Shown: one piece after another, positions 1 through 64,000 of the stretch
Layout of the letters: every line of letters begins with the position of its first letter
Position numbering within the stretch: the first letter of the stretch is position 1
Assembly (NCBI GenBank): GCA_002633005.1
Contig: NMRA01000581.1
Span: 96,762 to 160,761 of the forward strand
DNA length: 64,000 nucleotides
Source of the DNA: Phoronis australis
Lineage: Eukaryota > Animalia > Phoronida
Direction: 5' to 3'
The notes under the pieces: model-generated
Databases searched by the model: none
What the model was told of the DNA's origin: nothing
What the model saw: only the letters and a program-made list of their open reading frames with translations
Made by a program: the position numbers and the translations under genes

Positions 1-1177
1 GTCAACATTGCCGGGGCACCTGGGATAGCGTGGTGGATTTCTTCAATGGCGTCTCGTGAGATTGTAAATCGCGGTGACAAATACTACGACTCTGCAGCCA
101 AAAATATGTGGAGGTGGGAGTGGTCGGACGAGCTAAAAAGATGCAGACGCACGCTTCTGGAGGTGGTACCTTTTTTTTAGTCCTCCTGATTTTTGTCTGC
201 AAAAGGTCCACATCGACAATTTCAAGGCTGGGTACGCGCATGTTTGGGGCCGTAAAAATTTCTGCTTTTTTTGTCTTGGGTCATTCCAAGCCCTAATTCA
301 TCAACACATTTTTGCAGATATGTTTTTGTGTTATGAAATGAGGTGTATACACATTAGGCATGTATTAACATAACTGAGCTCAGTAAGGACATTTGATTAT
401 CAGGATCTTTTCACTATGCGCGTTGTCCCTCAACTAAAGACTTAAATTATTCTGAAAATTTGTGATCAATTTACTACATGTGTTATAGAAACTGTTTGAG
501 AGGCAAGTAAGTAGGGAAAGTACCTATGTGCGTACCCAGGGGGGGTGCTTGAATGAGTCCCCCATTTGGCAAAGTGGGCGAAAAGGTTCTGTAAGAAACC
601 AAAAGTCTGAGAAAACTAAATAGAAGTCCACAAAAGAGGCAAGAATTCGGTAAAAGCTCTGAACGCTAAGCAGCTAAGCAAAGCCCCCCTTTTTTAGTCG
701 GTCAGATAGTGAAAGGTAAATTTGGTCTGTACGTGGAAATCGGCGAATTTACTGGAAAATCTGCAAGTCTGGCGTTCAATGTACTCCAATGCAGTTTTGG
801 TGGTACACGGGTCTGACAATATGGTAAATGAGTGGAATGTTACTATGACTTGCTCGTCATTAAAATGAATATAGAAATATCAAACCATGATCTTGACTGG
901 AATGTGTTACCTATGTGACCGTGATAATAACACTTGATCAACTTCTAGTCATTTGCAGCAAGGTGGACAGATTTTGAATACTGACAAAATTTCGTCAATT
1001 GTTTTCACGTGCAGTAATTGAAAAGTTACCGTCGACAAATTTCAACATGACTGTCTCCTGGGTCAAATTATTAAGAGCACCTGCTGTGCGCCACCATTAT
1101 CACCAAGTCGTGTGTTGCTTCCTTGGTTACCATGCGTAATTGTGTGTGGTGGCTCACACTCGTCTCTTGTTTTCTAG

Positions 1178-1315
1178 CTGAAAGACGAGGAAGGTGTCAC
1201 CATAGCTAAAATGGATGCTACAGCCAACGACGTTCCAGCACCATATGAAGTTAGTGGCTTTCCGACCTTGTTCTTTGCCAAAAAGGGAAGCAAGGATTCG
1301 CCCAAAAAATACGAG
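1178..1315 (+). CDS. PDIA3: Protein disulfide-isomerase A3 (ERp57/ERp60-like), penultimate exon; the rest of the gene lies upstream of the window
   Basis: Acceptor tttctag|CTG and donor GAG|gtatga, 138 nt, phase 0/0. Translates [46 protein letters not shown], the [10 protein letters not shown]...GFPT segment of the a' thioredoxin domain. Confidence 0.93.
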
Positions 1316-2180
1316 GTATGAATAAGTTGAGTGTTTGTCAGTTGACATGTCTCTAAGATCCAGAAGTTAACCTAGTGGTTGTGAATCAATGCGTCTCAGA
1401 TCTCGTAATCATTAAATTCCATTGTTTTTCCATTTTATAGCTAAGCAAGTTCCATTTACTGTTTCAAAGTGGTAAATAACTTTAAAGGATGATTTGGGAA
1501 TTGCCTTACTTTTTCTGCTGTATTGTGCCACAGGTTCGTTTCTCAAAACCTTGAATTGAACAGGGCCACCTTCAGAAAGTATGAAGAACTACTTGAATAT
1601 ATCTGTTGAAAAACAAAGGTCAAAGGTCAATTGATTTGTTGCCAGAATATGTTGTATTTGATGGATAATGAAATTAATTTTTTAAGTGAAAACCGAAAAT
1701 GTTATAATGACAGAATCTGCTGTTGAAATATGGGAATTTTTTTCCAAATCTCTAGTTCTGCAAAAGAATTAGATTCCATAAGTTCCATCCATATTCTTTA
1801 AGTTTCATTCGCATTCCGTTGTCACTAAAAACCAGGGTGTCTAGAGATAATTATGCAACATGATAACTTTGCCCTCTTCCTGTTCGGCGAGAAACCTTCA
1901 AGTGGAAGGTTGATCCAGCGTATTTAAGTGATATCTGAACTTTGGATATCCGGCACTTCCTTATTACACTAGACCATTCATCTTGAATGAAATGGCACAC
2001 GTGTCAAGTCAACGCATTGGGTCTCTTCTCAAGCAATAACTGTCAGTTCTTCCGAAACCCAAGCAGCACCTCTAAACTGAGCATGGACGTAGTTGAGACC
2101 AGTTTCCAACGTTCAGTCGTCCAAATGAAGTTTTGTGACGGAGGGCGAGTTTAGACCAAATGTGACTGTTTTACTTACAG

Positions 2181-2297
2181 GGTGGCCGAGAGGTGGATGA
2201 CTTTGTCAAATATATCGCACGTGAATCCACAGACCCCCTCACTAGCTTCGACCGCTCGGGCAAGAGTTTGAAAAAGAAGAAGAAGTCAGAACTCTAA
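2181..2297 (+). CDS. PDIA3: PDIA3-like last coding exon
   Basis: Acceptor cttacag|GGT. Translates GGREVDDFVKYIARESTDPLTSFDRSGKSLKKKKKSEL*; the YE|GGRE junction, Lys-rich tail and xxEL end are typical of ERp57. Confidence 0.93.
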   Translation, partial: GGREVDDFVKYIARESTDPLTSFDRSGKSLKKKKKSEL

Positions 2298-3506
2298 GCT
2301 TGTGTATAGAGTCTGTCAAGTTATGGGACACGTGGGAAGGAAGTTCAGTGCTTGTACAGAGAGATGACATTGGATAGGGGTTGCAAATAGAACTGTAATT
2401 TATCTTTTGAGTTATCAGCCTTTGTAAAAAGTTGATTTTCCATGGGTGTGGGGGTACTGGGGAGGGTGATTTTGGTTGAGAGTATCCGATCGTGATGTGT
2501 ACATAGTCATTGATGTGGTTATATGACCTATCGACACAGTAATAACATCTCTCATTTGTACAAAACGTCTCCATGTTTTTATTTGTGTTTCAGCAATATA
2601 TCTGCTCTGAAATTTAAGTTTTGAGCGAAAACTACTATTTTCTTAACTTATTTTCTTCTGGACTTAGGGTCTAATAATTTAGGCCTCCAAATTATTTTGA
2701 CTTTTCTGTTCAACTTAAGTACAGACTCGAGATGAATATCTATGATTCCTACTCAAGTGTATTTTGGTTTTCACCCATGAATGTCTAGTCCAAGTTAGCA
2801 CTTGGTGACTTCTAGATTCGAGCTATAGACTTGTTAAAACTGAAGATCTTGTGTTCAATCTCGAATTCCGTGCTTAAGTTTTGTTGTCATCAAGTACAAA
2901 CTGTGATCAGACGTCACCCACTGAAGCAGTAATATATTTGAATAATAGATCTTCATAAATTTGTGCTGAAGGTGAACAGAAAATAGCAAAAATTTGGATT
3001 ACACAGATTGTACTCGTGTCCTGGGATAGGCATGCATATCAGTGTTATCATCAGATGCTGCAGTATTCTACAGCTTTACAAAATCTATTACCATGTGCGC
3101 CTATTTAGTACCCTAATTTCGGTTGACACAAATATGTGAACATATACTGTGCCTATTTACACAGTGTCCAAGGCTCCATATCTGCTACCTTGATCTCGCA
3201 TGGTCCCTTGTGGCGTTGCCTTAGTTAAACAATGCATTTGATGTCAACGTCAGTTATCAAGGTCACTTATCAACGATCAATTATCCAACTAACAACACTA
3301 AGTTTTATGCAAATCATCCCATATGTCATTGTCACCTAGAGCATTTCTGTACATTCAAAAGTAACTTGGTCTTCCAATGTCCTTAAAATACTCATTCCGT
3401 TGCTCAGTGACGTGTAGCATTTTTGGTATGCCATGCGAAGAGAAGACTCTTGACGACTAATGCAGCTATGTCTTACCATCATGTGCATTAACTCCTTGTT
3501 CTGGAG

Positions 3507-3512
3507 AATAAA
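3507..3512 (+). terminator. Probable polyadenylation signal of the PDI gene
   Basis: AATAAA followed by GT/T-rich sequence (agtgttggccgttttattgtctattgtg), about 1.2 kb after the stop codon. Confidence 0.55.
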
Positions 3513-3671
3513 AACTATTCAGTGTTGGCCGTTTTATTGTCTATTGTGACAATGAAAATGCGTCTGAATATCAGTCTATTTTTAAATTGCAAAAATGTCC
3601 CACATTTTGAGAGGCCTTATACGAATTGCTTCTTGTTTTGATCGTGCTTTAAGTTCACGAAAAATTATGTA

Positions 3672-4020
3672 GTACCGTATATATCCGAACATCGCATCTT
3701 ACGCACGAACCACCTAGTTTACGAACCCTTGAATCAATATCGTGCTTACGAACGCAAAAATCACGCTTACGAATAACAATCCTGGGCTTGAACCACAAAA
3801 ATCATACGTACTATACGAACACAAACCGTACGCACTAATACTTTATCGTTTGGTAGTTCATGCGTAAGATTCTGATGCTCATGCGTATGATTCTGATGCT
3901 CATGCGTATGCTTTGTGTATATATGGGTGGTTTTTGTTCCTGCGCATGATTTTTGTTCGTATGCATGATTCACAGGTTCCTGCGTAAGATGGGATTCTTG
4001 TGCGTATGATTTCATGGTAC
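3672..4020. mobile_element. Foldback/MITE-like element with internal short repeats
   Basis: Imperfect inverted ends gtaccgtatatatc / gatttcatggtac and catcttacgcacgaacc / ggttcctgcgtaagatg; internal 21-bp tandem unit catgcgtaagattctgatgct. Confidence 0.55.
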
Positions 4021-4147
4021 CCCTAAATGTAGGTATTAAAGAGTTGGCTAAAAGGATAGTTTGTTTACGCGCGGACTCTTTTTGAAATTTGTGCCTTACT
4101 GATTAAGGAAAAAAATGCCCGCCAGCGTCAATTTCAGCTAATTTCAC

Positions 4148-5380
4148 TTTTTACAGAAGCCGTGCATACACACCCTTAGCAATTTTTGTGACCACATAAT
4201 TATACGTGGACACATCATGCCGTCCGGCGTCCGCTGCTCTATCTCCAAAACTTTGTGACGTATATTGGTGAAATTTTGCATATGTTCCTTTCATGGATCG
4301 GACGGCATTAGCGAACTTTCCGGTGTGCCCCCAGTAACTAGTTTTTTTTTACGTTTACCTCTCTATCTTCAAAGGTCCTGAATGGATTTTCATAAAACTT
4401 GGTGTATAGGCTTTTATTAATGACATGACGCTATCCTCCCGTTTTCGGATGATTCGAAATATTTTACATCACCTAGTGGATATTTTTGCTGTTTTCGAGT
4501 CTGTTTTTGGCGTCCGCCCCTCTATCAAATAAACCGCTGTGAGGATGATTGTGAAAATTGGCATGTATGTTCTTGCTATGAAGAGTGCGGCTGACGATGA
4601 TTTTCCGACGACTGGCGCCGCCTAGTGGCAGTTTTGTTTGTTTTTGCGCCATTGGCTGTCTCCGAACTTGAACCCTCTACAGGATCTTCACTAAAGTGTA
4701 TTTATATGAAGTTGACAACGGACGATGACGACTTTCGGACGGATCTAACTATCGGTGTCCCCCTAGTGGCAATTTTAGTTTTTTATGTTAACTTAGGTAT
4801 CTTCAAAGGTCCTCATCGGATTTTCGGGTTATACGCATCTATTGGTGGGCTGACGCTATCCTCCCGTTTTTGGATGGATTCGAGGTATTTTGCACAATCT
4901 AGTGGCCATTTTTGATGTTTTCGAGTGTGTTTGGCGTTCGCTCCTCTATCGTGTCTAAAGTTGATTTTGAAAAAGGCGTTTGAAGAGTACGGTTGATAAT
5001 GACTTTGACTACTGTGGCGCCTCCTAGTGAAAGTTTTGTTTTGTTTTGCGTCCATAGCTGTATCTCCTAAACCCACTGCAGGATCTTTATTAAATTTAGT
5101 AACTCATTTATATGAAGTTAACAACAGACGACGACGGCGGATCCGACGAACTTTATGCCCCGGCCCTAATGAGAATTTCATTTTTTTCCATTTTCCTTGA
5201 ATTTTTATGAAATTAAATAGTTTTAATTGTTAAGAAACGATGGCATGTTTCCGTTTTCGGATGTATTCGACGTATGTTGAGCAATCGTGTGGCTTTTTAT
5301 GATACAAATAAACAACCCTATATGAGCACTGTTTGCGGTGCGTTCGCGGGCGCATTTCAACGCTCGGCGTTGATCTTGTT
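4148..5380 (+). mobile_element. Non-autonomous Helentron-associated (HINE/DINE-1-like) element with an internal array of ~140-bp units
   Basis: Short cgtcc-type repeat near 4220, diverged ~140-bp units (4366-4525 closely resembles 4799-4950), and a terminal hairpin tcaacgc-tcg-gcgttga (5357-5373) followed by cttgtt. Left boundary approximate. Confidence 0.6.
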
Positions 5381-6364
5381 TAATGGAGGTTTAATGACAT
5401 TTCAGTTAATGGTTTAATTTCTTGTAATCATTGAGGTGATTTCCCGGTCTTTGCAAGCGTAGAGTTGTTGAAGACACAACAGTTGTTGTTATTGACGACC
5501 TTTGTCGCATTCCGTTCGACAGTCAACAGGACATGGGTAAAGTAACTGACCACGAGACATTATTAAAAGACATATTATTTCGAAATATACTTTTTCATTC
5601 TCAAGTGAAAATAAAATTACCCAGTACTATCACCACAGAGCAAAATGTTGCAATATACACAGTACTGGGACACGGCAGGTGTGAAATGCTGCAAAAAATG
5701 ACAAATGGAGGAGGTAACAGGATCAGGTCGCGCAAACAAGTGTATCGCGGGGCGCGACCCTGTTTACTGCTCGTTCAATTAAACCGGTTTCTCGAATGCA
5801 ATCAAAAGAGATTCGATATTTGCAATCGCAGCACATCGTGGTTTAAGCATGGAATTGGAGTGTTTTCCACGATTTCTTGACGGGTGATTGTACGTTCATG
5901 GCATTGCAGACAATGTTCTAGGATGGTGCCATGCTGAAGATGCATAGATAACTGAAGGGAAAGACAGCAAACAGTTTGACCAATGTAATATTGTTTGACG
6001 TTCCGCAGTGCTGTGTGGGGCGTAGGCGCACGTAGGCGTAGCCAACCACCTTTTTGCTTTTCAATGCAGCGCCTACCCACCGTAAGTTACGATATTGCGC
6101 ACGTAGTTGCAGCTAACCACCTTTTTACGTTTTATCGCAGCAACCACTTTTTTCATTTTAAAGTTGCGTCTATACGCGCCGTAAGTGACGGTATAGTGGG
6201 GCGTAGACTCGATACGGTAGCTTTCGGCATCAATGCGCTACGCTAACAACAGCATTGTTGCCGAACATTTCGACGCGCGCGACCACCAGGCATACATGTA
6301 TGCTCGCCGAGTAATGGGAATTTTATTGATATTTCAAGGTAAAGAAATTGTTATGGTGTCGCAC

Positions 6365-6587
6365 CATAGGTGCATAAAGGGGGGGGGGGCTGCGAAGGGT
6401 CCCGAGGACACACACCGCGGGTGACAAGAAGTCGCTGCTAGCATGTCGTTTCTGGGCGTTACGCTCCTGTTTTCCTTTATAATAGTGCTTGGGCCCCCTT
6501 CAGAGACCGCTTGGAATGCACGCGGACTTTTACCTTCGGATATGTGTGGTTTGACCCTCTTTCTTCGACATCCAAGATCCGCCACTG
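6365..6587. mobile_element. hAT-like MITE relic
   Basis: G-run near the left end and right end gatccgccactg, the same terminus as the element at 60050-60617. Confidence 0.45.
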
Positions 6588-6872
6588 CAGACTATGTGAA
6601 TACCCACTCGTGAGTCAAAAAATAGGCTTACGTGTTTGTGAATCAGGTTTTGAAAGTTTTAAATGCACTTTTAAAGTTCAGCGCTCAAGAGGATACGATG
6701 GGCTTTGGGCGCCTACTTACCTCTAATTTTACCGCTAACAGCAGTGGACATTCATTCATAGGGCATACAAACTCATAAACAACACCACACTGGGCAAGGG
6801 GGCGGACTTCCGCTTCAGAAATGTTATTGTTCATGACCAAGTTGGAGGATTTCATTTTCTGATAATAAATAA

Positions 6873-7137
6873 TGACGTCTAGAAGGTAATTATTGGACAG
6901 AACATTTTGGTAAAATTACCTTTTGGCCACACCTGTGCGACGGGCAGTGTGCCTTTTTAGACCGTCATATTAGTTGATTCATGTCTAAAATAGTAATTGC
7001 GAACTATTGCAGACCGGCATATGAGTTAATCCATTTCCAAAATTACTTGCAAATCCACTGCCCGTCGCACCGGTGTGACCAAAAAGGTATTTTACCAATT
7101 AAAAAAAATTATGTACAATGATTACTTCCAAGGCGAA
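6873..7137. repeat. Long imperfect inverted repeat (foldback MITE)
   Basis: ttggtaaaattaccttttggccacacctgtgcgacgggcagtg (6907-6949) versus cactgcccgtcgcaccggtgtgaccaaaaaggtattttaccaa (7056-7098); pairing extends about 30 bp further outward. Confidence 0.75.
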
Positions 7138-7950
7138 CACTATTCAGAAAACCATTAGGGATAAGGGTATGTGGTTATCGATATTGATCATATCATTAGT
7201 GACGTAAAGACAACACGGCTAGGCCGAGTAGCGCCTGTGACGACACGCTGGCTTTTACAAATTCAGCGTTCAAAGTAAACAACGAATTTTTTCAAAGTGA
7301 GCCGAAAAGCTGATTTGTCCTGATGAAGTTATAAGTTTGCATTGTACCTGTAAAAGATCGGTCAGTTCGAAATACACGTTGACCCGGTGGTCCGGCCGGG
7401 GCCAGTGGATTTGCGGCCGAGCTAGAAAACTTTCACACATAGGCCCATGTGGATGTGGTCTCATATTCGAGTAACTGGCCCCGCGGGCCAGCCCTTTTAT
7501 TTGCTGAAGCTAACACTGGTCCATGTCCGGTGTAACCGTGGCTTGTACTGGAGCCAGCAGCACTGAGCTGCTCTCTTGTTTGCCATTATTCAATAATAAA
7601 TATATACATATCTCGTACTCCAAAGAAAAACAAGCCAATCACCGAGGTTTCCAAGTTACAGCCTCACATAACAGGGCGTAATAGGGAAACAGTTCTTTCG
7701 CTACCGTGGGCAAAAGTGATCAGGCAAGCTGAACCGACTGAGAACACTGCAGCTAGTGTCTGTTCTGACCACTTCTCGTTTATTGTCCACGTTAACAAAT
7801 ATTAATGCGGGGCAGGAATATAACACACGAATTCACATCTGAAAGAAATCAAATCATATCTTCACCTATTATTGTGCTCTCGTTGATTGGAAGGTAACAA
7901 GAAATGTCGTTCGCTTATTTGTCACTGCATGACTTCATGGGTTATCAAAT

Positions 7951-8555
7951 TTATTTCCCTTTTTCGAGTTTCGTACTGGGCATGTAAACTAAAATAACCA
8001 GAGTGGACGCTGTGGCAGTCAATAGAAACAACCAGAACAACAGTCTATCCAACACGTATGCCACAAGTCTCCATTCGTTAGCGATATCTTCATGACGATC
8101 CTGGCAATCCTGTCGAGCAACCAGCAGTTGAAGATGTTTAGCAATTATGTCGACATTATCTCCCCTGCCTAACAGAAATCCCAGTTCCTTTCTGGGATAG
8201 TTTATTAGTTCTATGTTTTCGTCTGTTTTGATATGCATATGACCCTTTTCATGTTTACTGTACCCAACATTCGCGTCTTTGAGATCTCTTTGGTTTCCGT
8301 TCTCGTTTGCGTGATGCAAATTGTTGCTACTAGCCAGCGGTATGCTCTCCTCAACGACCGCGAAGTCTCGTTTTAGCATCTCGTCGTCTACGGACCTATG
8401 AACGCACAGTATTCTGGCAAGGAAGTCGAAGACCACCCGCCGAACCCACTTGGGAACTGGTCTTTGATGAGGAGTGGAGTGGTGCAGCTGCAGCACTGTC
8501 ACTGTCAACATTATGGAGAATGACGTCATCGCCATGGTGGTGGTCAAGTACAGGC
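7951..8555 (-). CDS. nAChR alpha9/10-like subunit, last exon (TM3, cytoplasmic loop, TM4)
   Basis: Acceptor tttccctag|GC, phase 1. Encodes (G)LYLTTTMAMTSFSIMLTVTVLQLHH...PVPKWVRRVVFDFLARIL...EWRLVAYVLDRLLFWLF...*, diagnostic nAChR motifs. Confidence 0.97.
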
Positions 8556-9399
8556 CTAGGGAAAGAACGCACCCTGTTAAAGTGTGTAGGTTGTGACGAG
8601 GGTATGGCTCTGAGAAACGATAGCACGAATGAGTATTAGGTTTAAAGTACCCAAAGAAAAAACAACATCTGATTTATATCAATTGCCGCAAAATTACTCT
8701 GGTCTCAGCTCAAATGATCGACACTAAAGCGCTGAAGCAGGTCCGCGTCGTTCTTGAAAATGGAGACAATTTCCAAAAAGATAAGTGGACAAGTCCAAAG
8801 TCGCCAGGCTTCGCTGCACTCTCTACGGCTTACTTCAACCGGCAATCAGGAAATACGATAACAGATGCAATTCCAAATGAAAATTAAAATCTTCACCCGA
8901 GATGTCTCTATAAGAACAAAGGCTTTCCCAGTCTGCTCCATTCTTTTGTCTCCAATCTCACTCCTTTTTGCCCTCCCCCCGCTCACTATCTTTCGAACCT
9001 CCACTTTCACATCCCAGACCCGGTCGCCACTCGGTTGCACTGACTAAAAAATTATCCCGGGTGCTACATTTTTACTTCTGCTCCGGAGACGACACCGTAA
9101 TGCATGCCGTATACTTGAGTTGAGATCAGCGAAGCCTATATAATTATTAAAATGTCACCCAAGCTGACGACACATCCTTTCTAACTCCACTTCTGAGAAA
9201 ACCCGCTGCCGAATCAACACGCTAAGATTCATTGCCCTACAGTTTTGTGGATAAATTGCAGTGGTTATTTAAAGACAAATTAATTTCCTTCTATGAGTCG
9301 TTTCAAAGTTTATACAATGCGCACCTTTTCGGGGAAACGTTAATTTTCAAATAATTGAGGCTGTACACAGATGTCGCTCAAAACATAACGAACACTCAC

Positions 9400-9754
9400 C
9401 TATAAGCGGCACGAACTCTGAGGTAGCAGGCATACTTTCAGCTATCAATAACATGAAGACAGAAAAGGCGAGAAGAACAGTGATTCCCAACGTGATCTTC
9501 TCACCAGAATCTGGTGGCAACCAGAAACACAGAAGACTAAGAACAGTGAGCCAGAGGCAAGGGAATATCACGTTGAACAAGTAGTAAAGCGTTTTCCTGC
9601 GGATACGGAGGATGAAGGTCACGTCTGGATAGGGTTCATCGCAACACGGGTACTTGACTTCGTTTCGTTCGACTACGATGTCTATAAGCTCCCATTCTCC
9701 CGAGAAGACGTAGTTGGAAAGATCGACTTCGTCAGATTTGCTGACCAGGTCTAC
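9400..9754 (-). CDS. nAChR exon 5 (loop F, loop C, TM1, TM2)
   Basis: Acceptor ctacag|GTA and donor ATAG|gtgagt, 355 nt. Encodes VDLVSKSDEVDLSNYVFSGEWELI...YPCCDEPYPDVTF...PPDSGEKITLGITVLLAFSVFMLLIAESMPATSEFVPLI. Vicinal CC marks an alpha subunit; the GEK motif indicates cation selectivity. Confidence 0.97.
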
Positions 9755-11889
9755 CTGTAGGTGGCGCGAAATTCCAATAGTTAATGTATGCTTAAATTTC
9801 ACGTGAACAATGGACGTGCATGTAAAGAAGGTAAAACAATTGATTTATAAAGCAGAACTAACGGCCCATCGCCATAAGCTTGATAAGTAAAAAAATTAGA
9901 TTTCATTTGGTCAAAACGCTTGAAAGGGTGCCCTGGTATTCCTTGCTATAGCGGTCTTTCGTCACACAATAGATATTTGTTGCTAGACTGCAATGCCTTT
10001 GAAATATTATTTGAACATTGCTCACTTTCTGCCAGTCTAGTGAATGTAAACATTTGAGATGACGCTCGTTAGTGACACGTTGTTATAAATAATCCACAGA
10101 CTTATCTAAAGGTGTTTTAAAACGGATTTTCTTAGTACGCAGTGCTGTAAGCCCCGAAACGGTGAAAATAACGGGACCTAGCTCCTTATTTGTGATCACG
10201 ATTCAGCTGATTGTGGGTCATTGGCACTCTTGTCGTACAAATCAGCAGTGTGAATGAGAATATTTTGGACGGTGTGAGCGGTACTGTATGTGGATCCAAC
10301 TATTTCTTTAGCTGAAGATGCCGGCAACACAGATAAAGACAGAACACAGACACAATCGACGACGTGCAGCTGGTCAACTAAGGCAGTGCACAATGCTATA
10401 CCAACGTCACCCACCAGTTGACATATTGCTGACTTATTATAACGTGGCAAATTTGCCGCCCGTTTTGGAAATTTAATAAATATTAACATAGACCCTAGGG
10501 AGTGTTAAGTTTGTAATTAAAATTGGGATTGAAATAATGACTGGGGTGCATTCCGAAATTTATTTAAAATTTCGACATCAAAGTGTCTTCTAGGAGCAGG
10601 CAATTAGTGGTTTCAGGCTTTAACTTTTAAATCAATACACCTGTGAATAAGAGATAACCATCATTGATCCCTATCCATGTTAGTTACTGGTTCTGGACGA
10701 AACTGGCTCTAATTCGCTGGTACCAGGTAATAATTCGTTGATAGATAGCTCATTGGTCAAATCGATGTGCAATAATGTGCATAGCAAATCCGCTGACTTA
10801 TTAAGCCAATTATCACGACTTGTATACCTCTGGAAGGCCGTTTGTCTTCAAAAATTCAGTCTTGCCTTTTGAAAGTGTTCCAAACTCTTAAAGGGACTTT
10901 GTCAAAAACGCCTTGTAAACGTATATGTAATTGGAGTGTACCTACAGTTCATTAGAGGGGAGGAAATTCGAAAAAGGTGGTCGCGTGGTCTTAACCACGT
11001 TAGAAAACCAATTATTAGATTCCCTGTGCCCATTAAGCACTGGGCGAAATGTTTAAAGTCATGTGCGGGAAACATGAGTCATCATCCGACAGGTTGTACG
11101 TACGGCTGTCTTCAAATGATTCACCTCAGGACATATCAGTTACACAGGTAGCAACTAAATGTTTTTGTTTGTGAGCCGTGTTGTTTTGGACAGGGTGTCA
11201 GTACGGGAGGACTCGAATTTAAATCTAGCAAAAGTTGTAACTTTATTATTCATGGGCCAGATTGATGTTTCAAAAACGATTTATAGACTTTTGCTTAGAA
11301 GAAAGACACTCATCAGTAACACAAACCATGAACAGAAAAAATAAATGTTTCAGTGAAGAAAGGCAGGGTTGATTTTTAACACGAGCCAACCAAACCCAGA
11401 GAGGAAGTCCTAGCCATGATACTGTCTCCACATTCTCAACTGAAAAAATGAGTGAAGTTGAGATGTGCGCAAGATGAAAGAAACCTGACCGGCTACGTCA
11501 GCTCGATTTATCTTAAAATTCGCCATATTCACCTAATGGTTTGGTTTGAAAAAAAAAATGACGCCATGACCCGCAATGGCGCCACGGGTCCGACTAAGTC
11601 CAGAGAGCCACGAGCAGGAATGCGTGGCCTTTAATAAAGTGATCCGCATAAGGGCAGAGGAATGTTTTAAAATGCAAACAAATATGGCCCGTGTACCATT
11701 TTTCGAAATTTCACCTATCCCGAGCCTGGCGTATGCTGTGTTGTAAAACCTCAAAGCGACCTTGAACTCGTGCTTTCTGTGATTTAAGCCATTTATTGTT
11801 ATGAAATTGGTCTCGAAATTTTCCAAATATTCACAGTAGATTAGATTTTATGATTTGGAAAGAACTGATACCTTGTCCTGTAGAAATAA

Positions 11890-13170
11890 GCTTACTTGAG
11901 ATGGCTTGAAATCGACCAGGAAGAGTGTGTATGAATCATCAGGGCTGTGGCAATACCAGAGCAGCAGCTCTCACTGGCTATGACAGGGCATTATACAATT
12001 CAGGAGAGGTATGTGGACAAGTCCTTATCGAAGCGTATTGAAAAGGCGCGATTTAGAGTGTATCTCACGTGATCACTTCCGATGGCTTGAAACATTACAC
12101 CAAGAACGTAGTAGCTGTACTTCAGATGGCACAAGAGCGATGCTGAGGTGCAGTGGCGTTGAGAATTTGTCATCTATTTGTCGAAATGCAATCCTTGATG
12201 TCATGGGGCCGATCTGCTAGCTAGAGGTATAGTGGTAATGGAGTGACGTCTGAGGCAACTATTATGTGGTACCACCAGCTCTAAGCTTGATGATAAAGTT
12301 AAAGATGTGCAAGCAGCTCTTCTACAAGATACTCATCCTTAGCGGTTGTCTGCAGATCCCATAGTGAAGCTGAGTCACTATGCCCAAACAGAAAAGGAGG
12401 TCATGTCGTTGTACTTGCCGTTGAGCTTTTCCACCAGTTCACATAAGGAGACACTGATCACACGGCATATGAGTGCATCACCCAGTGGCCCTGGCCATTA
12501 AGTTACCAAGAAATTGCAAAGTATGCTTCTCCGACACCATGATACAAAGGCAAAGACATGCACTTAGCAGACACGTTGTCGCGAGGATTTCGTCACGTAT
12601 TTCTGCAATCGCCAATGATCAAATAGTCCCAGAGAGGTCTGAATAAGTTGTGTTCACATGTCAAGCCTTTCAAACCTACAGTATGTACCCCCAAAGTGTC
12701 GTATTTACTTCAAGACGTCTGACATTACACGGAAAGCGAGTACTTGCGCCACATTCTTAACGTTAGAGGTTGAAGGAGAAATCCACGCCTCTCACGTGGG
12801 TGTACATGTAGAGGGTTGCTTCAGAGAAATCAGACAGTGTCTGTTTTGATCAAACATGAACATAGAATTATAAAGAAAAATGCTCTATCTCAGAAACAGT
12901 TTGGATCATCTAACGAACGAGAAACCTTGCGTCCCCATCAAACACAGCACATTGTGCACAATCGTGCGTACAGTCCTAGCGTCTGTTGACTACAGATATT
13001 TCGGGAATATAGACCGCCTTGACAACATAAGTTCCGTGGCAGTGATTTGAAAGCTGAAAACCAGTTTTGGTCTTCGGTATTCACCATCTTCTAATGCCTG
13101 CCAACGGCTCGCAATTATCATCCTAAGACTTCACAGTATATTCCTACTATCTACGTAGGAGATGGACCAA
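11890..13170 (+). mobile_element. Heavily decayed Ty3/gypsy LTR-retrotransposon pol fragment (RT end, RNase H, integrase) in nAChR intron 4
   Basis: Frameshifted remnants in pol order: YAQTEKE (RNase H), GKDMHLADTLSR, EIHASHVG...EGC (integrase zinc finger), VDY...IDRL...AVI.KLK, and an NG.Q-like core motif. Many stops; boundaries approximate. Confidence 0.8.
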
Positions 13171-14001
13171 GTCACGCGCATAAAGTCTGCAGTTTAACTT
13201 TACTCTCATGACCGCACCCAGACTAAAACATGGGGGGGGGCTTGAATTGGTGAGAATGTGCACCTTTCACTAAAATTCACAGGGAACGTAGTTCTTGACT
13301 TTTTAGTGGACTTTGTGTCGTGTTCTAATTTTTTCGGAGTTTTTGTTTCTCTGAGGCTGACAATTTCGCCAAAGGAGCCCCCGCCACCCTGTGGGTGACT
13401 CGATTAAAGCAGTTAATTAAGAAAACCTATGATCCAAGAGATGGTTTCTAAATAGACACGCTAGACAAGCGAAATACATCTAGTCAAGAACAAGACACTA
13501 AATATGTACAGAGATGAATGTACAGACGCTTGCAGACACCATTACACATGACAATTAAGCTACTGGTTCCACTAGTGACAAGAGAATGTTCTCGCAGTTC
13601 AAGTAAACCGGGGTTCTGATGTGCATTTGCAAGCGAGGTCTGCCTCCAACTGACATCTTTTTCCACTCCGTTTTATTAAATTTCTAGTTATTAGTGACAA
13701 AGTTATGACTGATACAATATTATAGCTTAGCTTGGCACTAGCCCGATTCTTGGTAGTGCAGCGTATAGTAATTTCACGTGATTTCACGTACGGGCTAACA
13801 GTTTTAATTTTACATGTTATTATCGTCTAGATGCCCTTTTGTTGATAGCGACCACTAAGCGGTGGATGGAAGAGATCAACACTAAAAATGGCGACCTAGT
13901 CAGTACATGTAGAAATCCACTGTATATTCATTTAAGTTCGTTTAAAACAACACCAAGAACGTAAGTCAGGAATGGAAAGTAGATTAGAAACTGCTACGTG
14001 C

Positions 14002-14182
14002 CTGAAATCCATCGTAAGTCCAACTGCCAAACTTCATTCGACATTCTTGATCATCAAAAGGAAAGTAGGTGATGTCAACTTTACACGAACTGCGTATTTT
14101 AGCTGGGGGTGGCCAAAACACGTTGCCTTGGTAATCTATCATTGCTTTGCTCTTCATGTAACCGCTAGTGAATTCATCAGCA
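14002..14182 (-). CDS. nAChR exon 4 (loop E, Cys-loop, loop B); absent from the ORF track
   Basis: Acceptor tattccag|T, 181 nt. Encodes (S)[60 protein letters not shown]; ends at the non-canonical donor CAG|gcacgt. Confidence 0.96.
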
Positions 14183-15270
14183 CTGGAATAGTTGAGAGAA
14201 CATGCATTTTAAGTAAAACTGTACCTTCCGTACATGTTTTTGTTGTAACATGTAGCTAGTGCATCACTAGAACACCTCAGTAAATCTATACATTCTAATT
14301 AACTTACGTTTTACGACGCACTCAATATAATTAACCATCAACAAAACGATTCACTATATTTTCCAGCTCATAACCGCACAACATGTTTACTACAAATGTC
14401 CAAGCCAAGACATGGGCAATGACACCCGACGATCATCTTGCTTTCCTGAACAGAGCCACTCATGTCCAGAGGTGGTGCTGTGACATAGGGAGTGTACCGG
14501 GTGCACATATGCAGTCCTACATAACGCTACACATACAGTTCCACCACGAAGGTCATTCTCGGCAATTTCCGACTGACGTTGCCCATCTTTCCAGAGATTA
14601 CATTGTTCTGAATGCTTACATTTTGAAAATATTTTGTATTGTATTTTCCCTGCAGTCGTAATGAATGGATTTGCGTTTAGTTCCTGTGTCTTGATCATGC
14701 TCCCACAATCGAGGCACATACGTCGAACATAAATATTATTACGTGAATACAATTCAAGCGCAGTCTTTCGGAATTGGACAATATTATCACCCTGCCTAGC
14801 TCTGTGTTTGTGTTGCTATGTGTACAGAATATCTAATATTGCCATGTAATTTATGAGGTTGGTGCACATTAGTCGAAAATGCCTATCTCAAGCTTCTGGT
14901 CGAGTCATTGACCTTGCAGGGCCTGTTTGGTAACCTGAGAGTTGACTTTGGACAGATGGTAGCTGTTTAGTCATTTCTATAGTACGATAAACTGATTCAG
15001 ACTTCTGACTGCTTAAAATTCACTAAACTGGAGTGATTTCTACTATTTACATGCATCTACGTTTACTAGCAGTGCAAGTTGCTTTGGATGAGCGGTAACC
15101 CACAAACCTTTATGTGTGGGGCGTCTCACGGTATCCGTAAAAAGGTCAAGTGACCTATCGCCAGGATTTTGAGTGACGGCTTAACTGACTAATCAGAACG
15201 CAACATTCTTGACACACCTTCGTTTCCAAGCCGCCATTTTAATCCGACAAACAACACGTTGCCGGTACTA

Positions 15271-17139
15271 GGCCATAGTCCATTCGACTCTGGAAGCCTA
15301 GAAAATCACTTCCGTGGCTACTTTTGGAGGGCAAGATAATTTTGGTGTTTTTAAGGTCATTAAGTACTATACTTTAAGAATCTAAAAGTAAAAGTTGCCA
15401 AAGTTTGACTTGCACGTTTTCAGGAAATTTGACCTATACTCTCTGACTTTTTGCAAAATTTGGCATAGAAAACCAAACTTCAAAAACCAACAAAACTAGA
15501 CCCAAAAAGAATAATAATTTGATTGGGTTTTGATCATTTGAAGTAACTGGGCAAGAAAAGTGATAAATAATATGACATTCTATGGAAAATTGCTCAAAAA
15601 ACATGCGCGCACCCAGCCTTCAATATGGGGGGCTCAAATTCTTTGCGATGCGGACCTTTCACTAACAAATTAGTCAGTCGGCTAAAAAAGAACCACTGTC
15701 GGAGCTGAACGTGCTGTGAATTGTGGGTTTGTTGCACCTTTTTAGTGGAATTTTATCTCGTTTTCTCGGACTTCTTGTATCTTGTCCACTTCGCCAAAAT
15801 GGGGGGCTCGTTCGTTTTTAGCAGCGCCACTCGTTGGCCAGAAAACAAACTACTATATTCTGAATTATCAGAAATTCTAATGTTAGCCATTTGGAATTTA
15901 ATAAAGATTTGATATCGCAACCTACATATGAGCAGCACACATTTCCAACGTTTCTGCAGTGAGTTCACGCTTTGTATGTTTGTTCATCCACTTCATTGTT
16001 TCAATTCATCATTTTGGTCATCAAATGTTGTTTCTTGAGACACCGGGTTCACAATCTCGGCAGTCACACAACTTTGAACATGGCATGACCGACTTCAAAC
16101 AAGAGCACATTTTTGTACTACAACCACTCTTTTGATATTTGCAATTAACATTTTTCATGACATTTTCTGGGGCTAAAGGCTGAGTCATCCAGTGGAAATT
16201 CAGACTACTCTACTCCAAAAGCCACCCGTTACCAACTGGAGATGGTGCACTGACATGCTGTTGCAAGGCTCGTTTGTGAATTGCACTCTGGTATGTAGCA
16301 GCAAACAATTATGATTGGGAGACAGAGATGATTCCAACACAGATTTCAACCTGAATATGTGGTAGCATGCTTTCCTGTTGATGATGAGTCGCCGTACAGC
16401 TTGCAATCAAACTGTTCAATGTTTTCCATGAGTTGACCAGGAAACGCAAAGTAATGTTGAGTCCAACTTTACTGACAAAGATTTAAAAGTATCTCTGCAA
16501 GCCGGCACCCTACCCGGAATAAAATTTTTGTCAACCAGAATAGCGTTTCATCTAAACACTTCATACTTGTTACAGTAATCTTTTTTACTGAAACAGATAA
16601 CCAAAATGCTCTTCATTTCAGCACAGTATGACCAACAAGTGAAATTTTATTTTGTCAAGTGATCAGCAGAAGTAAGCATTAAGAGAAATGAGCAACATCA
16701 CTAGAAATTGATTGCACCGGCGTCTTATTTACCATGGAGCTAAAATTTCTTTTGACGATTCCTGGTTTAGATAGCACATAACTGGAAAAGTAAAATCAGT
16801 GGCCAAGCCATCAGGATAGCATCAGTTGACTGTCGTCTGATGAACGCTTTCATGAAGCAGATAACTTGGGAAAGGAAGAGATACGGACACAATATTTTCC
16901 TGGCATTTCATTGGCTGTTCTGATCATTTTGCACTGAAACCTGGTGGCATATTAGTTTAGGCTAAATTTTTCCAACTTTATATCAAAATTATTTTTAAAC
17001 GTGCAAGTGTATTCTTTGGAACTTTTTTGAAATTGACTTTTGAACATCTGTAGATGGGTTTAATGCAAAGTTCCCGTTGCCCCCCAAAAGTAGCCACGGA
17101 GGTGAAAGATAGGAGAGCCGGGCCTATGGGACTATGGCC
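15271..17139 (-). mobile_element. Degenerate, internally deleted Academ-like DNA transposon in nAChR intron 3
   Basis: Diverged TIRs ggccatagtcc...ccgtggctacttttgg / ccaaaagtagccacgg...ggactatggcc. Minus-strand remnant IHKRALQQHVSAPSPVGNGW...HWMTQPLAPENVMKNVNCKYQKSGCSTKMCSCLKSVMPCSKLCDCRDCE matches the CXC/Cys8 C-terminus of XPG-containing Academ proteins. Confidence 0.7.
15605..15835. mobile_element. MITE nested in the Academ-like element; related copies near 530-700 and 13230-13400
   Basis: Shared blocks such as ttttagtgga, ttcgccaaa and G/C runs recur at the three loci. Confidence 0.4.
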
Positions 17140-17712
17140 AATAAAACTTATTGTTTGATTGTCATCGACAATTCGCAAGGAGGCGGAGCTTGCGATAGGC
17201 CAATTGCAAGTCTTAACTGGTTGATAGTGACTTCCGGTGCTGGAAACGACTGATGGAAGCACCGACAGTCGACAGTGATCGCGGTTTTGGGGAAGATACT
17301 GTTACGTATACGTGAAAAGCAAAACTGAACAAGATTACCATGTGAGCGACTTTTTAAAATAGATGTTGAGGCGTTTTTAATTTTATATAAATGAATAAGA
17401 AATTGAAAAATAAGTTACTAAGGATAAGTGAAAGATGCACGACAAGTCGGAAATAACTGGGTTAAGAAATTCGCTTCCGCAAGATGCCGTTGAGTGAAGC
17501 TTATTCGCATGCGATTGTATGGAAGCATTTGGCCAAAAATTTGAAAAGGGCGTTCTTTCGGTTAAATGAGCATGGGCCAAAATCGAAACATACATGGTAA
17601 TGAGGCAATTAGACGAACAGTTATGTTGATGGCTTCATGGTTACGCACGTTATGTCTTATTTTTAGCCTCCATCTTTTGTTTTCTTAGCAAAGCGACAAA
17701 TTCTTGCGTCAC

Positions 17713-17867
17713 CTGTTGTAAAGCACTATATCCGGTAGCCATATCTTGTTGCACGGTACCCGCAGTTTCTTCAAGCCGTTGTAGTCGTCCGGGTTCCAAT
17801 GCAGTCTCTCGTCCACCCAGTCTTGTTCTAACCAGACATTTGTTGTCAAGATCTGATTGACCTCATC
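17713..17867 (-). CDS. nAChR exon 3 (beta2/loop D to loop A); absent from the ORF track
   Basis: Acceptor ttttttctccaag|GAT and donor ACAG|gtgacg, 155 nt, phase 0/2. Encodes [51 protein letters not shown](S). Confidence 0.97.
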
Positions 17868-20294
17868 CTTGGAGAAAAAACGGTGAATTAGCGGTGATAG
17901 AAACTTGTACAGTCAATGCCATCCACAAGCGATGTTTATAAATTTTTTTGTCGCCTTTCTATGAAATGACAGTAAAGCAGGAGCTGCGTTTCGTAGACCG
18001 CAAGATACAAGCTTGCACTTAAGGGGAAAATTTTCAGTTATGGAACGGAAATAGTACATTTAACCCCACAATTCAATATTGCAACCTCACCGACCAATCA
18101 GACTTCAGAGACCCCCAGTTTTCTAGAGTAGAGCTCCCAGACGAACTCGCAAAAACATTCGCGTGATTTTACGTGGTTTAGCGCGATCTTACTTTTCTAC
18201 GGAACACTCTCCTGCATAAATACGACCTCCATGGATCTTTGTTGTTTTGAACAAAGTTCCACTTCTAATATTGCGCACTCAGTATTCACATGCTTGAAAT
18301 TTCCCCTTACTTGGATAAAATATCTCAATGCCGGTGTACCCGACTCATGGCAGTTTTACCGAGCAACCTTCAACGGTAATTCAATGAGTTGCGCTCCCAA
18401 TAGCGAATGCAGTGCAAAGCAAAAATAGTTCCCTCGTATGCTCATTGTGAACAATGTAATAGTCACATACAAAGGCCCCGCAATTAGGATCACAAAGTGA
18501 AATGCATGTCTACACTACAGTACGTATAAAAAGTGAAACCTGAGATTGCGCTAATTGCAAGGTGGAATTAACGTCGATGGGAAAATTGCCTTCAACAAAT
18601 TCACTGAGCTTTGCAGGAATATGCTCACGTCATAGATAGTATAAAATATCACAGACAACGAATACGTAAATTATCAACCTGTAAAGTAAGCACTTCGAGA
18701 AGATATTGCTGTTACAACTTACAAATTGTGTTTTCTCAGATATAATAAACTCTAAATTGGTGTCGGTTCTGACATTATCGACCACAAGCCCAGCGCACAC
18801 GGTGCAATTTTTCGTGGCCCACAAAAAATCGTAGCGTGTCCACCCAGCTTTAAACAACAACATTGACAAACAGCGCATGCGATTGAGACACAACACGAAC
18901 ACTGACAAAGATCAATCAACACTGTACATGTAGCTATTATTTAAAAACATGAAAAGAATGTACACTTTGAAGTGAACAAAATGACACAGAACGAAAGGCT
19001 AGGACAGAATTAGGGTGTATAACTGTACTTTGATTTTTTCCCACAATCCCAACAACATAAGAGAATCATCATTCAGTGTAAGGCCGCGGATAATCGTGCT
19101 TTTGAGTAGGCCACGTCCGCATTCTCAGTGCGCACGTGATATTGTTCGAGAAAGAATGGGCGTCAAAACAGATCGTAAAGGAAGCAAAATTACGGCTTAA
19201 ATGTTTTATGTAGAATTCAAAACGCTAAAATTCGAGGTACTCAAAAACCAGAAAATTTACTCTAACGTATGAAAATTAGTAAACCGGAAAAGTAATCAAA
19301 GCATTTCGATCATAAAACTGACACCGTGCAACGAAGCAAATTCATTTTTGAAAAGATTTCAGTCATTAATTTTCTTGGAGCTGACTTTTCAGTAACGACT
19401 TCTGTCACAAGTGCCTTTATTTAGGCGTCTGTAACAGAAAAAAAACTAATTCGGTGACCCTACGTTTTCGCAGATTTGTAAGAAGCTAAGGCCAAAATAC
19501 AAAATATGAAATAAAAAATCAACGATAAATTAAATCTGTGTCGAACCCCATTAAATGTATCGGTATTGAAGTACACACCCAGTGACGCACTGATCACCTG
19601 TTGATTACTGTTGGTTTAAGAACTTATTCAGGCAGACTAGGCAAGCGACTTTTTGATTGCAATCTGTCTGGATTCCGCTGCGTGTAATGACATAATTAAA
19701 TCTGGCTATTATTGGGTGTAGCAGTAGAGTTAATATTTCGCAGATCCGCTTTCGCGGACAATAAGGTACTTGATTACACAGTGACAAAGAAACGTACTGT
19801 AATGTGAAGGGAAAAAAGCAACAATAAGGAAACGACTAAGGAAAAAATCGATTTTGAGCTCATCTTAACAAGCGACAGGGAGATTCGCCGTCTTTGTAAG
19901 AAAGGCTAGACTCGTATTAATGAAGCTCTTGCGCTGAAGTTGTCTTTGATTGCAGTAGCACTACGCCCACCGATAAATATGCGTGTTGCAACAATCACGC
20001 CAGTCTAAGTTGAACGACTTTTAGGCTTACGACCAATTCTGTGCATGCAATGAACACGGACAGGATTTCGTTTCGTGAAACGATCATTTAGCAAACGGAG
20101 ACTTGCAATATGCGAAGGTGACTGCTGATTTCTCTTTACGTGGCCTACGTCATTTTGATAATCATGACTCCCGGCCACGGAAAGTGATTGCTGAGACAGG
20201 GTTTAGGATTTGAAAGTGTACATTGTGAGGCGATTGTGACATGTTTAAACCAATATTTTCGAAATTGAGATTCATAACGCTAAATTGTCGTGAG

Positions 20295-20336
20295 AGACCG
20301 TCCGGAGTTGGTATATGGTGCAACTCCGGACGGTCT
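20295..20336. repeat. Perfect 16-bp inverted repeat with 10-nt loop
   Basis: agaccgtccggagttg-gtatatggtg-caactccggacggtct; a second 13-bp hairpin lies at 20453-20480. Confidence 0.85.
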
Positions 20337-22799
20337 GGACTCGACGGAATACCACAATTCTATTGTTAGTCAACAACAGTGTGATAAACGAGAGTAGTGC
20401 TACTTGCCGCGCCACCTGCAGGTTTCATCATCTTTTTTACGACACTGTTTTAACATTTACACGTTAAAACGTGTAAATGTGCAAAGCCTTTTCAAATTAG
20501 TGTACATAAGCCAGTGAAGCATGAGACCCCTGAGGTCCCTGTCAAGTCCTCACGACAATGCCATGTTATGTGTCGACACAGTATATCTTATGTCAATCCT
20601 ATAATATTCAAGATTAGATTGTACTCGTAATTTGGAACGCTTCCAAAAATGCCGTTATCGGTAATAATCCGATGACTTTCAACATACAAATCTATGTTTC
20701 CATGTTCCATCACTCGGGTAACAATTAAGTGTCCGGTGCGACAAACGTGCATTGGACAATAACACAGATCGTGCCCTCCCCACGTTCCCAATGTGTCAAA
20801 ACTAGCGGACCCAGGGTTTTTAAATGGGGTCGGACCAAAGATTTTTCTAAAAAGGGGGGTCCAAGTCATCAATTTGAAAATTCTAGAATTGATATCATTT
20901 AAATCAAGAGAAAAGTCTGGGAAAGGCCCGGTAAAGTTTTAGACTCACAACAGTTGTTCGATCTCTTAACACTGCTGTTGCACTAACTTAGAACTTGAAG
21001 TACCTCAAATCGAGGCTCTAGTGTCGAAACAGCTGTGATGGTCATACGATTATCTTTCATTTCATGTAACACATGTGTTACTCAGATATTTTTCCCAATG
21101 AATGACAACAAAGTTTGTAGACCTAACATAGCCACAGGAGGCATTATCGGTTATGAATGAACTCGCAATATTTTTTCATCAAATCCTTTTGTTCAGGCAC
21201 ACTACGACAAGCTACTGAAGTGAAAAATGGTGGAACCGTCCACGATAAAGAATGCGTTGCTGCTAGAGAAACCCCACGGTCTGCCTCCAGAATTACGCCA
21301 ATATGTTCTGCAAAAAATGTTGCGTAGCAGTGTTTCTAGAAATAAAAATCAAGAGCAAACTTTCCTAGCAATATGTCCCTGAGAAGGTGTTGCAAACTTT
21401 ATTCAGTATTTATTACTTCGTACATGTGCCGTATTGCCGAGCCATTAGGCCCTTGGGCGTCTGTGCAGAAATCCTCTTATATGCGAAACTTAGGGGCATG
21501 CGCCACTTGGACAAAAAGGCTGTGAAAGAGGCATTATTTTGGATACAGACCCACAGGCCTAAAGACAAGGGAATATGGTAAATGCTGTTTAGGAAAAGCA
21601 CGTCAATTTTTAAAGAGAAAACGGGTACGCCTACATGCCAATTAATGTATGGGCCTGTGCAGCGGACATTATCTGATCTTATATGCAAATCGTAGGTCGC
21701 AAAAAAGCCATTTTTGAATATAAGCCCATGGGCCAAAAGGCACAGAAATACGGTACGTTGGTACTCCTGTATGGCTATCAGGTCTTCATTGCAGGAATCC
21801 TTTGAATATTTTGAAAATACGACTATTTGAATTTTAAGGAAAGACATGTTGTTCGTGACATCGCATTTAAAACTGTTATAAATTCAGCGTCCGTAAAACA
21901 TTATTGAGGTAGTTGGGAAACATGTATAAAGCTGGTCTCAATCTGTTCCTTACTAAGATTAGAAGTAATATCTGGGTTTAGAAAGAACTGGCAGCGTCTT
22001 GTTGCCTGACTCGTGACTTGTTGCCTGACACGTGACTAAAACTGGTGTGTAACAGTGTGTACATTTATGGGCGGGTAACTGTCCAGGCCAATGTTTCGGA
22101 TATCATTTTCAGGATTTTATCGAGGGAAATTACAGATCTATTTATAAAATGTTATTTTTGATATTCAGAGCATTTTTTGAGAAAACAAATAGCTTTCCCA
22201 CTTAAAAAATCCAAAATGGCGATTTCCCCGTCATTCATAAAACTGAGTTTTTGTTGAGGCTTCTTTCAGAAGAAAAACAAAACACTTGTTATGCGAATCT
22301 TCCTTTAGTAATCCCCAGAAAGTTCTGACAAATAAATATTTGATAAAATGCGCTGAAAACGGACTGAAAACACAGATATTCACTTCATTCTTAATGATCA
22401 AATTCTGTTCAAAGCGTTTTTTTGATGCTAGCGGGAAGTCATTGGACATCCACACACTCACGACTTCGCAGACATTGGTTGGAGAACTCGTAGTACACCA
22501 TTCGGAAATGTTACAGGTACCAGAAACTGCTACCAAAATCTATTCAGGGAGGAAGGGAAACGAAATTTGTTTTTTTGCACACGCAGTACAAACCTTGAAA
22601 GAATTATGCTCAGCGATCAAAACAGCAGTCGCTAATGGGAGATAAATCCAATCACGACTGGAAATACTATTGAGTGAGTGCCACCTGTTAGGCAAATATC
22701 TCATTTTTTCAAAATTGCTTAGATTGTTTACTTTTTGTCAATAAAAGCACGGCCTCAGTGACTTTTAGACTTTACGTCAATTAAAACATCTCTTATAGC

Positions 22800-23250
22800 T
22801 GATTCCCACGCTGGCTAAACGCTAGCACTTTTGTTAGCAGCAAAAAACGTCTCAATGTGAACGGTCGAAAGGGTCAATTTTGCTGGCGCTTTGCAGATGG
22901 TTTGAGTTACCAAAAAACTACTGGCGTTTTTTGCTAGCACTTTTGTAGCCAGACCGCTTACTTCAAACGACACACATAATACGGTCTTTTTCTATTGTTA
23001 CACCAGTCAATAATTAAGGCACAGAGTGAACATGTTAAAAGCGAGGTGGTGAGGAAACGAACTGCCTGCTGACAAAAAACAAGTAATTACCACTTCACTG
23101 ACAGCTCATGTATCAGGCTAAAATCACAGCGTTTAGGCTAGCGTTATAGCCACTGAAACTGCTAGCATTTTCGCCCCTCACTGTGAACCTACACTGTTTC
23201 ACAGTGCTGCAGGTGGCGCTGTGTCAGAGTGTAAATGTGAACGGGGTGTG
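22800..23250. mobile_element. Dispersed repeat, likely a non-autonomous DNA transposon; second copy at about 49610-49960
   Basis: Collinear similarity, e.g. tagcagcaaaaa...aatgtgaacggYcgaaagg...tttgagttacc...gcacttttgtagccag in both copies. Confidence 0.7.
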
Positions 23251-23436
23251 AAAGAGTATAGATACCCCGGCAACTGTACTTGACACAGTTGAAAATAATC
23301 ATAGTTAAATAACTGTGTTCTCACACTAAATATTGTAGGCTGCAACAGACACCTTTGCTTCTCAACTACACGACAGCAAGACAGCTACAGTCACAGAACT
23401 CAAATGGTTAGTACGGATTGACGACCGGAGATGTAC

Positions 23437-23597
23437 CATGTCAATGATCGTTATTAACGCTAAGTTCAACACGATGACGGCGATGGCAGAAGAGTTAATG
23501 ACGGGTCTCGAGGCAGGTGTGTAACTGACGAACAGGTCTTCAAACAGCTTGTGCTCCTCTCCAACGAAGTTTTTTGACCGCGCTTTTCGAATGAAGG
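23437..23597 (-). CDS. nAChR alternative exon 2b (N-terminal helix, RPV motif, beta1)
   Basis: Acceptor ccattccaatgcag|CC and donor ATG|gtacat, 161 nt, phase 1/0, open frame. Encodes FIRKARSKNFVGEEHKLFEDLFVSYTPASRPVINSSAIAVIVLNLALITIIDM. Confidence 0.85.
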
Positions 23598-23941
23598 CTG
23601 CATTGGAATGGTAGTATGAAGAACGTACAATGACATATAATTGTAAGTCATGCAGATGGGCTTTTGTGCTGATCACTGCGATGTCGTGCCAGCACCGATT
23701 ACGTATACAAGTACGTCAGGCAGGTAAAATACGCGCGAGCATTGAATCGTACGCACGGACGTGTGCGTGGTCAGCACTAATCTCACCGCAAACCCTTTTG
23801 CGCGAACATAAACTGTCATCCGCGCAAGTATCGAATCGTCCGCGCCATGAATGTGGCTCGTATACATCTACATGTACATGTCAAGTCAGTAGTTCGTAAG
23901 AATGTTTGACCTTCATGCGTATGATTGCCTGGTACCCCTGT

Positions 23942-24038
23942 GTCACTTGCAGGGGGTCCCGCATTTTGAGAACCAGTTTCCTGTATTGAATAACAAACAT
24001 CAAACTGGTTATCAAAATGCGGGACCCTTTCAAGTGAC
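23942..24038. repeat. About 37-bp inverted repeat (hairpin or mini-MITE) between exons 2a and 2b
   Basis: gtcacttgcagggggtcccgcattttgagaaccagttt ... aaactggttatcaaaatgcgggaccctttcaagtgac. Confidence 0.85.
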
Positions 24039-24253
24039 TATATTTCGCTTGCGATAACTGAAAACTAGTAAAGAAACTTATGTGATGCGATTTGAGCAAA
24101 ACAAAATACGGGCTGTCCTATGTGATGTACACATTCCAATTTCATGGTAAGGAATTCGAGTAGAATTTTACAATCTCTAACTAGCCTTGGCGGAAGTGCA
24201 AAAATCATTTACAAATAAAAATCACGCTTATTTTGTAAATTCAATGTTGTTTT

Positions 24254-24385
24254 CAGTGGCGGACTTAAAGGGGGCCCTAAAATTCTCCCAGATTTCATTT
24301 GGCAGTGCGGGGGTGCGAATGTCTGAAGAGTAAAATCCTGGCTAATACTCTGCCCTGCCCCCTCAATATCCTGGATTCGCCCCTG
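24254..24385. mobile_element. CAGTGGCGGA-type MITE, same family as 49364-49522
   Basis: Ends cagtggcgga / gattcgcccctg; internal aaattctcccagatt...ggggtgcgaatgtctga...taatactctgccctg shared with the second copy. Confidence 0.75.
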
Positions 24386-25446
24386 AATCCAGTCCAGTTT
24401 ACTAAAGAAGATTCAATCCCTTTAATGCAATCATACGCCGTCTTGGTAATTGAGTATTGGATATTGAGTATTGGGTATCGAGTAAGTATCAGCCGATGGC
24501 TAATTTGTTTACAGTGCGAAAGTATCCGATGATAGATAAAATGTCCATCATTGGATTATTGAACATTCAGTCTCATAGTGTGAATTCACTTGTAACTTAA
24601 TAAGGTCAACCCTCTTTCGTAGAATAAGTCAAGAGGGACAAATCAAGCGAGTCTAAAAAATCAATATTGTCAATAATTAAGAGAAATGACCCAGTGCTAT
24701 TTATATCGGCGTAACAGTGCGTATTACAGGGCATGCTACTGTTGGTTTGTGTAATTTGTCAACCTATTATCAAGATTCATCGAGTTGTTAAACTCAATAG
24801 TGCCATAAAAATAATCCTGTCGGTGGGGAGCGAGGCTATAGTTTACTTAGTCCCCCTAGCCTCCTATGGTGCGCCGCCCATGTAATAATTAAATGTAGAT
24901 GGAATGCCCTATCAACAAAATCAATTCACTTTCATCCAGTCATTTCCCGTCGGGAAAGGTGCACCAAAATCACGAACAACATTTCGGGTATTTTCGTAGC
25001 CTCAAATTAATCCTCGGGGTGTTTCATATCTCAGTGCGCATGTGCGAACTTCAATCAGTCCATCTTAATTGTCACGTATCTCCCAAAATGGCCAAAGCCG
25101 TCGAATGCCCCAACGTCGCTAATGTTGACTGAATAATTATACGGTGGCCGGTTTGGTTTCAGCGTAGGTATTACGCTGAGAGACATCATACATGCTTGAT
25201 TTTTAAAAATGGACAATAAAGTGAAATTGAGTTCATCAAAAATTATTGAATTAACAAACTAGGATAGATTTTTATCTAAATAATTCATGCACATTCCGCT
25301 GGCCGCAATCGAATTAATGAAGACGAGATTTCCCGATCAAAATATACTCAACCGACTGGCACGACATCGCTACATTATGAAGGGTGGCCAAAGGAATCTG
25401 ACTCGTGGGAACCACAAAACTGACACCTGTCACATGGTTTACTTAC

Positions 25447-25652
25447 CATATCCGGTATCATGATGAGAGCGTAACCAAACGTGATGGTGACGTTGTCAGA
25501 AGCGTTGAGAACAGGGCGGGCGCTGGTGTCATAGTCGTTAAACAGAGTAAACATTAGGCGTTGTTCGTCGGATAAGTTTTTACCGCCGTTTATGGGCGGT
25601 TTTTCTGAATAAATGCCCTGTTTTGAACCACCCTTGCGAGAAATGGCTGCAG
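25447..25652 (-). CDS. nAChR alternative exon 2a (N-terminal helix, RPV motif, beta1)
   Basis: Acceptor tttattgcttctttag|CT and donor ATG|gtaagt, 206 nt, phase 1/0. Encodes AAISRKGGSKQGIYSEKPPINGGKNLSDEQRLMFTLFNDYDTSARPVLNASDNVTITFGYALIMIPDM. Confidence 0.93.
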
Positions 25653-26336
25653 CTAAAGAAGCAATAAAGAAACGAAAAACAAAATCCAATGAACATCAAC
25701 TTTCGTCAAAATATTTGTTGAAATGTAAATTATCTTAAAGATAGTCTTTCCTTTACAATAACCAATTTAGAAACAGGGTGGCTTTCGTCCATCGAAATGT
25801 ATCACCAACGTATACACATTTCGTAATTTTCAGAACAGCAGTTGAGTGATTACAATGATGCACGAGTCAGCTGTCTCTCACTACGGCGGACATTTTGGGT
25901 GGCGGTGGACCACCAAAAGTACAATTTAAACTAAAAACATTATACTGAATTTAGTTAAGTTGGAAATATTTTGTTTTTTTTTAGAATTGACATTGTTTGA
26001 GTTTAACCTTCTATTGAACTTACTTGCGTTGAAATCCGCTTAATCAATTTTCAAATAAAATTTTACGGAAAGAGTATCCTTAAAAAAGAAATAAAATTAT
26101 GAAACAACTCATGTAAACAAAACTAAGATTGAAAAATTCGGAAATATAATAAAATTATAATTAAATAAAAATACAGATAACCGTACTAATAATGATAAAA
26201 TGATCGTAAAACAAGGATGACTATAATGTAAATTGAATACTTCTTGAAGCTGTAGGTCCAGATTGGGAATATTATTTGTAACTGCACATGAAATGGAAAT
26301 TCGAATAGCGAAAAGGCTTTGAAGACATCTACTTAC

Positions 26337-26427
26337 CGTCGTGAGACGAGTTGTATTTGAGCGACGACACACACTCGTTGAGAAGAGCGCAAACCAGAGC
26401 GGCCATGATAACAATTTTTCCCGGCAT
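26337..26427 (-). CDS. nAChR first coding exon (signal peptide)
   Basis: ATG at 26427 gives MPGKIVIMAALVCALLNECVSSLKYNSSHD, then phase-1 donor G|gtaagt compatible with both 2a and 2b. An upstream acceptor catcttttacag (exon start 26445) implies a further non-coding exon. Confidence 0.85.
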
Positions 26428-29400
26428 TATCTCACCGTGATGACACTGTAAAAGATGCAAAGCACCCTTTTTCATTTCAGCAGCATATTTTGCAAATCAA
26501 TTCCCGTTCAATCAAAACTTGGCAAACCAAGACCGTTAAACGGACCAGAGAAGACGGAGAGCTACGCGCCTCGAACGCAAATGAGCTCAGCGGCAACAAC
26601 AACCGTGATGACTTTGCCTCGCGAGGGGTGCAGCGAATGTTTCACTTTCTCTCACGTCACCAGAGTAAATCGTCACAGCATGCGGGCGAGATGATATGAG
26701 CTAAGTGCTTTGCCGAATACAACTGATAACTAACTAAAATTAATTATTGCATCGCCTGACAACAAATTTCTCAGAGTCGTTCATTGTGTACTTTATTTGT
26801 GCTGTTTACTACAAACGCAGATTTCATGTCACCGAGCATAACCATGGACAAATCCGTTACATCTGCTAAAAAGACATCAAAATCTGGTGATTAAGTGACA
26901 CCTGGCGAGACTTCTGTGGCGTCACAAAAATGACGTAGTTCTTGTAGTGTCTGATACATTTCGCAACTGAGATCTTATGCTGCTAAGTTTTGTGACCTAT
27001 TAACCTATAATAAGATAAAAAGCAACAGTCAGTAAATGTACTAAAAATAACAAATGGAAATCGATGAAAATTACGTGTCACCGATGGACCGTAATATTAC
27101 TGTATCGCTGAATTTATGGCAAACGCTCAAAGATGCCTTTTTGAAAATTTAAAGGGTAACCAGGGCGATATTTCTTAAAATGTGGATAAAATGCCAACGA
27201 GAGTGATGATTACTATGGTAAGCGCACATTTCTAAGGCAAGAATGCGCGTACGTGTCTCGGAAGTGTGACTACGTCTTGGACAACAGACGTACGTTCCGT
27301 AGTCACTAACCATTCACAATAGAACTGGTGGAATCACGTTCTTTGCTTGCAATGCATGGCGATGTTTCGCAGACTTGTCTGGTTTTGGCTTTTCGTGAAG
27401 TTTTGCGTGTACGAAATGCAGCCCAGGGAAGTTAACACACACGTGATAAACATCGTAGGCGATCGAACTATCGTGTTAAAGCGTAAAACCTGTTTACATA
27501 ATCAACAAATTTCCTGTAACATTGTTGATCAACATGAAAAGTGGTACTCTCTCAACGACGCTCCACTGTGTAAACTACTCCGTTAAGGTTATGTACCACC
27601 TTACCGGCACGTCTGTTTAGCCAAATATCTACAAAATAATAGAATTTAACTCAGAGAGAGTATTCTGAAAGTGCAAAGTGTTTAGAATGTGACATATTCC
27701 AATCTGCAAGTATTTGGGTCACGTGGCCATACATTTTTAGTAAAATTTAGTAAAAACAATCATAAAAGACTCGCAACTGAGCAGTTTCCCATGGGTGTGT
27801 CTTCTGTGCCAACTAGCATGCGAGCTTCATATATTGGATCTTTCAACAGGAATAAGCGTGCGGTGAGGGTCACGTGTACGCCGTTGTTTTGCGTTGAAAC
27901 CTCAAACCCCAAACACTTTAGTTGCCAGTCTTTCCATTTTAGCGATGAGGGTCCCAGGTTGCGGCTGCCCATTGGATAACTCCAAACGCTGGTGGGGGGT
28001 CACGCGATCCCTGATCCCTCCCTAGTTGCGCCCCATTGATTTAGGCAAGTGTCAATCCCATTACGGACAGGATAAAAAGCTGTTTCTATAGGTCTAAGTG
28101 GAACATTTTTCATTCCAAAATTGTGATAGGTTCCTCTCTTAAAATGATACAAACCCCTGTTTTGACCTAATAACAGATATTAAAAACATCTTATATATCC
28201 AATTCCCTGAGACAAAATAATGCTCTGTAACCCATCGACAACCCTCAAAAGTGTGGAGGACATTTTGAAAACTCTTTTCAAAATCTGGTAAACAGGCAAG
28301 CGTGACCTACGGTTTTAAGGAATTACACGGCAACTGTGTGGAAAAACACCAACGAAGAACCTTTAGTTTTTAACCTCGGACACAAGGAGTATGATTTTTT
28401 AGCTGATTCTTGCTTTTATTGTTTAGTATTGGCGCCGATGGTGCATTAGCCGGTGACAGCACGAGGATTGGCTTAAATCATCAAAACAAGGTTTAGTATC
28501 CTTAGAAAGTGCGCCAATTACTGCAGTTAAATTGTTGCATATAGAAAGGAAAGCTTAGGCAGCATGTTCTGGATCAGCCAACCGAAGATGTCTAGGCCAT
28601 GTGACGGTACACGATAAGCAAAATGTCAGTCTTAGTGGGTGAAGAATACACCAGACGTGCATGAATATGAGGAAAGCATATCTCCGGAAGCGTTTGAATG
28701 GCATTTTGAGAATGCCTCAATTGTCATTTGATTCTAAATCTAGAGAAATGGCTCGGCTTGTTAACATAAAATGCAGCGAATTTGATGATATAAATCAGAG
28801 GAAGGTGTAAAGTGTACCTTTCATGCATCGATCCCAGGAACCGGGCGGCTCCGCAACGCTGGAAAAATTAGTTTACAGTAAGTTCCAGAAGTTGTGATTT
28901 GTATTTCTTCGTATTTTCATATCATCTTCGACACTTGATATTTTTCAGTCATGATCTTATAGAGACACCCATCTTCAAGAAATATCGGCATTTCAGTTGC
29001 CTCACTGAACGCTGTTTTCTGCTCTAGTCAGTGATATTCAATATAAAAACAAAACAGTTGATTGAACTGTCGCAGTTAAAAAACGTTCCTGCTCATGTGA
29101 CGTAATTACCTAAGGTACCCTCATATACCGTCGTCTTCGTAGTCTCGGTCAATGACACTGTTAAAATTCACTCGTTTGAGTTTCTATTGAAGCTCTAAAG
29201 TCGACACCGAGATCGGCTTAATATTAACAAATTTGCGTATTCAATCAAGTATCCACAACTTTATAGATTTTATCTCCGTAAAGGTGTATTTTTATGAAAT
29301 CGGGAAAAATATGGAATTCAGTTTTGACTTTTTACTAAAATTTAGCAAAACGAAGGCATCAAGAACATTTTTTATGTTCCGTCATACGAACGTGGGGCCT

Positions 29401-31092
29401 AAAAGAATCTTGAACGTAAAAACAAGTCCATTCAACATTTTGGAGAACTCTACAAAATGTATGGGAATGCTTCATATGAATCCGATCAGCCATTTCTGAG
29501 ACTTGGTGTTCGGACACTTTCTAGGGTTCTCCGTGATCTTAAAATAGACTGTGAAACTTCGTGTTATTACTTTGAACTATATGGATTGAAGGAGTCCCTT
29601 ATTTTCGGTAAGCCTGTTCAAAGATTGGGATTTCAGATAGCCCTCAAAAACCCCAGAACTGCAAAAAACAGTTTGTTAACAGTACTTTTAAACCACACTT
29701 TTGGAATCTGTAGGAAATTTGATTTCCGAATCTAATGCTGGCTTGTGTCGCACGTATGCAGGGAAGTGTTGGTTTGGGGGTCTAAAGTGTCAATTTTGCA
29801 TTTTTGCTACTTTTTCTTGGCCTATCTTGCTTTTCAGTAGGAGTGAAAGGGACAAAAACACAAGACAGAATCGAGTTAGTTTCTGTACTCATGTGTAGGG
29901 CTTGGGATGTTAAGTGATACAAAACTTTTCATTCTTTACATACGGTTTTCGACAGAGTGAAGAAAAGGTGGCAAGTTGTTCTGTGCCCCGATCAGCGCCA
30001 TCTTGAGGCTTGAGAACGAAGCTGCAGTGCCCCGGGGCTTATGGCTAGTTAATTCGTTCGTGTATGCTATCTGACCTATAGTTGTCTTAGGGAATTTTAT
30101 TACCCAATTTCGAATACGACTGTTTCTGGTACTACCCGACTCGTTTATTAAAGTCAGATTAGCCCAATATGTTGAGAGATCAGATTCAGCACAATGCAAA
30201 CATTGACTAATTATTCTCGTTCTACACCCCGCTGTTCTGGCTGTAATTAACAATCATCTGGCCATCTATTTCTACAGCGAAAACCTTTGAAAGCACAGTC
30301 TGACTACTCTAACAAGAAATGAAAGTTTTTCGATGAAACGGCAGGGAGTCATCGCTAACATTATTTTCATTTTGTTCCATGATTCTCGCCGCTGTGTTTC
30401 ACATTTTAATCAAACAACGCAAGATAATAATATTATGGAGTTTTGTAAATTATGTGTTCCAGTATCTTCTCTGCACAAAGTAGCGATCTGCGCTAAAATC
30501 ATCAATATCAAGCACCACGCTTTCATTTACTCGGGGCGTCTTCTCAATCGATTTTCGGCACTCGTCTTCAAAAGAAACAGCCAGTTATTATGATTTTACT
30601 TAACTGGCTTTATTATAATGGTCACAGCGCTAGAAAGGCAGCGAAAACCAGCGTAAAGGAACACGAATTCGCAACCGTAACTGTGGGATATTGTGTCTAG
30701 ACATGTGATACGCAACTACAAGCCGATGCACCGTGGCGCGAGGGGGTGCTGTCCTTAAAAATTAACACGCGTTCGACTTTTGGTCGTGTTCAAATGTGGG
30801 ATCCCTCCTTAATTCTTCTGTGCGTTGCGTACACGTGTAGTGGTGTTATCCAGCGCATGCGCACGTAGACGCAGTAAACATCACCTTTTCAATTTAACGT
30901 AGCGCATACGTACCGTAACTTATAGTGTAGTGGGACATAAACCTGCATAGACGCAGTAATCCACATTTTTTTTTCTTTTTTCCGAGTGGCTACTCGCCGT
31001 AAATTAGCCTGGATACGCTGCTTTGATGGACTGATAAAGACGGCGCGTGTCGTCACACAATTTATAAAGGTGGACAAACTTGACAAGCCGAG

Positions 31093-32132
31093 TTTACTGT
31101 ACAATTTGTAATCATTATAGCTATGTTAATAATACCCCCTTCCGTTCAGTGACGCTAGGATCTCACAGAAAAAGCAATACTTTGCGAGATTACGTGAGAT
31201 ACTGTCATGTATTTAAATGAGAACACATAACTTAAGCTAGATTTTCACTGGACGCACGCCAGGGCTGCTCAATTTGAAAAATTAAAAAAAGAATTATCAA
31301 GTTTATTAAAATAAAGTACATTGAGGATGTATGAGCTGTTGGAAAATAAATTTGTGCGCCAAACTACCAGTGTTATGCTACAAAAATTAAAAACACAGTA
31401 TGAGTTTGTACATTTTAAAACTGGCCCGTATACATGCATGATACCAGGACTGAAAGAAAATGAGCGTAGACTTGAGAATCGGGAATTCTGGAAGTTTCAG
31501 CAAAAACGAAAATCAAAAGGCCGGCTTTTACTCTTATAAAATAGGTCTCATAATATTTCAGACCACAATAGAATTCTATTTCCGTTACCAAGAAGAACAT
31601 CAAAACCATCAGTNTTACTGAACAATTTGTAATCATTACAGCTATGTTAATAACACCTCCTTCTGTTCAGTGACGCTAGGATCTGGCAGAAAAAGCAATA
31701 CTTTGCGAGATTACGTGAGATATTGTTATGTATTTAAATGAGAACACATAACTTTGGCTAGATTTTCACTGAACGCACGCCAGGGCTGCTCAATTTGAAA
31801 AATTAAAAAAGAATTATCAAGTTTATTAAAATAAAGTACGTTGAGGATGTATGAGCTGTTGGAAAATAAATTTGTGCGCCAAACTACCAGTGTTATGCTA
31901 CAAAAATTAAAAACACAGTATGAGTTTGTACATTTTAAAACTGGCCCGTATACATGCATGATACCAGGACTGAAAGAAAATGAGCGTAGACTTGAGAATC
32001 GGGAATTTTGGAAGTTTCAGCAAAAACGAAAATCAAAAGGCCGGCTTTTACTCTTATAAAATAGGTCTCATAATATTTCAGACCACAATAGAATTCTATT
32101 TCCGTTACCAAGAAGAACATCAAAACCATCAG
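31093..32132. repeat. Near-identical ~520-bp tandem duplication joined at an N, probably an assembly or haplotype artefact
   Basis: 31093-31613 and 31615-32132 differ by a few substitutions, and the junction coincides with the n at 31614. Confidence 0.8.
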
Positions 32133-35100
32133 CGACTCGAAAAAGACGCTCCAGAGTTCATTGGAATTGCCCAACCACAAAAAATAGCGAATTCGAAAAT
32201 GGTGCACGTACTTTAGTTGGTAACGGAAATGGAATTCTATCACGGTAAGGAATACTATGAAACCGATTTTACGATAGCATAAGGACAATTCAATTTTTGT
32301 TCTTTAGCCAGTTAAAGAGGGCGAAATGCCGCTTTAAAAACGTCATTTCACGTGCGAAGACAAATCACGAAAAGAAGCGCGTGAATCTGTGAGAGGTGCA
32401 AACAAACGGGCATTGCGACAGTGAAATGTGTGAGCTGCGATAACGACCCATTCCTGTCAACAGGTGTGAGGCGCAGTGCTGTAAGTTATAAGATTTGCAA
32501 GAGATCATCAATGCTTGAAGAATTATATGTAACTATGCCTCTTTAGTATAATTTTTTGTTAGAAACTGTATATTAGGCATATGTCCTTAGTCAGGCCTGC
32601 TAGAAACAAAAATAGACTAGTTGACTGTTCTACTAAACATCTTAATTTTTTGCGTAATTTTGGGTTGCCGTTCACTGAGCAAGCTGCAGCCACAGGGTTG
32701 AATAATTCGGTGGTGTCAGGTGTTGGCGGCCGAGAGACTTTCGGCAACGATAAAACTTCCACCTGCTATACTCCTGTCCCCAGTATTCGAAAAATTCCAT
32801 CACCGGAGTGAAACTAAAGAATTTTTACAATGGGACAAGCATTTATGTAAAATAATTTTCTGATAATTCAAACAGACTTACATTTTCAAATCGTCAACGT
32901 ATCGGGTTAGATTAACACTTCTTTGTTTATTGTAGTTATTTAACTACGCTAAATGTTAACCTTCGTAAATTTTCAAAAAGAACAATGTGAAGTAATAACT
33001 TTATTCTTCTTAACTACCTTAAGAGATTCTTCACACTTGTATTAAAAATGTTTTTATATGCCAAAAGTGTGAGTTAGTTGAGAGGACTGCATATATCGAT
33101 CTACCATTTTCAAGTTGTTCGATTTTCAATGCTTTTGGAAAACCAAAACATCTATTTTTCCCACTGTTTGGGTAGGTATGAAAAAATACAGAGAATATTT
33201 ACGGTAGTCCGTGGCCGAGGGTAAATCCCTTTTCCAAACAACGAAGTATTCCTAAAATATTGCTAAGTATTGTTTTGGTGATTCCAATTTATCCTCGTAA
33301 TGTCTTACATCTTTACCAGTCGTGTGAGAAGAGCACGATTTTACTAAAAAACACGTACTGCCTGTGTCACACAATGTTTATCATGGTTCTTGTTGAGAGG
33401 TCTTTGCCCACAGTCACGTGTAACTCACCTACAACGTTTGTCGCCCTTGTCAGTTAAGCAGACTTTGAAACGAGTTTCAAAATTTGTTCCAAGCGTTTCA
33501 TGGCAGACGAAAGGTACTGAACATTTGTTGAACATTTGTTTTAGAGAGCTGGATGAGAAAGTCACTGTTAATATCTGTTTATAGGCAAAAACCGGGTATA
33601 GTATCTTAAAGCTGTTTTAATACGTCAAAAAGAGATTTTGTCCAATGGCATTTGTTCGAGGGTAAATCGAAAATGTTTTACTAGTAACGGATGTAACATT
33701 AACTGCGAGAGTTCCAGTTATATCGTCTGAGGTTTTCTCATGTAGAGTTTCGATCTACCGACGAGCTTATAGTCATGATCGTTCGACACTAGTTTCATGT
33801 AATTACATGTATTTCAAATTTACGAATGTTCAATTTTGATGCAGTCAACGAAATTTATTAAAAACGTCATAGTAGCGTCATCATGAGCAGCTGGTCGCCT
33901 TTTTAAACCTCTAGTGCAGAGACACAACTGCTCATTACAAAAACTCGACAACAGCGGTTTCCATCTCGAAGCTAAATCCTCGAAATAATCTAGCTTCGCA
34001 TAGGCCTCCAGATTGGACTCGGCTTCGTGTAAGTCAAAAATACAGCTAAGTTCCTGTATTGATTTCCTTATTTGCAAAGTCACGTGAGTTGACAGGCGCG
34101 ATAGGTGTCCTTAAGTAAACACCGTTTGTTACTGCTGTTTGTCATGCGCAATACGACTGTTAAATACAACTGTTAAAGAACTGGAAGTAAAGAAGTCATG
34201 ATTATTTATACTGCCAGAGAAGAAATGTGCGTTGTTACACCTTATTTCATTTTCTTGCTCAGATCATTCATGAGTTTCCGTATCGGCATAAATGAGCGTC
34301 TCAGGTTATGTACGCTCAACAGTGCACTTCAAAGTTATGTCCTGATGGGCTGGGCCTCGGACGAATACTTCCTCGAAATATAGCGATACAACACTGTTTT
34401 CAAATCACGAATTTCAGAACAGCTGGCATTTTAGCGAAACTCAATGACCGCAATATTGTTACCGGTTCATATCCGCGCTGGAGCTGATTTCAGCAAATCG
34501 GATTTCTCACGGATAATGACACTTTTAGGTCAACGCGCCTACACGTGAAACACTTCAGTAAAAATGTCGTTGAAAAACGCATTATTTCGGAAATTGGCAC
34601 CTGGGCGTAAACATGTCCACGGTGTAATTCAAACCTCTGAAATGAGCTTCGTTAAGTGTAAACGCAGTGAGTCTGTTACAGGTGCATAAAGCTCAACACT
34701 GCTTTATACTTGTACAGCCTGGTGAGTAGGAACCAATTAAGTAGTCCTTCACTGAACAATAAACTCTAAACTTGATGATTTGTCATTATTACCGTCTATC
34801 TACCATAAATGGATCGTTTGATGTCTGTTTAACAAGATTAAGCTGAAGATACATTCACACCAAGACAACAAACCAAACAATTTCTTTTGATGCAAATGTT
34901 AAACACGTACTCTGTCAAACACTAGGTAATAGTTTACTAAATTATAGTTTTGTTTTCGTTTTACACCAGTTTTGAGTTCTCTCACGTAAGTCCTAAAAGC
35001 CCTCATCCAAAAAGGACACGTCATCTCAAAACTGATTTCGGAAAACAGCACATAAGTACAGTATCTAAAAACTTCAGTCAATCTGATCAGTCATTTCTGA

Positions 35101-37257
35101 GATACGGTATGATGTTTCCAAGTTAAGAAGATTTGCAAGTTTCTTGCATACTACAACCATTACGTGTAGATACTGGCACTAGTTTAACTTACGTTTAGAC
35201 AAAGGTTAAGTCAGCAAATCTTGTTTATTTTAAGCTACACTTCTCCACATTCAAGATTTCAGTTTTGTAATCTGTGCATTTCGTGGAAAATTTTTCAGGA
35301 GTCTTGATTTTTGTTTGCATCAACACAACAATTTGCGGAATTAACTTCATTCACTCGATCGAGTATAGGCTTTGAGAAAAAATCTTAAAATACCCGTGGA
35401 GAAGATCCGCAAAGCCTCGCCTGAACGGGCCTGTTATGTTTCTTCGGCTGGCTGTAAAAATTATCTACTTTCCAGTTCAAAGAATAGACTAGACCCATAA
35501 GTACACCGTGCGTCGGTGGAAATCATCTTCCTGTATAGATTAAGTAATTTAGCAAAAGAATTCACTGATTAACGAAACTGACTTCCTTTATGCAATCACG
35601 TGAGCTTGTTCTGCAGAGGTGTACCGATCGAATACTCAGTATATTGTGATCACGGGCTATGCGATCGGAATTCGCTACCACCAATTTCTGAAGTAGTGGC
35701 AATATTTAACGCTTAAAACCATTACAGTGTTACTTTTCAATTAGTTTAACCACAGATAGAAGGCAGACAGAATGACTTGAAAAGATACAGAAAATGACAC
35801 GGAATGTCGGCGGATAAGCCTGCTAAAACACGTGTTTCAGTAGTAATTGGCCGATATTATTAAGTTTTCCAACGTTCAAACGCAATTAGGCTAACGCACT
35901 TCACAGCATCGTGTAAACGGTTCTCAGCAAATGTCAAATCAAAACATCAAAAAAGTAGATATGCATTTCAAAGCTACGATAATCATCTGTAGCATATATT
36001 CTTCTGAAACGTACTGGAAAATATGTCAGAATGATAAAAACTGTCTTTTACTTTGCAACATCCTGGTGTCGAGTTTCACCGGCGAATACAAGTCGTCCAC
36101 TGAAGTGATGGACACATGCAAGCAGTGACGTCAGAAGTAGACCTGTCAAACTGGAAAAATAACGTTTACCCCGGCGTAATTAGATACCGTGCAGTTACAC
36201 GAGACGTGTCGCTGAAATGACTGGGTTTTAAGTTTCGGATTCATTTGACATTCCCAAAGAAAGGTCTCGCTTTATGAGTTTTTTACAAAAAGGTCCATTG
36301 TTCAGCAGAACTGTCCCTAGAAGAGTTTCATATTGTTTGTACATTTTTTGGGATAAAAAGAGTACTGTCCAAGAGGTTGTTCACAGAATTGATTTCTATA
36401 AAATAGCCTAATGCTGTTGCAGCAAACCTCTTACAAAATCGGTTGTCTTTTCCGTAGAAGCTCCCTACAAATATGTCTCTTAAAACCCTGATAGTTATTT
36501 ATCGTGCTAACGGTGTAAACGGGTGGGATATAAATTTCTCACAGGCAAATACTTTTCAGAAACCTTGGAGTGGCCTCCAGAGATAATCATATGCCAATTC
36601 GTGTCTCTTACCTTACAGAAATGCTGATCAGTTATGAACGATGAATGGGCCGTGGTAGATCTCAATACATACAAATACAGCTTAAAATCTTGAGGTTATA
36701 TAAGACATTAGAAAAATGTCCAAAAATGGCAAATTTTTGAATATCGAGTTGTATCTCAGTAATGCTGTCGTATTCGTATGAAACAGATAAAATGCTTTAT
36801 ACCACAAAATTAGCCTCGAATGGCAGATACAACCGTGTAATAACCCATAAAGTTATCTCACTAGTGAGATAACATTTTGGCGGGAAACCGAGGTCGGATT
36901 CGAACGCCCCTCGGGCGATAATTCTCCAAAATCCACTCGGGCTCTAGATAACGGAGGATAACGACTTCGCCACGTAATAATCTATATTTATGCGCCATTC
37001 TCCAACAGTCTTTGAACAATTGTTTTTTTCCACTTTTATATCAGGGTCTATAAAAATAGGACATTTTTGATGTTCACGAAAAACACACAAGTTGCACAAG
37101 AAACGAAAACGAAGTGATATTCTTAAAAAGCTGCAACATTGTTCTTGAGATTATTATCCTGAACATTTATATCAAATAAAATTTGCTCGTGTTATTGATA
37201 CTCTTGTTGTGTCAGCAGTGTACTTTTCTTTTTTACAAAGTGCACAAAACGGACACG

Positions 37258-37320
37258 GTCACGTGACCCATTTAATGACAGATTGGTAAAAAGTCAAAAA
37301 ATGATTTCTCCTAGCTTTTT
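37258..37320. repeat. Dispersed repeat fragment; second copy at about 58036-58095
   Basis: ggtcacgtgaccca...atgacagattggta...aa.tca occurs at both sites. Confidence 0.55.
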
Positions 37321-38637
37321 ACATTCACATAATATATACTGTTGCAGAGTTAAATACCGTAGTTTCGTAGATATTTGACTAAGTACACAAAGTTGTTATC
37401 AAGGTCCAACATAACCACGAAGAAACAGGCTGGGGACGGGTGAAAAACGTTTAACTTTAGCCAGGAATATACCTAGAGTGTGACACCGACGTACACGGGG
37501 TTGATATCCAGACTGTACAGCGCTTAGTCGGTTCTCACTGTTTTTACTACATTTTGAGATGGTATCGATAATAATCTTGATGTAGTGACAACACCTTAAA
37601 GGTTCATCAGTAAGATACGCGCACAGAGACAGTTACATGTATTCATATAGCCGGCCAAAGAAGAAAGCTCTAAATTTCACGCTTGGATGGCACACCCTAT
37701 CAAACAGAAGAATGTGGGCTTTGGTTACACAATTTGGAAATGTAAGATAGAACCTCTATTTTCATACGTATGCGCAGCGACTGTTTGATATTAAAAGCGG
37801 CCTTTATGTTACAAATTAGACAACAGTTATAACAAGAAATCGGATTCTCGTATACGTCCTCAAAGAATTAAATAAATGTTTATATTGATACCGAACTCAA
37901 TGAAAGAACAATCAATATAAAATAGAAAATATATTTTAAACGGGTATTGTCACTGCAACTCAGAGTTTATGAATACGGCGAAGGAAATGCATAATCCACT
38001 ATTTAACGCTAACATCCATCTACAATACTAAAACTAAGTTGCCTATTAAACTGAATTTTTACACAGAACTGTGCTTAACTCGTGATCGAGGCTAGTCAAA
38101 CTTGAAAACTCCAGGTTATGAGCACAAGCAACTATGTTCATCAAGTCTACTTGCTATTCATTGACAGGGACAGATCGGGCTTTTTGGGGATTCCTTTTCG
38201 GCCACTTCCGTATTGCTGTAATAAACGGGTGAAAAATGTCGCTCCCTTTGCCCGTCGTTTTTGAGACCCCACTTTGACCAGGATCCCGGAGACGTGCCTT
38301 TTCTGGTGCTCACGTTTTTCCTTTTGTTTGCTTGGGAGGTTTCGTCAGGCCTATCTAATGTAGGTTAATTATCTATTTATACAAAAACAATTTCTTGAAC
38401 CGGATCACGTTCCATTGTAACTCGTTAGGTGGGATGCTGAGTGTCTGGACAATGTCTCATCAATTATACCCTACAAACTGGTCTCGACAAGCAGCACTGA
38501 TCGATCCAATGACTTACAAAGTCATAACGAAGTCATTTAGTTATATATGTATCACAAATATACGGTCATCTTAATCAAGATCGATGTAATTATAACAGCC
38601 TAGTGAATTTAATGGCCTTTCAGTTCCACTCACTTAC

Positions 38638-38910
38638 TTGTACGAAGAGAAAATCCGGAGAAATCTGAACGTTTGTCGCTTCAAAATGACTCCTTGGTCA
38701 TACTCCAGTGAAGACGATACTCATGCTAAAACAATCTCCTACATCGTATTTCGTCTTCATTGTAAAATCTCCTCCGTCCAAATAACATTGGTCTAAGACT
38801 GAACACACGGCAAATAGAGAGATCCAACCACACATGCGCATTGGCAACGTCAAGCAGATGGGTGTTATTAAGAGCGACGTGAAGTCCGCTGAGCTAAACA
38901 TTGACTGCGG
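38638..38910 (-). other. Candidate non-coding 5' exon of the nAChR gene
   Basis: Ends in the strong donor ACAA|gtaagtgagt on the correct strand, 12 kb upstream of the orphan acceptor at 26446. 5' boundary unknown. Confidence 0.35.
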
Positions 38911-39473
38911 CGAGATTTCATTAATAAGATCGGTTATGCTTTGATTTTCAAGATTACCGTATGATGACGAACATCGTAATTAACAGACCATTCGTTGCAC
39001 GCCTCTAGTGCCCTCGAATACTAGTGTACAGAAGTAACAAAAAAATCTTATTTTGCGACGTTGATTCTGCAGAAAACTTCTTACTGAAATAGATATATTC
39101 GGAAACGCATTGTTGGGATTACTGTTTGAAGTTATTCAGCTTTAACAAGCGCTTTAAAATAACAAAATACTTTGTTTTGTGATTTTATTACATAATCACA
39201 AATATTTTACGACATAATTACAAATCGTCAAATGTTATCACTGCATGCTAGCCAGTCATTCGCTGAGGCTTTGTGACAGCAAAAGTTTTTAAAAATACTT
39301 TTAAATTGTACCTCAGTCTACTTGCCGAGTGGCGTTTACCTCCGCTAGCAAAGCGTCGGACTGCGACCGCTGAGGTCAGTCGTGAGTTCAAATGCATCTT
39401 GGAGCTGATCTCAAAAAATCAATTTTCTCGCCGATTGTGTCATTTCATTCGCTTTTCACATTATTCCTTGGAT

Positions 39474-39555
39474 CTTCTTCTCTCTATCTCTCCCTCTCCC
39501 TCCCTCCCTCCCTCCCTCCCCCCTCGCTCCCCCTCTCTCCCTTCCACCCACCTCT
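39474..39555. repeat. Polypyrimidine (CCCT/CT) tract
   Basis: tctctatctctccctctccctccctccctccctccctccccctcgctccccctctctccc. Confidence 0.85.
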
Positions 39556-40843
39556 AAGTCTTAAATCCTCCACTTTTGCTGAATATGTTCACTCACATAT
39601 ACATGTACAGTGTGCATCTGCTCAATGGGTCTGGAGGCACCTGCTCAGGGTAAATGACATATGAATGTGTATGGTTTATTGATAATATTGTTAATTTGTA
39701 GCGTTGAGTTTGGCGAATAAATGGTTAGGAAAAAGAAGGAAATCACTTACATGTATTTCAAGGAATATGAGACACTTTTTGCAGTGTTCTACTGGAAGGC
39801 CGGGGCTCTAACCACTGAGACAAATTGCCTCTCCATGACCTGTTTGGGGTTGCATGACGTCAGGAGAAGAAAACTCAGCTATCGACTTTCTTTAAATTGG
39901 CGTGTGTCAAATTCTTCTTACGAATATAATAATATTAAAGAAACGAGCACAAGATCACTTTTCTGAATCTCATTTCTTTACAAATCATTCGTCACCTGAG
40001 CAATGATTCCGATTTGCAAATCATTCTGTATGTCCTCACAAACCGATGGGCTGTGCCGTATTTTCTTGAAGAGCCTCGTAGACCACGTCATAAATTGAAA
40101 ACATATAGACAATAAAGCTGCAGCCTGTGATAAAATTTCAATCTGAAATTTTCAATCAGACCACCTGCCTCACATTTCTGCCACTTCTCTCGCAGTCGTT
40201 TGTTTGTTTATTCCAGCCTAACAGCTGGTTACATGATGCAGCTTCATCGACGAATAAGCCGGACACCACTTTGAAGCGACTTTGTGGTGGTCTACTTCGT
40301 TATTGGTTAATTGGTGTGAAGTACCTTCGGCTATGAATTCGTCTCTGTCTTACAAAAGTGGTAATAGTTTTCTAGAAATGGTGCGCATGAGGTGGTTAAT
40401 AGACTGACTTCTATACGTGTACTAGTTATTACGATTCAATGACTGTGGATTATCTCGTACGTAAATTTAAAATATCATCTTAGAAAAAAAATTAAAATAA
40501 TGAAAAGTATTAACATCTGAACGATGAATTGATTGACAGCTTACACAAGAACGTAACACTTCAATGTTCTTAGTGTGTAATACATCCGGTCACTTCCACT
40601 TCGTTTTACGTTATTTTCAAACAAGGTGTCGCTGCACTGCCTCGACCAAGTACGGCAGCAGACAATTGACTTTTTGTGTAATCTCTGCTCTCGTTGGCAA
40701 TTCAATGTACCCTAGTCCACGAAATTAATATAGTCATCGTCCTGTTAGTGAGACTGATGAAGAAACTTTGATCCAATTTGTTTTGACAAGCAAGGTAAGT
40801 AATGTGTAAAACTTTCCGAGTCGGGCAACTGCGAGTACATGTA

Positions 40844-41245
40844 GTTGTTAGGGCAACGGAAGCGAACAGTTATTTGGGCAACGAAAGCACAACAGTTATT
40901 TGGGAAACGAACGAGAGTAGTTATTTGGGAAACGAACGCGAACAGCTATTTGGGCAACGAACGCGAGTAGTTATTTGGGCAACAGTCGGGAGCTGGTATT
41001 TGTGCAACTAATGGAAGTAGCTTTTGGGTAACGACCACCAGCAGTTATTTGTGCAAAGAACGCGAGCAGTTATTTGTTATTTGTATAACGATCGGGAGTA
41101 GTTACTTGTCCAACGAGCATGGGTAGTTATTGGGACAATGAGCGCGAGCAGATAGTTGTGAAATGAACGCAAACAATTATTTGGTCAACGAACGGAAGCA
41201 GAAACGAACACAAGCAATTATTTGGGCAACGAACGCGAGCAATTA
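40844..41245. repeat. Diverged 25-bp minisatellite, about 15 units
   Basis: Consensus close to gttatttgggcaacgaacgcgagca. Confidence 0.9.
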
Positions 41246-41315
41246 CTTACAGGAATCGGTGCTTTTCCTGAACTTGATTCTTAAGAGTTCAGCTAACTCA
41301 CAGCGGCTGCACCAG

Positions 41316-41380
41316 ATAATAATAATAACGATAACGATATCGATATCGATTACGATAACGATAACGATAACGATAATAAA

Positions 41381-41414
<34 letters not shown>

Positions 41415-41502
41415 TCATTAAAACTAAATCTAAAACTAAGCATTAAACGATGCCGATGATAAGATGACGATGACTGGGATGGTGATGATGACGATGATGG
41501 TG
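41316..41502. repeat. Compound microsatellite (ATA)n / (ATAACG)n / (GAT)n
   Basis: Directly visible; explains the poly-Ile ORFs at 41163 and 41243. Confidence 0.95.
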
Positions 41503-42639
41503 ACAAATGGTTCCAAGAGTAATGACTCGGGGTACTTCCACTACAGAGGTACATGACATTTTACGAAAGTATACAGTTTTTAACAAAATTTCCAACTCTT
41601 CAAAACTTTACAAAATGTTCTATTTTTCAGCTATAAAAATGTACAGAAGGCTTTTTGATATTCAATTATATAGTTTTTATAACACCTGTTCCAAAAGATG
41701 TTTATAACACCTGTTCCAAAAGATGCTTTCAGTTTAGACTGGAGAATCATAAATCATAATGTACTCAACCTCAGAACAATTGGTAAGTATCTTGAGTTCG
41801 CCCAAAAGTAGAATAGAAAATGTCAAAAATAATTTCGAGTTAGATTTCGAGTATATAGCTTGGACACCGGGCCCTGGTCAGAATTATCTCCACATGGCAC
41901 CACACGTGGGTATTTTCATTAAAAAATATGAGGTCATTGGTGATCCCGGACTTCAAAACCAATGTCACGTTAGTATTTATGGCTTTGGTAGTGCGACGTC
42001 ATTTTCCATGCTTCCCATACTCATAAGTTTTCAATCTCGACTTTCAGTGATTCTTAGCCGAACTATATCTGGCAAAATGTCGTCGATTTCCATAACATAT
42101 TTTGCGACACTGAGCCGACTCGCGGTCGAATCGGTTTCGCCGTTAGGTGACTGATCGGTAGTGCCCTGAGAAAACTTTCTGCCCCCTTTCTTCTTTTCAA
42201 ATACAATCTCAACAACGTACACAAAACACTAAGCCGCTGTATTTTGAACTAAATTAGGAGAAACTAGATGACCACTGTCCGAGAAGATCACTGCTTTAAC
42301 CTCCTTAAAATGACGACAGGTAAATATTGGAAACAAAATACGGTTTCAGTTTCTTTTGTTTTGTTCCATTTTCACAACACCAGTTGCGCCACATATTTTT
42401 TATCTGAAAAGAAGTGCGTGTACAAAGTTAGATTTAAAAACAGTTGACTTCTACTTACCCTACACGATAGACAGGCACGTTCCCTTGTGCGTTACTCTTT
42501 CCGGTTGAGAAGATTGATCTCTTCGAGTTACGATTGATTCGGGCTACGTGTATACCTGTTTAATACTTGTCACTCAAACCTTGGTTCCAGCTCAACGCAT
42601 GAACCTCATCTCCACAATTTCTAAACATCTGTTCAACAA

Positions 42640-42750
42640 AAGTTTGCTCACTTATTCTTGTTGCACCGATTTCAAGCAGTGGAACAGCCTACCAAACCAC
42701 TTACGAGAAATACAATCTCCCTCAAACTTTTAGCAGCAAATCTTGGCAAC
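42640..42750 (+). mobile_element. 3' remnant of a CR1/L2-type LINE ORF2
   Basis: QWNSLPNHLREIQSPSNF matches the WNSLP...S...FK tail of CR1/L2-clade reverse transcriptases. Confidence 0.5.
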
Positions 42751-43779
42751 TTTCATTCCTTTAAGGCCTATTAAAACGATAAGCAGCCTCAATTTCTCGA
42801 ACGTTGCCATCGCATTCGACGGGTTTTCATCCGTAAGTGTAGCTTTCAAGTACGCAAACTTCAACTACTGTAATACACAATGCGTGTAGTTCAAAGGTTG
42901 TAAAATGATATGCGAAGTTAGCTGTTACAATATTTCTGCCAAACGCTTGTGGCCACACAAATGGTATTTTAATAACACAGTCTAAGAAGTGTTCTTAAGA
43001 TCATCAGTGGAGCTTAAAGGCCACCAGTGAGTCCAATCTTAACTTAGTGGCGCATTAAGTCTTTGGAAACAAACAGTCAGAGCGCTGCGGTCCATACTGT
43101 GTTTTAAATCTCTGGTCTTGGTTACTCTATAGAGTTCCATTGACCGACCGGCGATGGTGACCGGGGGCTGGTGGAATGGGTGAGAGACTGGGTGTTGACG
43201 GGGAGAGTGGACGGGTGGGAAAGAGAGAAGGCTGGTTTGGCTCACAACCGGAAGTTGCGCGGATTGAGTTGCATGCGAAGGAATGCGTAAAATCTGAGGC
43301 TCACGAGCAGGAGAGGACCAAGCTAGAATGGCTAGTGATTGGGAAGGGACAGGACGCCCTTACCCATTTGTGGTTCCAGGTCACAGCTGAGCGTCCTTAA
43401 AGGTGATCACGCGTTGGGTCTCCCAAAAGTATATCAATCATTAGTCATATGGTTCCTATGTGTACACTCTTTCACACACCCTCTGATACAGCGCCACCTA
43501 TACTGAAAAGTGGCCTTTTAGAAACATGATGAACGACACATGGAATCATTCCGTGTGTGGGCATCAATGCGCATGCTTCGTCGGAAGTTTATCGATCACA
43601 TCGCCACCCCTTGCACACGCCTTCAATGCACTGGGCTTGGCCACGGGATCGGGCTTCCCGATAGAAAGCGTTCATCATGTTTCCACAGGGCCACTTCTCA
43701 GTTTAGGTGGCTTTGTGTCAGATTGTATTCTATGTACAGAAAGAATGAATAGTACCGAGTCAAATTGCTGCATGATGTG

Positions 43780-43935
43780 GCTGTGGTGGTGGTGTTAGTG
43801 GTGGTGGTTGTGGTGGTGGTCATCGGTGGTGGTCGTAGTGGTGGTTGTGGTGGTGGTCATCGGTGGTGGTCGTAGTGGTGGTTGTGGTGGTGGTCATTGG
43901 TGGTGGTCGTAGTGGTGGTTGTAGTGGGGTGGTAA
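43780..43935. repeat. (GGT)n microsatellite with a 33-bp higher-order unit
   Basis: gtggtggttgtggtggtggtcatcggtggtggtcgta-type blocks repeated three times. Confidence 0.9.
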
Positions 43936-46900
43936 CAGTTATTACTCTATTCCTGTCGCCACTAATGTCATCTGCAATAACTTATAATTTCATTCCAACC
44001 CAGTTGCCTGTATATTGACCACGAGTCATCTTTAAAGTTTGCAACTGACAACAGATCAGAGAGAACGTACGATTTCATTCTTAAACAGTATTTCATTTCA
44101 GTGCAAAATACCGTTCACGTCAAACCATCAATTCAAATTAAAGTAAGCTTTCTCACGGTTAGTTAATAATAGAAATGTACTATCACATTCAAGTTCCCTT
44201 GTGATTTTTCCAGTGTTTTGTTTGTTTGTTTAAATTTTCGGTAAAATGTCGCCCACTGAGCAGTTCGTAGGGGTTGTTTCAATTACTACCTCAAACACAT
44301 TTTCTCATACCCGAAAAGTCCGCTAATTACATATCACTTGCAGGAAGCCTGTCGTTTCACCACCGAATCATTTATACAAACGTGTATTTTTAGCTGTATA
44401 TAATTAATGTTATTAATGTATTCATAAGATGATTTATCCCGGTTCCTGTTTATAAAGATTCGTCAACTGCTACATCCTCAGATAGTTATTACTGTATTGA
44501 TCGTAATTCTAAGCTATCGGAGAGAATATTAATTACCATTATCTTTGATCGTAGTCATTAAAAGCAAAGGGTGGTATCAGAATGGCTGAAAAGAACGCAG
44601 TTGAAGATATCAACAAGGCAAATAGTGGGGTGCGTTCCGTAGACGCGAGAAACTCGCGGAAATGTACTGAAGACGAGTAAGTGGTTTGCAAGTATGTTCG
44701 AAAAGTTACAAGGCTACTCTAGCAAAATGGTGGCGTCTACAGTACGTGATTGGTCGTTGTGGTGTAATGTTGAATTGTAGTATATAATTCATTGTTTCCC
44801 TTTGATGAGCCAAGGTTTGTAGATGCAAGTGCGTCGCTAGTGTCTTGAGTCCAGGGAAAGCAGCCCCGACTGCCACCGCCGTAACTTCCGACCAGGTTGT
44901 CTGAGCCGAACGTCATTGTTGTTGACAAGGGGCTCATAGCCTTGCCGTTCAAGGTGTATACATGTAGACCTAAGTCAGTGATGGGCGCAACGCGCATCCT
45001 GTATGTACATGTATACATGCATATGTTGCAATAAATGGAAATTCAACTCAGAAAAGGGTAATTTGAATCTGACACTTTCCCAAAGCTGACTCAATTATGC
45101 GCATGCCCGGCACGTAGTTAAGACGGTGTAGTTTCTCTTTTATATCCGTTCCCTAAAAGGAAATATGGCTACAATGCTGCTTTGACTGCGGTTTTGATCA
45201 AGTAAATATAAAGAAATTTGGAGTTGTGCCCACAGTTCTGCGCTTCCATAAGCACTTGTCCCCTTGCGGCCTTGCTCGTCAATATTTTTGTCAAAATTTG
45301 TTCGCCATTTAAGTCATCTAATGCTCACACATGCTGACAACAGTGACAAGTTGAGAGGGAGGGGGGGGGGGGTGTNATGTCGTTCGTAGCGCTACTTAGC
45401 TCAGACGCGTATTCACGACGTGACCTTCTAAATTTAGGTCAACCATACCATACGTTTTTCTACCTCCGCAAAAGAAGAGAATTGAGCTCATGAATATTCG
45501 TTCAGCATCTGCAAAACATCTGTAATTCTCAAATTATTCTGATATAAGCCGATATCGATTCGGACGTTAAATGAGACGGCACAATCTTTGAAAGGTCAAT
45601 TGCCCAATTACGACTTCACGCAACTTCGGTTGAATTAAAGCCTTCACACCTGCGTTGTCTGTTTAGGAAACCTTCCAGAATTGGATTAGGAGTTTTAGCT
45701 GTCACCCCCGTTAATTGGTGTGAGTGTATTCTATTGGGGGGGGGGGGGGTGTGTCAAACATAANGGGGGGGGTGGTGTGTCAAACATAATTTGAGTGTTA
45801 AGATTAGGTTAGGAAGTGCAAGCGGACGCATGGATGTCGCAAGTTAAACGACATCAATTCTATGAGCAGTTACCAGCACTAGAGATTTTTATTGGTCAAC
45901 GTGTTATGGTTTACTTATTATTGAATGTATCATGATCCCTTTTGGTCGATTGTTAGAAAAAATGTCTTCAAGCTACGAGTGGTGATGACGAATTGAACTT
46001 CTATCGGACTAAGGCCGTGATACCTCAATTTCACCTCAGGCATTTCGTTTCCGATAACAAGGCTCCGTTGTCGAGACGCTCGCACATTTGCAGACCCAGC
46101 ATCGATAAATAACAATTTAGCTTTGACTTGGGCACTGATGTTAGAAGAAACAGTTAGTAAAACCAAAATAACAGCGACTAAGTCTACCAGACACAATGTT
46201 TGTGTTGTGAGACTTGCTCACAGCCCCAAGATGGACCCAAAGGTACCATCTCATGGGTCGCAGTCCAACGTTTTGCCAGTAAGATTAAAAGCCAATGTGA
46301 CAAGTAGGCTACTTTTAAGCAACTTAAACCAATATTATCGCATCGGCCTCGATTTCTTAGTCTATCGAATGCCTGGTGTCCAAGGTGGCGATATTATATA
46401 CATGTAAATCACAAAGACACCGGATTTTGCTGTCTTATAGCTCTGATCATAGATAATACCGCCAAGAAGTCTATCCTTCTCAGCAATAATTCCAAAAATA
46501 CAGTTTTTATCCCTTAAACTGATTCCGACCCCGTGCAACGTCATTAATGTACACGGCTGTTTTTGTTCGTGTTTTGGGTGGTACCCCTTGTTTTCTGTTG
46601 TTGATACGGAGAGCTACCGTTCCTAATTAAACTCCATCAAATTATACAGCGGATGCAGTTTACTGGTTACTGATTACTAGTTCGATATTTTTATTGTCCA
46701 AAAACACGCCTTCAAATCAATATTATAATCTTGTGGTTGAAGAAAAGTAACGTTTACTCTTAGCCATATTTTACACCTTTCTATTATTTCGGGTATTTCA
46801 AGATATCAAAGAACTCAAAAGTATTCGAATGGCCATTTTACAAGCGTTCAAACAAATGTTTTGAAAGAGAACTCTCATTTCCGTCAACTCACAACTTTGC

Positions 46901-49363
46901 GTCTTTAAAGTTTACAAATAATGAAGCAATTTCTAGTCTGAGTTACAAACGTATTTTCCCGCTATTGCTACTGCAACATTATTGCCCCGAGCTTTATATT
47001 TTTCAACGTGTGTTCGTTTTTCTGCTCAAACTGTCAGTCATGATTTCAAATATAACACCATGGTATCAGCCAAGTGTTTTACAGTACTTTGCCGTTTGAA
47101 CACATAGTTAGTTATTATTACCCATCGTTGAGCAGTGGCTTTTTTATGTAAGACTATCAAGCACGTCAGTCAATCACTGGTGATGTGTTTCATGAAAATC
47201 CAAAGCTTGGGCAAAATCTTGTGTGCAAAGATTTCTGCGAGCACAAGATGACTTAGCAAATTGGACGCTGTCAATTTTTTGATATTTAGATATTGCGTAG
47301 GCGATGAAATAGTTTCGTTTATTTGTTGCGTGGTGATACTAATTCTTCCTACTGTTGATCCGCAGAAAGAATATTTTGTTTTCATGACCACGCTCATGAA
47401 CACTGCATCAAAGATAAAAATTTCTGTGTCGTTTTCATTACAGAAGTTACTCTAGCTTGAGAAGAGGCAAGTACAAAAGTATGATGAAACGGCTTAGTCA
47501 ATGCCTATGTACATGCACTACTTGATGAGATTAATTGAGCTCAACAAAAAATTGTAAGCCTGTCATTTATTAATTCGGTCCTTGTTTTGATTAAGATTTG
47601 CAGTACTTCCTAGTTTCTCACCGACGACTCTTTCGACATAATGACTCCTGGAACGAGTTGAGATCTGAACTCAATTAGTAAGACAAGCTCGTGAGTGCCG
47701 CACGAGAATAAAACTTCAGCACCACATTGGCCGTGAACTTCAGGTGTTACTTGGTCATCTTCTCCAGTAAAACTGTACCTCATTCATCTTTACACAGAGC
47801 AAAACATGAAAAAATTCATTAGGACGAAAAGAGACAACACTTGATAATGCTAAGAAAACCTGCAACGAAAGGACTGGGAAAATTTATCGCACACAGATGT
47901 AGAGTGCACAGGAAACCGTTTCTTTTTTTCAAAACCCTCAAATTCAGACTATATATTTGAATAAACCTCTGCGTCCAACATTTTCTTTCCTTGCGCAACG
48001 TCTCCTCTCTTTGCCCAACTAAATCAAAAATTATTGAAGGGGAACAAGACCAGACCCCCCAAGAAGTTACAGCATTTTATGCTGCTCTACCTAATGATTT
48101 TTTGTATCACTGCTGTTAACAAAAAAGTGTGCGGTGGCGCCACTGTACAACCTCATCGCACTCGACTGCGGCGCAGTGTATCGCAGTTTTCAACAAGACA
48201 TGTTTGTAATTGCAAACCTACGGGTAACCTTCGATTTGTATGTGCGATGGGGAGCTGTCTTCCAAATAAAGTGCAATGGGGGACATCGCACACTGAAAAT
48301 CCAGATCTACACACAAGCTCAGGGAAACAGAAAAAAAACAAGTACCCGATATAACACCAAATGATGGAAAATCCTACGGCAACACATCCACTCTCCTTTG
48401 GGCTGTCATTTCTTTTTTGGTCTCCTGAGATTATACATGTACCATTAAGCCAAAATACACACTGCAAGCTGCGACAGGGAACATCTAACTTTTTCCTGTG
48501 ACTTTACCAGTCAGACGACTCCAAAACGAAAGTAGAACACGATTTTAAATGAATTCATTTATTTTTTCGCGTTAAGCCTGCTATATGCCGACCCTACACC
48601 AAACCATTTTTAGATATCGAAGTTATTTTTGGACTAACGATTCGTTGTTGCTTGAGACCGGGCTGAACTTGTGGGACCCGGTGGGTACCTAGGAACACGG
48701 AGTCTCGTGCATGGTTGGCTCTGTGGCCACACTGGCTGTCCCTAAGCTATAACTTCGCTAAGCGTGTATGGTGATGAATGAAGATGAAGATGACGATACG
48801 TAAAATACATGGTAAAACGAGTCGAAATTTAGCAGACTCTTTCTATGAATACACTGTTACGCACTCAGGCAGACCTTGGAGTTCTGTTATGCAAAATGTC
48901 AATAGTTTGTTAGCTAATCAAATATTGGATAACAAATTGGCAGATGATAGAGCCAATCACGTCGGGAAGTTCTCCCATAGGAACAGCCAAGAGTTTTGCT
49001 TTTCATCGATTTGCTGAACTTATCTTAGAGAAAAACCAATAACCACGGTTTCGTAATAGATAGAACTTTATTTCGGTTATTACGAGTGGCAGTTTGAGAG
49101 GATACCCAATTAGGGCGCGTTAGGTAACCACAGAGACATTTCAGTCGAGAAATCTTTGTTTATTTTTCGAAAATAGTGATTTCTCTCCAATTTAATATTC
49201 CTAAAACTGAGGTCATCCAAACACTTCAATAGCGACCATTTTTATACTGTTGCAAGGCGCTATGTTTACTTGCGAAACAAGCGTGATCTTGCGTAATCTC
49301 GCCAAACTTGGACCTGTATAGGATAGTCGAACCGTGAAGACTGCTTTAAAATACGATTATTTC

Positions 49364-49522
49364 CAGTGGCGGATTTGGGGGGGCCAAGGGTGCCACGCCC
49401 CCCCCCCCTAAATTCTCCCAGATTCCATTTAGCAGTTCCGGGGTGCGAATGTCTGACGAGCAAAATCCAGGATAATACTCTGCCCTGGCGCCTCCTAATT
49501 CAAAATCCTGGACCCGCCTCTG
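49364..49522. mobile_element. CAGTGGCGGA-type MITE with 5-bp flanking direct repeat
   Basis: atttc|cagtggcggattt...ggacccgcctctg|atttc. Confidence 0.75.
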
Positions 49523-52464
49523 ATTTCACCCAAAATAGTTGCCAGTTTATATTTCTCAAAGACCGATTGCTTTGTTACAAATAGTGGAAACTTCGCCAAA
49601 TGTTGTTCACATGCTAAAGGGTAGCGTTTCCGTTAACACTTTAGCTAGCAGCAAAAACGATACTAATGTGAACGGCCGAAAGGAACACTTTTCCTGCCGC
49701 TTCGCTGGAGATTTGAGTTACCCCAAAACGCTTGGCGTTTTCGCGAGCACTTTTGTAGCCAGGCCGCTTGCTTCTTCAAAGGACACACAGGCATGCGCTG
49801 GGGTTAGAGTCTTTTGCTCTATCGTCATACCCGTATCATTTGATGTCAGAGAGTGAAAGCGATTTGACATCAAAGTTCGATTAAAAGCGACTGGGGTGGT
49901 GAGGAAGCAAACTAACTGCTAGCGAAAATTATTCAATCGCGGACAGCTCGTCTCTCTGCCTTGCAAAAAATCACAGAATGGAACATGACTGTGCGGTTCG
50001 TACAGTGACTTACCCGATCACAGGGCCACTTATATGGAAATGTCGCCTTTTGGAATGAAATGATAATGAATGACAAACAGAATTCCGTGTGTGGGGACAG
50101 TATCACTTGCCTCTATTTTCTCATCTTGATAAACGTTATACAAAAAGGAACGGTGTGCAATTTAAATCATTGAGCAACAATCGAATAAGTACTTGCCTCA
50201 AAATTACAGACAATGAGAACTATATCTGTCCGTTTTCGAGTAGTTCACAAAACTGTAATGAGAATGGAGGCTTGGTGCGAGAATATATCTTAGCACCATT
50301 CCGACAGCACAACCAAAGAGAAGGAATGCTTTAGGACGTCTAAAATACAAACGGACACTTTTCCTATAAAAAGAGGAATGAAATCATGCTGTAGGCAACT
50401 CCTGTACGGATAGGGCCGAAGTACATGTAAACATCACTCATACTACTAAACCAGAACGTATACCTGTATACAAGATCTCATTTTGCGTCAGGTCTTGAAC
50501 TATATCTGAGATTGTCCCTAATGCTCAAAATACAGCAAACAAGTGACCGTTTAAAGTTTATCAAAACATTACATTTGTATGTGATAGATGCAATGCTGTG
50601 TTTGAGTTACGTTGTTACGGTTCGCTGACTGCGTGACGGCGGAGTGAGTTTCAATGACGCACACAGCAACATATGGTCTCCTGTTTCCCTCAGGTCCAAA
50701 CCCAAACTGGTTTCCTAGTGAAGACTAGGCAGCTCAAATCGATTGTGACTCGATCGTATTGGTCAGGCAAATGACGTCGAGCTACATGTACTTAATAGCA
50801 ACGAAGACTGACCAGCCCACCAAAGGCACGTATTGGTCCCCGGCCTCTTCACAATAATTCTCTTATGCTTTGACTACCATGTAAATATTTGGCGGTTAAC
50901 GGTAGCACATGTGTAATCACACTGACCATACACGTACATATGCCACACCGATGTTAGTTCGTAGCATACATGTAGGTTCTGCTACGGTGTGTCCATAGTC
51001 TTTTGTTAAATAAAAAGCATTGAAGCGACACCTATCAACTCATATGACTTTATGAACAATTAAGTCAATACTATCAGGAGCTTGATTGCATTTTCGGATT
51101 GCACGAAGCGTAGTTAGTGTCCCCTCCCCTCCTCCACCGTTATCAACAAGAATGTGTGTGTTCGTCGTCCTGTCAACAAGGATCAAGCGCCTTTGTAGAA
51201 AATAAGATACCTGGACATGCTGCGCCTCCTAACGTGATTTATAGTTATTGGTTTTAACCCATTTACAATATACGATACATTAAGCTCTATTGTACATGGC
51301 AAATGGGTTAATAGCCCCAAAGTATTTTCTTTTCTCATCACAGTTGTGACTAATAGGCTAATATAATTTTTTGTTTCTATTGTACGCGTTCAATGTACAA
51401 CTGTACAATCCGTGATTCAGGTCACCAAACTTTTAAAGCATAGGCTCTACTGAGGAATTTGATTTAACGATTTTAAAATTAAAATTCGGGGTTATTCAAT
51501 CAAGCATTTTAAATGTAACATGAAATGTGACACTCAGATTAGATCTTCGACCTTCTTTTGCTTTTTTGTATACTCATCGTAAAACCAATTTAAAACTTAT
51601 ATTTTAAGAAGGCGCTAGTGTTTTTTCAACGTGAAAAACGATACTTAAGAGAAACCTCCAAATTTGGACCTCTTCCTAGTGTCTTACTTTTGTTTATTTC
51701 AGGTTTCCGTGTGACGACGGCCATGTAGGTTACGGTAAACGCTGTCTCTTTTCTTCGCAATAAAAAACCGTGGACGATTACTCGTTTACATGTGTACATC
51801 TTGGATGCGATTTATGAAATCTGCAGTCTGTAATGTTTAGCTGGATACAAATGAAAATTGGATTAGGCATTTTACTCTCAAAACATCGGTCGCATAAGCC
51901 TCCTTACCGAGATAGGATTCTATTTCTGAAAGCGAGGTAAGTCACGGGCAATTATGCGTACATGCGCCGTTTTCGATTTCACAATTTCAAAGTAGGCTCC
52001 AATAAACTGAAGCGTTTTCTTGAGTTACCGATGGATTCTATGTTCTTATTGGTAACGGAAATAGAATCATGTCACGGTAAGAAATACATGTATGGCCGAA
52101 ATGCAATTTCAATTAATTTTAAAAGCAACTGATGTTACCGTGACTAATTGCTATTCAAACTTTATGTCCCAAACCTGACAATAACACTAAAACTTCTAAA
52201 CTTATTTTGAGAACTGGCCAGACAACAAGCTGAGCTATAGACTTTTCATTATCTTATCTGTTGACATCTGTTCAAACGCCACCACTTTCTTTTCCCATTC
52301 ATCAAGCTTTAGCCTTTGAATAGCGCCACGCAACGGCAAACCCAAAACGGAATTACCGCCGTGATTTGCTGACACTTCGGACATTGAACTAGCCTTTTAG
52401 TCTTGTGCACAGTATTTCTGCAGACGCCAAAGGGAGGTATCACTGGTTCGGGAAGTTTGCAAAA

Positions 52465-52470
52465 TTTATT
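52465..52470 (-). terminator. Probable polyadenylation signal of the small peptide gene
   Basis: AATAAA on the minus strand about 270 nt after the inferred stop at 52740. Confidence 0.45.
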
Positions 52471-52739
52471 GCGTCTGAAAAAGAGTCGTAAATTGAAGGC
52501 GGGATTTCATGGAATAGCTCGTTATAAACACAAACAGAAACAGTTCATGACGTCAAATCAAAACTGTCAACTTTGGAGCAGTCAAGTTAACGGCGTCTCC
52601 AACCTCGGACACAGCCAGCCAAGTTTGCGCCATCCGACAAAATAGGTGATTTTGACGATACATGTGTGAGTGCTCCTGGGATGATCCTGAAGATGGCGCT
52701 ACTTTGATTTTACCCAAAAGTAGACTTCACCCGACCGAC

Positions 52740-52746
52740 TCAGGGT
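52740..52746 (-). CDS. Inferred last coding exon of the small secreted peptide gene (adds K-P-stop)
   Basis: Long polypyrimidine tract (tttctttttctttctattttacattttcaccccaccccgtgctttcag|) then A CCC TGA, in phase with the phase-2 donor of the 53745 exon. Confidence 0.45.
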
Positions 52747-53744
52747 CTGAAAGCACGGGGTGGGGTGAAAATGTAAAATAGAAAGAAAAAGAAACGTACT
52801 TAACCGTACAATCTATGCATTCGTCTATAGCAGCTTTTGTAAAATAAGCAGCATATATCATCTAACCTTATGAAACTATAGTGCAGTAGTTGAATAAACT
52901 AGTCAAAGTGAATAGTTGTAATAGTCAGAGGTCTAATTTCACAATTTTACATAGGATGATATCATGCTTTTTAAAAACATCATTTTCAGTGTACTTTTTC
53001 AAAGCTGTCGAGTTTTCATATGACTTGATTTCTTATGGTTTTAATATACGTGTAAAAGTGCATCTCTATGGAGCAGCGTAACGTACAGTTATGTGGAGCA
53101 GCGTAACGTACAGTTATGTTGACGTGTTCTTCGACCTCAATAGACTCAATGCAACGTGTAACTAATTGTAACCACTTCGACTACGGTCTCACAACACGCC
53201 GGAATAGAGTAAACCCACAGCCATGCTTACGGTGACTTTTCACCCAGTTTCTTAGGAGCGCCAGCGGCCAGTAACTATTCTTGCAAGTAAAATCTAGTCA
53301 GAAAACGTGCTTTACGTTTAATGCACGACGAATTTCCGTGAAATGGTCGCGCTCCTGTCAAACTTGCGATATATTAACATTTAAGGTTAGTAATTTAAAT
53401 TACGGAACGCAATCTCAATGCAAGACACTCACTAGACAATCTCTGTGGAAAGAAATTTTCACTTATGGAACGGATGCCGAGTGAGTTTCCTCCCATAATT
53501 CCACACTTCATCCTCGCTGGCCAATCGGCTAACAATGTCTCGAAATACCCCCATGAACATGCGTGTTTTTATGTTGTCTTGCGCGATTTAACCAAACTAG
53601 CAAGAAACGTGGCCTTAAGGAACGCACCCCAGAATTCACTCAAATTTTTCCGTTTCGGTTCCAGTCCCACACGAGACACAGAAACAGGAAACAAATTGAC
53701 TAAATAAAGTCTCGTCACCTTTAATTGGGTCCAGTATTACTTAC

Positions 53745-53998
53745 TTGGTTTTGAGACATACGCTGCTCATGATTGGGCGTCCGCGGATTCTGTACAACCC
53801 GTGCTTTCTAATCTTCATGAACTTTGCGGGACATTTATTAATTATTCCGCGGTCGGCAATGTCTTGGTAAGAGTCTTCTGTTTGTTTGATTTCTTCAGTC
53901 TTGTGTGCTCTCATTGCGGCGCTATCGTCGCTAACTTCGTCATTTCCGTAACTGCGCACGTGGGATGTACATAACGCCATCAGTGCACACAGCAAAAC
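53745..53998 (-). CDS. Main exon of an uncharacterised secreted prepropeptide (acidic pro-region plus cationic 2-Cys peptide)
   Basis: Acceptor ttcttccattcag|GTT and donor CCAA|gtaagt; only one frame is open. Encodes VLLCALMALCTSHVRSYGNDEVSDDSAAMRAHKTEEIKQTEDSYQDIADRGIINKCPAKFMKIRKHGLYRIRGRPIMSSVCLKT. Confidence 0.72.
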
Positions 53999-54741
53999 CT
54001 GAATGGAAGAATATACGATTGCAAACCTATACATATAATTGATCGAAAGTAGAAAATGCAAGTGCCAACGGGATTTCAGTTGCCTTTGACTGTGAAAACA
54101 GCATTTCTCCATCATATAATTCGCTGTTGATAGGACACTAAACCTTGGCACCAACCCTATTAGTACCTTGTATGGGGAAGTGCTCAGGTAAAACACCTAA
54201 TCACGTAACACATTGGATCCTGCGATTTAAAACGTAAAATTCTTCATAATATTCCTGGGTTAATTCGTTCATTACGTTAGTCACGCGGGTCTCGTTTACA
54301 GGTCTTATAAGGACTTATTTCAAACTTTTAAACGTTGACGTGCGATAGTGTTCGATGAACCCCCTGAAAATACTCCACCTCCGGTTGTCAAACTCCTTAA
54401 CCGTGGACCAAACTCCAAGCCCGAACCATGGGTGCGGATGAGGAAAGAGGCCCCTGAATGGAACTCGGTGAGACAAACGAAAACAATGCCATTTTAAAAA
54501 ATCTGTTTCAAATGAGCAAAAACAATTCTTTCAGAAATATGTACCTCTATTGCATCATAACTTACAGTGTTGCAGACAAGTAGCTTAGTATAAAGACTTG
54601 TCGATAATGTCCAACAAAACCGTAAACATTTTCAAAGATTGTCTTTGAACTGAACAATCACAAGGCAATCTACTGGAGATCTTACTCCCAGTATGCAATA
54701 AATTCAGCAAAAATAGACAAAACAAAAGCGAATGTCCTCAC

Positions 54742-54753
54742 CAATAATTCCAT
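54742..54753 (-). CDS. Inferred first coding exon (MELL) of the secreted peptide gene
   Basis: aacATG GAA TTA TTG|gtgagg: good Kozak context and a phase-0 donor that completes the signal peptide MELLVLLCALMALCTSHVRS. Confidence 0.55.
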
Positions 54754-55495
54754 GTTAAGTCGGGTCCTAACTTACACCTCAGTTAATCGATAAATAACAA
54801 AGAAAAGTCAGCATATGGCTGTTTAATGCCCAAAACAAGTAAAGGTCAAATGTACATGTACAATATAACGGTGTCACGAGTTGAGGCAATGACACGACTT
54901 CTTAATAACGCGGACAAACACGGTTCGCTGACACCACACGACAGATGTTCGTCAAAAATCGTGCTTCGTCAACTCATAATAAGATCGCGATCATTTGGGT
55001 CTACCTTTACATGTTATTCGTTTCAGCCAGGTCACCAACAGGACAGTATTTCCCTCCCAGACATCAGAGAGGTGTTCAATGGCAACGTTCCTGTTAGGAC
55101 TAGACTAACACTGGTCTTAGTTTAATAAGTTTTGTTTTACTGTTCTGAGTTACAAATTCAATGTCTTAATGAAGATGACCTCTTTGTGGTCTGTTTTGAA
55201 CCAGTTACTATCCTTACGCAAAATGCCAGCGTTGTCATTATTGAACTCACGCTTAGTCACTTTCCTGGATAGGCTACATAAAAACTTACATTTCAGGAAT
55301 ACATTACCTTTCTCACGAACTGCGTTTCTTTCCAATTGTGTATCGTCTCCAAACAGATGGAAGAGGGCAATTTGGCATACAGCATTTGTAAAATTTCGAA
55401 TAAAACTTGGTCTTCAAAGTTGTATTCGAGCCATTAAGGCGCAATAAACCCACGGATCTTGTGTCGAAAATCTACTTTTGATTTACGGCACTTAC

Positions 55496-55716
55496 TGTCA
55501 CAGAGTGGAATTCACATTGTTTTTTTCTGAGCCGGGTGAGTTCTGGGCTTGAGAACTGGCAGGACGTTGTTGCTGCTGACCACAAGGACTATTAATTTGC
55601 TTCGCAAGGCGATTTAACTCCGTCAGTCGCCAAGGCATAATGGCCGTCAGAGGAATTACAGGGTAGTTATGGTAACCAGGTTCGAAGTCAAGCAAATGAT
55701 AAGGACGTGGTGACGC
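55496..55716 (-). other. Exon-like segment, possibly a 5' UTR exon of the peptide gene
   Basis: Acceptor ttttctccacag|GCG and donor CA|gtaagt; one frame is open until a TGA 2 nt before the donor. Confidence 0.4.
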
Positions 55717-56289
55717 CTGTGGAGAAAACTGATAATGCTTAAAAGCGGCTTTAAATTAAAAACCAGCTTTGCGTGTTCGTCTTTTTCTTATTTGCGGTTG
55801 GGATAGTGTCTCTTATTAACCAACAACCTTCAAATTCGACAAGACTTCAATCTAAACGTAGGGCAATAGGCTTACCTATAGTGTGTCTACGAAGTAACTC
55901 AACAGTTGATGTATCACCCGACCCCTTCTTCTCCACAAGGTTGTTGAGGTGGAATTGAAATAATGTGAACTGATGTTCGTGTGTTAGTCTTCAAAATTCC
56001 TGAATAGCAAAAAGACACAAACAGAGACTATGTAGGGGTACTTCGGGGATCATTCTCTAGCCAGAGATGTCGTAATCAGCTGCCGCTCTTACTTTTTAAA
56101 TTAACACGTAATTAACACAATGGGGGCATCCGATAAACGGGGAGTGCTTCCTGTAATTGAAATGCCATATCCTTTCATGCTCTCTTGGAGGGCTCATCTC
56201 TTCTCGTTATATGAAATCGGACGTCACTTCATGTCAAATGTCCCCTCTTGGAATGTCCCTGGCAAGATGTTGAAATCAATTACATACTT

Positions 56290-56520
56290 GCTAACTCTCC
56301 CCTCCCCCAACCCAAACGATCGCCTGAGGCACCACTCCGAAAGTACACAGAGGTCCACGCACTTGATGCATACAACGAGCATCTATAAAGCTTTCAAGCA
56401 TATTGCGAAAGATGTCGCAGGTTGGATTCATCCACCCGCAAAGGAATCACAGACCGATACAGTCTGCAACCTGAACACCTGCAGGCTAGACCGGCTCAGT
56501 AACGAGCTAGTTTTGGTTAA
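56290..56520 (-). mobile_element. Possible 3' remnant of an RLE-type non-LTR retrotransposon
   Basis: Decayed reading ...PATSFAICLKAL...LSEWCLRRSF... resembles the VG.RG.P..SL...L..L....S...LR.S..IW tail of such elements. Weak. Confidence 0.3.
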
Positions 56521-59500
56521 CGCCTCTGCCACGGCGCCACCTACTTAGCAACATGGTCAATTGAAATGATGGGGATGAACGACACATGTAGTTCCGTGTG
56601 GACATGTCTCAGTTTTTACGTTTGTCGTATTCATATGAAACTAGGATGGGTTTAAAAAGTAAAGTAAATCGCTCTGTTGTTTTGTTCGGTGCCTTGTGTG
56701 TACCAAACCACGCGAGCGTTTGTGGAATGCATCGATTTTGTCTGCTCTTGGCTGCAGCAACCGCAAGCCGCAATGGGATTTCTCAATGGATGGACATCTT
56801 TGTTTGTTATTTTGCAACCAATTCCAATGTCCAAATGTTTGTTCGTTCTGTTAACCAATCGGAAGCCGCGTTACAAGTTCATTTCCTAGTGCTACCTCTC
56901 GTACCACTGGGAAAGAGTTTAACTAGATAAATAATTACAACCGGTGGGAGACGCTTTCAAAACCATGGATTATAATTTTTGAAATAAAACAAGTTTCACT
57001 GGACGTGTGTGTTTTTGTGTTTTCTAATCTAATGACAAGAACATATTCTTGGGAGGTATTGTACTTTTTAATCGCCGAATGACTATGCGAAAAATAAACA
57101 CTCTACTTGTAAATAACCATTGGCGTCCCACAACAAGCAATCAATTATTCTGTTTAATTTCCACAATATAAAGTTTTTGTGACTCCCTTATGAAATTTTC
57201 GATCTCTATGCATAGACTTAATTCGTTTGTTTCCGGAAATTATTGTCTTCCTTGTCCTGAAAATAGCTCCCTAAAATTGATCCCGATTGAAATACCTTAA
57301 CTTTGATTCAAGTTATTAGAATTCAGACATATCTGTGTGCGCGTCCACTCTGTATTCTGACGTCATGGATGAGTCCCGCCCCCGGAACCATCACGACTTG
57401 CGGATTGGTGCATGTGAACTGCCTTGTCAGTGGCCCACAGGCCGTGTTCTGAACGTTTTTGCACTCATTCTGAATAATTTCGCCTGGCCTTATCTTTAAG
57501 GGAGACATAAACCCACTCTCGACATCTCAAGAGTCACTTGCTTCCATCCTTTATGGAACTTTGAACAGTTGTTTGTTTGAACTTAGAACTATGAGAAAAA
57601 CACGATATCTTCGATTAACGATGTAACGCTAATTGCTCAAGGCGTAAGAAGAATAAGTATTTCAGAAATTAATCCCGGCAAATAAAGAACTCACAAGTCG
57701 TGTTAACAGCTGTATGCAGACAGATAAATCTGGTGAGACTACAGAGAAATATCAGATTTGGCTATTACTGCGAAGCACCATAGAAATGGCTGATCAGGTG
57801 CAAAGAAATATCCAGAGGCAGTGATTACTGCTCTTTCCTTAACACACTCGTAGGGTCGGTTTTAAAAACATTCCGCTGCTGAATGAGGCGGTATATGAAA
57901 CGGATACTTTGCAAGCGTAAAATGAAAAGGTATAATAATTTAGATAACTTAACATTTGTATTGAAAATGGTGGTCGTTTTATTGAATACCTATGAAGGAA
58001 CAATGCGTATCCGATTAAATCCACTAAAGCGACGTGGTCACGTGACCCAGTCATGACAGATTGGTATAAAATCACAAATCAAATTTTTCAGGCTTTTTAT
58101 TGTTTTTATTCTCCCAGTTCAACATAAGCAAGGACAAGGGTCTGGGATTCAGTTGCCTTATTTTACAATTCATTGAAAGAAAGTTTTCTAAGCTAGAAGT
58201 ATACTTGAACTTGGTGTTAGAGATACAATAAAAGCATACGAGACTGGTAAATGCCTCTGCCTAAGGGAGAGAGTATTTTGAAGTGATGATATATCCTTAC
58301 ATTGTTATTTAATTATGCATCTGTTTGTAAACTTTTCTATTTCCAAATTTCTTGAATAAATGTATTTTTCACTGGAGTAATATAGCTCAATGTCTTTTGT
58401 CAATATAATTAAATTTGGAGGTTTACCATTGAGACGTTGCTTATACAAATGGAACTTGCAAATTCACAAGATTAAATTTTGAATTGTTTGGCTTATACAC
58501 CTGTTTCCAAAGTAAACTGGATTCACATTGACAGTTTAAGTGAAGTAAAGTCTAAGGCTCACTCTTACAAAACGTACACAAAGGGGAGTTACTAATCCCA
58601 ATTTTATCAAGATAAGAGTTACAGTTGATTATCCCATGTGGCAGTCTAAATTGAAATCAACGAAGTTTTACATCAAGTGTAAAGTTCACAAAGTAGGTAT
58701 TTTTCCACCATTCAATAGTGTCTATTATAGCAAATTCTGCCTGCCACCTCATCTCAGACATACATGTAGGCGCATAATATTTGTTTAGCACAAAAGTGTT
58801 GTATATATGTTTTGTGGCCTTTTTGTCTGCAAGTAATAATTTCCCAAAAATTAGGATAAAGGGTGCATGGAAGAAAAAATTGCCTCTTTTTGAGACAAGT
58901 TTACTTTGCTCAGAAAACATAAATACAGCGACTGGCTAAATTCTATAGTCAGGTTGGCATTTGAGGAACTGCGCAGATATGCCGATATGGTTGTACATAA
59001 ACTTGTAACTTCAGTTGTTTGTAGTTTAAGACCAAGACGAGCACTATTCTTTGGCTAATGAACTTTCTTGTAAATAAAGCAAATTGAATGTTTCTAAATA
59101 AAGTGAAACGATCAAGGACGGAATAGCTCAAGAAATCTGCCTTGGAAATAAAATTATGATCGCGATTGTTCACATAACACCATATCCTAATTTCAAACTA
59201 AAAGCTGTTATTGCTGTTAAAGGGAGTATTTGGGAAAAAGTAGTCATGTAAAAGTGAATAATGTATATCACTAACATCCACTCTATGCCAGTGTTTTCAG
59301 ATATAAAAATAGAGAATAGTAACATTTTATACATATATATTATTGCTTAAGCATTCAAGGAGCTTAAGGATAGTTTTGACTGGACTTGTTTGAAAAGATG
59401 TGTTTCTGAGGTTTCGACTGTTTTCTGTCACGCCATTGTTGTAATCCTGTACCAAAATGAAATCTCAAGAGTGTTCTCCATCTAAAGTAAGAAGACTTGA

Positions 59501-60049
59501 CGCAATTATGACTTTGAAATTTTGCAGTCGCCGTTTAACGGTCTTTATCTCAGAGCTATCCTTGCCTACAACCAAATGCTTGAAGTCGGTGAAATACCGC
59601 TCACAATCGCAATGGAATTAAGAAGTAAAAGTCTTTGGCGTCACGTTGTGACGGCATCCATAGGCGAAGTTAAGTAGTCTTCTTGGCGGACTCTCACTCA
59701 ACATGAATTAAGAACTGATTTGTCTACACAACAGACTACAAACTATATCCACATTTACATTTCCTCCATCAGTCATTTTTAAAATATTGTTTACGGATAA
59801 CGCTATCCGTTGAGAATTCAATCAGCCCATCAAAAACGCCAGTGTAAAAAAAACGATTAAAGTTATATGATATCTGCTCTTCTACACCCCATCGGACACA
59901 CAGGGAACCAGTAAGAACATATCCTTCTACTCAGTGTTACAGACTGAATGCCGGTTGATTCTCCTGGCAGGAATCGCGGAAGTCGCCGACTGTGTCACAA
60001 CCGTTTACAACTTGCTCTGGAACGTCTCAAGGTGGGGAACGTGTTTAGC

Positions 60050-60617
60050 CAGTGGCGGATCTACGGGGGGGGGGNACAGAACACATGTTTATTTCCGGAC
60101 TAACAGTACAGGTCTTCGTTCTTAAACAACTTGAGGCTACTGTTACGCGATCATCTGATATTGAAGTTTTTACGCCCCGTCGGTGCTCCTTAATTATGCT
60201 CTTGAATATTTGGAAATTGTCTAAACCCCTGTATACACACCACACTTTTTAGTATACGACTTTTCGTATGCTAAAAAACGTGTGTGTAAGCAGATGTTCC
60301 AACAAAAAGTTTTGCTGGTGGCGTGACGCATACCCAGATGTGCACAATATGGTTTCACAATACTTATGAGCCAAGTTCATGTGACGAAATCGAGAAGGGT
60401 TTTTAATTAACTTAAGAAAAACTCCAGAGACATGTTAAGTGCCAGAAACTTACCAGGATGCATGGAAAGTTCACTATTTGGCTACAAAAACAAAAAATAT
60501 CTTACACGGGAGGGGAAACCCCCCTGCCGACCTCCCCCCGCTCGGCGCCACGCGCCTAGGATTTGACCTTGGCGGGAATCCTAAACCCCCCTTGCTGAAA
60601 ACGTAGATCCGCCACTG
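60050..60617. mobile_element. MITE with perfect 16-bp TIRs and 5-bp TSD
   Basis: ttagc|cagtggcggatctacg ... cgtagatccgccactg|ttagc; internal hairpin at about 60230-60290. Confidence 0.85.
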
Positions 60618-62670
60618 TTAGCTGAGTCGTCACTGTGATGTTAAAGCGTACCAGATAAGAACTTGGCTTCAAGTTCACTCAACGACTGGATATTTTATTA
60701 GTGAATATATTACTGAGTGAAAATAGCACCTTTTTGGTGCTCATGTCACAAACTGATTCTTAAACCATGTGCGGGCATATAGAAAATAGCTTTCTGTTCG
60801 GCAAAAACCAAGATGCATTTTCTTTTTTAATTGTGATACATAAACTCAGACAGTTGAATGTATTTTGACATGCAGTACAGCAAGCACCCTTAACAGACCT
60901 CGTCAAACATCAATGTAGAAGTTGGCAGCCATTGAAAATATCTATTCTTTGCTTTTCAAATTCTTGACATTTTGATTCGCGCCTACAAAATCCAAAATGG
61001 CTTTTGTATTGTGCGCCAATTGCCGTTTCCAAATTACGCAACTGATGGTGATGGATTTATTGAAGAACACGTGAATCCATTAAAACGCCTAATGATCGAC
61101 CTTTTATGGCCGCATAAGTGGATCGAACCAGTCACTTGTTTTGTTTATAACCAACGCTTCATCAGACGTCTGTCAGCCACTCACATTTTATAGTCATTCT
61201 CGTCAGACATAGTGTGACTCAAACTTTTTCTTAACCAATATATGAAAATCTTATAATTTCATATTCGTGAGTGGTGAATTTCATTGAAGCAACGAACATG
61301 TATGACATCCTGGCCTATTTAATTAAGTACATGTATGTCACAAAGGAGGCCAGCCACAATTTTCGAAGGAAATTGGTCTTACTTTCCCTAAAATTGACAT
61401 GCCAGCGGTGTTTTCCTTGGTCGTGTTCTAGGGAGGTGGGTCGACTATGTCATGATTAATTTTTCTGTCTTGAAACGAATCTACTTGAACTGCAGCAGTT
61501 TTGTATCCTCTGTCACCGTGACTTTTGTAATTGCAGGCAGACGCTGAGTGTCTCAAGGACCAGGGCAATTGAATTGAATTGAACGCTAATACGAGTAATG
61601 TGGAGGCAAAATCTCCTTGTTAAATGTTTCATTACACACCCAACAAATATTATTTATTAACTTAAGCTGGTTTTCTAACAAAATTCAGAAAAAAGTGTTG
61701 CACAGCAACCAGTGTAAGAGCTCTCCACAACACATTTCGAAGCTACATGTATACTTGATTAATGCTTGCCCATTTGTTATCTATCAGAAAACTTCTATCT
61801 GCAAATTGTGAATAAATACACACAGTAATTTACTGCATTTTCGTAAATTTCGCTGCATTCTGAATTTTTACGGAAGAAAGAAATTATATAATGCGGCACC
61901 AAAGGTCCAATTAACTTTAATTTTTTGGGGACAAATAAAACAACAAGAAAAATAAATATTTTAAGTTTTTAGAGGTATAAACTTGTCTAATTAGGAAAAC
62001 TTACGAGTGAATGTACTGTTGCTTGAGGCTGGGCAAACAGGAAGCTGGAGAGAAAGAACAAACAGTGCAACCATCGGACTTGGTAGGAACTAACCAGGGG
62101 TTGGATATGAAGCTTGAAAGACGTGAAATCGACATTCCAGGGCTTTAGTGCAATGCAAAATCATCAAAAAAGGCGAGAACAAGGATTCATTTACGAGTGA
62201 AGACCTTGGCATGAATGGAAAACATCAATTTAAATGTAAGGTAAGTCGTACTGCATTGTCCGGTTTATACGCCACGGTGCTATGCTAGTTCTCCAATCTG
62301 AAGCAGGCGATCTTCAATTTGACAATCTTTGGAAACATAAGATTGTGAATCATAATATCAACGAAATTTCTTTGTCCCTTAGCAGTGAAGACTAACAAAA
62401 CATTCATGAAACGGGTCCAAGGTCTTCAGAGATTACTTTCGTATAGAACGCTGCCCTGTCTGATTTTCGCATTGGGTGAATACAAAGTGAACAAAAGAAC
62501 AAAGGTGACACCGAGTGACTAAATTAAATTTTAACTTCTTGCCCAAAATATTTTCGATATTCTTACGCTGAAAGGGTGTATAACTGTTGTTCGCGTAATT
62601 AACAACTCTACATCGACAACAAGTCAAGATCAACATAGTAGTTTTGCGGGTTGCTGACAAATTATGGATC

Positions 62671-63701
62671 TCACGGAATCTGTGGACTAGAACATTCCTT
62701 TTGTTCAGAAATAACAATTACGCTTTCGCAATTTCGATTTCCGGTTCTTTTAGGTCTGCTGCCTCGCCAACATCCGGCAGAGTACATAAGCACAGAAACA
62801 AAAGTTGCAGACGCCATGGAAACAAAAAGAAAATATATAGTATGTTGGGCACTATGATTTTGAAGCAAATATCCAACAATTAACTGAGTGGATAACCCAC
62901 CCATGGCTAAAAAGACGTCAGCGAGTGAGGTCAGAACGCTGGTGACTTCAATATAATGGTTCGCAAAGGCTAGCGCTCCCGGAATTACGGGTCCGAAGAG
63001 AAAAGCAGTTGAAATAGAGAAGCCCCACAAATGATATACACTGTTTACCCCCATGTAACAAAAACAAGCGGAAAACACCGTTGCACCAAGAAGAAACGGT
63101 AGCAACAGAAACTGCACAGGAATACGAATAGTTGCGATGGACATGACAAGCTGGCCGCTGGCAAGTGCGAAAGACTGCGCGGAATCAAGCCACACTGCGG
63201 CTTGTTTCGTTAATTTCAAGTTGCTCTCGACTCCATACGTCAGCATGTAGGTCACGACGGTTTCGGCAGCACATTTGGTGCTAAAGATATACAGCAACAT
63301 ATTTGTGCACATGAAGCAGCCATAAATACAATTTCCTTCTGCGCACGACCCCGGATGTAAAAGATTTTTTAAAGAATTTGATTCTCTCCTTGCTTCACGG
63401 TGCTTCAACTTCTTTTTCACCGGTTTCTTGATTTGCACCAACATAGAACATAGCGAGACAAGCATCAATGTTCCTGCAATAATGGAATACGGTATTTCGA
63501 TACGCGAAGGTTTCCCGTATTCGGTGCTGTTGTTTGTGAAAACAGTATCGGTGCCGTTGTAGCTGCCATTGTTGATTGTCCCTAGAAATGGTGACGCAAT
63601 GAACGAGACGAGAACCAGGGAATAGGTTGAAATAGCGTACACGGCGTTCACAACTGTGCTGGCTCTAGTGATCCAGTCGTTTAGCAATACGTAGTTTCCC
63701 A
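62671..63701 (-). CDS. MFS transporter, MFSD4 / sodium-dependent glucose transporter 1-like, large terminal exon; 5' exons lie outside the window
   Basis: 343-aa open frame starting at the acceptor atttttcag|TG with multiple hydrophobic helices. GNYVLLNDW...FIASPFL, SRIEIPYSIIAG, TYMLTYGVE and LFGPVIPG match the MFSD4 pattern. Confidence 0.85.
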
Positions 63702-64000
63702 CTGAAAAATCAACGGGAACATTTAGTCAGATTAGTTAAACAGCAACAACAATAACAATAGGTCAACTACAACAACAAAATAACAATAACATGCATAGCC
63801 ATTATGTTTAGTGTTATCATCGTCACGGGCGGAAGTAGGCAATTATCTGCTCGGGTTGTGTGTCTGTCACCACGAAATCGTGTCTCGAGCTGAGAAGAAA
63901 TTCGGCCGACTACTTTGCAGTTATTTTAAATATTTTCAAGCACCTCACAATGTTAATTAGTTCAAACTTAAGCACAAAACTACAAACATCAGAGGGACGT

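What the first reader, a model, noticed from the sequence alone, without database searches (positions are those of the whole stretch)
23437..25652. Two diverged, mutually exclusive versions of the nAChR N-terminal exon (2a and 2b)
Seen: one signal-peptide exon (26337-26427), then two homologous exons, 2a (..DEQRLMFTLFNDYDTSARPVLNASDNVTITFGYALIMIPDM) and 2b (..EEHKLFEDLFVSYTPASRPVINSSAIAVIVLNLALITIIDM), then a single set of downstream exons. Both are phase 1 in and phase 0 out, so either one gives a full ORF (530 or 515 aa), while including both or neither shifts the frame. They are strongly diverged, yet both keep splice sites, RPV, the N-x-S sequon and the terminal DM, which suggests long-term selection. 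Established: this segment forms the alpha1 helix, beta1 strand and start of the beta1-beta2 gating loop, and insect alpha4/alpha6 subunits use mutually exclusive exons at other positions. Inference: one alpha9/10-like gene makes two receptors that differ in assembly or gating. I know of no report of duplication of this exon in this subfamily but cannot search the literature here.
Basis: partly seen in the sequence, partly recalled or inferred. Interest (0 to 1): 0.85.

Follow-up and report, generated by a model that had tools for sequence, protein, structure and literature searches.

The report
Twin receptor exons with intron stem
An invertebrate acetylcholine-receptor gene carries two old, intact copies of the exon for the receptor's first helix, and only one can go into a protein; RNA reads fell at the first copy but not on the second, which is likely a rare or tissue-limited alternative, possibly governed by a predicted RNA stem between the two copies.

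Summary
Observation confirmed: exons 2a and 2b are homologous (17 of 43 residues), share phases, and give 530- or 515-aa ORFs; both or neither hits an early stop. The gene is a spiralian ortholog of Lymnaea nAChR type G. 2b looks kept by selection: 0 of 9,853 neutral-decay simulations matched its profile score. Use of 2b is not shown: 0 reads in three thinly covered RNA runs, and its donor is weak. 2a is expressed.

Two new points. (1) In 12 isoform pairs of relatives (molluscs, nemertean, brachiopod, annelid) the same gene has two N-termini, but each has its own leader (alternative first exons). Here no second signal-peptide exon was found, so this may be a separate duplication that shares one leader. 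(2) A 28-bp predicted stem pairs the two ends of the 1.85-kb intron between 2a and 2b (0 of 500 shuffles; 2 of 1,473 other real pairs), the place of the FGFR2 stem (recalled); a transposon end-repeat is not excluded.

The scan noted twin N-terminal exons before in another genome (e1-8147628). Ten paper searches found no report. Verdict: new variant of a known kind, unproven for 2b.

The parts
26337..26427 (-). Exon 1 coding part: signal peptide, phase-1 donor; the only signal-peptide exon found
   Evidence: an X4 contig covers 26337-26442
25447..25652 (-). Exon 2a: linker, alpha1 helix, beta1 strand to DM; strong donor; second in-frame acceptor at 25646
   Evidence: sense-strand depth in its bin in X1-X3; e1>2a join inferred from the X4 contig
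25342..25370 (-). 5' arm of predicted long-range stem, starting 76 nt after the 2a donor
23678..23708 (-). 3' arm of predicted stem, ending 80 nt before the 2b acceptor
   Evidence: no RNA reads on it
23437..23597 (-). Exon 2b: short basic linker, alpha1 helix, beta1 strand to DM; open frame, weak donor; candidate alternative exon
   Evidence: 0 reads
17713..17867 (-). Exon 3 (constant; loop D to loop A)
14002..14182 (-). Exon 4 (Cys-loop, loop B), ends in a GC donor
   Evidence: X4 contig length fits the e4>e5 join
9400..9754 (-). Exon 5 (loop C with vicinal cysteines, M1, M2)
7951..8555 (-). Exon 6 coding part (M3, cytoplasmic loop, M4, stop)

Best explanation
Exons 2a and 2b are old tandem copies of the alpha1-helix/beta1-strand exon of a type-G (alpha9/10-like) nicotinic receptor gene, of which only one can give a protein; 2a is the expressed form and 2b is likely a rare or cell-type-limited alternative spliced from the same signal-peptide exon, with a predicted 28-bp RNA stem in the intron between them likely biasing the choice to 2a. 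Shown: homology, phases, frame exclusivity, constraint on 2b's sequence, expression of the gene and of the 2a region, and the stem's complementarity. Inferred: use of 2b; decay of both-or-neither transcripts (stops at codons 143 and 32); the stem's role in bringing elements near the 2a donor close to the 2b acceptor, as recalled for FGFR2 IIIb/IIIc; and a protein effect on assembly or surface expression (alpha1 helix) and on the complementary ligand face (beta1, loop G; alpha7 position 34 is G in 2a and N in 2b).
For: Frame logic. Only two copies in the window. Codon-position identity 23/26/14 of 43, NG86 dN 0.69 and dS 2.27 (saturated). 2b's profile score is 45, against -0.6 +/- 11.6 for neutral descendants of 2a matched for identity; 0 of 9,853 reach it, and only 780 keep the frame plus AG/GT. 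2b keeps E4, L7, Y15, RPV-N-S, L37, I40 and DM. The 5' ends match too: from the inner AG of 2a, 5 of 10 residues are identical, the best non-self score of 2,156 AG-phase-1 sites. No ATG-hydrophobic-donor exon lies in the 2a-2b or e1-2a intron. Stem: -69.2 kcal/mol between the intron ends, 0 of 500 shuffles, while the 5 other introns are not significant; 2 of 1,473 other real window pairs reach it; 28 bp with 4 G-U pairs, -44.5 on the transcribed strand against -34.4 on the other, and present in the whole-intron fold. Orthologs express two N-termini that end at the same DM.
Against: 0 reads on 23276-23758 in X1-X3 (about 19% of each run read) and no X4 contig, while the gene's summed depth is about 8-10; this bounds 2b's share at roughly 20-85% depending on assumptions, so 2b is not dominant there. 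The 2b donor is weak: 35 of 380 intronic GTs score as well. 2b has changed residues that are invariant in 32 ortholog segments (D3, A25, G34) and has the longest ingroup branch. No 2b ortholog was found in any search. The simulations assume decay since the duplication and cannot exclude recent loss of use. All 12 ortholog pairs have separate leaders, not a shared one. The stem was noticed post hoc among 61 inverted pairs, has no conservation data, and a similar-sized inverted-repeat pair in the e3-e4 intron is a dispersed repeat.
Confidence: 0.55

Rival explanations
1. 2b is a once-functional copy that has fallen silent recently: it is now skipped always and is starting to decay.
For: 0 reads; weak donor; loss of D3, A25, G34 and Q39; long branch.
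Against: Frame, AG/GT, phase and the family profile are all intact after synonymous saturation; coverage was too low to see a minor form; a strong stem ends 80 nt from its acceptor.
Confidence: 0.25
2. 2b belongs to an alternative 5' end with its own promoter and signal-peptide exon, as in the orthologs; that exon was missed by my scan or lies outside the window.
For: 12 of 12 ortholog isoform pairs have unrelated leaders on an identical body; read-through models show a one-exon leader-plus-helix cassette upstream of the second helix exon in molluscs.
Against: No candidate in the 1,849-nt 2a-2b intron or the e1-2a intron; 5 poor candidates in 36 kb upstream; e1 is recovered as a control. No in-frame ATG in 2b's open frame upstream. 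2a and 2b share their 5' end and acceptor context.
Confidence: 0.12
3. 2b works mainly as a regulatory (poison) exon: the stem brings the 2a donor and the 2b acceptor together, 2a+2b transcripts carry a stop at codon 143 and would be degraded, lowering receptor output.
For: The stem shortens the intron to 76 + 80 nt outside the helix; double inclusion stops inside 2b; degraded transcripts would be rare in RNA.
Against: A poison role would not keep the protein profile of 2b in the other reading frame.
Confidence: 0.08
4. For the stem only: the two arms are the terminal inverted repeats of a 1.7-kb non-autonomous DNA transposon and have no splicing role.
For: The match is perfect at the outer end and looser inward; a similar 1.8-kb inverted pair in the e3-e4 intron is a dispersed repeat.
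Against: No target-site duplication in the flanks, and no other copy of the 15-mer within 2 mismatches in the window; no repeat-derived reads on the 3' arm; the looser part is made of G-U pairs on the transcribed strand; the arms sit about 80 nt from both splice sites.
Confidence: 0.3

Closest known systems
Insect nAChR alpha4 exons 4/4' and alpha6 exons 3a/3b, 8a/b/c (PMC2064938, passages read)
   Same: Tandemly duplicated alternative exons in a nicotinic receptor subunit gene
   Different: Those exons cover loop E/Cys-loop and M2 (exon 3 position not stated in the passages seen); the passages hold no 'exon 2' case; different subfamily and phylum
Insect GluCl exon 3A/B/C and RDL exon 3a/b/c (PMC13512814 and PMC2064938, passages read)
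   Same: Mutually exclusive exons in the N-terminal domain of a Cys-loop receptor, near loop D, with pharmacological differences between forms
   Different: Anion channels; the exons lie near loop D and are not described as carrying the alpha1 helix; both forms are shown to be transcribed there, not here
Annotated isoform pairs of the type-G ortholog (e.g. Lineus XP_064619929/30, Lingula XP_013393011/12, Octopus XP_029633438/39, Haliotis XP_046574361/62)
   Same: Same gene; two versions of the alpha1/beta1 segment ending in DM, joined to an identical body
   Different: Each form has its own leader (alternative first exons); core identity 21-32 of 43 against 17 of 43 here; here one signal-peptide exon was found
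FGFR2 IIIb/IIIc intronic stem (Muh 2002, Baraniak 2003: titles seen in reference lists; texts not held; architecture recalled)
   Same: A long-range stem whose arms both lie in the intron between two duplicated exclusive exons (recalled)
   Different: The FGFR2 stem was tested by mutation; here it is only predicted, with no conservation data
Competing docking/selector pairings of Drosophila srp and Dscam (PMC4691838 abstract and passages; PMC6071210 passages)
   Same: Long-range intronic RNA pairing beside duplicated exons
   Different: Those stems loop out an exon and compete; this stem loops out no exon, and no significant competing partner was found

Membership tests
Nicotinic receptor alpha subunit | Neur_chan_LBD and Neur_chan_memb domains with a Cys-loop | tested here: met
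   Pfam hits on e3-e6 above the curated cut-offs; C-x13-C in e4
Nicotinic receptor alpha subunit | Vicinal cysteines in loop C | tested here: met
   YPCC in e5
Lymnaea type-G / alpha10-like ortholog group | Body closer to the type-G group than to paralogs | tested here: met
   77-84% identity over 268 aa (234 for one partial row) to 17 group rows, against 63-65% to 9 paralog rows; nested in the group at 85/84, not starred; P0032 is named type G
Mutually exclusive duplicated exons | Two homologous tandem exons with the same entry and exit phase | tested here: met
Mutually exclusive duplicated exons | Inclusion of both or neither gives no full protein | tested here: met
   stops at codons 143 and 32
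Mutually exclusive duplicated exons | Each exon is found in mRNA between the same flanking exons | tested here: inconclusive
   2a region covered and e1>2a inferred; 2b has 0 reads at low coverage
Mutually exclusive duplicated exons | Both exons conserved in related genomes | not testable with these tools
   No eukaryote genomes held; no 2b ortholog among proteins
Alternative first-exon cassettes (as in the orthologs) | A second ATG plus signal peptide that serves 2b | tested here: not met
   None found in the introns or in 2b's frame; crude scan, window only
Competing docking/selector RNA structures (Dscam, srp) | One site with two competing partners, or two stems that each loop out an exon | tested here: not met
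   Second partners of the 5' arm (at 25851-25886 and 19983-20024) do not stand out from real windows (8 of 81 score as well); the two putative selectors are not significantly alike (191 of 1000 shuffles)
FGFR2-type between-exon stem | Long-range stem with both arms in the intron between the exclusive exons (recalled) | tested here: met
   (prediction only)
FGFR2-type between-exon stem | Covariation, or disrupting and compensatory changes that alter exon choice | not testable with these tools
   No congener sequence, no bench test
DNA transposon terminal inverted repeats | Target-site duplication and dispersed copies | tested here: inconclusive
   No duplication in the flanks and no other copy in 64 kb; no reads on the 3' arm; whole genome not held

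The most novel reading that the evidence does not exclude
The type-G nicotinic receptor of lophotrochozoans has long made two N-termini from two promoters, a choice visible in annotations of molluscs, a nemertean, a brachiopod and an annelid but apparently undescribed. In this lineage the choice was re-invented as a splice switch: a new tandem duplicate of the helix exon shares one signal peptide and is controlled by an FGFR2-like long-range RNA stem. The same two-way tuning of the receptor's assembly helix would then have evolved twice by different mechanisms.
Probability: 0.3. Interest if true: 0.72.

Novelty: new variant of a known kind. Interest (0 to 1): 0.5.

Why it matters
The alpha1 helix helps decide whether and how nicotinic subunits assemble (PMC4786271, passages), and beta1 carries loop G of the complementary binding face (PMC11265914, passages). 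A natural swap of just this segment, kept across several phyla in one gene, would be a ready-made experiment on assembly and ligand tuning in the poorly studied invertebrate alpha9/10-like receptors. The stem gives a specific, mutable element for testing how a pair of duplicated exons is kept exclusive outside insects and vertebrates. If 2b is silent, the local finding shrinks to a well-preserved relic, but the two-N-termini pattern in the orthologs stands.

Tried and rejected
No genome is held for the window, so no genome-wide repeat or paralog search. Run search with 2b: no RNA holder listed (not evidence either way). Protein search with 2b among longer proteins: 14 candidates, none at E 0.01. 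HMMER with 2b over 1.84 billion representatives: 10 hits at E 0.001, best identity 47%, none a 2b ortholog; I read 7 of the 10. Metagenome scan with 2b: 1 locus, an off-frame bacterial chance match, rejected. Trees of the 43-aa core: unresolved under the mixture model (2a+2b together in 20% of bootstrap trees); sisters at 98/57 under LG+G4 with the alpha7 row left out and a long-branch warning; the short-leader and long-leader classes are clustered but not clades. A third exon copy, also with stops read through: none. Competing docking/selector partners: not significant against real sequence, although one beat shuffles (0 of 200). The hairpin at 23954-24027 lies in a dispersed repeat by read pile-up and was set aside. 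Steric exclusion by a short intron: the intron is 1,849 nt, and 76 + 80 nt remain outside the stem; not supported. The script failed after its first half; the simulation was redone. Five paper look-ups failed (Dscam exon 17 twice, a 2018 review, two FGFR2 papers). No structure or complex prediction was run, as spliced isoforms cannot be given by reference.

Full report
Observation. On the minus strand, e1 (26337-26427) ends in phase 1; 2a (25447-25652) and 2b (23437-23597) both enter in phase 1 and end ATG|GT in phase 0; e3 starts at 17867. With e4 14002-14182, e5 9400-9754 and e6 7951-8555 the ORFs are 530 and 515 aa; both exons give a stop at codon 143, neither a stop at codon 32. The e4 donor is GC. 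A profile from 78 relatives' 43-residue segments finds only 2a (E 1e-17) and 2b (E 3e-10) among 2,263 ORFs of the window, next best 0.31, also with stops read through.

What gene. e5 finds 510 proteins at E 1e-30 among 793 candidates; the best single-domain hits are alpha10-like proteins of nemerteans, annelids and molluscs at 80-85%. The constant part is 77-84% identical to 17 members of the group that holds Lymnaea type G (name), and 63-65% to 9 paralogs. It nests in that group at 85/84, nearest to two nemerteans, without a starred branch. The animal is thus likely a spiralian; I did not place it further. Loop C has vicinal cysteines; the residue before M2 is E, which by recalled knowledge predicts a cation channel.

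Is 2b kept or decaying? Over the 43 aligned codons 2a and 2b share 17 residues; nucleotide identity by codon position is 23, 26 and 14 of 43; NG86 gives dN 0.69 and dS 2.27, and two other methods failed from saturation. Of 30,000 neutral descendants of 2a, 9,853 matched the observed identity; 780 of these kept the frame and AG/GT, and none reached 2b's profile score (45.4 against -0.6 +/- 11.6). So 2b was under protein-level selection for most of its history. Against this: 2b's score equals the lowest among the 78 relatives, it has changed D3, A25 and G34 (invariant in 32 ortholog segments), its donor is weak (35 of 380 intronic GTs score as well; weights recalled), and the test cannot see recent silencing.

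RNA. Four runs with the same species label were laid on 7500-27000. The gene is weakly expressed in sense: summed depth 7.6-10.4 on e3-e6 and 9.6 on the 2a bin (4.2 without X2, whose value may include repeats). An X4 contig of 196 nt has 106 nt on e1; the depth in the 2a bin (1.18) equals 8.52 x 90/651, so its other 90 nt lie there. The e1>2a join is inferred this way, not listed, because repeat-derived joints filled the table. On 23276-23758 there were 0 reads in X1-X3 (18-19% of each run) and 0 contigs in X4. About 7-16 reads would be expected if 2b were the only form, which bounds its share at 19-85%. 2b is not dominant in these samples; a minor or tissue-limited form is untested.

Relatives. 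I listed 30 clusters. Eleven showed two N-termini on one body, giving 12 pairs: Lineus, Owenia, Patella, two Octopus species, an unnamed cephalopod-like set from run contigs, Biomphalaria, Haliotis, Lingula, Mytilus, Crassostrea and Bradybaena. The other 19 did not, many being singletons. In all 12 pairs the body is 99.8-100% identical, the cores share 21-32 of 43 residues, and the leaders share no word longer than 3 residues. Read-through models show one form as a single leader-plus-helix exon placed upstream of the other helix exon. These are annotation models whose RNA support I could not check, apart from the contig-derived pair. So relatives most likely use alternative first exons. Here no second signal-peptide exon was found in the 2a-2b or e1-2a intron, and only 5 poor candidates in 36 kb upstream, with e1 recovered as control. 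2a and 2b are equally far from both classes (2a 20.9 and 21.9; 2b 15.6 and 16.3 of 43). They share rare residues (F12, A36, no Q39, no aromatic at 23) and a 5' end (5 of 10 residues from the inner AG of 2a; best non-self score of 2,156 sites). Trees give them as sisters under one model (98/57, long-branch warning) and leave it open under another. A lineage-specific duplication is the better guess, not a result.

A stem between the exons. An inverted-repeat scan of 22400-26500 (61 pairs) showed a perfect 15-nt GC-rich pair at 25356-25370 and 23678-23692. It extends to 28 bp with 4 G-U pairs and small bulges, is 10 kcal/mol more stable on the transcribed strand, and forms in the whole-intron fold; 76 nt separate it from the 2a donor and 80 nt from the 2b acceptor. 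The two 130-nt intron ends pair at -69.2 kcal/mol against -46.5 +/- 5 for shuffles (0 of 500); the ends of the 5 other introns are unremarkable; 2 of 1,000 intron shuffles have a perfect stem of 15 or more. Among 1,474 real window pairs 3 reach that energy, one being the stem itself. It was found post hoc, and a transposon end-repeat is a real rival: a 1.8-kb pair in the e3-e4 intron is a dispersed repeat. But no target-site duplication, no further copy in the window and no repeat reads on the 3' arm were seen. Competing partners of the srp/Dscam type were not supported.

Mechanism. Most likely (0.55): e1 is spliced to 2a by default (strong donor) and to 2b in some cells; double or null inclusion is removed by premature stops (inferred); the stem brings elements near the 2a donor close to the 2b acceptor, as recalled for the FGFR2 IIIb/IIIc stem. 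The swap changes the N-terminal linker, the alpha1 helix (assembly and surface expression; PMC4786271 passages) and beta1 with loop G of the complementary face (PMC11265914 passages). The core aligns without gaps to mature alpha7 residues 1-43. Rivals: recently silenced relic (0.25), unseen own first exon (0.12), poison exon (0.08).

Literature. Ten full-text searches gave no report of alternative alpha1/beta1 exons or alternative first exons in this subfamily; six were aimed at that question. In PMC6896357 (lophotrochozoan nAChRs) the words isoform and alternative do not occur in the main text; PMC8414863 mentions type G expression but not splicing; PMC8634148 passages hold nothing on it. I saw passages only (plus abstracts where stated), no supplements, which may list isoforms; most subscription papers, including the original Lymnaea and Aplysia cloning papers (recalled), are not searched. 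Known analogues are insect alpha4/alpha6, RDL and GluCl exons. The scan's own note e1-8147628 describes twin N-terminal exons in another genome and the same pattern in relatives. I had reached the ortholog pattern before reading it, and it is not independent support; the lead to PMC2064938 came from these notes.

Verdict. A real, old duplication in a known class of events, at a position and in a subfamily that I could not find described. It adds two points: relatives appear to make the choice by separate leaders while this gene has one, and a strong predicted stem joins the ends of the intron between the copies. Use of 2b is unproven. Interest 0.5; new variant of a known kind.

Noticed in passing
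window 14001-14002 (minus strand, end of exon 4): The e4-e5 intron starts with GC (CAG|GCACGT); the lengths of an X4 contig fit this join.
   Followed up: partly
window 25646 (minus): A second in-frame AG 6 nt inside exon 2a matches the 2b acceptor context; which AG is used is unknown.
   Followed up: partly
window 26446-26475 (minus): An AG with a pyrimidine tract lies 19 nt before the ATG, and an in-frame ATG lies 48 nt upstream; exon 1 may be internal, behind a non-coding exon.
   Followed up: no
window 23570-23597 (minus): The 2b linker has an R-x-x-R motif, and long-leader forms of relatives have basic runs at the same place; a processing site is possible (motif recalled).
   Followed up: no
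window 31094-32097: A tandem duplicate with a 520-nt period, 94-99% identical, with an N at 31614; possibly an assembly artefact.
   Followed up: no
window 62674-63726 (minus): A 351-codon open frame with a Pfam MFS_1 match (E 8e-7, below the curated cut-off); the next gene upstream.
   Followed up: no
window 15306-15334 and 17077-17105; 60050-60617: Inverted-repeat pairs that look like transposon ends; the first draws many repeat-derived RNA reads.
   Followed up: partly
P0248 (unnamed protein): Two tandem alpha1/beta1 segments with N at alpha7 position 34, as in 2b; perhaps another receptor gene with the same duplication.
   Followed up: no
P0023/P0210 and P0172 (Dimorphilus and an unnamed look-alike): The same helix segment appears behind different leaders or an extra linker, so leader choice may vary apart from the helix exon.
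   Followed up: no

Follow-up and report, generated by a model that had tools for sequence, protein, structure and literature searches.

In FGFR2, the two arms of an RNA stem are both located between two alternative exons, IIIb and IIIc. By its title, a 2003 paper by Mistry reportedly deals with the same splicing unit in FGFR genes of sea urchin and human, and an invertebrate case of an FGFR2-type unit may on that account already be in print. RBFOX RNA bridges are known from ENAH and KIF21A, where they act on cassette exons. In the FGFR2 unit as it has been described, the stem is formed by IAS2 and ISAR, and Fox proteins act through GCAUG motifs found downstream of ISAR as well as inside exon IIIc (PMC2471395). 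Tandemly duplicated exons combined with long-range intronic pairing are described for the docking/selector systems of Dscam1, 14-3-3zeta, Mhc, srp and ATE1 (PMC6071210, PMC11802352). In C. elegans, 11 of 29 exon clusters are reported to carry UGCAUG, the STAR protein ASD-2 to bind downstream of the second exon, as in let-2, and the intervening introns of egl-15 and let-2 to be too short to splice (PMC4165533). Earlier publications already cover duplicated exons with long-range stems, RBFOX bridges, and invertebrate exon pairs under RBFOX control. The literature that we found on structure-guided choice between duplicated exons concerned arthropods and vertebrates in the titles and abstract openings searched, and among these there was no paper on structure-guided exon choice in a lophotrochozoan nicotinic receptor.

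The locus described here lies in a 64,000-nt stretch of DNA (the window) and comprises two alternative versions of the second exon of a nicotinic receptor gene, 2a and 2b, and two complementary arms, A and B, in the intron between them. As in FGFR2 IIIb/IIIc, there are two intronic arms with a GCAUG just past the second one, and the expected outcome would be the upstream exon on and the downstream exon off. The initial annotation had likened the locus to FGFR2, and the layout described there, in which a GCAUG follows the downstream one of the stem arms (PMC2471395), does recur here, with the motif at 23654-23649, 24 nt past arm B. Unlike FGFR2, the gene and the phylum are unrelated, the stem is a predicted one, and the receptor gene has a single UGCAUG in the vicinity of 2b, with none in the exon itself. 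The ENAH and KIF21A bridges are similar in that a UGCAUG far from an exon is brought close to it by a long-range stem (PMC10790352, PMC7404189), but the bridged motif here also sits at the likely branch point of the rival exon. With the docking/selector systems the locus has in common its duplicated exons, its intronic pairing and, downstream of the exon cluster, a candidate for a second partner (C); unlike them, its strong pair lies wholly in the intervening intron and loops out no exon, and the signs of competition are faint. The exon pairs of C. elegans unc-32 (7a/7b), egl-15 (5B/5A) and let-2 (9/10) are likewise invertebrate and under RBFOX or STAR control, and in let-2 ASD-2 acts from a position matching that of a UACUAAC found past the 2b donor, whereas no RNA stem is described for these pairs in the portion of the source available (PMC4165533). 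Mutually exclusive duplicated exons in a nicotinic subunit are described for insect alpha6 (3a/3b and 8a/8b/8c; PMC1919356), although subunit class and exon differ, the exon duplicated here being the N-terminal helix exon of an alpha9/10-like subunit. If the stem works, the locus would be a clean case of convergence with FGFR2 in a third animal group.

The receptor gene and its two second exons

Exons 2a and 2b belong to a minus-strand nicotinic acetylcholine receptor (nAChR) gene of the lophotrochozoan alpha9/10-like type. Its exons matched PF02931 and PF02932 (ligand-binding and membrane domains) and the vicinal cysteines are present, as in alpha9/10-like nAChRs. E5 was 84-85% identical to proteins of Tubulanus, Owenia and Lineus (named alpha-10-like or unnamed) and about 80% identical to mollusc proteins, and many of its matched relatives carry the name alpha-10-like. 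The exons are the following:

38638..38740, minus strand: E0, an apparently non-coding 5' exon, about 100 nt in reads
26337..26445, minus strand: E1, signal peptide from the ATG at 26427, phase-1 donor (exon scans; RNA depth in 3/3 raw-read runs)
25447..25652, minus strand: exon 2a, 206 nt, phase 1 to 0, strong splice sites (PF02931 E 0.0011; RNA depth in 3/3 runs; 3 reads joining 2a to E3 in run X7)
23437..23597, minus strand: exon 2b, 161 nt, phase 1 to 0, an intact but divergent duplicate with a weak donor, ATG/GTACAT (tblastn identity to 2a 39.5%; HMM E 1.7e-9)
17713..17867, minus strand: E3, the first downstream exon in common (similarity and RNA)
14002..14182, minus strand: E4 (Cys loop); a GC donor is predicted after it (X8 contig at 14001-14142)
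9400..9754, minus strand: E5 (loop C with vicinal cysteines, M1 and M2; similarity and domains)
7951..8555, minus strand: coding part of E6 (M3, loop and M4; similarity and domains)

E0 was located from the loose end of 3 reads at 26450 (run X7) and ends at the donor CAA/GTAAGT; the 100 nt or so given for it are the part covered by reads. E1 was the sole phase-1 signal-peptide exon found from 62600 to 23598 in a scan upstream of 2b, and window scans of that region revealed no separate first exon for 2b. Since no second signal-peptide exon was found in the window, E1 appears to be common to 2a and 2b. Several other features of the gene and its surroundings were recorded. The intron after E4 apparently opens with GC (CAG/GCACGT, 14001-13996, minus strand), a non-canonical donor. 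An upstream reading frame with a short hydrophobic stretch lies in or before E0 (about 38900-38700, minus strand); it stops before the E0 donor and shares its frame with the E1 start codon. A neighbouring transporter gene is indicated by a 351-codon open frame (63726-62674, minus strand) with a match to MFS_1 (E 8e-7), and at 31272-32303 there are near-identical tandem copies about 520 nt apart with N between them, possibly an assembly artefact.

Exon 2a encodes the N-terminal helix and the first strand of the ligand-binding domain, and the choice between 2a and 2b swaps this part of the receptor. Both exons have a length of 3n+2, intact frames and intact splice sites; because each runs from phase 1 to phase 0, a transcript containing both or neither is shifted in frame, and the frames permit only one of the two per protein. 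Over 43 codons the exons differed by a dN of 0.68 and a dS of 2.46, with synonymous sites near saturation, and by these divergences the duplication is an old one. The excess of dS over dN also shows that 2b has been kept open under selection. The proposal of the initial annotation that 2a and 2b are alternative exons was therefore well founded, as they form a real, old and frame-exclusive pair. Exon 2b is the more divergent copy (37-39% identity to orthologs vs 50-53% for 2a), and the 64,000-nt window contained no third copy of exon 2. Its splice sites are also the weaker ones, with a donor score of -0.8 vs 5.8 for 2a and a pyrimidine tract of 17/25 vs 21/25, and these values could account for skipping of 2b without any RNA structure, which weakens the case for a role of the stem in 2b silence.

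RNA data came from three raw-read runs of one study, tissue not given, with about 18-19% of each run covered. All three runs cover E1 and 2a on the strand of the gene, and in run X7 3 reads join 2a to E3 and another 3 join E0 to E1. The depth of the 2b bin was 0.01, 0.02 and 0.05 in the three runs, vs 0.17, 1.67 and 1.44 for the 2a bin; summed over the runs in gene orientation, the bins reached 3.28 (2a) and 0.08 (2b). The first read mapping, crowded by repeats, gave no splice joint among the 15 of 67 joints listed, and the second listed no joint between E1 and 2a at a threshold of 3 reads. We infer this joint from X8 contig 8 by depth arithmetic, its 90 unplaced bases at depth 8.52 corresponding exactly to the 1.15 seen in the 2a bin. 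No read joining E1 to 2b and no spliced 2b were seen in the three runs, whose low depth leaves room for a minor share of 2b. The only isoform observed in RNA is thus 2a, and the switch itself was not observed.

Isoform listings from 10 ortholog clusters revealed two versions of the exon-2 region in Owenia, Lineus, Lingula, Patella, Octopus, Haliotis, Mytilus and Biomphalaria, and one version in the gene models of Tubulanus and Mya. In the gene models of all 8 genera with both forms, each version carries its own signal peptide, which suggests alternative first exons in these orthologs and not a cassette. That orthologs across Lophotrochozoa also keep two versions suggests a long-lived reason for having both. 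Exon 2a leans to the long ortholog type (67.2 vs 61.3 bits) and 2b fits the long and short types alike (37.3 vs 36.7 bits), under an assignment that was correct for 22 of 25 sequences in leave-one-out tests and with a tree that was mostly unresolved. Exon 2b may descend from the other ancient module or be a newer copy of 2a. A metagenome scan seeded with E3, which may miss distant orthologous loci, confirmed 89 of 244 stretches and kept 80; none of these 80 loci had two exon-2 copies, 24 had one exon-2-like match, and the best E3 identity over the whole length was 69%. Protein searches gave no match to 2a at E 0.001 among 733 candidates, and 6 matches to E6 among 2,256, none of them a close relative. 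The gene models of Nucella and Octopus vulgaris (P0020, P0127) string both exon-2 versions together, which places the short type upstream of the long type in these molluscs; the order differs in the window, where the long-like 2a comes first.

Complementary arms at the ends of the intron between 2a and 2b

Both arms lie within the intron that separates 2a from 2b:

25344..25370, minus strand: arm A, perfect core 25356-25370 with an extension to 25344; the core is the exact complement of that of arm B
23678..23706, minus strand: arm B, perfect core 23678-23692 with an extension to 23706; pair probabilities 0.78-1.0 in the whole-intron fold

The geometry reported in the initial annotation was reproduced in full: the 15-nt core at 25356-25370 is the exact reverse complement of the one at 23678-23692, and 1663 nt separate the two. 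Arm A begins 76 nt past the 2a donor, and from the end of arm B it is 80 nt to the 2b acceptor. Extended inward, the helix reaches 26 pairs, including 3 G-U, and is interrupted by a 2-nt bulge and a 1x1 loop; pairing was stronger on the sense strand (-42.4 kcal/mol) than on the antisense (-32.7). The extension by G-U pairs and a bulge, which had been noticed before, is real but not significant, as 6-19% of control flanks matched it (586 and 289 of 5,000 controls when flanks of 15 nt were used; 967 and 744 of 5,000 for flanks of 20 nt). When the entire 1.9-kb intron was folded, each of the 15 core pairs had a probability of at least 0.99, and formation of the stem in the RNA is, according to this prediction, likely.

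A perfect match of at least 15 nt between the first and last 150 nt of the intron appeared in 1 of 20,000 shuffles, and in 6 of 40,000 real pairs from the window, including the A:B pair itself. We also devised a compact-helix score (based on approximate Turner energies and allowing loops of up to 2 nt), which was -45.4 for the 2a-2b intron vs -15.0 to -27.6 for the other 6 introns of the gene, a value reached by 5 of 1,500 real pairs. By the shuffles and by this score, the complementarity of the arms is far beyond chance for this intron, as had been claimed.

The strongest competitor of a functional stem is that the complementarity does nothing, being a chance match, the remnant of an old single-copy inversion or a decayed transposon, and that the choice between the exons is governed by splice-site strength, protein factors and nonsense-mediated decay. 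A perfect match of at least 15 nt anywhere in the intron, hairpins included, was found in 11 of 3,000 shuffled introns, and the real window held 3 perfect inverted repeats of this length with loops of 200-3000 nt vs 0.13 expected from shuffles, so the window's repeats raise the background of long inverted repeats above that of shuffles. A selection effect should also be considered, since among a very large number of scanned windows some 1-in-10,000 events will turn up. The insignificant extension and the sufficiency of the weak 2b sites for skipping favour the same reading. It nevertheless has to accommodate arms placed at both ends of the one intron separating the duplicated exons, a GC-rich perfect core, and a UGCAUG beside both arms; furthermore, a tandem duplication gives direct and not inverted repeats, and this duplication is near synonymous saturation. 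We regard a functionless complementarity as rather unlikely.

The transposon variant was explored separately. The 15-mer of the arms did not recur in the window even when up to 3 mismatches were allowed, and the flanks, read by eye, shared no direct repeat of 2-9 nt, in agreement with the earlier remark that no target-site duplication is visible. The initial annotation had also raised the possibility that the arms are terminal inverted repeats of a multicopy transposon; arm A turned out to be single-copy, with one contig and a flat depth of 9.6 in DNA run X1 at 85% likeness, when nearby repeats reached 62-110 (X1 may be the source sample of the window assembly, and its depth bears on copy number, not on conservation). 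DNA copy number was measured for arm A; in the arm B bin the RNA depth was at most 0.05, while repeats reached 5-100. As arm A is single-copy and no target-site duplication was found, the arms are, as far as tested, unlikely to be transposon ends. Taking the three functional readings considered here jointly, we hold it quite probable from the sequence that the stem has been selected.

RBFOX-type motifs and the predicted preference for exon 2a

Four short motifs are relevant to the possible action of the stem:

25286..25291, minus strand: UGCAUG 1, an RBFOX-type motif, in the stem loop, 155 nt past the 2a donor
23649..23654, minus strand: UGCAUG 2, 24 nt beyond arm B, beside branch-point candidates and in an AG-free zone
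20044..20049, minus strand: UGCAUG 3, 30 nt upstream of candidate arm C
23407..23413, minus strand: UACUAAC, a candidate STAR/QKI site (ACUAAC), 24 nt past the 2b donor; the minus strand of the 64 kb carries 4 copies in all

The reading favoured here is an FGFR2-like bridge, with arms that sit, beyond chance, at both ends of the intron between the duplicated exons. The stem, probably together with an RBFOX-type protein, would favour 2a and keep 2b silent by default, a proposal drawn from the sequence to which we give about an even chance; with that standing, it is the single most likely mechanism. Pairing of the arms would loop out 1.66 kb and leave about 100 nt between UGCAUG 2 and the 2a donor. 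A protein of the RBFOX type bound at this motif would then lie downstream of 2a, an activating position, and beside the 2b branch point, a repressing one; this step is the conjectural part of the mechanism. A transcript that carried 2a and 2b together, or had neither, would lose the reading frame and would probably be degraded by nonsense-mediated decay. Exon 2b would be turned on in an unsampled tissue or stage, perhaps via a STAR/QKI protein at the UACUAAC after its weak donor. ACUAAC is given as the QKI motif in PMC7404189, and if UACUAAC is a STAR site, 2b is predicted to be switched on in STAR-rich tissue such as muscle.

The positions of the two intronic TGCATG motifs first reported, 25291-25286 and 23654-23649 on the minus strand, were correct. 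Both arms have a TGCATG within 60 nt, vs 3.6% of window positions. A TGCATG also precedes the acceptor of the unduplicated exon E4, by about 20 nt (14206-14201). UGCAUG 2 had been placed over the 2b branch point; it does overlap a candidate A at 23648, but a better candidate A is found at 23644, 5 nt beyond the motif. Two functions previously attributed to the stem did not survive. It was said to occlude the 2b branch point, yet it ends 30-34 nt short of the candidates at 23648 and 23644 and thus cannot cover them, so that any repression of 2b would come from a protein bound to UGCAUG. It was also said to supply 2a with an RBFOX site, but 2a already has its own UGCAUG 155 nt downstream and needs no bridge to get one. 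In the whole-intron fold both UGCAUG 1 and UGCAUG 2 are mostly paired, and RBFOX binding would be hindered as a result. In a local hairpin predicted at 23655-23625 (minus strand), UGCAUG 2 is paired and the second branch-point candidate stays for the most part out of the helix.

A candidate third arm and a cryptic splice unit

A further sequence complementary to arm A lies downstream of 2b:

19987..20014, minus strand: candidate arm C, second partner of arm A; 26 pairs, 8 of them G-U, -30.4 kcal/mol; pairing would loop out 2b

Its presence raises the alternative of a switch by competing pairings, in which A would pair either with C, looping out 2b and giving the 2a isoform, or with B, freeing 2b, following the docking/selector logic of Dscam, 14-3-3zeta and ATE1. 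Competing pairs are called the major mechanism for such exons in PMC6071210. Over both window strands, C was the best compact partner of A after B (-33.1, the next being -32.2 and -31.9); it draws on those bases of A that also pair with B, the antisense pairing is weaker (-24.0 vs -30.4), and C has its own UGCAUG 30 nt away. Its compact score was reached in 22 of 1,000 shuffles, but this score was chosen after seeing the hit, and by duplex energy (duplexfold) C is ordinary, being equalled in 41 of 300 shuffles, with three unrelated window sites as good or better; at p 0.02-0.14, arm C is not significant alone. In addition, A:B is about 12 kcal/mol stronger than A:C and B is transcribed first, and yet 2a dominates, when the model needs A:C to win. 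We consider such a switch distinctly unlikely. Arm B had no strong alternative partner, as 714 of 1,000 shuffles matched its best helix after 2b. A 7-mer at 23375, a part copy of arm A just after 2b, was considered as a rival partner for B and rejected on the same count (714 of 1,000 shuffles equal).

A composite of these ideas would be a three-arm switch in which A toggles between B and C, with an RBFOX motif for each arm and an opposing STAR motif. It would have evolved when an ancient choice of whole N-terminal modules, each with a signal peptide of its own in molluscs, annelids, nemerteans and brachiopods, was rebuilt in this lineage so that a single first exon is shared and the choice falls on a cassette. 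This scenario is improbable at present; if true, it would join the FGFR2 bridge and the competition logic of Dscam in one spiralian receptor gene.

Finally, the stem might be selected but only shorten the intron or quiet a cryptic splice unit in its loop, with no role in the choice between 2a and 2b, a very unlikely reading for which it may be said that the loop contains, 80 nt from arm B, the sole strong donor of the intron (score 4.3 at 23786), that a branch-like sequence and an AG precede it to delimit an 81-nt candidate exon (23867-23787, minus strand) and that loop-outs of splice sites are known (PMC10790352), but no reads show the candidate exon, an open frame of 27 codons is common by chance (it is open in two frames, by eye), and the UGCAUG positions are left unexplained. 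Short hairpin-type and other dispersed repeats with high read depth are also present in the introns (23954-24027, 24275-24362 and 20295-20336), some of them in the stem loop.
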